DNA of 62,892 nt, filler included, from Platydemus manokwari (taxonomy: Eukaryota): NCBI GenBank assembly GCA_037951405.1. It is 6 parts of 6 records of this genome, joined end to end, with 100 filler letters (N's around TTAATTAATTAA, not from the genome) between each part and the next. Parts side by side here need not be neighbours in the genome. Positions count along the whole stretch, not along the records: positions 41,757 to 50,960 come from JBBMOY011283428.1; 5 more parts are not named here. One strand, written 5' to 3'. Below, one piece after another: positions 1-62,892 of this stretch; the first letter of the stretch is position 1; each line of letters starts with the position of its first letter. The notes under the pieces were generated by a model. It was not told the origin of the DNA, searched no databases, and saw nothing but the letters and a program-made list of their open reading frames with translations. A program made the translations under genes and the position numbers.

Positions 1-719
1 ATAACGTGTTATTCTATATTTTTTTCAGCGTCAAACTTTAATTATACTATATAAATTTTGCAATTCGCTTGGAATTCGTTTATTTACTGGTTACTAGTTT
101 GTTGGTGCCCTCAGAGTATAACATAGCCGATTATTTCGATGAGATCATAATGTAATTTTTTAATTTTAATATCCTATCAATATATAAAATATTCAATTAC
201 AAAATTTAATTTCATCAAATAAAATGATCTTTTACACCGTATATGATAACAGACTCTTGTTTATAGTATTCATTTCAAATCTTTAGCGAAAAAACCTTCA
301 ATATAAATGATAGTATCAATCAATATTTGAAAAATCAGAGAAAATTGAATAAATACATTATCTGACAACCATTCACCAATGTAAAATATTGTTTTAAAAC
401 AAATGAAAAATAAGTGATTATTGCTAAATTCTATACAGAAAGCACTTCCTAGATAGAGCGAACAGAACAAAATAGTATTTATAAATGCTAAAATATAAAA
501 TAAACTCTTGACTAAATTCCAACATTGAGAAATCGTGCAATTTATTTTGTGAATTTAGTTTCCATAAATGAAAAATTAAAAAATATCTTCTAGAAATAAC
601 ATTCGGAAAAATCTTTTTCGGAATATAATTTTATAAATCAAATTGTTGTTAATTATCAGACTTACAATTTTAAAATATTTTTAACATAAATCATTATTAT
701 TAAAAGTATTTAAGCTTAC

Positions 720-1008
720 TTTATTTTCTTTCACAAAACTTCCCACTTCAAGGGGTTTTAAAAATTTATTAACATATTTCTTATCGGGATGCATAGCCAT
801 CCAAGCATCCTGCAACAAATTGAAACACATAAATGTAATAATACTGGTTTACCGATGCATCTTTTCCAATGTAAGACGAAATTATTTTCGCTCCTCCAGG
901 ATGAATTTTCATAAAATGTTGAATATCGTAAATTTTTTCAAATATTAAAATCCATTTTTTCCCATTCTCTATTTCTGTTAAGAATCTTGATAATGAAATA
1001 GTTTCCAT
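720..1008 (-). CDS. Cytochrome b5 heme-binding domain, probably the N-terminus of a front-end fatty acid desaturase (exons 1008-853, 809-720; 3' exons not resolved)
   Basis: HPGG motif (W-ILIFEKIYDIQHFMKIHPGG..I..YIGKDAS). A 43-nt GT-AG intron (852-810) joins in phase to DAWMAMHPDKKYVNKFLKPLEVG, which resembles the FADS pattern DAT.AF.AFH....V.K.L.PL.IG. GTAAGC donor at 719. Confidence 0.8.
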
Positions 1009-4000
1009 TTAAGCCAAAATTTCCATTTAGCCAAATTAAGAGTATGGACTAAAGTTAAGAAAATGAGATCTAAAATAAAAATTTAAAATTTGTTAAGTGT
1101 ATTGCAAAAATCTATATAGTTTATTTAATGATAGTCATTAATAATCTTTGGTATTTTTTATTTTAGTACTTGTGAAGAATTTTAGTTGTTTCAAATCAAA
1201 TAATAAATACACTAGAATTTTAAAATATCAAATTATCTGATTATTTGAAAACTTGGTTAAAGTAGGTCAATTTGGAATTAATAGAAAAGTAACGAGGACT
1301 CCTTTCAGAGAGATACTTTGATTTTCTGCTATTATTTTATAAGAACTTATACTAGATTGATAAAGTTGTCAGGAGCTAAAAATTAAAAAAAATTTAATTT
1401 ACAAAGTCAGAAAATCTCGTGAAAGTTTCATGTTTAGAATAGGAGCATTGTTTAACAATGGTTTTGTCCCCATACGACGTCCTAAAAGGTGAGCTATTTA
1501 CTGAACTATATGCTCACATTTAACTTGAAAATGTGGTAGTAAATCTAATACAAAAGAAAATATTTTAAATAATTTATTATTATATAAAATTTGACGATAT
1601 CTACATTTTTTATTTATACTCCAAAGCCAACGTGTTAGAATATTAGAGGAAAAAATTACAACATAGATATAAACTTAGCTTATTAGGTATTAATTTATAT
1701 TAAATTGATAATTGGTGGCCCCAGATCAGTCATTTTTATTTTATCATTATCAAGTGTCATTGGAAGTTATAAACATGGTACTATTAAGAATTTAAAATTA
1801 TTCATCAATCCATGGCACCAAGAAATTTAAAAGCATACTATTCAAGAATAATTATTTTGTATGATTTTCATTCAAAATTTACATTAAATCTGAGAAAATT
1901 ATACACAAAATTAAATTATATATTTACTTAATACGCGATAATTCATCATTATGAATGTAGGTCATAATACCCCTGATCTTAACTTCAAAGCGGTTAATTA
2001 ATTTTATTTTACAAAGTACCCGAAATTTCTGATATTATTTTTTTAATTAATTAAAGATATTGGCAGTACAATTTTAATATTCTTTTTAAAGATTCTTGAA
2101 TTATTAGCATAGAATTAAAGTTAAAAATGAAAATAGGTTAACTTTTAAGTGCTATTTAAGCGACCAATCTGACAATATTGTTTCGGTCTTACATGAAAAT
2201 CATAAAGAAGTTTAAACCGTATTAAGATTGCCCACATAAACATAAGGATACCATGCATATTTTACATGACAATAATTACGACAAAGGAGCTAGTTGGTTG
2301 AGTTAAAGTCCAGATAAAGATATATTTTGGTAAACTTGAAAACTGATATATTGAAAATGCACTTTAAACGAATCAAGACCTACCAAGTGAAACCAATTCA
2401 AAACTGCATTATAAAAAATTTTATTATTGATTTATTTGTATGACGAATTTTTCTTCGATTGTTTCTGTTTTTTAATAAAGAGCGCATTGTTGTTGAATTG
2501 TTATTTGTTTGTCCTATAATCGGTCGATACCTTTTCTCTTATTAATTATTTTCCAGTTAGGCCAAATTGCATTTTCTCATCAACCTCACTAGTTGGTGCT
2601 TTGGTCTTGATCTGTTCTGAATTAATGATAATTTCCGACATCGGACATTGTTTACTATTTTTAATTAATTGAATCAGTTAAACAGACTGAATCATTTAAA
2701 TAATTGATTCTATTATTTATTTTTAATATTATTTTGTTTAAATGTTTTATTTTTAGACAAAATAATTTTATTTTAATAATTATTATTCTATTTTGATATT
2801 ATCTATTTATTTTTATATTTAAAAAATTCAACGTAAATTATTTTCATCTTTTTTAATCAATTAATTTTTATTATTTTTTTTTATTAATTATGTTTACTTA
2901 GTGGGGCTCTTCACTTCTAAACTTTTTGTTAAAATATAAATGACTATCTTTTACGTGATATCTAGAAAACCACGAAAAATTCGGGTTAAATTCCATTTTT
3001 GATTGAATTTGAGATTGATTGAAAGTACTTTTCAATTGGTTGCAATTCTTAGCATGTTTATTATTTTTTACTGAAGAAGTAAGAAAGTATTATAATGAAT
3101 TTGATTTTTAGTTTCTTTCGTATACATATACTAAAAATGCACACGAAAATTATTAATAAGTCAAAAGGAATATTATTTAAGAAGCTAAAATTATTAGAAT
3201 TCAATAGATATTGGTAGGTCATTTAAAGTTCATCAACAGAAATCTTGGTCAAAAGCTTTTATTATGATTATCATAGTTTGATGTAACAGTATTGTAAATG
3301 GTAGATTTTCACTCACAAAAATGCTTGGAATAAAAATAAAAACTGCCTCCGAGTCAAATCAATAGACTTAAATGGTAGACAATATTTAAAGATATGAACC
3401 AGTATAAAGAATAAAACTGGCATATTTGTCTTTATTAAATCATCCACATTTTTTCGTAATAAGCCATCGATTTCGACATATTTGAATGAACGGTCTAAAT
3501 CAGATGATTTTTGTTTTATTTATTTGTTTGGTAATTTGCATTAGAATTTACACTTACTACTAATATTATTTGATATCATGTAACAACTTATTAAGTCCCC
3601 CTTCATGATCTATAGATTTAAATCTCACTTTTATTAACATTGGGCAAATATACACAGTTTCAATTTGGGATCAGATTACTCTAACAGATTTTTTGGATTT
3701 CACTGGTTATTACTGGTTTGTTTAAAATTAATTTTGAATTACAAATGTGCTTACACATGCCTATTGTTAGACCAAATACGACTCAGTCCGTACAATTACT
3801 CTAATTTTGATCTAACTCAGCTTCTCGTTTTTGTTGCTAATTTCTGCTTAAAATGTATTTATTAAAATTATTACGTACGCAAGATTCTACTGAATATTAA
3901 GTAATGAGTTGATGATGAAATGAATATTAATCAACACAGTAACATGGTAAAATATATAAATATGTTATATTTGTTTAATAAGTAAGTCGGGGATAAGTTA

Positions 4001-7000
4001 AGTTTTTTAAATAAATTTTATGACTGAATTCCAATGATGTAACTAAAACATATGCTACTCAACACTAAACAAATATTCAATAATGAAAATACATTTAACT
4101 TCACCTGAAAGTAAGCCATGCTTATTGTGTTGAATGCATTAATAATGATTTAGAATTACAATCAAAAACCCTGGAATTAGCTCTAAAGTGCCATACATAC
4201 CCACAAGCAATATATACTAATTTTTTGATTACACATAAGCCTTTAATTGAAGCGCCTTATCAGAAAAGACTGGTTAATGGTAATGAATAACAAAGAAAAA
4301 TTTGTTACCATAATTCTTAAACAAGTCTTAGAAATCTTAAACAATTAAAAATTCATACGCAAGACTTTGATTAAAGTATTCAAAATTAACACTATGTGAC
4401 GAATGAAGTTAACTAAAAAATCAAATATTTATTTAGCATAAATAAGGTCTTCACGAAGCGGTGGGACTATCCCTCACCACGATTTTTATTTATAAATATA
4501 TGTTCTGTATAGTTGTATCTTCCTGAATGGATTCTGCAGCAATAGCAGAGTTCGATTGACGGTAGCAGCAAATCTTTGAGCTTCCCAGCGATTTTTTTGA
4601 TTTTCTGTTTCTTTTTATAAGAAGATTGTGAGTCGATTGAACCAGGATTCGAGAAGACTGATCGAAATTGTAGCAGTTTGTGTTGCAGTATTTGGCAAAT
4701 CGAACAAATTGTGGTCGCAGTTATAGGGAGCTCGTATTAAACTCAACCTGCCGAAAAGTCATCTCACCAGTTGTGTTTGAGAGCAATGTGGCTGATTATT
4801 TTGTTGGGAATTGAGAAATTTTGAACGAATTTGTAGGGAGCTTTTCTTTGTGTTTGTGTTGACGGGACTTTATTTGTTGACTTTGAGTTTTTGTGAATCT
4901 TGTGTTTGTGTGATAATTGGAATACCGGGGCTGGAATCACGACCTTTTGCTCTGGCACTGGAGAACTGTCTGAGACGAATGAATCACAATTGGGTTGAGG
5001 CAACAGTCACTGTCTCGTCAATGCTGAGTCTGCATAGATTGTGTGTGAGGGTTGAAGGGATGGCTAGGCTTACTAGTTACTGTCAGAGAATGGTACTTTA
5101 GCTGAACTGCAAGACATTAATTTCATTGGGAATCCGAGCCGAGTTTGGGTGATGAATCGAAGACAAGTAGGACAATCATTGTTTTGGTTGATGTGGTTGT
5201 TCTGAGTTTTACTTCATTGTGTTATGTTGTGTTTAATTTTTTTTCTTGAATTTGTAAAATCTTGCACGCATCCAGGACATTATTGTTTTGTGAATATTTT
5301 TGATGCAGATTTTGCACATTGAGAACATTGCTGACAGTTTTTCTAAGGCAAGTCAATTCTGGGAATCAATCTAAAGGAAATTTGTGAGTGAGTGAGATTG
5401 ATACAATACCATAACTCAGATGTAGATGAGTGGTCAGACATGATTGATGAGTAAGTATGAGTTTTGAGGATTCTTCCCTGTCAGACAAAGCCGAGACATT
5501 CGAGATAGTTGTATAGTTGAATTGCGTTGTGTTGAATTCCGAATAGAATGTTTATATTTGCCCGATTCTTCTAAAAAAAGTAGTCCTTGAATGAAATCTG
5601 AATAAAATCTTTGTAAAGTTACACAAAGGTAAGTTACGCCAGTATCATCTAGTATTTTGAGTCTATCAAGAAACTTCACAATGGTAGTAGGAAGAATTAG
5701 AACTTTGAGGTATATCCCAAAAAACTCTTTTGTTTCTGCTTTTTGAAGTTATCTCTGCAATCTTTAAATCCATGTGTGCGATCTTTTATAACCTTTTTTT
5801 CAAATTTATGTTTAAACATTCTCCTCGAACTAAAACTTCTAATTTTGGTTTTTCTTTTAAATCTTCAATTTTTCCTTTTATAATTTCAGAATTTTTACTT
5901 CTTTCTATAGAACTAACACTAAAACTTGAATTGACTTTATCATACTGTTTATTAAATAAACTTTATAATAATCGATTATCCCATTTTTTATTTACAACAG
6001 CTGTAAAATGTTTCCAAATTAACTTTTCCAAAGTTTTAATTAAATCTTTCAGTAAAACACCTTTCCCCTCATTTTCAATATAATACAAAATAATATATTA
6101 GAACATCAAATAAAAAGGAACAAAAGTAACATGATGTTGAGTGAGATGAAAAGAAAAACGGCATTACACCTTGGATCCCTTGTTTAAGCACTTTAAAGAC
6201 TTGCATGTATACACAATCATACAGAAATAGCAATCACCCACTCATAGTGAAGTTAGATGATAAATGACAATTGTAGAATTGGTATAGCTAAACAACAACA
6301 AACACAAAGGGATTGGCCAATCTCACTCATGCAAAAACTTAAAAACCCAATAAGAACGCAGAGAAGCAAATATCGAATCAAAGTATTATACAACATGACA
6401 AAAATTACACACAGATCGCGAATATAAAAATCGATGTAAAGATGACTAACTGCCAGCTGGAAGCCAAGTTTTTGTTATATTATATATATTACCAAAGCAA
6501 ATACAACATTAGCCTTCTAGTTTGGAGTCAGAGCCTAATTAATTTGTTGAGGATTCAACAATATGCAAATTCCTGACTAAATTAAATCGCAAACATGGTC
6601 TATTATCAGATGAGGCTAATGTTATTTTGGTTACGACTTATATTAATCTGGTTAATTGCAACAGTGAGTTGAAAGAAATTATTTCACCAAATAAATAATG
6701 GCTAAATTTACTTATTTTAATTCGTATGTACATATTAGCTGTTATTATTCTTTCATAAGCTTAGTTATTCTTATACAGATCACAATGCCCTAAATAATTA
6801 TAAACCGAACAAAAAATTTCTTGTGATTTCCCACAAATGGCCAAATAGAAATAAAATTTCAAGTAACAGAAATAGAAGAAGAAACTGTTTGATTTTACTT
6901 TCAGATTTTAAATTTGCAATAACTTATTTTGTAAAACGACTAATATCAATTCTTTCGAAAATTATTAAAAATAAATTCTAATTAATTAAAAATTTTGAAT

Positions 7001-7070
7001 AATTACTGATACTTCTGTTAAAATCTACATTAAGTTTAAAATAATTCAGTTTTCGAATATTGATTAATAT

Positions 7071-7601
7071 ATGGGATCCATATTTAGTAAAAGTAATTTA
7101 CCTAAACTCTCAAAGCAAATCGTTTTCGATAAATCTAAAAAATATAATTACTTCAAATGTATAAAATACAAACCTTTCTTAAACATGAAAACAACGTTGG
7201 ATAATTTTCGATTGTATGTTAATGAGACTAGAAACAATGGGTATAAATGGAATCGAATTCATTCCAAATTCTTTTTGAATAGTAATAACACAAGTTTCCT
7301 AATTACCTCAATTAGAAATAATAACTTACAAAATGAGAAGTCAGAGAAAAATTTCAGATTAAAAAATATTTTTGAAAATCAAAACAAGTCAATCAATTTC
7401 CAAGATATGAACAATTCAGTTTACGATAATATCTTTACTCCAAGTAGTTTTCAGTCGAATAATAAATATATGGGACAAAATTGCAATTCTTTTTCGAAAG
7501 TTAAAATTGAAACAAAATTGGAAGATTATCTTGGAAGAACAAAATTTTCAACCTCAGTGAATAATTATAAGTTATTATCACGGGGCTTTAAAAATCAATA
7601 A
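7071..7601 (+). CDS. Hypothetical intronless 176-aa N/K/S-rich protein
   Basis: ATG-initiated 176-codon ORF in very AT-rich DNA. Starts MGSIFS (MGxxxS myristoylation-type motif). No recognised domain. Confidence 0.4.
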   Translation: MGSIFSKSNLPKLSKQIVFDKSKKYNYFKCIKYKPFLNMKTTLDNFRLYVNETRNNGYKWNRIHSKFFLNSNNTSFLITSIRNNNLQNEKSEKNFRLKNIFENQNKSINFQDMNNSVYDNIFTPSSFQSNNKYMGQNCNSFSKVKIETKLEDYLGRTKFSTSVNNYKLLSRGFKNQ

Positions 7602-8606
7602 TATTTCAAAATCGAAAAAAGAATTCATTATCAAATTAATTTTGTTGAAAACTCAAATCAAGCATTTCTAGTATTAATCATATACATCTACTTTAGAGCT
7701 TCTTTTGATCCAAATATTTTGGAAAATCAAAATTGGCAGATATCACTGCCATTCAATATTGATAAAAATTAGTGGTCAAATTTATAATCATTTGAATATG
7801 AAATATTATGATAATAATTTGTTTTGAAAAAATACATGAAATTGTTTGTATAGTGTATTTTTAATTAAATTAAAAAATGATGAAATAGTCAAATGTTGAA
7901 ATGAGTGACCACCTCATTTAGTAATTAAATGATTATTATTGATTATTTTCAAACATTTTATTTACCTTTGAGTAACAAATAATAAAATTCATTATTTAAC
8001 GATAATATAAATTGTTTGAAAGAGAAAAAGTTATGATACTCATATGTATTCCAATTATTAATGGTCATGTTAAGGTTTCATGTCATAATAAAGAAAAAAA
8101 TACCAATGGCTTTCCAAGATGAACAAAATTATGTACAATTATTCTTAAAATTATACTTATCTGGAAAGAAAATACAATTACAACTTATGCTCACGGTTAT
8201 ATATTAAGTAATAGTGAATGTTAATGAAATAACTACGAGTTTGAGTCTTGAATGAACAGTATATTGAAGAGGTTAATTAGATTACTTGTCGAGACAAATT
8301 AGTTCGGTTTATGTATATTAAAATAAGTTCAAAAACCTATAATTAATTTTTTGACTTATTAACTAGATTATTAATATTATTTCATTATAATTCTTATTAT
8401 ATCATTACAAAAATAAACTACAAACTCTATAAAATTTATAGTGTAATTTTATACTCGTAAAAATCAGTCCGGAATACAAAAATAAAATATGTTTGATCTA
8501 TTTTAATCTGGAGTTAGTATTCTTTGGAGTCACAGAAAGGTGATGATTATTAGACTCTACGATTTTACAATTTAAAAAACAAATTCCGATCACGACATGT
8601 AATTAA

Positions 8607-8832
8607 CCCTTTCAATACGACTTTTGGCCAGTGAAAAGATTTTTGTATAACTGAACTATATTTACATAAGGAACATATTTACATAATTTCTGATTTTTAG
8701 AAAATATTATTATTTTTTGAAAAAATGCCTTGGGACACATATGTCCCTGCAGTAGTTTAATGCGAATGTTTTTCGCATCAGTAATTTTTTAACATTCTCT
8801 GGGACTTATATATCCCCGCAGTATTGAAAGGG
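8607..8832. mobile_element. piggyBac-like MITE (226 bp)
   Basis: Perfect 12-bp TIR CCCTTTCAATAC / GTATTGAAAGGG with TTAA on both flanks (8603-8606, 8833-8836). Internal repeated GGGAC..ATAT.TCCC.GCAGTA at 8732 and 8801. Confidence 0.88.
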
Positions 8833-9675
8833 TTAAGGTAACTTGGCGATTAATGAAAATCATCTAACACCGGAAGAATTTTCAACATCCTTAATGTTTT
8901 ATTTTAATTTGGTTATGGAGAGACGCAGTATCGATCAAAGATTTTCGTTTATTAGAGCTAAATGATATTTGCAACTCTTTATTTTCAACTTTTAGAACAA
9001 TTTTTCGTACAGCTAACAGTATCATCTTTAGCATATACTTTCTCGAAAGTGGAAACTTTTCTGACTTAAAATGCTTAGTGTAGAAGTTGATCATCGCGGT
9101 TTGATAAAACTAGGTCACATGTTCCTAAAAAAATTAATGTTGATAAGCTCCATTTGTAAATCATGGTGTGTATTCTCTACATCCACATCAAATAGAGATA
9201 CAAATATTCTACTCTCAATTTGGTAAAGCAGAAAGTTAACGAATCTATCCACAAATTTCTCACGAAATTTACTGATTTCTTAAAAATATTTCTTGATGTC
9301 TGATGTCTCTAACTTCTTTAATATTTGACGTGTAACGTTTTGGAGTCACTGCTTTTTTTATTTCTTTAAAGATTATTGTTGGATTTGATCGAAATTTACG
9401 ATTTAATCAGTACTCAGTGTCCGTCTTGACGTTCAGGTAGTTATATGACCTATGTCCTTGCAATTAATTCTCTAGAATTAATTCCACTATGACAGAGTAC
9501 TTCTATGCGATTAAATGCACGGTAATTTATTTTATTTAATACATTAATATCATTTTATTTAATGCATGGATATAATTTTATTCTAGCTGGATATTTCATT
9601 CGAAGTGCGCGATAACTTATTCTGCTTGATTATTTATAGATAATTTCACTATTCATATTGTTTTAATAAGTGAAA

Positions 9676-9890
9676 TTATTATAAGGTAATTTTAACGATT
9701 TTATTTTATTATATCAACGCCGGATTTCTTATTTATTATGGGGATTATAAATTGAGGTTAAAATTATATATTATATTAAATTATGTTCCCGTTAGTCACG
9801 AAGTCTCCCCGAATTATTATAAAAATGCTTTTTACTTTAAAATTTCTAGCAATTAAAAAATTGTTATAAGCCCCAAAATCCAACAGTTGT
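9676..9890 (+). repeat. Dispersed non-coding repeat, copy 1
   Basis: Aligns by eye with 20773-21040 (ttattataaggtaattttaa...tatatcaa.gccgg...gggattata.attgaggtt.aaattat...gccccaaaa). Confidence 0.75.
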
Positions 9891-10829
9891 ATTGATGTTG
9901 GTATAATTGATGTAAATTCTTTGATATATTGATATTGCTATTCAGATAAGTATTTTACCATTGCTGAGTTACATTACTGGTCCTGTAAGCTATATTCTTT
10001 TTCCATTTGTTCATTTGGTTCAAATAGTAATATTCACTAAGCTTTGTGAGTATGTTTGCACAAAGCAAACTACTTCTGCTCTCCCGAATAGTATAATTAT
10101 TTCAATCACACGAACCTCATATTGTTTTCGCTTTCCCTATTTTCTTTTTATAGTGATTAAATTTTCAGAGATTAAATCAAACATTATTCCTTTCATTTGA
10201 TGTAAGATATCAATAACACCTCGTATGAACAACTTTTCATGACTCTTAGTCCATACATGAGGCGAAATTTTCCAATTTGTACCTTGCATGGAATCTTTTC
10301 CAAAAATACAATTTTGGTTATGTTACTATTCTCGACAAACTTACTTTAAAGAGAGTTTAATTCTTCAGTTGTTAATATTTTACGAGAGATGATTGACACA
10401 TTTCCTTCTGAATTTTTTAATGCTACCTTCTCGTAGTCATTAATCTTTACTTTTATGAAAGATTTTCTTTGATTTCCTTCCTGAACCATATTTACTAATA
10501 ATAAACATTATCAGTGTTTGACATCACACCCTCAAATTAAAACAAAACTTTACACCACTATCAGTTGTCTCCTCCCTAAATCGGTTAAATAACAATAAAA
10601 AACAGCAAAATATGATGTTTATGATAAATATTGATATATTATATGATCAGAATTCGATTGAAGATCATATTCTATTACATAATGCATCTATCAATTACTG
10701 AGGTTCTCCACATAGTAAATTAAATATGTTAATAATAACATGTTACATTAAACACTTCAATAGATAAGGCTAGATTTAGATTATCTGATATCCTTTCTTA
10801 CTTTAATTCTTCTTATATTTTCAATATAA

Positions 10830-10929
10830 NNNNNNNNNNNNNNNNNNNNNNNNNNNNNNNNNNNNNNNNNNNNTTAATTAATTAANNNNNNNNNNNNNNN
10901 NNNNNNNNNNNNNNNNNNNNNNNNNNNNN
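10830..10929. other. Artificial contig linker N44-TTAATTAATTAA-N44
   Basis: Exactly 100 nt. The core has stops in all six frames. Five identical copies in the window. Confidence 0.97.
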
Positions 10930-10931
10930 AC

Positions 10932-10955
10932 AATAATAATAATAATAATAATAAT
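10932..10955 (+). repeat. (AAT)8 microsatellite at contig edge
   Basis: Read directly. Confidence 0.9.
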
Positions 10956-11403
10956 CATGATAATAATCACAATAATTTAGTAAACAAGTAATCAAAATAA
11001 ATATAAACAGCCTAAAGTGGTACTTATCCAAGTAAAATCAGAAAACACGTGTCTTAATATCTACTAATTGTTTTAAAATTTTTAAAATGAAATTTTTGAT
11101 AGTCTAAATTATATTACTTGTTTAAAAGTTTTTTACAACTATATAATTTGATAATAAAATGATTTTCTTAAGTATTTAATAATAATATATAATTGAAAAA
11201 TCATAAATCTAAACAAATAACGTTTAGGGTTTCATAAAATCCGAGTTTTAGTCGAAAAATGCATCATAAAGTCAGATCTCCGCTTATTGATAATACGTTA
11301 CTTATTAATATATAATTTTACAGATTGTGAGGAATAATACTTTTGTGTTTGGTATACAAAAAAATTAAAAAAACTGAGTTGTTTTTAAAAGTTTACATAT
11401 TTA

Positions 11404-11726
11404 CCGTATTTTCCGGACTATAAGGCGCATCCTAAAACATGAACTTTGTGTAAAATATTTTCATAAATAAGGCACGCTCTAGCACTGAATTGACTGATTA
11501 ATATTATAAACTTAAAAACGTATTTTTAATGCTCTTCAACTTCAAAATAAATTTAATATAAGGTGTTTTCTTTAATTAAATTCATTTTTCTATATTTTTA
11601 AAAATATTTCAATTATTTAATAATCAAATATTTATAAATTTTATGATAAATAATTTAATACATAAAGCGCACCGGAATATAAAATTTAACGAAAAATATG
11701 ATTTAATTATATTCCGGAAAATAGTG
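11404..11726. mobile_element. Tc2/pogo-like MITE
   Basis: TIR CCGTATTTTCCGGACTATAA versus TTATATTCCGGAAAATAGTG (3 mismatches), TA on both sides, subterminal ATAAGGC/ATAAAGCGCAC repeats. An isolated copy of the same TIR lies at 61420-61440. Confidence 0.75.
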
Positions 11727-11732
11727 TAATTA

Positions 11733-13225
11733 CACTGGTCAACAAAATTTCAAAAAGGTTTTGTCCTTTAAATAAATATTGGTGATTCTTGTGATATTTG
11801 TGCGCTGATTTCAGATCTGGTTTTACATTTTTTATATCATAGTTTTTCCAGGACAGATGTTTACTCAAAAGGAAAAAATAATGACAAAATAGATTTGTTT
11901 ATTTATGGCGACCAAGCGCGCTATTCTTTTTATTTCAAACGTCTCTCAGCTTTTAATTTCGAACTAATGAAAAAATATGACCAGAAATTGTATTTATACT
12001 ATCAAATACAAAACTTTACTTTCATTTTGAACTGTACTTCGGTTGAAAAATTGGTGATCAAGATAAAACCTGTGCTTCTGTTATTTTTTGTCCAATACGT
12101 TTATCAATGGATGGTCAACAATTAATCGTCACATGAGTTTCGCAGTTCCCATTATTTAGAAAGTATGAAGACCATACTTCTGACTGTCATCCGTGTCTGA
12201 AAATATTTCCGGAGTAAACTCTAAATCCAGAAAATCAGTGACTTATTCAAACCTGCTATCAACTTTGTTACCCCCGTACCTCATAATGAAGAGATACTAG
12301 TTCCACCTTATCACGGTGAAGATTTAGATGCTAATGATGATGATCCGAAATTAATTACATCACTTTCATATTTAGAGTCACGTCTAGTTTCACAACGCCA
12401 TTTAAATGATCTGGAACGGTATATAGAACTTTCCATGGAGCATGGACAATAGTTGAGTTCGAGATTATAAAGATGGAATTTACTTCAAAAAGATATCAAA
12501 GGTTGCCATTTTCGAAACAGCATTTAATAATTCGCTTTCCAATTATATTTACGAACGGTTTGTATTGAATGAGGACTCATGAAAAACTTAGTTAATGGAA
12601 TGAATCGGAATAGGCCTGACTTTCATTACTCAGAAAATAATTTTCTAATATTTGTGAAGCAAAGCTCAAAAGAATTTTCGTGGGACTTTAAATTATAGTA
12701 TTGACGATAGACCAAAACATCTATTCAACATTGAATAACGAGAAAACAGAATGGGAAACCTTCTAAAGAAATTATTGGGAAAAAGAAAGTGGAAAACTAT
12801 GTGTACTTAGTAAATTATTTGTTAATGAGGTCTTTAAGTCTACGAAATGCAATGTCACCAAAAATTTATTTTGTACATTCACATCTTGATTTCGAAATCT
12901 TGGTGTTGTAAGTGGCAAGCACGGTGAGCTGTCCCATCAAGATATTTTAAACGCAGAGAAGTGTTACTGTGAATGTGTAGTCCAAATACACCAGGTGACT
13001 ACATAAGAGTAAAGTGCAAAATAGGGACAGAAAATCTAATATGTATACATTTTAAGATATGATTTCTTACATTTTATATGTCCATGCATCCATATAAATT
13101 GTACAAATTTCAACCACTTATCCTATAAAACTCTTAATGATAGAATAAATATAAAACCAGATCTGAACTCGACTCTAAAATACAAATGAATTTCATTTAA
13201 TAGGCAAAATTTTTGTTAGCCGCTG
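11733..13225 (+). mobile_element. Decayed, internally deleted Chapaev3-like (CMC) DNA transposon
   Basis: Starts CACTGGTCAACAAAA after TTA; degenerate right end TTTTGTTAGCCGCTG; subterminal inverted TCAGATCTGGTTTT/AAAACCAGATCTGA. Transposase remnants with stops and frameshifts: VPHNEEILVPP, SQRHLNDLER..ELS....LSSRL.RWNLL, GLMKNLVNGM, EAKL..IFVG, MSPKIYFVHSHLDF..LGVVSGKHGELSHQDI. Confidence 0.78.
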
Positions 13226-14347
13226 CTATTTTATTTAAATGCCTTTTCTTTCGCTTTGTCTAGCTTATTTTGTCATTACTTAAATATTTAGTTATGGCAA
13301 ACTGGTATCACCATTGATAAATCATTGGCACCACAAGCACTTAATGGTCATCAAATCAATTCAACCATTTATTATTTACTTAGCAATTCTCAAACATTTC
13401 TCAATTACAAAAATCTATCGACTATCAAAAAAAATCACTACGAGAAATATTTGAGTCAAGCCGCTCATTGCTATTTTGGACATGACACATTGTTAGTTGT
13501 ATTATTTTGTTATTTAACCATTCCCATATTCAAGTAATTGGTGTATATAATAGGTTATATAGTTATTGTTGATTTGATCTTTATATTGGATTAAGTCAAT
13601 TTGGAGCCATACATTTTGAAGAGCAAGTGACTAATTTGAACTGTTCGTATTATTATTAAAATATTTTTAAAAATTACATGATATATTTTGAAAATAAGAT
13701 CTTATCACTGAACTCATTTATAGCTATAATATTATAAATAATAATTCTATACTACTGGCATGTGCAGCGTTATATTATATTGTTGAAACCAATGTTTATG
13801 TTCTTTTTAACAGGATTGGATCAATCTGAATTCAGTAATTTTGATAATACTTTAAAATTTTGCAGGATAATATTTTGATTTCATGGCATTTTGTATCAGT
13901 ATCTTTTATGATATGTTATTTTGCTCTAATGATCCATGAACAGTTAAAACTCTTCCAGATTTCGTACAACCAGAATTATTTATTTATAGTCTATCTGGTT
14001 CTAAACCATTTTATCGAAGCTTATGGTGTATTCTACTAACTCACATAATTTATGAGTTATATTACTTGCCCAAATCATAGCTTGTATTATCTCAGAGTTT
14101 CCTTTTTCTCAATTTGTTTTGGCAGTTTTTTACTGAGTTGGTACTTAATTTATACTTGTATTGATATTTTAGTTCGCCTTAAGACTCAAAGCTAGAATAA
14201 TAAGCTTTTCTCTGAAAAGGAGTTTGTTGCTGATAGCCTATTTAAAAGTTATAAATTAAAGAGCTCTTTTTTAGTATTCAGACTTGAAAATCCTTTCTAA
14301 ATGAATTATTTTTATTTTGTATTTATTGGAAATTTGATTATTTTCAG

Positions 14348-15712
14348 ATATGCTACTCATCTGTGGACGCTTGTATCAACCAAATCTGATATAGATAATC
14401 TAATTAAAAAATGGCTTATTAGTTTACACAAAAATGGATGTGGACTTCTTATTAAAGCAGGAGCACACGGTCTGATCCAAGCAATAGTCTACAGTGCCGG
14501 ATCGTTTAATTTTGCTGGTGATCATATTTCATTCGGAATGCATCCCAATGATTTGCAAAGACGGTTGCATTTTAGAAATCTTCAATACAAAGGACTTTCT
14601 TCACCAAAATTCGATGTAGCTGTTGATCTTGATGTCGATAATCGACCTCAGCTTTTCGTTTCCATAAAAGATAAAAATGGCAAATTATATGCTTGTGATG
14701 CCGGTTGCGTAGATGCACCCATTCAGTTAAGGTTAGAGATTAATGATTTGGAATAATTTAAATTGATTTATTTTATCTATATTTACACGTTATTGTTCTA
14801 TTGTCAAGTAATAAGACAGCATATTTGAGGACATTTTTGCAATTTATTACACCCCCCCCCCCAGATGATCCACCTTCAATTTTATCAATACATTAATTTG
14901 TTCAATGTTCTACCTTTTTATTCAGTGTCCATCTTTTAAATGAAAACTTTCGCGATTCTTCATTTTTGGATTACTTCTTAGCAATATTATTCCATTTGAC
15001 TTTCATTCTTTCATTCATACTAAATGCTTTGTTGATACAAAATCCTCGACCCAATCATAGCGTTGGTTTACAGATATATATAGTACATACAGTGAAATTG
15101 AATTCAAATCTTTTTATATACTCAACCCATTAAGCATCCAATTCTCACTTCCAATAACTCGAACATTCAAAATTTCAGAAAATCAAAACTTTTTAATCAT
15201 TCAATTTAATTTTGATTCCATCTCGAATTTCATAAATCAGATATTATAAACAAATCCTCTAAATTTATTTCCGAAAAATTATTAAAAAACGTCTAAATCC
15301 ATTTGTGTTTGTTTTCAGTTCCGTTATGAAACTCATGCCGGTTAAATTGACGAAACCTCGATATCCAATACTTTACATTTCCGATGAACTGTCACATATT
15401 GACGAATTGAAGCACATCATTCATGTCAGGGATATTGAGGATGCCAAAGCTCACAATCATCATATCATTGCTCTTCACAAACATGGCCATTCGTGGGGTG
15501 GTTTGCCACCTCTTTTCTGGTTCACGATTATTCTACTCGTTGTTGTGTTTCATCTTTTTCTCTGTAAATTGATCTATACGGAATATTGTCGATACAGAGA
15601 TGATTATGATTTATCAATGTCAGATTCTGCAAGAACTCCTGAAAATAGTAGAATAAATTACCACTACATACCTTCTACCCGGCGAAATCAATATTACAGT
15701 ACATTACATTGA
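14348..15712 (+). CDS. KIAA2013: KIAA2013 (DUF2152) homologue, last two exons (14348-14731, 15319-15712)
   Basis: W..SL.K.GC..L..AGA.G.IQA.V.S.G, YACDAGCVD.P.QL, T.P..P.LYIS....H..EL.H..H and GLP.LFW..I..L..VFHLFL.KLIY.EYC match my recollection of the KIAA2013 C-terminus. The GT-AG intron is in phase. AATAAA near 15897-15906. Confidence 0.9.
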
Positions 15713-18299
15713 TTGAATTAATTTTGTTTTTTATACACCACTTTGTGTTTTGAAAAGTTTATTTATTGTAAAAGTCTTTGGCCTGTGTTGTGCTTTCTAT
15801 AATATATTCTGTAAAATGAGATTATTTGATATTTCTGTGAACTCTATGTATTTCTCATAACGTTTCAAATGCGGATTTGACGTTGAATAATTGATGAATA
15901 AATAAACACATTAAACATTTTGTTTATAACATTATAATGTAAGTAAAATCGTAGAAATTTTCAATGTTTAAAATTGCGAATAACTTTAAAGGTAAGCTAA
16001 GCTGAATCTCGATGTGTGATGTATTATTACTTAGGATCATGGGTCTTTGTGACTAGAATTTGTGATAGAATTATATTTTGCAGTTGATTTTCTTGCAACT
16101 GATTTTTTGTTTTAATCAACATTTGTTTTAGTTTTAATGTTATAAGAAATTTGAACTGAACAAAATTGCATTTCTTCCGGAGCGGTGAGCTAACCTTTAA
16201 ATTAATTTGCTTAAAATTTAATTTTGGAAAGTATGTATATTTTAAAACTTTACACGTTATTAATGTGGTATTTGGTATTAACAGACTCAATGTAATAATT
16301 TGTCCTATCTTTTTCGATTTCGGGCAGTTTGAAGAATCTGAAAAACCGAGTTATATTGCTTTCAAAACTTATTATCTACTAGACTTAATCACATGCATCT
16401 ATCTTACAAAAAATTAAAATCGATAAAAACACAATGAAATACAGTAACAAGACGTGGCTTAGATAACGACACTCAAGCTTAAGAAATAGCATTTTTTTAC
16501 ACAATATAACAGAATATCGATTATATTTTATGTGAAAATAAGATCTAAATTTGTTTTGGGTAGACTGGAATATGGTTAAAATGACTACTCATATTACTGG
16601 TGACCTCATAAAGCAATAATTGAATTTTCCACCAGATGAATAACTTTGAATTTAGGATTCGAACCATATAATAAAATAATTGTTTTCAAATTTTAATGAT
16701 ATTAATACATTAAAAATGCGACCAACTTTGTAATATTTTGATTGGTTGATAGCATGAGGTGTTGTCAAAGTTAAATATCAAGTTGATAATTCCTCTTGAC
16801 TACTGATACTTATACACCAAATTAAATATAAAGTGGAAAAAAAATTAAAAAGAGCCAAAAAATAAATAGTTAAATAACCATGACAAAAAAGAAATTAATC
16901 CTATTAAATTTATAAAAAATGAAATCAATGACTAATAAACAATAATCGAAACCATCAATAAAAATCCATTGTCAAAATCCAAAAATAATTTATTCAAAAT
17001 TGTCTATTAATACCCAAATGAGAATCCAACCAGCAAAGATATGCATTAATTTGTTGAGTTATTAACAACAATTTGAATCTGAAAATCTATAATAACTAAA
17101 TTAATACAATTAAAGTCTCAATAATAACAATAACAAATCTTTACGCGATCCACAAAGAAAATCATTCAAGTTGGGATCAGCACCCGAAAGTCCAAAACAG
17201 AATGAAGAGTAATCAAAAAGATTGATTATTGATATCACACATAAGCTAAGCACTAAAGTTAATAACCAAAAAAAACTGGCCAGAATCTATGGAATTCAAC
17301 CATCGGATGTGTGTGCTTGCTGTCACGAATCTTTGTTTACAATTCGCTGAATTTGTGTGTGGATCGATTTACTCAAGATTTTCCTTATATCTCATATCAT
17401 TCGCGAATATTTAAGCTTGCTGGCTTTTGTACGCATGTGCCTTTCGATTCTTAGCTTCTAAATATGGATTAACATTTGAAGGAATCTGATTGGTTAACGA
17501 AACTTGTGTTTTTCAGGTTAGTGTGTATTGAACCTTTTTATGAATTTTCCTTGGATCTTGGACCCTTTTGACTGATTTGTGATATATCCAACAAATTAAA
17601 TAAGTAACGAAATTAGGATACAAATAAGACAAAGACAAAACAAAAAACAAACAAATATCACGCACAAACGAAATAAGTGTTGTTCATAAAAAGACATACT
17701 TTGTTCTTGAGACAAAAACAAAGATAATAAATATACAGAACCACCTAAACGGAAGATAAGTTTATAAGTCTATCACAGAATCATAATTTTTAGCCAGTTT
17801 CTATTGCATAAAGAGGCATTTAATTTACGAAGAAGGATATCATTTTGATTCATGCAGTCCGTGAAAATATTATTCAATCATTCATTTATTGATATATTTA
17901 AGTTTGGAGTTTATTGATTTTGTAATTGAAATTATTTATCAGGAAAGTGACGTAGAATGGTGTTCGCGAATTTAACTATTTTAGCACTCGGTCATCAACT
18001 CAATTAGTCCAATATCGTTTTTCACATTGACAAATGATGACAATTGTTGATATAAGTTTGGTAAAATAATAATTAAACAACTGTAAGATTGCTGAAATTA
18101 AATAACGATGTACGAGATAATTAAATAAAATAATAATGTCACTAAGACAAAATATTAACAAATTTATGAGAATTATTATCGCTTAATGAAATAAGAATTC
18201 ACTGAGATACTTGTATAATAATGAAGCCAAATAACTGTTATAAAATACACTGGTATAACAAAATGATAAAATATACACCCTAGAATATTATTCCCTTGA

Positions 18300-19300
18300 G
18301 CAACATTTGATTCGTTTGTTCCTTTATTTTATTAAGATGCTATTGTACTTAAGGCGGCTTTTTTATGTGAAATATGAGTGTTAACGGGTTATTAGACAAA
18401 TCAAGTAGTTCTTTCGATTGAGACATAGGAATAGCTTTTTGTTCAGTTCCAATACAAGAATGGGCAATTTGAGTGGGCGATTATAACTTTCGCAAAATTC
18501 AATAGAGGAATACTTCAATTCGTAGTATTATTATTAATTATTCTAATTGCTAGTGGTTTCTGAAAATTTCTGTACTGCTAGGCTAAGCTTTCATACTGCT
18601 CTATTTGATGGATTGCTGACAACTATAATGTGAGTAATTATAGGTTTATTCCTCTGAATTTCATTTTTAATGGATGCATGTTTCCTTTCATTTTGGTTCA
18701 TGGGATGAATTTAATGGCTGGAATTAATTCATCATTTTCCGGATATTAAATTTATGATAGGGAATTTATTTTATGAATATTTGAAATATTTTCATCAATT
18801 ATAACCTCGATGTGAACTCTATTATTAGATATCATTTTATAACAAAATGTTTTACATTTAAAGTAACACATTACAATACAGATAATAATTTGTTCCGTTT
18901 TTCTACAAAATATATGAACGCTTTTTGTACCTAATTCATTTCCTTTTAATTGTGTAAAACTTTTATACGAATAAAACCCAAGCTTATACCCAGCTTTTAA
19001 ATTCTGAATTGATATAATAAGAAAAAGGTGAATAATTGTTACAGAATGCTTAATATTGTTAGATTTGGATCAACTCCAGACTGCAATAGTTAGTTCCAGA
19101 AGAGTTCAACGAAATTATGACCTTATCGTTTATTATCTCTTAATTGAAATCATATTTTCAGAAACATGTACTTCATCAACCTTAGCACACTGACAATCAT
19201 CTTAATTGTTGGGTGTTTATAGCATTGCGCTGATTTTTTAAAATAACTATGTTTTAAAATCATCTATTTAAACACTTTGTTTTTATTATCCAGATGGTGC
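18300..19300 (-). mobile_element. Highly degenerate LTR-retrotransposon pol relic
   Basis: Scattered RNase H/connection-like peptides (TQ.PIL, EL.AI...I, H.KAL-like). No intact ORF; boundaries approximate. Confidence 0.3.
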
Positions 19301-20500
19301 TCTGTTCATTAAGGGACGCACTATGTTATTTTTTCAAATGTTGTAGAATAAAAGTTACAATATCAATATTAAGTTTTATTTGAGTGTTACTAAATTTTGT
19401 GTCCAATATTCGTAATAGGAATGTATTTTATTCAGTATTATGTCATTATTCATTTATCATATTTTGATTATTTAAATGTTGTTTTTATTTAATAAACTAG
19501 TTAATAACGCTGTTGGATATAAAACCATCTACGAGCAGAACAGATTGATAATCACCATTATTAATATTAAGACAAAAAACAGAAATGAGTTACAAAATTC
19601 ATTAGCAAATAGTATAAAGACTTGCAACACCTAGTATTTGTTCACAAAATTTCACATTAATCTCACATGTATAACGTTTCTACGACAAAGTATTCAAACT
19701 CATATATGATTACTCATTGAGAATTTTAATCGTACTCATTCGAATAAATTATTTTCTGGGAAACATTTGCATTTTTATTACGTTAGGGACATTAATCACA
19801 TTTATTTTCAAATCAAATTCTTATTCAATCAGCAATTCAATCAATTATTGTAAGCATTATTAAAGAAAGAAGATTAGTTATAATTTTATAAATTCATTAT
19901 TTCACAATTTTTAAATTATATTTATAGAATACCAACACTTAAAAATAAGTAAAGCTTTATTTGACTCCATAGATAACAATGAATATCTTTATGAATATAT
20001 AATTAAATTTTTTACAACAAAATAAAGCAATTTTTAATCATTAGTTGAAATCGATTACCAAACTTTTAAGTAGAATTTATGGAGATCTATTGTTCATAAT
20101 ATTATTAATTCAGATTCCCCTGTACTTCCACCACAAAACCCCTTGTTGTTGAGTAACACGTGGATGATTGGGCCTATATGCTTTAGCAATCCCTCTGATT
20201 GAGATAAATTTTCGACATTATTTTAAATGTAGTTGATAGAATGGTTGAACTGAGTCCAGTTCATTTAAGTTTAAAGTAAAAATATAAATTCATTATAGTA
20301 AAATTGATTTAAAAAGTCATTTGATCAAAATGAAATTACTTGAAACGAATATAGGTGATGTTGAATAATTATAATTCAATAGGAGATTCGTGATGTTTCT
20401 ATGCGACTGTTACTTGATTTTTTTCTTCTAGTAATAATCCTGGTACGATTGAATAGGTGTAATAATTCTAGATCGTTCTGTCTGAAATTTTTGACTAGCG

Positions 20501-20672
20501 CAGGGGTCTCCAAACTTTTTCAGCAAAGAACCATATTGCTGATTTTTTAAAATTTGGAGGGCCAAAACTATGATAGGTTTACAAAAAACTCAAGCTAGCC
20601 AAAATATTTTTTATTAATTATCCTGTTATTTTCAAAAAGTTTTAATATCTTACATCGAATAATAAATGTTTT
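20501..20672 (+). mobile_element. hAT (Charlie-like) element left end, truncated by linker
   Basis: CAGGGGTCTCCAAACTTTTT terminus preceded by GACTAGCG (resembles the nTCTAGAn target), internal GGAGGGCC. Confidence 0.6.
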
Positions 20673-20772
20673 NNNNNNNNNNNNNNNNNNNNNNNNNNNN
20701 NNNNNNNNNNNNNNNNTTAATTAATTAANNNNNNNNNNNNNNNNNNNNNNNNNNNNNNNNNNNNNNNNNNNN
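20673..20772. other. Artificial contig linker
   Basis: N44-TTAATTAATTAA-N44. Confidence 0.97.
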
Positions 20773-21040
20773 TTTATTATAAGGTAATTTTAATGTATTT
20801 AATTTTATTATATCAATGCCGGGTTTTCTTATTAATTATAGGGATTATAGATTGAGGTTTAAATTATGTATTCTATATATAATTATATTATAACAATTGC
20901 TTTATAATATTCCCGTCCGTTACAAAATTCCCCTGAATTTTCATAAAAAAATGTTTTTCATGCAAAAAATAAAAATTGTACATGCATGCAATTGATGTTA
21001 AAGAGAAAAAAATTGTCATAGGCCCCAAAACACAACAATG
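20773..21040 (+). repeat. Dispersed non-coding repeat, copy 2
   Basis: Similar to 9676-9890. Confidence 0.75.
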
Positions 21041-21183
21041 AAATAGATGATATTACAATTATTTATGAATATCATTTTATGATATAAATGTTTTTCATTT
21101 ATTTTTGTTTATTTATTATTATCATTTTTTATTAATTATCGTTTGATAAAAATATCACCATGACACCCATGAAATATGTTTAG

Positions 21184-24100
21184 TTTCGTTTATCCGATAG
21201 CGAAAAAGATATTATAAAAATGTTATCAAATCCTTCAGAGATAGATCTCAGATTGAGATTTATAATTGAAAGAGAAAAATTACAGATAAATACTTTGGAT
21301 AGATTTTCTCGAGTGCGATTTTGTTTGAAATGCTATCTTATCAAGCCTGACAGATCCCAGCATTGTTCTCTTTGTGGAAGGTTATTTTACAATTTCTTTT
21401 ATTATTTTTGTTAATAGTTTTGTGTACAACCCATTTCCGGCTGATTATATGCAATTTTTTTTCAAAATTTTTAGATTTTTCCTCAAAGAATGATTATATA
21501 AATTAATTAACCAAAATATAGAATTAGATTAAATTAAATCTATAAATAGAACACATAATTTAAAAGATTTAAAAATAGTAACTATCAATAATGAAACCTA
21601 AAAATAGCATTAAACAAGTATCAAAATACAAATTCAAACAAAGAAATTCAAACCCTTGTAAATAGAAGAGCAAATTAAAAAACACGCCCTAAAAGTTTCA
21701 GAATACTTGATTATTGTTTTTAGAAATCAAAAAAATTTAACGTTTGAAAAATCAACATTGTACTTGATATACAATTCGTTACGTTGAACAAAATTTATTA
21801 ATTAAACAGATCGAGCGCAATTTTCTGCCAAGTTCAAAGCCAAACGTATTTTATTTGTCTTCGACTTATCATTTCAATTAATTTTACTTTATCAATAATT
21901 TTAATAAACGTTGTAAATTTTGTCAATGATTTATTTGGCTCGAGTCCGGTCTAATCATACTTTAATTAACTATCAAACTTAACTTAAAGTGAGTGACAAC
22001 AAGAGGTTGCTGGAACATTTGGCCCAACCATCTTTAAGCCTCCAGTGGAAGAACAGATCTACGCCAAAAGCATAGGAGTTGGCCATGAAATCAATTCTAG
22101 CTTACTAGAATCAAACACAATAAAACTTTAAGTAAAAATATCTATTAATTAACTCTAGGTTGATCACTTATTTGCTTTCAACAACATTTTGTAAAAATTG
22201 TCATTGAAAATTATATTTTATTATTACTACTGTCTATTTTTTTATTTTGTTTATATTTTAAATTGTCAAATTTCCCAAAAATAATATTCACACATATTGG
22301 AGTCAGATTATTAATTAATAGAAAAGTGTATTCGTACTTGGAACTTAAATCATCCACAAATTCTAAATCGTTACAATTATTATTTCCTGAGCTGATGTAG
22401 ATTCCTAGATCTATTGTAAAAATACTATAACCACTAAAACAACCATTTTTTGATCTACACATAACCATTTGTTTTATTTTCTTCAATGATGATTTATAAA
22501 ATTGATTAATAGCAATCCAGGTTACCTGCTTCAGAATGGTGAAAGTGTGGTGTCTAGCTCCGAAAATAAAAAATTTTAACATAGGAAAATATTAGAAATT
22601 TTAATTGAGGAGTAATTCCATTATCTGGGCTTACTATTTTATATATTGCATGAAGTTGAAATTGACCAGAAGGTTCCTCAAGTTGTTATTATTTTATTAA
22701 CTGATCTATTATACTAGCACAATACTTGACATTCTTCCAGATATTTTACTATCTTCAAGGATACCTTGGTTTTGAGCGTGGATTTTTTGGTTTGATTAAT
22801 AGTCGATATTTCTTTCTTGGGTTAATACTATTCATACTGGTGTAGAGCACAACAATATTCGCTAACGTATTAATTTGATTCCAAAAATCTATAAGCTGAT
22901 CCCTAAGTTATATTTTATTTCACAAATACAATTTATAATGTACCAAATAATCACTAGAGCTGACCCCTTAAATTGGATCTGTAAAATGAATACGAAAAAA
23001 AGATTTATTTCTGACCTTACTACGACGTTCGTAAATACTTTTACAATACTATTAATTTTTTACCGGTGTTAGTAATAATTTTTACGGTACCCCGTTTGAT
23101 CACAAAATAATTCTACTGATATTATTAAATACTTTTAAGAATAGATTCTATATAGAAATATATAATTAAAATTTACCTGATTGCTGAAGTTTCTTTATCG
23201 TTACTATCTATAATAGCATTCTTCAACAGACTGCCATGTCTTCATGTACTATTTTGCACACAGCACTGTACAGAAAATTCCCCAATCATTGACTTGACAT
23301 TTACCATATGTCATGTCAATAATTGTCAGATATTTCCTAATTTGGTAAACGAATTACCAAATATAAATTTAATTTAAACATATAAATTGTATTTGTTTAA
23401 TTATTTAATTTTATTATTTATTTTTAATATTATTTTATTTTAATATTATTTTTTAGCAATTATTATTTTATTTTAACATTACCTATTTTTTCAACTTCAA
23501 AAATATTAAATCCAATTCTTGTTGATTTCTATTAATTTATTGTTGTTTATATTTTTTATTATTTGAGCTCTTCAATTCTAAAGGAGTAGAATTAAGATGC
23601 TATACACGGCTTCATTCACTGTGGGCCATTGTATTACATTTCAATATCCAAAATTTAATCTGTTAGCAAGTTATGTCTGCCATTCATATATTTTTAAGTC
23701 ATATATTTTTAATTTCTTCAGAGTGGACTTTTTCCGTGATGAAGTATTTATTTCTTCTATTATTTTTTTTATTTTACCAGTGATCCAACTATAAAGTGCT
23801 TTCTATTTAACTAGTGCTTTGGGTCTTATAATTACTAATTCTGTATGCCCTGTTATCAACAGCATGTTTACTGTGATTACTACATGTATTTCGATTACAT
23901 CAGAGCTATTTTGATAAAATATATTCTTCGTTATTAAGTATCTGGATATTTGTGTATATTATCCACTCCCCATAATTCTTTTCTTCCAATATTTAATTAT
24001 TTCCTTTATCTTATGTTAGCCATCAGAAAAAATTATATTTGAAACTCATTAAATTCAATTACTTGTTTCAAACTTTATATCTTATTCATTTTGGTGTATC

Positions 24101-27100
24101 TTTATATTTTAATATAATTTATTTCATATTGCCATCTTTATCATTATACCTCATGCTATCATAATTCATTAGATAGGCCCCACCGCATTTTATTCGATTT
24201 GTTAATTTTTGAAAGCCGTATTTATCTAAAGAAACAAAAATAAACAAAGTCATAAAATTTTAGCTTTGTGATGATGGTGTGACTCAAATTAATCACAATA
24301 AATTGACGAAAATCTGAATGACAAGTTAGTATTGTCTCTAGAAATCTTATATAAGGTTGAAGTTACTCCTCGAATATCTGAACATCATATATTATATGAT
24401 ACTTGTCACTCTTAATAAAATTGAAAATTGACAAAATCTATTGGGTTGGTGCATAAATTTATGCGGTTTTATTTGTTGCAAACTAATCTTACTTCAACGT
24501 ATTTGAATTATATTTATTCAGCTGAATTACCTATTTAAATCATTTTAAACGATCTTTCACTCATTAAAGTGGAGTGTCAGGTAGATAAAAATGAACATTT
24601 CAGGCATCTAGTCCTTTTCTATTTTAATCAACATTTATGATGAATGATTTTTTGCATTTATGGAAAAAGGCAGTCAGTGAACGAACAGCACGTAAGTGGT
24701 TTTCAAAATTTAACAGTGGAAATTTTGATTTAAACGATGCACCTCGGTCAAGCCGACCTAATGATTTTGAGGAAGACTGTTTGAACCAATTGATTTGTGA
24801 TGATCCGTGTCAATCGACACGAGCGTTTAGACAAGCCACGTATTGTGATTACACCACTACTTCTCGGCATCTCAAAAAATGGGAAAAGTTCAAAAGCTGA
24901 AATCATGGGTGCCTCACCTTCTCAAAGAAAGTCACAAAATTTCTGAACTCGTAACAGGTAATGAGAAATGGTGCCTGTATGAAAATTTGAAACACAAATA
25001 AGCTTATATAAGTTCTCAAAAGCAACCACAATCAAGTGCGAAACCCGAAGTTCACCAAAGCAAAATCTTTTTATGAGTTTGGTGAGACCCAGTTGGTGCT
25101 ATTCATTACGAAATCTTGCTAAGAAGCCACCATCCAATGCCAAACTTTATGGTAAACAACTCAAGCGAGTAACCACTGCAATCAAAGCTAAGAGTACCAA
25201 TAAGAAGAAGATAATTTTACGCCATGCTAATGTTTGGCCTCATGTCACCACAATGACAAAGTTGATTATTGAAGAACTTGGCTGGAATGTTCTTTCCCAT
25301 TCCCCATATTCGCCTGACTTATCCCAACAGATTTTCATCTTTTCCGGTCTATGTCGAACCATCTTTCTGGTCTCACATTTAAAAACGAAGAAGCAAATAA
25401 CAACGTAGATTGAAGAATTTTTTGACCAAAAATCATGGTGGAAGGAAGTGATCGATGATCACCAATTGAGAATGAGACACTTGTTTTATCTAATGACTTC
25501 ATAAATTCATTTTGTTATCTGGAATTTTTTGCGTGGTTTTTATTCCTGATCATTATGCATTTTTCATAATTTATACACCAACCCAATATTAAATAATTGC
25601 AATAATACAACAATTTTAAAAATAAAACAAAAATATAAGATTGTAATTTTTTATTTTAACCTATTGTACTCTGAAATTATTATAACCAGCATTGGTAACC
25701 AGTGTCATTCAACTCTGGAGGGAAAAGAAGGTTAGAGAAGAATAAATTTAGAAAGATATCAAATATTCAATGCGAACCTTGCCATTTTTCAACTTTTCTT
25801 TTGAATTTTTATACTTTTTGTCTCTGTTACTTTCGGGTTACTACTTTGGTCTATTCTATTATTATTACTAAATTCTATTGATACTCTTCATGTCTTAACC
25901 AATCTCCGGAGTTCTGATGTAATAACTTTGATAAATTTATTGTTTTGTTCTTTATATTCCTCGAACACTATTGCTCGTACAAAGACGAGATAAATTGTGA
26001 TGAACAATGTATTGATTAAAAATATTTAATTTAAACTTATCCGCTAATATTTTCTAGACTTCTGTTATTGTAAAAGTATTTAATGAATTATTTTTATTAA
26101 ATACTAACCACCGTCACAAAGGTAATGATGTGAGAATGATGATGACAAGTTTTATTGTAATTATGACTTATCAAAATCAACAATAGCACTTGTCGAATAT
26201 AAAAATGAATTATAATTACAACTACAATGATTATCAAATCAATAACAGTTAGTTTAATACTACTTTTATGCATGCTAAAGTTAGACTATTCCTTACAATT
26301 CGCAAAAAGCTTTAATGTTTAATGAGATTCACAGAACAGTATAACCAATTCGATAATGAGCCTTGCTCATGTAAATATGATATATGCGTATATGTGATTG
26401 TACAGCTCGAATTATCTTATTGACCTTCTTGGACAAATGGTGGATCTCTTCTTACAATGGCTAGAAATTTTCAGCTCAAAGTTCTTCCAGTTAATAACTG
26501 GCCATGTATAGATTGAATGGATATAGTTGCTTGAGCTTACAAATGTTTGTCTAGTGGTTACCTAATCATTAAAAGGGGCGAGATTATGAGTGTTGTTAGC
26601 CTATTTATAGGATTCGGTTCACTGAGTAATTTAAATGGTTTAATTATTTTTTGATTTTCAGGATTATAAAGTGTTACAGAGCTGGATCAACGATATCATC
26701 TAAATCTCAACAGCCCTCAATATCTTCAACATCTAATCAACCATCAACATCTTCAGTTTCTCAATTGCCTCAACAAGCGAGATCATATTCCTAATTCCAG
26801 TTTTCAGTCTACCAGATGATGGAATTATTTATTTTATGAATTTTATTTCCAGGATTATTATTGAAATTTAATGGGTTTTTTTCACTGTGATTATTTATTA
26901 ATAATCATTTTCGTTTTTTATTTATTAGAGTTTGTTGCAATAGAGAATTAATTATGACTGATTTTTATGCAGTAGCTATGCGAGTATTTATTTATAAGTA
27001 GAAATAATAATTGTTGATAATAAATTTGAAGAACTCACGCTGTCGAGTTACATATCAATAAAAACAACATACACAACGCAACAGGATAAACATTAATGAC

Positions 27101-28787
27101 CTTTTTATCATGTAATTATTTTAATAAAAGACCATGCTATATTAAATAAAATGAAATAATTAGTTAATATCTTTAAAAAATTTTTATCAAATTATACATA
27201 GATGCATCCTTAAGGTGGATCACCATTGTATGTGGTTAGTTCAATTGCATTTCATTTCATTATTTAGAATTCTATTTCAGGGTTTCGAATTGCATTGGAT
27301 TACATAATCAAAAATGTTTTTTCTTATTTCTCCTTTATGGTACTGCATATTGCTTCACAGTGTCCGTTATGACATTTGTCTCTTTCATGCTTATTATTGG
27401 TGTTAGTTTTTTTATAGATATTTATTTTTTATGCTTAAAATGAAAGTTTAAATCAAAGATCTAATTATAAAAAATAAATAATTAATTTTATAGAAATTAC
27501 CAGTATTTCAATTGATAATATATTTAATTTATTGTGTTAATTATTATGAAAATGTTTTTATGATGTCGAGCATTCAATTTATTGTCACTCCAATATGTAA
27601 AGCAACGTTCAGTATCCTCAAAATATAAATAGAGACTGAAAAGTTTTTATTTTAATAATTTAAGTTCACATAAGAAATAATTTCACCATATGAGGGTTTT
27701 GATAATTTTTCTGATCAAATCATTACATTTTCCATAGCTAATAATTTCGTGGTCTCAGCTGCTTTTTAAATTCAATTGATGCATATCGTTTTTTTTAATT
27801 TTTATAATTTTAAGAATTTTATTTTTATTTTAGTTATTAAAGTTCCTAATTTGATTTCTTACTAACTATAATCCCCATCATTTTATCTCTGAAGAGTTAG
27901 AACTTATTTTTTATTTTAATCAACTTTATTGAAGATTTTCTCTTGACTAGGAGAATTTAAAAGAGATTTCTTTTCCTTTACTCAACAGTAACAAAAAATC
28001 TTGTATGCTCTAAAACTGCGTGCGAAATTATTAAAATTTTCTTTTCTTTCCTTTGGTTATTGGAAATGTAATATCATTAATATTATCCTTAGCATTACAT
28101 CACACGATTACCATTTAAATATTATCGGTGACTATTTAATATTTAAAATGGCATGAGTTCATTTCTAGCAAGAATCGATACTCAAGTACGAAGACGACTT
28201 CAATATTGTCGTGACATTTATTGTGGCATCCATTTTCTTCTTGGGGAAATTCATTTTGTGCTTGTATCATTTGATAATGATTTTACAAAATAAAACCAGC
28301 ATCGGTGATGATTTAGTTCCTTGGATTTCTGTTTTATTTTTGATTTAGAAATTCTCCAAGAATATATTTTTATCAATAAAATGACTTACAACGTTGGTCT
28401 TTTGAAGAATTTTTATCAGGTCTTTGGGAAGAATAAACTCATGTGGCTGATACCGATAGAGACGAGGTTATGCAAATTTCTTTAGTTTTTATTCACTTTT
28501 ATTACCATCTGATAAAGGTTTCGAAGTTTGTTAAATATTTTAAAATGTTATGTAAGAAAAAGAATTGAGATAACGCTTTTTAAGTAATCAATAAACAATC
28601 CTTCATGGATGAAGCTTTTTGAAGATATTCACCTCTAAATTAATTTATTTAATAGACTTTCGTGAATATTTTGATTTTTGTAAAATAACGAGTTCATTTA
28701 TTCATTTTATAATATTTGATTACATATTTTAGCCATCACAATGGATATGAATGGGATATCCGCATGGTAAATGAGAATTATGAATGA
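21184..28787 (+). CDS. ZDHHC palmitoyltransferase (ZDHHC2/15/20-like), 5'-partial; exons 21184-21380, 27202-27234, 27281-27401, 28169-28304, 28349-28466, 28733-28787
   Basis: Spliced product RFCLKCYLIKPDRSQHCSLCGR/CILKVDHHCMW/VSNCIGLHNQKCFFLFLLY...YHLIMILQNKTSIE...YNVGLLKNFYQVFGKNKLMWLIP..NGYEW*. All introns are GT-AG and phase-compatible. AATAAA at 28814. Confidence 0.92.
22211..24200 (-). mobile_element. Degenerate retrotransposon integrase-like relics inside the ZDHHC intron
   Basis: Weak integrase-like peptides (T..ILKQVTW, FTIDLG, FVDDLSSK, HGKSP). Boundaries approximate. Confidence 0.3.
24441..25586 (+). mobile_element. Decayed mariner element (mellifera-subfamily-like) in the ZDHHC intron
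   Basis: TIR TTGGGTTGGTGCATAAATT / AATTTATACACCAACCCAA with TA duplication. Transposase remnants KNEHFRHLVLFYF, RTARKWFSKF.SGNFDL.DAPRS.RP, WVPHLL, VTGNEKW, HANVWPH, HSPYSPDLS. Catalytic Asp residues mutated; frameshifts. Confidence 0.93.
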
Positions 28788-29333
28788 CATTTCTTTAATA
28801 TTTACTTTCTTTAAATAAATTCAGAATTCTTTTAATTTAAAATTTCGTTGTGTTTTTTATAATAAACTAATTATAATAAGAATCCGGTAGCCCATCATAA
28901 AACTTAATTTGTAAAACTCTTTTAACGAATAATAACTTGAGAACTTATTTGATAATTGGAATGATTGAGAACAGCTAAATATAAAGGAATTCAAAATAAA
29001 AAAATGACATTTAAAATATCAAGGAATTAGAGTGATAGAATTCCCATTTTTAGTTTTAATAAAGAAAATTATATTTTATTACCAAAGCAATCAATATCAA
29101 CCAGCGTGTGCCGGACACTATTCCTATTCGAAGCATTCAAACAGTTTATGCCATTTTCCATATTTTTATATAATATTCAGTTTTTTAATGTTTCGATTTA
29201 TTAAATTTTGAAATTTCAAAAAAAATTACTTGAAAGAATTTCGTTCATTTTTTATCTAATAAAAATGGCTTATGTCCGGAATCAAAATAAAATAAAATAT
29301 TAATAACCATAAAAATATCCCATCTTCTTCAAG

Positions 29334-29360
29334 AATAATAATAATAATAATAATAATAAT
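29334..29360 (+). repeat. (AAT)9 microsatellite
   Basis: Read directly. Confidence 0.9.
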
Positions 29361-30011
29361 TGTTGGAAAGTTCAGAATGTAATAAAAAATAATTGCTTTT
29401 TAAAAAGTTATTAATACCAGAATTTTTAGATTACAAAAACGTAATGCTGAATAAAGATGAAATCTGACAAAAGTAAAAGCGATCTTGCACATTAGGACCG
29501 TTAATTTTACACCTTAAGCATTGCATGCCTACACAGTCATGCAAGCATAGCAACGAATCAATCACGAGGAACTTAAATGAAAATGTCATAACTACATAGT
29601 AACAGATATAGGAATTGACCAACATCAAGCCTAAAAATCAATAAATTCAGTTGGAACTTGAGAAATTAAAAATCAAATCAATAATTGATAAAATACTATA
29701 GCATCAAAGCTCATTCGGTAATATTAATTTCCATATTATTAATATAGAATTGATAAGTAAATTGGTTAGGGAAAGAAAATACTTAAATTCTGGTATGACA
29801 AGCGTTTGAAAAACTTATAAGATTAAAAAAACATTTCAACCTACTAAAAATATAATATAGCATATTTCAAAAGAATCTGATGAAATTTTAGAATTCTCAA
29901 ATAAGTATTCAATAAAAATTTTTAAATGGTTGTTAGCTTTCTTTTAAAAAACATGAATGGCTTATTAAAAGTGAGACAATTTTGCGTCAATCAATATATT
30001 TAAAATGTAAT

Positions 30012-30111
30012 NNNNNNNNNNNNNNNNNNNNNNNNNNNNNNNNNNNNNNNNNNNNTTAATTAATTAANNNNNNNNNNNNNNNNNNNNNNNNNNNNNNNNN
30101 NNNNNNNNNNN
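30012..30111. other. Artificial contig linker
   Basis: N44-TTAATTAATTAA-N44. Confidence 0.97.
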
Positions 30112-30800
30112 CCAGTATTTCGTAGTGTTCTTCTATCGTTTTTGAGAATATTAGTATGTCATCCAAATATACCATGGCTCCTTTTTCTTTAATATCCATA
30201 ATATTTTTGTCAACAATTCTTGAAATGTTCCTGGTGCTGTTGCAATCTCAAACCGCATCTGTGTAAAACAGTATTGCCCCTCTTTCGTCGAGAATGCTGT
30301 TTTGTCTTGTGATTATTTGTCAACCTCTACTTGATAATATGCATTTCCCAAGTCTACCGATGTGAAATACTTAGAGCCATGTAGAGTGTCTAATAGATCA
30401 TCTATATTTGGCATGGGAAACGCTTGTCTCTCCGTTATTAAGTTTTGTTGTCGAAAATCAAGGCATAATCTTATATCCTTTCTATCTTTTTTCCATATAC
30501 ATACAAGTGGCCTATTCCACGGAGAATTACATTTTCTTATAATGCTATTTTCTCTATAATTCTTGATTGCCTCTTCTATCTTTCCTTCTAAATTTGCTGG
30601 TTGTCTTCGAGGTTTGATATTTAAGGGACTCCGATTTGTAACAATCTTATGTTTTACTAACTTTGTACAATCCCAATGGTCAGCCATGAATAAGTTCGCT
30701 TTTAAAATTCTCCATATCCTTCTTTCACTGCAAGGCATTTTTTTGCTTTCTTGAATCTATCTTCATCGGTTATATTCCTACCAAATCTCGCTGTTATCTC
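30112..30800 (-). mobile_element. Ty3/Gypsy reverse transcriptase fragment (element A)
   Basis: SPWNRPLVCIWKKD..IRLCLDFR..N...FPMPNIDDLL..L.GSKYFTSVDLGNAYYQV, then KTAFST..GQY, APGTFQ and YLDDILIFS (about 30158-30169). One in-frame stop. Confidence 0.93.
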
Positions 30801-30849
30801 ACAAATGGAGGTATTTAATTTTGTTTGTTTGTGATGAGGGTTATTTTGC

Positions 30850-33800
30850 CATTGTAATTCTAATCCAAATTCTTCTTGAAACTATATTCCGCAGAAAATT
30901 CTACAACCTTTTCTTTTACCAGTGAATTTCTTTAAGTTTGTGGCTACTGATTTTAGCTGGTTTTCCACATGTCTTTGACCGTTCTAATCATCCTTTCAGC
31001 TAAGCCATTTCCAAAACATATTGCTAATTCTTTCATTTCCATTCCTTCGAAGACTCTGTCTCGATCAATGAGCATTGATTTTGGGGTAAGATATCTATAG
31101 ATCCATTTATCGATAATGGCCTTCCAAATACTTGTTTCATCTTGTCGAATAAGTGGCACCAAGCTTACTAACTTACTGAATCCATCTACTATAACCAATT
31201 AATATCTGGTTTTAGTCATAAATTCAGCAAAGTGCACAACATCAACCACGATCTGTTCCAGAGGCCCAAACTCTTCCCTTAGCACAAGAATAACAATTCC
31301 GTACTTCATGTTCGATGCTTCGTGATATATTTGGCCAAAAGTAAATTTTTTGAATATAATCGACCAGTTTCTTCATTACCAATATGGCAAAACTTCTCAT
31401 GAAAGTATCTCGTAAGTTTCTGCGAATAAACCTCTGGTACAACAATTAGTTTCTTTTCATTCTCATTATACACCACCATATATATGTTAAATATTTACTT
31501 CTGCTTCTGTTTTCCTTAACCATTTTCGAATGGAACCAACGACAGCATCTTCCTGTTGAATATTTCTTAGTTCTTCATTATTTGCAATCGAATGCTCGAC
31601 ATCATTAATAAACCGATATATTCGCTTACCTTCTTTAGCATCTTGGTGCTGAGTTAAGCATTGTGAACAAAATGCTTCGCCTATCCTTGAGAGTCCATCC
31701 GCATTTCCATGATCTGATCCTTTCCGATATTAAAGTTCAAAATTGAATCCGGATAAGTTTGCAAACCATGTTTGAAACTGAGGGCTTATCAGTTTGTTAG
31801 ATTTCTTCATGTATGTCAAGGCTTTGTGATAGATGCGGGTCACAATTTTCTTTCCCAACAAATAATGTTTAAAGTGCATAGTAAACTCGTGGATTGCCAA
31901 AAGCTCTTTCCTCGTGACGCAATAACCTTTTCCATGACTGTTAAGAGTTCTAGAACCACAGGCTACTACTACTCTTTCTTTTCGATTGTCATCTAGCTGA
32001 CTTAGAACGCCTCCAATTGCTCCGAAACTAGCGTCAGTGTCTAAAATCATCTCTTTGTTTGGATCTGGAAAGGCCAAAATCGGAGCTGTGCATAATTGTT
32101 CCTTAAGGTTTCCAAAACTTTCCTCACACTCTAAACTTTACTCCAATTTCTTGTCACTTCGAGTCATCATCGCAAATAACGATGCTGTAATTAATGCGTA
32201 ATCCTTGATAAATAATTACATAATAATTACATAATCCTAGGAACGAGCTCAGCTGAGTGATGTAACCAGGTTTAATTGCTTCCTTAATTTTCTTTACTTT
32301 ATCGTCATTAGTTTGTATACTTTCTGCACTGACCGTATGACCCAGGAAATTCAATTTTCTAGTGGCAAAAGTGCATTTCTCGGGATTGATTTTCAAACCT
32401 GATGATTTAATTAACCTTAATACCTTGTTCAATTTATCATTGTGTTCCTTTACTGTTCTTCCATACACTAAAATATCGTAGAGATAAACCAGAACGCCTT
32501 TGTAAATCAAGTCCTTGAATATAGTATTCATTTGACTCTGAAACGTTTCTGGCGCGGTACATAATCCAAAAGGTAGTCTGTTAAAACAGAACTGCCCAGT
32601 TCTAGAGCTGGACGCCGTTTTCATTTTAGAATCTTTCTCAAGTTCAATCTATCGTGGGGAAAACTGTCGCTCCATACACTGAGTCCAATAACGTTTGAAT
32701 GTCAGGTACCGGAAAAAAAATTTCTCAGTTTGTTCGTTTAATTTTCTGAAGTCTAAACACATCCTGATCGATCCATTTTTCTTAGGAACCACGACTAAAG
32801 GAGAGTTCTAATGGCTCTTGCAAGGTGTTATGACATTATTTTTCAGAAGATTTTCTATCAATTCATGAATTTTGGTTTCTAAACTTATTGGCTGCCTTCT
32901 GGGGTTTTGAGCAATAGGTTCCACTTTTGTACGGATTTCGTGCTTCACCAAATTTGTTAATCCCAAATCGATCCGAGAAGCCATAAAAATTGAACAATTT
33001 TCTTTTATACACCTATTCAATGAAATATCGTTCTGGTTAGCAATACTCTTCAGTGCCATTTCGATTCTGTCTTGGTCGCTGTATTTCTTTCCCACATCCT
33101 TGGGAACAATTGATTTTATCCTTGCAAGGAATATTTCACAAGTCTTCATCATATCAACTCCTTCGATGAATCCTGGTGAAATTTCTTTTACAACAATGAT
33201 CTCCTTTACTAGAATTTTGTTGTTCCAAGATATTGGATCCTTATTTTCCCTAGACGCGATTTTGTGTATTGGAGAATACACTAGCCAATCGAACTTCCGA
33301 ATTTTTAATCTGCGGCTCTCCAATGCGCTTCCAATTGCTCTCGTTAATTACTGTTATTGATGCACCAGAATCCCATAACGTTTCGATATGTTTGCCGTTG
33401 CACTCAATTTTACTACACTGTCTTTCATCTGCTTTCTAATACATCTGTGAATGTTTCCTCTTGCCGTTTTCCTTCTCTGCTTCTATTCTATCTCTAGCTA
33501 ATATATGTCCTATTGACTCAACTCCACTGACGAGATAGGCACAGGAGGTTGATTCGAATTTTTTTAGTCTTCCATGGAGAGTGAGCTTACACAATCACTT
33601 GCTTCACTTTCAGTTTAAATATTGGCTTCATCTTCTTCGTTATGGATGCATACGGAACGAGTGTCTTTCTTTTCCGCATATCAAACATTTATTCCGCAGT
33701 GGACATTCAAACTTCCGGTGTCCAAGCTCACTACAGCAAAAACAAGCACTTGGTTTCAAAAAATTGAAACGTGATGTGGGTTTTCCTCTACAATCGTTGT

Positions 33801-34573
33801 AGAATTTAGTAGCCTTCATTGATCTTATTGGTCTCTCATTGTTTGGAGATTCAGTGCGATTAACTGATGCTTGATGCGCTTTCCTGCACAATTGGACTTG
33901 GCTTTTTGAATTATGTCTCCATCTTAAAGGTCTTTCTTGGTTCACTTTGAAATACCGACTGAGCATATATCTTCTTGATGGCGTTTATGGTCTTCGTAGG
34001 AGTTAACTTCTCAAAATTGACAGCTAGTTCTCTTCTTCTATCGTTGGACATTGCAGGATCGAGAGTAAAAGACTCTTTCAATTTCTTGCTATTTAAACCT
34101 TGTAGAATAAATAGTCTTGAAATTTCTTCAAGAGTGTTTTTCTTGTCAAACACTCCAAAACTAGGTTCTTTACTCGAAGTTCATAATTGCGATATTTTTC
34201 ATCTGATCTTTGTTGTTGTGCTGCCAAATCCTGAACCTTGTCATAAACTGTTTTTGCATGTGAAAATGTTTCTAAAAACCATTTCTCAATTTCTTCATTT
34301 GAAACAGCCACTTTGAAACTGCTGAATTCTTGCAACAGTTGTTTGGCGTCATCTCTCAAAAGCATATCAAATGCAAATGATAGTTCCATTTGATTAAAGG
34401 TCGCGAAGTCTTTGGTTGTTTGGAACCATTTCTCAGCGTCTTGGATTGATAAATCGAAGAATGATGGTTTTTGTATTCATAGTTCCTGCGTTTTTTCTGG
34501 CAGATTTGCAAAAGTTTTCTGCCTCTCTTCTCGTTTAGCTCTAGTCAGAGCGTTCATTTCGGCGTGGTCGCCA
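30850..34573 (-). mobile_element. Decayed Ty3/Gypsy retrotransposon internal region (element B): PBS-gag-PR-RT-RNaseH-IN
   Basis: gag with two zinc knuckles (CFCCSELGHRKFEC; CLICGKERH...), protease LWDSGA (33361-33378), RT LPFGLCTAPETFQ and YLYD (mutated YLDD), RNase H ILDTDASFGAIGGVLSQ and ELLAI, integrase IVDGFSK and GNGLAERMIRT. Gypsy domain order. Many frameshifts. Confidence 0.93.
34560..34573 (-). promoter_or_regulatory. Primer-binding site TGGCGACCACG (tRNA-Arg-like)
   Basis: The plus strand reads CGTGGTCGCCA, like a tRNA-Arg 3' end with CCA. It lies immediately upstream of the gag ATG (34557). Confidence 0.75.
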
Positions 34574-35299
34574 GTAAAAAGATAACTCGTTAGCATCAAT
34601 ATTTTATTCTAATTCAAAATTACACCGTTTGTTATTTAATATTAAAACAAATCTTATTTTTTATCTAACTTATAATAATTGATATCAACACGCTATGGGA
34701 ATATTCTTTTATTATCGTTATAGTGGAGTGCTGGAATATTATTATTTGATATACTTCTACCTTAATTATAACTGTTAGCCACTACTATTTTAAAAACCAC
34801 ACATGAAAAACGAACTAAAAAGTCAAGACACCACAAATCTATTTTAATTCAAATATTTAAACACGATAAAAATAATCACACAAAGATAAACACTTCAAAT
34901 ATCACAATAAAGATTATACTACAGAAAGTTTCCCACCTGAATACAAACAATTTTCTCTTAAGTTGACTCGTTTTATAGAGATCTTTGACACTTATTTTCC
35001 AATTTTATATAAAGTTTATTTTTAGCATCACCAACTTATTCCCTCTTAGATAAAGTTTTTGATATCAAAATCACATAAATTTTCTTGAAAATTCCAGGTT
35101 ATTCTAAGAGTATCATTACCAAGATATATGACTCATTGCTTTTTTTGTTACAGTGGTAAAGGACAATGACATATGAAGCCTGAATAAAATACATAAAATT
35201 AAAATCGTACTAAAACACCTTATCACATAAAATAAATAATAAAATTGTTGAGAAATATCGGGCTTTGCAATGTCACTAAAAGAATATGTCACTGTTAGA

Positions 35300-36050
35300 A
35301 CCAAAATCAGAGCTGAAGATCAGTTAAACTCAAGTATGATTGGACTTATCCAGAATTGGAAATAAGTTTAGTTCGCTGAATATAACTGTTGTCTTGTTCT
35401 CGCAAGGTTTAATATAATTTCTGATATGGAAAATTCCCATTTAGTTTATTTTTCAAAAGTTTCACTCTTTCATATCTTCCAAAAAGAACTTTATCACTTC
35501 CGATAGATACTAAGTAAGGTGAATTTTTAAATTTTCTACGAAATATCAAAGAAATTTACTTTTGAACATTTCAATCCCTGTATTATGAAACTTAATTTGG
35601 ACTTCCATTGTATTATTACTTTTTTAAGTTTTTTAATAATCTGCTTCATCAAAAAATTGAAAAATTAGCATTTAAAGGTTTGACCATCTGTATATTTTGA
35701 AACAAGACTATATTTTAGTTTATAAAAAAAAATTTATTCTCACCATTCTGTACAACAGGTCATATGTGGCAACATTTTGAATGTTTTTCAACTTTAATTT
35801 CTTTTAAAGTTCAAGTTTCTTCCACTTCCATTGATCTTCATAAATTAAAAAAATGAGAGTACTGATCCGTAAATAACTCTGAGCTTTGCCACTGAAACTT
35901 TAAATGATTCTCAAAATGCTTAGTAGCACTAAAATATCTAAGAAATCAATACACTAGTTCTCTCAACTGGCTTCTACTGAAAATTGATCATATTTATGTC
36001 TTAATTTATAATCAGAAGCTTTTATGTGTTTCTAGTGTTAAACTTTTATT
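35300..36050 (-). mobile_element. Highly degenerate RNase H/integrase relic
   Basis: RELV.I...A.KHF-like and DGQTF-like peptides only. Boundaries approximate. Confidence 0.3.
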
Positions 36051-37311
36051 TTATGATCTATTTTTCACGATTTCAATTCATTGATTTGCCGTGACTCTTA
36101 TTTTTTAGTCAATGCATATTATATGTAATGGAAATATTTGTTTTATGTTGGATCAGATTGCCATGCCTTCGTTACTGTATGACTATGTTTGACTGTATCA
36201 AAAGTATCAAAACATGGTTCCAATTGTACCTTCTGTTGGGTATATCACAAATCAATCAAAGGAGTCAGAAGAACCAAGGGAAAAACCCCAAAAAGAGTCA
36301 ATACAGACAGATTCGATGAACTCATGTGCCATTAACCAATCAGATTTGTTCTAATGCTAATCCATATTTAGAAGCTAAGAATTGACAGCCACATACCTAC
36401 AGGCAGCAAGCTCAAATATCTGCCAATAGCACGAGATATATAAGAAAAATCTCAAGTAAATAAATCTAAATTTAGCGAATTAAAAACGAAGATTCTTGAC
36501 ATCAAGCAGACGTAGCCGATGGGTTAATAAAAAAAGTTGAGTTCCATGGATTTCTGCCAGTCTTTTTTTAGGTCGGTAACTTCAGTGCCTAACTTATGTG
36601 TGATTTTATTAATCAGTATTTTTGATTATTTTTATTTTTGTTTTTGACTTTCTGCTGCTGATCCCGTCTTGAGTGATTTTCTTTGTGAATTGTTTAAAGA
36701 GTTACTGTTACTGTTGTTGAGACTTTGAGTTTATTATTTAAGTTAATACAAATTTTTAGATCTAAGTTGTTTGATAACCCAACACTGCATTGCTTGACTC
36801 ATATATGTCTTTTGAATATTTTGTTTCTAAAATCTTTAGAGTTGAAAACATCTAGCTTCCATAAATTACAAGCCTCCGTGATTAATATACCTTTCAAAAC
36901 ATGTAATTTCATCACCTATACATTTCGGTAAATCAACTCATTTAAAAAGAAAGTATATGATTATAATTGTGTTGTTTATGTCTCCATAGGATCTACTAAT
37001 GGAATGTGTTAAGTTTACTTTAAGGTATTAAACAAAAATAATGTTGGTTTATTTTTAGTCGCGCGTGATTTTATACGTTTGACTGTTCCTAAAGGGTCCT
37101 CAACAACTGGTATTGAAGACCAAGCTGTTGGAAAAGATTTGATATTAATTTACGACTGTAGCACAGAGGATACTGAGTCACTCTGGGCCTAAAATAATAA
37201 TATGGGATTATGAACACTCTTCTCGTAATTAACAAATAGAATAATAAATAATTTATGGCAAAAATATATGATTTGACAATTCCTAGTCAAACTTTGGTCG
37301 TGAATGATCAA

Positions 37312-38337
37312 TGTGATGATATAGAAAAAAATAAACACGATTATGGGTTTAAAGTTTTTATTTTAAGAAAATGGATTTAAACAATTAATATCAAAAAGAA
37401 CACAAAAGTTTGGAATAATACCCCCTACCTCGCCTCAGCGATTAATAGGTAGTCCGTGCAACTGACGAAGATATTAAGTAGTGCGGAGAGAGTCGTTGTC
37501 GTTAATATTTCTAATCAAATCAGCTTTAGAGTTAAATTTAATCATCAATGGATATAATATTGTAAGTTAAAGTTTAGCAAATATATAAATTATTGTTAAA
37601 AGATACAACAATAATGTGAGCAATAAATAATGAAGAACACAATTTAATTAACTCTTCCTATGATCTGTGAACGGAAAATATTTCCAGCAACTCCAACTAA
37701 ATCCCTGTAGTTAATAATCTTCGTCCGGCCAGTAACTTCCTCAAAGCTTCTTTCAATAAATAATCCTTTAGTCAAGAAACTTTTTCAAAGATTGCTTTCA
37801 ATAAATAATCCTTTTGACTTTGCAAATTTGATTATTGTGAACTCGCAAAACGAATTGGTTAAGTGTGTTAAGTGCGTTTGTTCTGTGACCAGCGCCACTA
37901 TTTATACGCGCTTGGTCACATCCATTATTCTCTAACGGCTCTTCATACCGATATTTGTATCTTTAACCTCCTGTAAATTTTCACTTTGTCAGATTTTTTC
38001 TCACGAATTTTCAAATTAACTTTTATTTTGGTTAATTTTTCTCATAAGCTTTTCAGCCTATCCAACTAAATAATTTACCGGCTTTAACGCATTATCTAAT
38101 TTTAATTAATTTCTCTCATAATAACTTTTCTTCTTTTGACTTTGTTATTTCTCGTTTGCTCCCTTCTTGTTTTTTCTAATTTTGGTATTATCTATTAATG
38201 TCATTATTTGCCTTTTTTATTTAATCTCGATTTTATTATTTATTATTTTGTTTATTATTAATTTTCATTATTCATTATTTATTTAACAATCATGAGCTAT
38301 CCGCACCATTCATCTTCCTCGCTGCTAGATTTTAACA
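37312..38337 (-). mobile_element. Putative LTR (3' LTR of the adjacent element, or a solo LTR)
   Basis: On the minus strand it starts TGT and ends CACA, with TATAAATA at 37899-37906. No target-site duplication, clear PPT or second copy seen. Confidence 0.35.
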
Positions 38338-38799
38338 TAATATATAAAAATAAAATAATAATTAAAACACTTAATAATGGCAAACACCAATATTGTTTAT
38401 TTATTAGTCAATGTTCAAAACAAAATTGAATCATAATGTAAGAAGCCAAATTGGGTCATAATGTAAGCAAAATTGGATCACTACGCTACTCATTGTCGAA
38501 CATCGTTCATTGAAGGCAGGCTTGAATTCTGAGCTTCTGATTATCTTTGAATCTGAACCTCAGCGCAATCTATGGTCAGGGTCAAAATGCTCAATTGTAT
38601 GTTATATTACAGTGGGTTATGTTGTAAGGGCATTTATATTGTATATCTAATTGGATTATGTTCAGGTTTTTTGTGCTTTGGGTTTTAGACTACATTATGG
38701 GATTGTTATGTATTATATTACAGTAGGTTAAGGGTTTTTGTAGGTTTTGTAAGGGTTTTGTAGGGGTTGCTTGCCCAACACTACTTTGGGCTTGAAAAG

Positions 38800-40688
38800 C
38801 CTCGTCCTCCTGGCTTTAGAATTACTTTCAGGGCTTGCCACGGACTGCTTTTCTATTACTCATACTTCTGATGATCGGCAGAATATGCGCTCATGAGATG
38901 CTGCTATCTATGTCTACGTCTGGAGTAGCATTCTACAGCTCCATTGTTGATGTTTCTTCACTTTCCTTTCTTTCTATTTCCGGTGAGTGCGCCGGTGTTC
39001 CATTTCTAACTTTATTTCGAAATCCTCGTCTTCATCTATTTCTAAGACTTGTTCCTCTTCCATTTCTTTCTCCGTCTCCTCCTTTTCTCTTATCCAGTCA
39101 CTGCATTTCTTTATTGTTACATTCATTTTCTTTGCTTCTTCATGCATCTCTTTCATTTCTTTCTGATCCTGTCGTAACTCTCCTATTCGTCCTTGTAGCG
39201 CCTCCGCACTATCTCATTTGTTTGTTATTTCATTTGCTTTCTCCTCAAACCTCTTCATTTTCTCTTATTTCTTCTACCTTCCTTTGCATCTCCTCCATTT
39301 CTTACTTCGTCTTTTTTCCATTCGGATTCTTCTTCCTGCTTCCTCATGACTGCCTTGTATTTGCAGCTCCATTAGAACAGCTCCTCCAGATCTTCCTCTT
39401 CATTCCAGCGGCTGATGTCTACATCCATGTCTTCTATTCCCAGATCCATATCCTCTGTTTGTTCAACCAACATTTACTCCATCCCGCTGGTATTTGGGCC
39501 TGCTTCTTCCTTTGTCCGCTGTCCTTTTCTCGGCCAGTTCTCCACAGGGAACTGTTCTTCCCTTAGATGTTATCGTAACATGTGCTCATAAGACCTCTTT
39601 GGTAACATTGATTCCTTGTCCTTTACTTCCTCATTTAGCGGAATCAATCTCCATGCCCGTTGTGGCGGCTCCCGTTCCTTTATTATCTTTCTCGGCATCA
39701 TGGGTATTGGATCTACCCATTCCAGTACCTCTTTTAACTTGACCCTTTCTACTTCCTCATATCTTTTCACTTTCTCTTTCCAGTGGTTGGCTTGGCTGTC
39801 CAGCAGTGCTCCTTGCCTCATTCCTCTCCCTATAATATGGTAATAGATATCTTGTAACCGATGCGTAGTTGCAATTCTTCTCCCATAACCTCCTTTTTCT
39901 ATTTGCCCCTCTTTTACCAACTTTTGATTGACTATTGGTGCCCCATCAAAGTCTCGGATGCCCAGCACCTCTTCCGCTCTCACTCCTATTGCCATCAACT
40001 TTTCCTTGAGTCAATAACCGACCAGAATCCTCCGCCGCCAGATTTCTCTGAGCCTCACCGTGGCCCATTCTTCTTCCATCAGGTCTCTTACTTCGTATTC
40101 CTCAATGCCCCCTCTATCCACATGGTATTTTTTGATCTCTGCTCTTGGGCAGATTTTTCCTTCGAACAGTGTCACTCTCTCATAATTCTCTATTGCTGCC
40201 CATGTGGGATGAAATTCTCCCACGAAATCTTCCGCCGTCTTAACATCAATAAAATAAGGGCTTCCTGTTCTTCCTTTATCGTTATTTTCTTCCTTAGGAA
40301 ACTCAGGCTTCTGTCCAATGCCTGAAAGTGTGGTTTCATTTCTGCTATTATGGGATTAATGGGTATTTCAGCCAGCCACTTCCGTCCTTCTACCATTCTC
40401 TGTTCTATTGCGAAAATGGCCGGGAGGTCTGATACGCTAATTATAGCGCTCCTATAACTTCCCAATGCGACAACTCTTCTAACTGGAACCGTGTTTGGGT
40501 GATTGTTTGTACTATTAGGAAAGTGCGCTTATTTTGGGTCGGGGCCTTAAGCTTGTTGGTTATATCTTCTACCCTCTCGTATTTTCTAACCCATATATTA
40601 TGTGCAGTACCCTTGACTATAGACTGCTGCATAGCTCGTTAAAAACGGTTTGGGTAACTTGCTTTCTGGGTCTGTTTAGCATCCAAAT
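38800..40688 (-). pseudogene. Frameshifted accessory ORF3 of a Gypsy-derived element (about 600 codons; globular N-half, E/K/R-rich C-half)
   Basis: Consecutive ORF pieces 40632-40441, 40465-40190, 40223-40011, 39998-39570 and 39156-38974. Purine-rich coding-like strand. Peptide similarity to 43840-44700. Confidence 0.65.
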
Positions 40689-41044
40689 CTGAAATATAAT
40701 ACATTAATTTTTATAGAAATATCAATTTTTGGTGAATGACAATGATATATGATAATGCTCATTTTATTTATTGTAGCTATTTCTCCTTGACGGTGATTGA
40801 TATTGCTATTAGGTCATCACCTCAGCTTCAGTCTCTGCTTTGGCATTTTATTTTATTTAATTTTTTCCCTTATTTTATTTTATAATTATATATTTTGATT
40901 ACTGTTACTGTTTATAGGTGCCGTTTGCTTTTATCCTTTATGTTAATATTTATTATAGGTTTATATTATTTATAAATAACATTCATATTGGTTATAAATA
41001 CTCATATTCAAACATTATCTATCTACATAGTTTACTTCTTCCCT

Positions 41045-41185
41045 TTACAATTTCGTTTCCAAGACCCCATTATACATGGTATTTGGAGGTCTATTTCTTC
41101 GTCTTATTTTCCGAATATAATTCCCTGTCAACATTGTAACCACCGTCATCGTGACGGCCAAGATTACTCCTCCTATCTTCCTTTG
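41045..41185 (-). pseudogene. C-terminal transmembrane anchor and basic tail of an env-position protein
   Basis: Frame not in the ORF track: QRKIGGVILAVTMTVVTMLTGNYIRKIRRRNRPPNTMYNGVLETKL*. Confidence 0.5.
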
Positions 41186-41430
41186 TCACTCTTTGACTTG
41201 ATTTGGGTGGCAGGCTTAATCGCTCCGGTTCCGCAAATGTTACAGCATTCATTGCAGAGGAATTCATCTCACAGTGAGTATTTGTGGGGAAACCCATCCC
41301 ACAAGTTAATTCCAATCGACGCGCTTTTAATATTAAATCTTCCAATGTTGAGCATTCCGCTATCGCCAGCGTGCTCTTGAACGCACTGTTAATTCCTCGT
41401 TTAAATTGATCGTGTAATAGAGCATAATTC
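41186..41430 (-). pseudogene. gag capsid C-terminal-like fragment
   Basis: LLHDQFKRGINSAFKSTLAIAECSTLEDLILKARRLEL fits the retrotransposon gag pattern L..QF..GL......L......TL......A...E. Confidence 0.65.
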
Positions 41431-41656
41431 TTGGTTTTCATTAAAAATATTGTTATGTAAACAAATACATTAATCACTAGAGAGGAGAGGAAAAGAACAT
41501 AATTATTCTTTTTCTCCCCTTTCTTGTGATTAATAGCAAATCATTAACATACACGTCATTTTGAAGCTCTATTCATAATCTATCAAAATCAGTCAACATT
41601 GTTTGATTTGTTTATACGCATCATATTTGTTTTAATTATGGAACATTTTGAAAATT

Positions 41657-41756
41657 NNNNNNNNNNNNNNNNNNNNNNNNNNNNNNNNNNNNNNNNNNNN
41701 TTAATTAATTAANNNNNNNNNNNNNNNNNNNNNNNNNNNNNNNNNNNNNNNNNNNN
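41657..41756. other. Artificial contig linker
   Basis: N44-TTAATTAATTAA-N44. Confidence 0.97.
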
Positions 41757-43129
41757 GAAAAGGGGAAGACCCAGAAAAGATGTAGGTGATGCCGAAGAAG
41801 CAGTCACCGAAGAGATAGCATTTAAGGCAAGACAATTAGAAGATGAGAAAATTAAACAGCTGATAAAGTGTGTAGAAGGAGAAGCGATTCCCCCGGAACT
41901 AAAAGTTCACTAGAGAACTCATGGAACAAATTACATAATAAAGAATGAAGTATTAAAATACAAGAACAATAGAGGGGAGTTATTGGTAATTCCCAAAGAG
42001 GAACAAGAAGCGTTGTTGCTAAAGTATCATGATGAAGCTCTAGGAGGGCATCTATCTGTAAGAAAGACGTTTCAGAGGCTGAAAAGGAATTATTGGTGGC
42101 CAGGAATGAAAGAGGATGCTAGAAAATGGTTCAAGACATGTGAATATGTCAAACACGAAGAAATATAGGAACCAAGACAAGAGTGCCATTACAGCCAATA
42201 GATATAATTCCAAAACCAATGGAATTCACAGCAATGGATAATATGAGACCATTGCTCAAAACAACCAAAGGAAATCGATATATTTTTAGTATTTTGCGAT
42301 TATGTCACGCGTTGGCCAGAAGCTTTTGCAATGCCAAACCATAAGGCAGCAACGATTGCCCAGATATTCGTGGAAGAGATAGTGTTCCGGTATGGAGCAC
42401 TGAGGAAAATACTGACAGGTAGAGGAAAGGATTTCCTGAGCAATATAATTGCGGAGATCTGTAAATTATTCCACATAATAAAGTTGAGTACCTCGCCATG
42501 TAGACCTCAGACAGATGGCCTGGTAGAAAGATTTAATAACACTTTGAGAAATATGCTAGCCTCTTATACAAGTACAAATCAGAGAGATTGGGACATACAC
42601 ATAGGATCGTGCATATATGCATACAGGAATACGGTGCACAGTACCACTAAAGAGACACCGTTTTATCTAATGTATCTAAGGGATAATAATATGCTCATAG
42701 ACTTGGAGTATGTTCAGCCTTCATCTCAGTATATGGATGAAAAAGATTACAAGACGAAAATGCAGGAGAGGATGCAAACCGCTTGGAAGAGAGCAGGATT
42801 ACAAATCAAGTATAGTCAGGAGAGCTATAAGGAAGCTTACGACAAAAAGGCGAAACCTCACCAGTTCAAGTTAGGAGATCAGGTACTAGTAGATACCCTG
42901 CAAGCGGTAAAAGGACTCTCCAAAATTGCTGAGAACATTTAAAGGCCCGTACACTGTGAAGAAAGTGAGGCCTACTAATTTACAATTAAACAGAAAAGGA
43001 CCGGCTGTACCATTGATAGTCCATGCAAATAGATGTAAGCGAGTAACAGAAGTAGAACCGAGTCTACATGCGCTACTTTCCAGGACAAGAACAGTAGCAA
43101 CAGTAACTACCGGAAAAGGAGTGAAGTTA

Positions 43130-43699
43130 CACAAATGGTTTTGGATGCCATTGTGTATATTGGCATTGATACTAACTACGGAAACAAAAAAGGATTTAGA
43201 GAAGAATCCTAAAATGCCCGAATTCTACTTCGAAATAGAGGCAAAGAGAATCACAGCGCATTGTGATTGCGACAGTGATCCGCTGGTGTCAATGGCCTTA
43301 TTATTAAGAGAAGGAAATAGAGCCGAAGTTTATCTAGGAAAACATAGGAATAAGGTTTCATTTAATAATTTAAGATCGTCACGCGTTTACTGGTTTGAAG
43401 CAGTGGTTTCAAGCAAAAGTGACCGCAGGGGGAAAGCGAGACAGAAATACAGAGTGAAGACAAGGTGCAAACGCGCTCATTTGAAGAGAATGGATACCGG
43501 ACCAGAAAGAAGAAACGAATTAAAACAGGGCGAATGATCTTTAAGATCCATAGAGCAATTGATGATAATAGGGTTTGTAATGATAGCCATTGCAATCTTT
43601 ATAGTAATAATAACGTTAATAACAAGAATGATAGTCAGCTACCATCAGCAGAATATAAGTTTAAACAGAAACAGGAGAACCCAGGATACTCAATGTTAA
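43130..43699 (+). pseudogene. Type-I membrane-like protein fused in-frame after integrase (signal-like segment, FN3-like ectodomain, TM helix); one internal stop at 43535
   Basis: WFWMPLCILALILTT ... KVSFNNLRSSRVYWFEAVVSS ... *SLRSIEQLMIIGFVMIAIAIFIVIITLITRMIVSY...QC*, all in the frame of ORF 42926-43537. Confidence 0.65.
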
Positions 43700-43700
43700 A

Positions 43701-43778
43701 AGTACAGTATATAGTGTATCTGCTGTATAAAGTAAAGTATAGAGTACAGTATATAGTGTATCTACTGTATAAAGTAAA
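43701..43778 (+). repeat. Tandem duplication, 42-nt period (36-nt unit, 1 mismatch)
   Basis: AGTACAGTATATAGTGTATCT(G/A)CTGTATAAAGTAAA at 43701 and 43743. Confidence 0.9.
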
Positions 43779-43839
43779 TTGTTTAAGTTCTTTAGTAAAA
43801 CGAGTATCAACTAATATTAATGATTGCTTATATTTTAGA

Positions 43840-44740
43840 ATGAGAAATAAACTCACCTCAGCAGAAACAGATGAAAATATAGTATCAAAGAGAAAAGGAA
43901 AGTCGGTAAAGAAGACGGTAAAAGCACGAATCTTTTATGACAGAATAGAAGCCTTCATGAATGTCAACCATTGGTGGCAGATCAATATTACGAGGGTACA
44001 GGATATACCCAATTGCCTCAAGGAAAAAGCGGTGGAAAACAGAAGAATGTTTCTAAGAGCAAAACCGCAAGAAAGCGAATTACCAATAAAAGGACTGATA
44101 GAGGACCAAGAAGAGATCGAGATTAATAACGTCCTCACAGCCATTGAAGTTGCCATCCCGGAGATGGGATGGAAAACCATAGTAATACCATATGTAACAG
44201 TAAAGATTGAAGGATCCAGTGAAGACCTCAAAAAGATAGTGATCAGAAACGTTTACGAAGAAAGAGGAATGTGGTCACTGACCATATTCGATAAGAATCA
44301 ACCCAATTGGGGAAAGGCACCCCGTCAATCCAAAGAAAAATTTGGGGAGTTGAACAACAAATCGAAAATCACAGATCCTTTTTGTGAATGAGAATGGCGG
44401 AGAAGAATATTAAACGAAGAGTGCGATTTGTCCATGTGGCATTAGCACAACCGGAATTCGCCATTGGGCTTGTCCGATAGCCGTGAATATATTAGACTAT
44501 CAAGTGGAACTGACGTACTCGAACGTAATCACTCCAGGAGCCAGAATCTTGGATTACCGAACTCCTCAACATGGCCTAATCGAAGAAACGGTGCAAGGAA
44601 GAAGAGATGAACTTTTGGCCAAGGAGGAAATAAATAAACTATTGAGAGGAACAATAGTTATTGACCACAGAGTATTAGAAGGACTAATAGCTCTAAGAAT
44701 TTGCCAGTACCGTATCAAGTTAAGATTTATTTTATTATAA
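43840..44740 (+). pseudogene. Accessory ORF3 of the Gypsy element, unknown function
   Basis: ATG at 43840 just after TATTTTAG. Open to 44391, continues past TGA as EWRRRIL, then frameshifts into ORF 44483-44740. Confidence 0.65.
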
Positions 44741-45973
44741 ACTCGATATTGTTTAATTGTTCGAGGAAGACGTAATCCCAAACAATAGTTTATTAGTGTA
44801 TTTAGTAATTGTGAATCGTGTTAGAATATTCGCGGATAGTGTATCCCGAATATTGGTATATCAATAAAAGAAGAGTCTTAGTATTGTGATATTCGTGGAC
44901 AGTGCCCCCGGAATATCGGTATTAGTATAGAGTAATTGTATTGAGGGTCAGTAACCCGATACGCACGCTGGTATTGTAGTAGCGGCCAGGAGTAGCTCCT
45001 CGGCTAGTAATTCAATTTGGTGAACGGACTAGAACCGTATTTGTTGACAGAACATCAGTAGGGGCTAGGCCCTGGTGAAACTAAATCAAAGTTGTAGATT
45101 TTTTGTAGAAATATAACTTAGTGAGCAACAACTTTGTTTTGATTTTTGAAGTCAGGAGATTTGGAGGATTGTTGCGCTCCACAGTCGGTAGAAGCAACGA
45201 AAGTGACAAAACATATTTTTAAAATTCCTTTTCCAGAGGGATTAATTGTCAATCTTAATCAGGTTTAGATAAATATATTTAAATCATTTAATAATTACTT
45301 TATTTAAATAATCCAAAGTAAATTTTAAAATATTAAATTCTGATATTTATTAAATTATTTTAAATCGTAATTAAATTTTTTTTATTAAAATGTTTATTTA
45401 TAATTATTATTATTTTATTTGGATTTCACTCACACTTCACAAATTTAAATTTTCATTTTAAGACCCTTTTTTAACTTTAGCTGAATTTTCGCTTTTTAAT
45501 GGCGATTATTTACCAATTATCATTGGATAAATGAATATTTCTATAATAGAATAGTGAATTTTTTTGGATAATTGAGACAAAAGTGTTGGTTTTGCACGTG
45601 ATTTTCTTTGTAATGGCCATTAACAAGTTATCGCTAGATTGATATTTTCAATTTTTAACGATTATCGTAGAGTCTGGATTATGTCTACGTTATCCATTAA
45701 TGGATCTCATCGAGTTTAGAATAAAAGGACATTAAAAGATTCTATGGTAACATTTTATGAAAAAATAAATATTTTTTATAAATTTTAGAATATTTTTGAA
45801 TAATAAAGAAAATTATCGATTGATAAAAATTATAATTTTTCACGATTTGAATTTGTTTGACAAGGTTTTTCAATTTTCAATCAAACAGACCACTCAGCAA
45901 TCGATAAAAAAATGTATTCAAATCATCAATGAATCTGTGAGTCACACAATTGATTGAGTGATGGAGAATGTTT

Positions 45974-47404
45974 TCATTGGCAATTCGAGACTCTTTTGAC
46001 AGAGCATTTGATGAAAATCTGATCTCTCCAGCGCACCGCTGGATTGGCTGATATTTCTTCCAGTGCAATAAATCGAGTAAAACCACGCCCGATATTTCTA
46101 TCACTTGTTGGTTTGAGCCATGCTGTGCTGTCTGGTAAATCAGAATATTTTCTTGTCATTGCCAAATGAGCAAGGCCATTGAATTGATTGATTAGTGAAA
46201 ACTCGACATCATATTTGAGTGGCCATTCGAGATCATCATCGGATGACCCTTTCATAATACAGGCATAAATTGATAAATAATATCCTTTTGCTTTGCGAAA
46301 GCCATTTGGATCTGCTCGAAGACACATTTTATAACCGCCGCTATGAGAGTAGAAACTATCACTGTAAATTGTTAAATCGACGCCATTTTGCGCCTGTCTT
46401 CTTTTGTCTGCCCAGTTATCAATTTTCCAGATAAATCCAAACATTTCTCGCAACTCGCTCGACTGATTTTTTAAATCTTTGATTTCATTTTGCATTTCAT
46501 CAATGGATTGATTTGTTTCTATGGTTTCTGTTTTCATTTTATCGCCTCTCTGTAAGATAGCTTTCAATTTAATCTCGACATCCTGATAAAATATCGCGAT
46601 AAATTATTGATTAATTATAAAATTTACCGTTTGAGTTTCACATTTGTTTAATATTGTTGTTATTTGTTTTGTGAATTTATCAATTGTTTGGAATTCATTT
46701 TCGACATCTTTCATCAATTGTGAAATCTAACAGGCTGACAATAACTATATTGATTATTTAAAGATCCATTTTACTTGTTTTTTCTTTTCATTGTCTGCAG
46801 TTTCCAGTTCTGATCTCAAATTTCCGTTTTGAGTTTTCAAGTAAACCATTTCATTCAATTTTAATATTCCAATCGAATTGCTTTCTTCTCGTTTCTGCAA
46901 ATCTCGAATAATTTCCTGAAATAATCAATAATAAACTGAATTCTTTTCAAAAGAATTTTACATCAGATTTGTCTTCAAGTATTTTCATTTTTGCTCTTAA
47001 ATCGGTATTTTCCAATCTCAAGTTATTGAAGTCTATATTGATTGATTGAATATTGTTTTGCAGTGTTTTAATCTATACAAAACGTTATCAATCAATCGAT
47101 TATTAAGTAATACATTTTACTTGTTTAGTCCTTTCATTGCTAACGTTTTCCAGTTCTGAATTGTATAAGTTTTTCAATAAAACAATTTCTTCATCCAATA
47201 TTTTTATTTCATTTTTATTCTCCTTTGCGACTTTTTGCAATTCCTTAACAATTTTCTGAAATAATCAATATAAGCAAAATTCATCATGAAAATATTTGAC
47301 CTCGGTTTTTTTTTCATGGATTTTTTTCTTCAATTTCTTCTTCATTGATTTCAAGTTCATGTTTCAAATCGGAATAATTTGAATATATATGTTGAGAAAT
47401 AGAT
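45974..47404 (-). CDS. TRAF-like coiled-coil + MATH domain protein; exons 47404-47301, 47255-47121, 47072-46962, 46915-46775, 46726-46628, 46582-45974
   Basis: FIWKI..W, IYSDSFYS..GGYKMCLRADPNG, YLSIY.CIMKG..DD.LEWP, GF..FI, DQIFIKC.V identify a TRAF-C/MATH domain. Five phase-0 GT-AG introns of 45-48 nt. Frame of the most 5' exon is ambiguous. Confidence 0.9.
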
Positions 47405-48239
47405 CTAGTTAAACAAATTGTTATTTTTAACAAAAATATTTGTTTAATTTACAGATATTTATTCCGAAATCGAATTTGGTCCATATGTTACCGAATATTA
47501 TTAAAATATATTTTGTCAAAGGTTTTACAAATTCGGTGAAGTTTCTTTTCATTCTTATTATAAATGTACAGAAAATATTTATGAAAAATAGGTTTGATAA
47601 TAATAATTATTATTATTAAAATGAAAATTAGAATAATTAAAGTTCCGGTTATGCTATTAAATTTAAAAAATATTTACTTTATGGATTTGATGATTTCATG
47701 CGCTTAATTACTGATTACAGTTAGCGAATGTTCAAAGTTGCATTTTTGATCTTTGATATCTCTTAATTAATAGGTAACATAGACATAATTAATAAGGTTA
47801 ATAAATGGATCATTAGAACAGTGTGTATTTTATGTTGCACTGTTATATTTTAATCGATTTTCGATTTGAGATGGCAAATAAATTTCGGTGTCTTCCTATT
47901 ATTTTATGTTTTTAGAGTTTTACTATCAGTATTATTTAATATTCATATTTTCATTCTCATGTAGAATCCATACTGATAAGAGCAGAACATCAAACTCTTC
48001 TACTAATTATAAAGTATCATTTTAAAAATAGCAAAATCGAAAATTTAATAGAATTTTGAATATCATGATTTTGATTGGAAGTTATGTTACCACTGGCTAT
48101 TGAAAAATTAATATTAATTGTGATATCTTCAGCTTAATGAGTTCCAAGAGAATACATTTTATTATTTTCAAATTCTCAAACAGATATAAAAATAATAAAA
48201 TTTTAATTTTTTGAAATTAATTTACATTTTCAATTTAAA

Positions 48240-50171
48240 CTTGGAGTACATCAGTAAATTTTCTAGATGCAAACCGTCCCTCTTCGGAAAAGCCTCTATC
48301 TAGGTAATTCATGTATCTCGATGGCTTTTTATTCCTGGTAGACCTCTTTGTTTTCTCGCCCGTGTTTTGTAATATCTCCTTTTTTGAGTCATTACTTCCG
48401 TTGATGATGCTTTGCCGCTTGTTTCGATACTCGCATCATTGTCCATTCCTCCATCATCATTTGCGATATTATTTATTATCCGATTTTCTTTACTTGATTA
48501 TAATTTCGTTGAATAATTTCATATAACTTCTGACTATAAAGCTTATAAGTCGATTCATTTATTTTCTCTAAAATCTTGAATGGACTTACAAATCTTTTAC
48601 CAAAAGGTTTGTAAAACGGATTTTCAATCATGACTATATCGCCACTGATAATTCATGGGAATATTTCCCTAGGTTATAGCATTTTGATTGCTTCACAATC
48701 TGATTCTTATTATAATTCTGTACTTCTTCGAAATTTTCTTATGATGATTCGTAAACTCTTCCATAGTTTTCCTTTTATATTGCTTTGCCTCATTAATATG
48801 CTTTAATCGAATAAGCTATAATAATCTATGGAAAATTTTCTATGATACCTAGTATAAACCGGTTTCCTTGTTTCGTTTCAGGATATGGTTCTGCAGTATC
48901 GATACCAACAAATTCGAACGGCTTATTTGTAATTATTGATTGCAATTTAGCTCTAATTCTTCCATCAATTTCCTTAGTTGATGAGCATTCAATACACGTA
49001 TGCACGTATTAGTGAATATCTTTTCTCCAGTCTGAAATTCGTTTTCAACTATTGTAGTTGCTTTCTCTATCCTAATTTTTCTATGTCCTAATTTTTCATG
49101 GATCATTTTAACACACGTCTTAATATCACATTGAGGTACTATATAACGATAAATGTTATTTTTCTTATAGTATAATGCATCATCTCTAACTCTAAAGTAC
49201 TCCATCTTTTTCCAAATATTTTTGTAACGAGGTATTTTTGATAAATCCATGACACTCCAGCTGAGAATTGCATTTATCATAATTTTCAATTCTTCATCTT
49301 TATTTTGATCTAAAAATTTCTCTTGTTCCTCTCGACATAAAACTTTCTCATTTTCGTTACACGATACATCGCTTTTTTGTAGTCCACTTTTATATTACGT
49401 CTTTTTGTGGGTTTTGATGCTTTATAGAGCATTGTTCACAATGTGGAAATCGTGATATCGCATTTGCATCGATGTGTTCTTTTCCTTTTCTATATTCTAT
49501 TTCCATTTCGAATATTTCTAGCTCTGCTTTCCATATACAATATTGTGATGTATTTGGAGAATTCCAATTCAGCAAACCATTTTAGAGCCACATGATCAGT
49601 TCTGACAATAAATTTCTTACCATATAGGTAGTGTTTAAATTTTTTAACACATAGATGGCTAGCAACTCTTTTCTTGTTATACAACATTTACGCTGCGCTT
49701 TGTCAATATTCTTGATGTGTACTCTATCACTCGTTCTTCACTGTTTTGTATTTGAGAACGCACAGCTCCTATAGCACTGAAAAATGCATCAGTATCCAAA
49801 ACATATTTCCCTTCTTTGCATGGCAAACTTAGAACTGGCGGTGAAATTAATGATGTTTTTAATTTGTGAAAAGATGCAGTTGCTAAATCGTTCCACTCAG
49901 ATTCACTCTTTTTCTTCAGTAATTGGTATAGTGGTTGGGTAATACCAACAAAATCCTTTATAAATCGACTATAATAACGACATAATCCCAGAAATTCCTG
50001 CAGTTCCTTGTCACATTGAGGTTTTAAACAATTCAGTTCGTCATCTAAGTTCTGTTCAATATTTTTTAACATTTTATCGAGTTTACTTTCTCGCTTTTCG
50101 GAACATAAATTATACAACCCAACTGAATTCCCAATGTTGTCCTCGTTTATTTCATTTATCTCTTCTAGCAA
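48240..50171 (-). mobile_element. Decayed Ty3/Gypsy pol (RT connection, RNase H, integrase) with deletions
   Basis: LQEFLGLCRYYSRFIKDF, PPVLSLP...YVLDTDA...AIGAV.SQ, FKHYLYGKKFIVRTDH.ALKW, YRKGKEH..A.AISR, HEKLGH, PFEFVGID. Confidence 0.9.
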
Positions 50172-50960
50172 ACTAAATTCTTTCCAGTATAAAATATTTA
50201 ATGATTTACTGATTAACTTTCGAATGAGTGTTTCGACAAGATTTTAGTCCCCGTTGCAATAAGATCACTAAAATAAATCGAAATATTAATTGCTATCAGT
50301 GATTATGGTATAACTATTATTGTGATTGTAATATTAAAATGACAAAGTGAACTAAGCAAATTTTAAAAATGAAAAGGTTTTTCTCCGATTTCGAGGCCAA
50401 ACATTGTACTGAGATAATCCCAAAATGTCGGCTAGACTGGTACTGAAAATTTTCAAAATGGAAGAAAGACAATTAATAATGGTTTGTATAATTAACTAAA
50501 CTATTACTTCGTAAATTCTGCCATGAATTTTTAACAAAAGGTAACTCACTATTCTGGAAATTCAAATATCTTTCGCAGTAATCCACACAATAATAATTAA
50601 TGGTATTCTTTGTAAAATCAAAAGTTAATCAAAAGCATTTCTTCACAATAATCTTCTTCCTCTTTTGTGAGTGAGATATACTGATTTGTGTTCAGTTCAT
50701 ATACTATTTTTAAAATGTGTTTTTTTCCATTTTGAAGTGCTGTATCTAGCGTGATCGTTTTTATTATCAAATTCTTTAGTGTTTGACTTCTATTTTTATT
50801 TGTTCAGAAGCTCGGTAAATGTTATTTATTTTACATTCATTTTAGTCTGGCTTAAATTATTTATTTTACATCTTTTTGCTTTTGAATTATCAATAATTAC
50901 TTTTTTATTATTATTTTATTTTATTATTTTTATTATTATTAAAAAAATTAGGGCTAAACG

Positions 50961-51060
50961 NNNNNNNNNNNNNNNNNNNNNNNNNNNNNNNNNNNNNNNN
51001 NNNNTTAATTAATTAANNNNNNNNNNNNNNNNNNNNNNNNNNNNNNNNNNNNNNNNNNNN
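50961..51060. other. Artificial contig linker
   Basis: N44-TTAATTAATTAA-N44. Confidence 0.97.
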
Positions 51061-51130
51061 ATTTTTTAAGCGAGTTATAGTCTTTTAAAGTTGCTGTTAG
51101 ATAACGGCCATTATTTTTGCACCAACCTAA
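51061..51130. mobile_element. Mariner terminal inverted repeat, truncated at contig edge
   Basis: CCATTATTTTTGCACCAACCTAA followed by TA, the reverse complement of a TTAGGTTGGTGCAAAA-type mariner TIR. Confidence 0.75.
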
Positions 51131-51944
51131 TATATAAACTGTAAATATTTTAATACGTTATTTTCTAACTTTTGGGGATGTTTAAATTCTTTAAGTAATT
51201 CAGTATATTAGTTATTATTGTTTCAAGTCTTAAAATATTATATGATTTGACTTCGAGCATGAGAAAATGTTATAAATTAATTTTATATATAATTGCAATA
51301 TTTGATTTATGCATGTAATTCACTTATTATCTCATCTTTATTGGATATCTATTAGGAACAATACGGTGTTTGCAAACCAAGTTCCTATTCTAATCACAAC
51401 ACTTCTAGATGATTATTTGGGTTTTTCAATTTAAATTTTTTAAATTACAAATCGACTTAGTTAACCACAGACATGTTTATTAATATAATTACTTATTTTT
51501 ATAAAATAATTGTTAAAATTGAGAGTATTTCCCAATGCGCTTCTAGTGTTAAAATAGGGTTCTCCTCAAATTTTCGACCTACTTTGATCCCTTTTTCATA
51601 TAATAAATTTTAAGAGATTTTGTAGCTCTAGTGTACTTAATAATTGTTTTCAAACAACTAAAATTCTTTTTAAGTGCTCCAATATAAAGTTCAAAATGTT
51701 TCTAAAAAATATGATTAAATAAACTATATAGATTTTTGCAATACACTCAATAAATTAAAACCCTTTTTCTTAACTTTAGCCTCTGATTCGATTTAATTTC
51801 ATTATGTTTAGCAGAACATATTATTTTAATAGAAGCCTAGAATTGTAAATTTATTTTATATCTTGATAAAATATTAGTCTTCTTTCATAAGAATCTCATG
51901 TTCAATCAGTCGTTTTAAAGTTTAAATTACTAACAAACACTCAC

Positions 51945-53019
51945 GTTGATGAAGTCTTTACCATATGTCGTTCTTAAATCTATGTCACCATCTGGTTTTC
52001 TATATTTTTCTGGTTCATATTTAAATGGTTTAGTAACATCATGAAGCTTATAATCAACACGATGTGTTGTTTCATCCGATAAAGGTTTATCGATTTGAAT
52101 GAAGTGTGGTGGTGGTTTGAAACTCTTTTGAGGACAGACTTCTTTTGGGGTAAACTCTTTTCTATGAGTAGTCAATGAATCAAGTGGTACACGAGTTTGA
52201 ACATAACACGGTTTCTCTTTTTTAACTTTTGGTTCAAGCGGATGATTGACATATGATTGACGATAGTCTGTTTCTTGTGCTAATGGGTCGGTACTTTTCA
52301 TAAATGTCGTCGATGGCTTGAAATTTTTAGGCGGAGCTTGACAATGTGGTATATAATCACGTGTATAAGATGGTATACCATCGAATCTTTCGGTGTTTGG
52401 ATGATATACATCAGGAATATGCTTGACCGGTGGAGGTAAATCCCATGGTCGATAATCCCCTAATTCACTGGTTAAATTATCCATCGAAAAATTAATTAAA
52501 TTAACTTCTATTTGTTGATTCACCCTCAAACTTTGCAGGCACTTGCCTCGATGGTGCAGGCTTGGTAGAAATTGTAGGACACGATGTTTTCGGACCGAAT
52601 TCTTTTCTGTACATTGTTATATCATCAATTACACCATCTGGTTTGATATAATCTGGTGGCTTATGCTTAGGTGGTGGTTCCGCACAACGAGGAATAAAAT
52701 CAGTTCTTAAGACGAAAATTTCGTGACACTTCGAAATTTATAAAATGCTCACCGATGAGTAGTTTCGCTTGATAATGGACCTTCTCCCAACATGGGCTTA
52801 AGTATTGGTTTGTGAGACTTGGTTGGACAGACTTCGTGTGGCACATATTGAGTATTATATTCAGAAAGATTACATTTATCCCATGGTCCTGGTGGGTGTA
52901 ATTTATGTGGGCATCTATGTCTCCTTGAAATTTTTTTTCATTTAAAATATTTATATTTTTATTGACATAACTTACCCACAATTACATATTTCACAAACGC
53001 ATGGTAGTTTAGTAGACAT
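51945..53019 (-). CDS. Stabilizer of axonemal microtubules (SAXO1/2, FAM154-like), 3'-partial; exons 53019-52976, 52923-52753, 52705-52506, 52459-51945
   Basis: N-terminus MSTKLPCVCEICNCGRHRCPH. Repeated Mn-like motifs (ETTHRTDF, ESTNRRDY, PSYTRDY, ETDYRQSY, TTHRKEF, ETTHRVDY, TTYGKDF). In-phase introns of 52, 47 and 46 nt. GTGAGT donor at 51944. Confidence 0.9.
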
Positions 53020-55299
53020 TCAAAAGTGTATTTCTAACTCTGTCATTTGATTTCGTGTAATTTAAGACAACATACTTTTCAAATTTAAACAAAAAGAAAG
53101 TTGTTAAAAAAACCTTTAAAAAGAATATATTTTTAGTTATATTCCATTAATTATAACTATTTATTAAAAATTGTTTAACTTATTTGTGCCATGGTTAATG
53201 GATAATGTTTTTAATGGATAATTGTTTGAAGTAGTTGCAGTTTGGTTAGATGATAGTAAGCCATTAAGTCTATATTAATTTATTTAATAACTTATTTTTT
53301 TCAACATATTTAAAAGAAGAATCATTTTTGACTTAAAGTATTAATAAACTAAGATTTAGGTGATTTACTACTACATAGTATTAAATTTAAAAAGATTGGA
53401 AAAAAAGAGATCTAGAATAATTTTAAAAAGTACTAAAATAAATTGTATTTCTTTGTTTTCTTTAATTTTTATTTCACTGAGTAAAGGAAATTTTTTCATA
53501 ATTAAAATATTTTGTAAACAATTTGTGATATTTTTCTTATCTTTTATAATTACTAATAATTATAAATCATGATGTCAATATGATGAACTATCGTGATTTA
53601 TTTCGAAGATCAAAATAAAACAACAAATTATTTCTTATATAATTTATAGATAAATGAATTATGTTACGAAGTTGGCACACAACGGCCAAAATCTCCAAGT
53701 AAAATATTTACGTCATAAGTACTTACAATAAGTATTCAATAACAATGGAATATTAACAAATTTTCATAACTGTTATGTCAAAGTACACGTTAAACATACA
53801 TAATATATACTACATTATATAAATATAAGAATTTCTTGATTATGGATATATTAAGTAGTTGTGTAAAATTACTCGATAAATGAAGAAGCCAAATAATCTC
53901 AAGGCCTTCTAGATAATAGAAATATGCAGTGATTCAAATTTGTTATATAATTAAATTAGTTATGAGTATCTATAGCATATTTATTATATATTATTAAAAC
54001 AACATATTTTTATAATAAATATATTTTCATTAATCTAACATTACCTTCATGGTATAAATAAGTACATAGTGGTCTTCAGTGGACACTTAAGCGACATTTC
54101 TTCTTCCTCATATGTATTCTCTAATTTCTCTTTCCAAGATAATAGTGACATTTCCTAAATCTTCACGCTATATAGAATATAGGTTCATGATTTATTTTTC
54201 TAATATAGCCATAGTATCTAGAACAACCTTCGGTCTCCAATTATTTTCTAATGATTCTCTAATTTTTGTTGCAATGCATTTGAACTCTCAATCTTTCTCT
54301 TCAAAGAATAAATTCCGTATATTCAATATTTTCGCGAATATTTCCTCCTTGAATATTTTCCGATTCTCCTTCTGGTATAAAAATCTTCACTTAAGTCTAT
54401 CCTTCGTCATTTTTCATCAAATTATTGGCTGCTAGCAGTCCTAAATTCTTTTCTTTTATCAATGAATAATGATGGGTCCAACTTAGCCCATAATTTTTGA
54501 AACGCTAGTTTAGAAACCAAATATTTTAAAATTTAATGACATACTAATTTCGATAAAAATACATAATAATTAAAAAATTTAGACTACCTTAGGAAAATGG
54601 AAGAGCAAACATCAATGAATAGGTAAAAACATAAAAAAGTATTTTAAAAATATAAAAATTAAAAAAAACTAATCCCCTTAAAATAAAAATATACAAACAT
54701 TATTTTAAAATAAAATATAACAAAAATATTGTTCTAATACAGTAAATTCTTTTTGTTTACAATTTATGTAAACAATCTTATGGTTATCTAGAAAATATTC
54801 AAGGTCACAAAAAAATTTAACTCTTAATATATTTTTAGTAACTTCGTCAGTACTAAAAATAGCACAAGTCAATTTAGCAACTAAAGTACCTAAAAACAGT
54901 AGAATTCTTCTAAATTTAGACATGACGTATTAATGGTTACTAAAATTAGTAACAAAACAAAACAAAAATAATATCCATATGTATGACGTATGTGAACCAC
55001 AAAACCAGTATAAAAAGAGAACTTATTCAGTATTTTATGCTAAAACATTTATTCTCATTTAATTTAAAACATTTGATCCAAGTAAGCGAAGATTGTATCA
55101 GTTTTTTTCTAGAAAATATAGTTGCCAGTTATCATAAACGGAAATATTTTCAACACGAAGATATTCTTCAATTTGACACAGGATATATAATTTTCGGTTA
55201 TCATTCTATGATCATGGTGAGTAAATTTTATTTTTATTATTATTCGCTCACAGCTATTCCTACAATTGCCGGTTGATTTAAAATACTTATGACTCTTAT

Positions 55300-57150
55300 A
55301 TTATTTGTCACTTTCATTTTTTTATTCACAGGAGTGTCTCACCAATGGTACACATGAATCCATATACTGCAGGATCTATTCGTTAATAATAAATAATTGA
55401 GTATCTTGAGGGATTGAAAATTTGATTTGATCTATTTAATATAAGTTATTGTTCAGTAGATTTTATCTTAATAATTATTCAATATGATATATATTTTTCA
55501 GGAATTTTTACAGTCATCCCTGACTATTTATGTTCTAAATATTATCATCATTATTACCGAGCACTTCTTACGTGATTGAAAGGAGTAAATTCTGTTGGGA
55601 ATTAAATCAGAAACATTGATTATATCCGTTACTATATTATCAGTCTCCGGTTGTTTTTATCGTTATAATATAACACTAAAATCTCGATTTTATTCTATTT
55701 ATCTTATAAAATCCCAACAATGAATAATTGTTACAATTGATGATTTTTGTCCCATTTAATTTACAGTTATTTTACAATTTACAAAAATATTCACCCACTT
55801 CAGATAACGTTATATCCCCTGCCAGAATAACTTCATTATACTTATTCTCCTTCATACCACAAAGATATTTCTGAATCCCACTTTGTGACCCAATAAGGTG
55901 CCTACTCTATTTTAAAGATTTTCCAACCAATATTTTTAATACTAATGACATTCTAATATGTTGGATCACTGTTTTATCATAGCTTGGTTAGATCCTAACT
56001 TCTTTATGCCTTTCAAACATATGTCGTAAAATGCTCACCGTGATATGAAATACATCAGTAATCCTGATTATATCACATCTAATTGCACTTTATCCCCACA
56101 ATTCTATGTTATGCCGTTTGCATAGGTAATTTTTGCTTTGGGTTTGTATATATATATAAGGATTCGTTCTTACTATCTTTTGGAAAAGTCTTTTTTAATA
56201 ACGTTTAGAACCACGCTAATGTCAAATATACCCTCTACTTAGTGATCATGTACATTACATTCTATGAGAGGCTTATGATTCACTTAATCAAATCCTGACT
56301 AAGAAATTACGTACCTTAGACATTTGGTAATTCTCATATAGTTTTTACTTTTGTGCGTTTATATATTGGTCGAAAGTTTTGATCAATGCATTTGATCTCT
56401 CTTTGTTCCAGGACGTTTTGCAAACATGTCAATTTCAAGGTTATTTAAACTTTCTGCATCGATGTCCGACAAATGGTACAAATTGTCTTATTTAGAAAAG
56501 TCGTCTTCTTGTTTGAGTTACAATACACCTTTCTAAAAAATTTAATCAAGCAATTTCCAAATCAATTAAGCACTTTTTATCCTTTGGATGCCTGTCTGCA
56601 AAATCTAACAATATGATCTACCAGTTTTGTTACAGCTATGCATATTTTTCAATCGATAATTTTTTATGACTTTATCTTTGTTTCCAGGCATAGTAGTTAT
56701 CAGATGCATTCCTGTTTCTTTCTAAATTGTGAACATTTTAAATTTTAGATACCTTCCTATTGAGTAAGCCGTTCATAAAGGCGACAACCATATATTCGTC
56801 AGGCTTCTCTTTTACTGACAAATTTTTATCCATATTCTTTTACAAAATCTCTTAAATTTTCACCTTTCAATTGGTGAATATCAAATAAGTTCATTAGCTC
56901 ATCAATCTTTGAGTTTTTTCTTATTCAACAATCTGATTGCCATTACTTTTAAAGATTGAATGGACAATATAATTTAGGTCATATTTCATTTAAAATGTCT
57001 TTCTCAAAAAATTTTTGGAAGATGCAGATTTTCATCTTCTCTTTGGAATCATCATAATTAAATAAGTTAATGAAATCCATAATATTTCAACAATATTACC
57101 CAATTGTTGTTGGATTGAGTCTATCTTATATAAAAATATAAAGTTTGGCT
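55300..57150 (-). mobile_element. Highly degenerate Gypsy-like gag/pol relic
   Basis: gag-like DELMNLFDIHQLKGENLRDFVKEY and VAFMNGLLN, a knuckle remnant near 56400-56430, GHKV near 55880. Boundaries approximate. Confidence 0.45.
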
Positions 57151-58352
57151 TCTATATCCTAAAAGAAATATCGGCACAAAGATTCAAAGCTGTAAAAGAT
57201 CTTTCGAAAATTCTTCTATGTAGTATCTATCAGTTGCTTTAATTTAAATCAAAATACTAGAAGTCATCAAATTTTAAAGTTTGCTTTACTTGTGAATTGA
57301 AAATTCCAAAAGAACTATTCCATCACTTGAGATATTTTTAAAATGTTTGATGTCAATTCACCGATTGTTTCTTATTTTTTTTATATACAAATATGAAGCC
57401 ATTCATTATATTTGAGCAAAATTTTTGAAATGTATATATTTGTATTTATTTTAACTAGATTGATCGTTATTTTTTAAAACTTGTTATATAATTATACTTT
57501 TAATTTCAATTATTACCGGCAAAGTCAATTCTGATTTATATTTTAAATTGGCTGCATGAAATTTTAACAGGATTAAAACATTTCGATTTTGGAAACGTAT
57601 ATCATTCCATCAGTAGTCTGAGATGATTAATTATGACTGAAAATTTGGAAAATACATTTTTGGTATTGCGAGTGTTAAGATCAAAGGTCTCATAAACATT
57701 TTTTTTATTTATGACAAAGCATAATGAATATTTTACTAGTAGTCACGCTTAGTCAAGGTTTCAAATATGTTCCGATTTATTTCTCACCCGTTGATTTTTC
57801 AATAAACAATATTTACTTAAATATTTTAAAATAGATAATATCTAATAGTTTTTTTCATAATTACGATCTCATTTTGTTTCGAGAAGTGAAGAAACATTTT
57901 AAAACTCATAACACAAGAAGGCAACAATATAATTTTTATGATTATATAAATTTAACTGTATAAATCCATTATTAATTATTACTTTTTAGCTAAGATTTCT
58001 ATTATTATAATTACAAATTCTGTCATAAAATCAAAAGATGACGTATTAGCGATGTATATCTAGATCAGATATGGTCCGTTTACAGAACTAAATCTATTAA
58101 ATCTAACTGTAATCTAAAAGCAATCAATTGTAGACAATTCATTAAATGTCGACTCAACAAACACCCACAATTTGATAATGAGATCTTTCTAAATTTAGTA
58201 AACACGTCATTTCTATTAATAGAATATTAAATACAATCTTGAAAATTCCATTTTAAAGTTAGTTTTAGATAATTTAATTGATTAACTTATTTAAACTCTA
58301 GTTAGGTAAATAATTTTTCATTTTTTTTAATTTAACAATTTCACAAATTAAG

Positions 58353-59201
58353 ATTTATCCAACTAAATTGTCTTTACTTTTGGATTTTAATTTGAAATCA
58401 TCAGAATGTCATCTATTTCCACACACAGCCTCAATCACAAGTCCGAACCAAATCCGTCAAGGTCAATTCGACATCAATTCCGCAATCAATACTCAATATT
58501 CTACAGGACTCCTTAGCTGTTGTGGTGATATCGATCGTGCTAATGTTGCTAACAGCAACATCATTGATCATTCTATAAACTGTAGTTACAATCGTAATCC
58601 AACGTATGATGATATTGAAATTACTTCTTCTTCATCTTCGAACACATCATTCAATTGTCTCATTGATAATATTTTAAATCTCAATACCGATGAAAATGAA
58701 GTCTGTGATTTAATGAATTTGGATTTATGCTTAGACACGAATATTAATCATTTTCCTCAACAATCAAATAGAAAAGAAAAATCGACTTTGGAAAGAGGTA
58801 TCAGTCTTTTCGAAGAGCATTTACAATATTTGAAAGCCAAAGATAGCTGTGAAAATTCTGATTGTGTAAGATTATATTTATGTTTAATATAATATTATTA
58901 TTATTAATATTTTATGTAGTTTCCTTACGAAAATAATTTGGATGAAATTATTTTACCAGACGAATTAAATAATACTGATTTTCAAGTATTACTTAAAGAA
59001 TGTTACAAAAGAAATCAAAACAACGAATCCTCAAAAAGATCAAGAGCAGCTAGAAAGCGAAAATTTGAACAAATGAAAGAAGAAGCTGACATGTTAGAAA
59101 TGGAAAATTTCAATTTGAAAAGAAGAATATCAGAAATCGAATTTCTTATTGTAAATTACAACGAAAAAATCAATGGAGCGTTCTATCAAAATCCAAATTA
59201 A
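58353..59201 (+). CDS. bZIP transcription factor (PAR/C-EBP-like basic region); exons ~58353-58865 and 58920-59201, 5' end unresolved
   Basis: YKRNQNNESSKRSRAARKRK followed by heptads M-L-L-I (QMKEEADMLEMENFNLKRRISEIE). 54-nt phase-0 GT-AG intron 58866-58919. Confidence 0.82.
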
Positions 59202-62200
59202 TTTTCAATTTTTTTTCATCACTTTAGTTTTTTTCATATTAATAAAACATAACATTTTATATAAATGCTGCGAAAATGATTTTATCTTCATTGTTTATAT
59301 AATTCTAATTGATTATTTTGGAATAAACAAGCATAAATTATTAAAAATTTATTACTACCAATCAAAATTAAGAAATGACTAATAGATTACAAGATCAAAA
59401 AATTGAATAAATCTAAAATTTGAATAAATATAATTCCAGTACCAACTCGATTTTTATGTTTAATTTAAATAAAACTCATACATAATACTTTTGTATCTAT
59501 CTAATGAGTGATGAAACAGTGTAAATTTAATTGATATCCTAGGAGAAATTTTTGCAATGCCAATATCTATCTCTAATCGATTGTAAAATACTTCTTTATA
59601 AGTACATGTGCATAAAATTGCTTTGGTTGTTTCTTCAATTTTCTTTTTCACTTCTCATCGACAAAACATATGACAAGTTTAACTTCATACCACTGCACTT
59701 TGTTTGTTCTGTTAACTTTGTATCTTATGTATTCGTATCATTGTTATTTATTATCGCTACATCGGGTTGAATAACAATTTATTTTATTTGACTTGTTCTC
59801 ATAATTTTAGCTTAATTGCATTTAAATTACTGTCAATCTAATTATTGCTAAGAGTCAGATTCTCTAAAACTCAATAATTAATCTAATTGAAAATATATTC
59901 ATGTCAACTGACCAAAAAGACTCAAAATTTTAACAAAGGATAAACATTCTGACAAGCAAAACACATTATTCCATTTGACAGTTAAGGGTTTATAAATCAA
60001 CATTCTCTGATTGGACATCAGCGTTCAATCGAGACAAATCGATGGAAAAGAACGAACTAACAGATGGAACAATGAGAGTGAGGAATGAAGAAACAGCCCC
60101 ACTTAAATCCCTTAAGCAGGATTTAGAATCTCAAATAAATATAAATACAGAGTCAGCACTTAGTAGCGAATGAGTTCTGTGTAGAAATTACTAGTCTTTT
60201 ATGGTCGGTAACCTTCGTGTTTTGCTGATAGTGATCTCTTTGTTTCTCAAGGTGACTACCTTTGTTTTGTGAAGTATCTAAATTTTTATGAACTTGAATT
60301 TACTGATTTATTTTGAGTTTCAGGAAAGTGTATTTAACTTTCTATAAACTATTTTCAGGTAAAATATTGATAATTTGTGAATAATTAATAAGTGAACCCG
60401 ACTATGGAACATGAAGGTGACATCTTTTACTATTAACAATAATATCGAAAATCCTAATAAAATCCCATTAAACTCACTCTGGTACAATTGGTTTTGTTAT
60501 TAGTTGTTGGACAAGATTCTTAAGCCGATTTTGAAAGTTCAATAATTGCCAGTAGAGCACTACGACGAATACACTGTTAGATATGTCGATTTTAAGACTT
60601 ATTGTTTTGTCATAAGAATGGGCAGAACGAATAATTATTGAAAGATTGTTCTTCTATTTAAAACGAGTTTCCAGAACGAAATATAAATAAATCGTTGAAA
60701 TATCTTGGAAGAGTCAGCAATTGAAGTTCTTAACGAGAACCTTATCAGTAGAAATGTAGACATAATTATTCGAAAAAATATTTTCCCAAGAACAAAAAAA
60801 TCGAGCAAAACAATCGGAGAATTTGCTTTCCCTTATGATGTAAATCAGAAAACCTTTAGGTTCTAATGCAATATTGGTAACTCAAACATGAAAAGTTGTA
60901 GAAGATCATTTCTTGAAAGGTGTTCATAAACATATGGGAGTTGTTCTGAGTTCATCTGATTATGCAAAATAAGACCAACTAAAAGTTAATGATTGTCAAC
61001 ATGAAATGTGTATTCATTTTTTGCTTACCTAAAAATTACGTGATGGAAGTTAGTGAAGCATAAATACCACCTTCAATATCATTACAAAACAGTGAGACCT
61101 AGAAATTTAAGCAAGGTATCCAATAGTATATTTTGAAATCTCAGAAAATACTGGTAAACTACTCACCAAAAAACCACCAACCAGTTACATATTTTAAATG
61201 ACTCCGAATTGGTCATCACTCCAATAACTTAAGAAATCAAAAAGTTTTTATTGACTCAAAAATAAACCTCAAATTCCAGACCAAATAACTCAACAATCAA
61301 CCAGTTACGGACTTATTTCAAATGCAATAGGAGAGAACAAGAGGCACCAAATTACAAAATGACATAAGTGATTGATTTAACGAGTTCTGACTCCAGAGGA
61401 GTTATTTATTTATCTAGGACCGTATTTTCCGGACTATTAGGCTGTTTTATATATTATTTTTTTATAATGTATAACTCCTGCGATAAAGGTGATTAAAGTA
61501 GATCATGATGAATTATAAATTCAGCACCAGTAAATTTGTTTATAAATCCACATTGATACAATAAATCATCAGTTAATTTAAAATACACATTCGTATACAT
61601 TATGTTACACTAACGAGATGGAGAAGAACAAAAATGTTTTATTGTTGTTAATATAAAGCCCAATTGTGATGCTATGAACTAGAATGTAATTTACAAAAAT
61701 CCTTAAAAACCGTAAATATTCAGATTAAATATGAAATTTTTATAAAAATCCCTATTAAACAGTATTTTAAAATATCAAAAATTGGCAAATTAAGGTTCAA
61801 AGGTCGATAAGCAAGTTTATTCATTTTTCATTCCACAATGTAATCGGTGAATGACAATCACATGATAACAACCATCACTTGTAAATGGTCTGAGGTTAAA
61901 CTATTGCGGTATTAATTTTATTGGTAATTGTAAATGTTAATTTTTATCATTGATTTTATATTTTCAAGGTCACTTGACATCACCAACATCACCAACTAGT
62001 TACAAAAATATTAAACATTATGCTGGTATGACTTTGAAATAAATTCTCATTTCTGATATTGAAACAAAAAATTACGCTTTTACACTATTATGTTTAGTAA
62101 CATTTGTGAGTCATTGGCTCACCTGGCCACGATGGCGAGATCATCACCATAACCTTTCGACCATATTTTAATAATTAGAGCTCCATCATAAATTAATCAG

Positions 62201-62892
62201 TTTCAATGACCTCTTGATCGAGTGTGTATTCACTCTTTTGGCTGAGATCCAAGATATCTGATGAAATGAAAGTTGTGCTTCAGTTTTCAGAGAGTTCACA
62301 CTAATGCAATTAAAACAATAGATGAATAGAGTTACTTACCTTTGAATGTCAACTTTTAAAAATTTGAAATCACAACTCTTAAATTCGCCATGATATTCCC
62401 TCAATTCCAATTATTTTAAATTCCAATAGAATCGCTTTGTTCTATTGAAATAAATTTCGTTAATTCTAGAATAATTAATAGAAATTTATGAAATCTGCAA
62501 TGATTGTGACCACACCTGATTTTTAGAATGAAATTTTACTAGAAATAGATATCTTTTTAATCATTATAGCGCATAATTCGTTGCAACAATTGTTGAAAGC
62601 ACCAACATATGACGATGAAATTTAGGAATAAATGTTATAAAAAGAAAAATTAGAAGTTTCAAATTACGTTATTCACTCAGAAATTTTACGATAATGGGTT
62701 CATTTTAGACTAAATTTTGAAACCAATATTTGAATGCACTATTGTTGAATTTGAGATTCAACAAGTCACTAGAAGCACGAAATTAGGTATAATAATATCT
62801 GAATCCAAATGACTGAACTTTTCGAGTCTGATTATGATGTTGATGTGATATCAGAAATATTGTAGAATAAAGATGAATGTCACAAAAAATAC

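Follow-up and report, generated by a model that had tools for sequence, protein, structure and literature searches.

In nematode BEL/Pao elements such as Cer7 and Cer13, pol and env share one long frame. When Gypsy elements are surveyed for envelopes, the baits are known fusogens and env is sought as an ORF of its own, and a membrane protein inside the Gypsy pol frame would therefore be missed. We have analysed a stretch of 62,892 nucleotides from Platydemus manokwari (the window), in which a dead, ordinary-looking copy reveals what is apparently an undescribed variant of Gypsy organisation. As in Cer7 and Cer13, the env-position protein would form the C-terminal end of the polyprotein, but those elements belong to a different superfamily and carry a virus-derived fusogen, whereas FN3/Ig-type domains are predicted here. 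Our search of the literature, mostly main texts of open-access papers, found neither an FN3/Ig-type membrane protein encoded within the pol frame of a Gypsy element nor a Gypsy gene of ISG20-like type.

The nearest precedent, going by the accessible part of PMC4299795, is the CrocERV31 lineage, a crocodilian retrovirus in which a captured three-Ig-domain nectin3 replaces env and whose authors speculate on a role of this protein in spread. In common with that lineage, the present elements carry a multi-domain adhesion-type membrane protein of predicted Ig fold at the place of env, under purifying selection. CrocERV31, however, is a vertebrate endogenous retrovirus with a recent and recognisable host mRNA as its source (~76% identity), while our protein belongs to a Gypsy element, lies in the pol frame and has no detectable host source. 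For env-carrying Ty3/gypsy elements (errantiviruses), the available portion of PMC13524379 describes only env of the F type or the HSV/gB type, in separate ORFs, with gB-type env in flatworms in the order GAG-ENV-POL; the word 'fibronectin' has 0 occurrences in its main text. These elements share with our locus a signal or hydrophobic stretch, an ectodomain and a helix downstream of the integrase. But the errantivirus env is a separate ORF and a large trimeric fusogen, whereas here the protein continues pol (two related loci, L001 and L008, carry the module in the pol frame) and small beta-sandwiches are predicted in place of a class I or III fusogen fold.

In insect MDG1-group retrotransposons, sORF2/FAST-like proteins, as described in the accessible text of PMC11952523, are 63-107 aa long with an ectodomain of ~30 residues, are often myristoylated and have their own ORF; they belong to envelope-less LTR elements, and a model of direct cell-to-cell transfer is given for them. 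Placement in cell protrusions together with capsids is a further mark of the class. Our protein resembles them in being a predicted single-pass membrane protein with a basic patch after the helix, but it has a predicted folded ectodomain after a signal-like stretch inside pol and is larger (126 aa in the window, ~460-475 aa in L001 and L002). Bdelloid Juno/Vesta elements carry non-env ORFs after pol as ORF3 cargo, among them a DEDD-superfamily exonuclease and small ORFs with two TMs, 210-230 aa in length (PMC5408684, accessible part, with 0 occurrences of a fibronectin or immunoglobulin fold). In Juno/Vesta the nuclease is of DEDDy/RNase D-like type and ORF3 stands apart from pol, while the nuclease-like part found here matches the DEDDh ISG20 group.

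The pol end and its extension in the window copy

The window consists of pieces joined by five N-spacers, and the element starts at the assembly spacer at 41657-41756, so that gag, protease and RT are out of view in this copy. TRAF-type MATH, SAXO and DUF2152 genes encountered in the analysis suit an animal host. A decayed pol end with the RNase H-integrase bridge, the H2C2 zinc finger and the integrase core occupies 41757..42942 on the plus strand, as judged by Pfam, by frames and stops, and by identity to L001 and L002. Pfam recognises Integrase_H2C2 (E 1.6e-17) and rve (E 4e-05), and the core is 62% identical to the integrase cores of both loci. The Ty3/Gypsy arrangement is present, with the integrase after RNase H and with the H2C2 finger, core and GPY/F module (reference for the module: PMC2774666, accessible part); the order from RNase H to integrase is seen in L001 and P0003. 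In the window integrase a stop lies at 41911, and the frame shifts near 42142, 42283 and 42915. With one stop and three frame changes in its integrase this copy is dead. The change near 42915 separates the integrase core from GPY, and since the two thus sit in different frames, the fusion to pol is visible intact only in the relatives. The stretch is multi-copy: 1243 contigs of one public run (X1) lie on 41761-45300 at 80% likeness, with 30/30 bins covered. Other copies among these contigs vary in length at all three frame-change sites; inside the extension one length difference is found among the 12 of 26 rows listed, and it equals a whole codon.

The frame from 42911 carries GPY, a signal-like stretch, the ectodomain, a TGA, a helix and a tail up to the TAA at 43697-43699. 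The GPY module (42944-43045) and the short basic tail motif that ends the integrase in this lineage lie within 42911..43090 (+), identified by protein matches and by the motif in the relatives. Among 1.84 billion protein representatives, 5 match the extension query, over the GPY part only (E 1.8e-05 to 1.7e-04). An internal signal sequence is predicted from hydropathy at 43133..43186 (+), in the GPY frame; its signal-like stretch of 16 residues (43133-43180) has a best 11-residue Kyte-Doolittle mean of 2.55. Between this stretch and the helix are 126 beta-patterned residues. They include a predicted single FN3-like beta-sandwich of ~90 aa at 43205..43477 (+; ESM Atlas and FN3 profile), with an FN3-like E-F motif at 43355-43408, and a charged stalk at 43478..43558 (+) with the in-frame TGA at 43535-43537. 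The frame ends with a transmembrane helix (43559-43624) and a basic 24-residue tail (43559..43699, +), recognised by hydropathy and found also in L001, L002 and L008.

The helix has 22 hydrophobic residues and a best 19-residue hydropathy mean of 3.3. When the stretch was simulated 2000 times with a first-order Markov model, this value was reached 0 times. The presence of at most one stop in 262 codons is likewise matched by 0/2000 such simulations. Across the six frames of the window, 3 of 279 stop-free runs of at least 50 residues reach 3.3, the window helix among them. Hydropathy and the basic tail fit a type-I topology, with the stop preceding the helix in this copy. The earlier note had described the same frame running from GPY into a signal-like stretch, an ectodomain, a single TGA, a 22-residue TM and a short tail, and every one of these elements was found in its place. 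We considered that the helix could be the shadow of an overlapping Asn-rich frame (43423-44391) and rejected this, as the relatives keep the helix at the same place under selection.

Related elements and the fold of the ectodomain

The integrase-core query gave 109 pattern matches, which resolved into 10 loci, 8 at 54-62% identity and two distant ones at 34-36%. All 8 close loci carry one dataset prefix and are not independent hosts. In 5 of these 8 (L001, L002, L003, L006 and L008) the tail motif is followed by a hydrophobic stretch in one frame. L001 is a single frame of 1101 codons, running from RNase H through integrase, GPY, basic tail motif, hydrophobic stretch, ectodomain and helix to the tail; its ectodomain has two repeats and a Thr-rich stalk. 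Ectodomain length is about 460-475 aa in L001 and L002. L008 is unbroken from the integrase into the ectodomain and L002 from the ectodomain to the tail; both reach the helix, and helix with basic tail is present in L001, L002 and L008. Part of the ectodomain survives in L004 (74% to L001), L005 and L007 stop short of the module or diverge before it, and the two distant loci (34-36%) have no match to it. Hydropathy of the signal stretch is 2.28-2.96 in L001, L003, L006 and L008, and in L002 the stretch was seen by eye. The linker from the integrase tail motif to the hydrophobic stretch varies from a few to ~20 residues and is stop-free in 6/6 sequences (the window and five relatives).

Homology between different ectodomain repeats is detected by blastp (E 6e-11 to 1e-05, with the first repeat of L001 reaching only 0.05-0.08). 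For the first repeat, dN/dS is 0.10 between L002 and L008 (bootstrap 0.04-0.21) and 0.25 for both L002/L006 and L006/L008. Helix plus tail gave 0.36 (0.13-0.71), the signal and helix regions 0.36-0.37 with wide intervals, and the integrase 0.02-0.03; three more comparisons had reached saturation. Purifying selection acts on the ectodomains of the relatives. The data support the membrane-protein layout in the pol frame at the env position as a real, selected feature found across this Gypsy lineage. The type-I membrane protein proposed for this position is supported by the L001 frame, the layout of the relatives and dN/dS, its topology being predicted from hydropathy and the basic tails.

In the integrase tree, which omits L010 and a second window element (both short) as well as L006-L008 and whose root is unsure, the window integrase groups with P0003 (support 98/99). 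After the same tail motif P0003 has an aspartyl-protease-like extension and no signal-ectodomain-helix module; a P0003 query in viral contigs found none. Either the module is old and may have diverged past recognition, or the slot after the integrase may repeatedly take in cargo.

AlphaFold2 on six repeat units of the relatives gave an all-beta model (pLDDT 85, pTM 0.71), in which one repeat unit forms two beta-sandwiches. Foldseek against the PDB found 38 matches at E <=0.001 (best E 1e-04), led by tandem FN3 segments of the insulin receptor, DCC, neogenin, fibronectin and NCAM, with the Ig-domain adhesion molecule PECAM-1 also present; TM-scores are 0.3-0.4 because the two domains are hinged differently. 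With VIA-align the best match is a bacterial Ig-like domain (DUF3244, Z 9.9), followed by a flat series of Z 7-8 to FN3, PKD and other sandwiches; per domain, Ig-like and FN3 sandwiches match at an rmsd of 2-3 Å and Z 7-10. These fold matches lie at 4-16% identity. In a viral structure library, phage tail and FN3 proteins come out on top. None of the three fold searches is headed by a fusogen of class I, II or III, and no whole viral fusogen is among the matches listed. At the sequence level, the profile of the relatives' repeat had no credible match to PDB sequences (best E 0.05), and no FN3 match was found for it. A by-eye impression of the second domain as PEGA-like received no Pfam support. 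We thus predict four FN3/Ig-type sandwiches for the relatives' ectodomain; even here, the TM-scores and the DUF3244 match allow other Ig-like types as well as FN3. The earlier view that the protein is not a known fusogen holds, with two small beta-sandwiches in the relatives' repeat model and a window ectodomain of 126 aa that is far too short.

For the window domain, ESM Atlas gave a best match of 0.91 and neighbours at 0.88-0.91, with 10/10 best family matches in the fn3 family or clan, at a recognition of 2183, under the threshold of 2300. A 44-sequence bacterial FN3 profile scored 1.3-1.8 bits, with 11-12 of 1000 shuffles as high; 11/1000 is weak because unrelated control pairs reached 4/300 and 24/1000, and the score rests on the motif noticed at the outset. 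With a PKD profile ~331/1000 shuffles were as high. hhalign against the FN3 profile was equalled by 14/100 shuffles in local mode and 1/100 in global mode, the latter without a sensible alignment. A single-sequence model has five strands at pLDDT 37, where an FN3 domain is a seven-strand s-type beta-sandwich; Foldseek with it found no match at E 0.001, which is meaningless at such model quality. None of four excerpts of the domain matched a Pfam family, fn3 included, at E <=10, nor did NCBIfam and PDB sequence searches match the ectodomain. The FN3 core residues are a Trp in strand B, a Leu in the E-F loop and a Tyr in strand F; in the window domain the Leu and Tyr align with the FN3 profile, and the predicted B strand has no Trp. 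The window domain is probably of FN3/Ig type. Of the fold originally suggested, the FN3/Ig type is well supported in the relatives (AlphaFold2, Foldseek, VIA-align) and moderately in the window domain (ESM Atlas, FN3 profile), with FN3 proper as one candidate subtype.

No homology was detectable between the window ectodomain and the relatives' repeats (profile -1.3 bits, 113/500 shuffles as high; hhalign 14/100), and a by-eye alignment of the window domain to the relatives' first domain failed three tests. Among proteins of near length there were 5 candidates, none at E 0.01, and among longer proteins 611 candidates, none holding up; the 1.84 billion representatives gave no match outside the GPY part. 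Pattern matches numbered 11 in viral, 117 in metagenome and 44 in prokaryote contigs, and none of them was confirmed; plasmids yielded a single row, due to chance, at E 2, and phages none. Host capture is a conjecture for which these protein searches (near-length, longer, 1.84 billion representatives) found no cellular source.

The downstream accessory gene

Between the membrane-protein stop and the next gene lie two tandem 42-nt copies, 88% alike (43692..43775, +), and then a predicted splice acceptor (43811..43838, +) with a branch-point-like pentamer, a pyrimidine-rich tract and AG just before the next start codon. In 3/3 relatives that reach this point (L001, L002, L008), the next start codon comes just after an AT- or pyrimidine-rich tract that closes with AG. 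A stop-start coupling at the ATG overlapping the TGA was rejected, as the homologous part of the next ORF starts after the acceptor at 43838. The N-terminal part of the accessory ORF, 183 aa at 43840..44391 (+), was recognised by its similarity to the ORF after the helix in L001 (31% identity to the start of that ORF over 75 aa, E 4e-04; 8/1000 shuffles as high), and it matches no known family in sequence or Pfam searches.

The next part, at 44414..44740 (+), is ISG20/REX4-like and DEDDh exonuclease-like, and is broken from the upstream part in the window copy. ISG20 is an antiviral nuclease. phmmer matched this part to ISG20L2 (7yw5, E 2.3e-05) and ISG20 (1wlj, E 0.0015), with E 2.1e-08 once L001 was added in a two-sequence profile; Pfam gave no match. 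It resembles the middle of the next ORF of L001, with 0/1000 shuffles as high. The ISG20 match spans ~90 residues of the N-terminal half, and the first acidic pair aligns to non-acidic residues, where the window copy is broken. With this pair not evident, the part may bind RNA without cutting. The downstream gene appears to be separate and probably spliced, and its ISG20-like exonuclease fold likely binds or trims RNA. The order of signal, ectodomain, helix, acceptor and exonuclease-like gene is shared by the window and its relatives, which argues for common descent of the whole 3' region. A probable 3' LTR with approximate ends follows at 44750..45210 (+), where summed contig depth of run X1 is 4809-9840 in bins 44829-45182 versus 531-2285 over 41761-44710; no second LTR was found within the window.

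A possible attachment protein and competing readings

The reading we prefer, to which we give an even chance, is a decayed Gypsy copy whose pol frame runs on into a hydrophobic stretch, a predicted FN3/Ig-type ectodomain, a helix and a basic tail, and whose product is likely a non-fusogenic attachment protein. The stretch after the integrase would act as an internal signal sequence, the ectodomain would enter the ER during Pol synthesis, and signal peptidase would free a type-I membrane protein, with the integrase released on the cytosolic side. The surface protein would then bind a partner on a neighbouring cell and hold the contact while capsids cross by a host route, and the element could thereby be brought to germ-line or stem cells without a fusogen. 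The processing steps are modelled on flavivirus and hepacivirus polyproteins, which are processed via internal signal sequences. Since no stop follows the integrase in 6/6 sequences, a polyprotein with an internal signal is the simplest route. Attachment is favoured because it is adhesion receptors, not fusogens, that combine stalk-borne sandwich domains with a short tail. A wider proposal is tentative and, in our judgement, somewhat unlikely: a third cell-to-cell route in a Gypsy lineage, neither viral fusogen nor FAST-like peptide, in which an adhesion protein would be cut from the Pol end, its ectodomain would be swapped or resized between families to change the target cell, and it would be paired with an ISG20-like accessory protein. 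If the product is an attachment protein, LTR elements can reach other cells in a way additional to env and sORF2, and the naturally intact L001 gene opens to testing an old idea on how retroviruses arose, that of a stage of sticking before fusing. Nascent Pol tethered to the ER through an internal signal would, if true, be unusual for Gypsy elements.

The membrane protein could instead be made from a spliced or internally started message, with the shared pol frame being incidental. Env of insect gypsy elements is made in such a way, this element apparently splices its next gene, and a Met located where the hydrophobic stretch begins or close by, in the window and in 5/5 relatives compared, would permit a separate translation start. 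We nevertheless find this unlikely, as the way from tail motif to hydrophobic stretch stays open in all six sequences despite the varied linker, and a start at the Met would shorten the hydrophobic core, most of all in L001. A decoy or modulator, which would mimic a host receptor, block the entry of competing elements or dampen immune signalling at the host surface, would suit the cytokine and growth-factor receptor ectodomains among the best fold matches and the ISG20-like domain of the element. This role is quite unlikely: fold matches at such low identity name no ligand, the tails are too short for signalling, and FN3 folds are equally typical of adhesion molecules. A small fusogen, either sORF2/FAST-like or a reduced viral envelope, would fit the env position, the single helix and the basic residues after it; sORF2 genes can sit downstream of pol (PMC11952523, accessible part), and one VIA-align row corresponds to a domain of EFF-1, a fusogen (Z 7.8). 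That row, however, covers 80 residues of one Ig-like domain and is tied with many unrelated sandwiches, the ectodomains of 126 to ~470 residues stand against ~30 in sORF2/FAST, there is no free N-terminal myristoylation motif, and fusogens head none of the fold searches, so that we hold this reading to be very improbable.

Two further questions concern the window copy itself, its small size and its TGA. Seven contigs of run X1 match the stalk and helix but are unlike the window before 43476 (median 108 letters, ~300 in one record). The ectodomain is thus longer or different in some copies, and 'small' may be specific to this copy. Together with the four sandwich domains and Thr-rich stalk of the relatives, these contigs speak against the small size as a family trait. 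They also favour the view that the window's protein is a shortened remnant of a multi-domain form like that of L001, and that the one-domain version never worked. We see this as possible, at rather less than an even chance, since the frame is preserved across 43476, contigs cover both sides of it, and the unlike sequence could stem from an insertion or mark a subfamily whose ectodomain was swapped. It concerns the size of the window copy only and is compatible with the attachment reading for the lineage. The TGA at 43535 had been put down to mutation or readthrough. Programmed, leaky readthrough would give a mostly secreted domain and some anchored form; a single clean stop between domain and helix with an intact frame beyond is in keeping with this, as is the absence of 43535-43537 among the 40 of 528 difference rows listed for run X1. 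But that absence says little, because the clear decay stop at 41911 is missing from the same rows. The passage from ectodomain to helix is free of stops in L001 and L002, no stem follows the TGA (z 0.38; 125/200 shuffles fold as well), and there are four other breaks in ~1150 bases of window pol. For these reasons the TGA is probably a decay lesion and programmed readthrough very unlikely; of the two earlier options, mutation is the better supported.

All four tails examined (window, L001, L002 and L008) are basic next to the helix and end in Ser/Thr-x-hydrophobic or Cys, and these ends presumably resemble a class I PDZ-binding motif, a likeness noticed after the fact.

Basic motif at the end of the integrase and cargo behind it

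Members of the integrase group differ in the cargo that is appended in frame behind a common tail motif. In P0003, the protein with which the window integrase groups, residues 580-1003 following this motif form aspartyl-protease-like domains, and in P0004, another member of the group, it is followed by an unassigned non-hydrophobic stretch (residues 65-211). The basic tail motif itself, with which the integrase ends, is located at window positions 43073-43090 and is found at the same place in the related Gypsy loci L001, L002, L003, L006, and L008. It may be similar to the motif by which foamy-virus Gag binds nucleosomes.

Overlapping codons and the flank of L001

Both in-frame TGA stops of the 3′ region are overlapped by an ATG in another frame, at window positions 43534 and 44388. 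These overlaps are probably due to chance in A-rich sequence. In the L001 locus, about ten tandem 64-nt repeats are observed in the presumed LTR region (the L001 features span 5849-6680, 6935-7165, and 7344-7748). Downstream of the repeats lies a frame of 77 codons that includes a hydrophobic stretch, followed by a gag-like frame. The locus possibly consists of two elements in head-to-tail order, in which a small ORF precedes gag.

Other decayed elements and host genes in the window

The window contains five identical assembly spacers (10830-10929, 20673-20772, 30012-30111, 41657-41756, and 50961-51060), spaced by about 10 kb and each built of 44 N, a 12-base pin with stops in all frames and 44 N; pieces flanking a spacer are not necessarily neighbours in the genome. 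Two more decayed Gypsy fragments are found on the minus strand, at 30313-34476 and 48539-50243, with zinc knuckle, RT, RNase H and a distant integrase. Their likeness to the L001 pol is just about 21-26%, and nothing in either of them matches the membrane module. The minus strand at 38820-41540 also contains several purine-rich frames that run for 110-150 aa without a stop. They perhaps derive from a further decayed element, as its gag or accessory region; a Pfam search with four of them gave no match.

About 800 bases away from the end of the main Gypsy element lies a minus-strand ORF with a TRAF-type MATH domain (45974-46603; Pfam MATH_2, E 2.3e-26), with a coiled-coil stretch upstream of it. 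Pieces of host genes are also identified, DUF2152 at 14301-15712 on the plus strand (E 1e-29 and 2e-24) and SAXO1-2 at 51930-52616 on the minus strand (E 5.7e-13).
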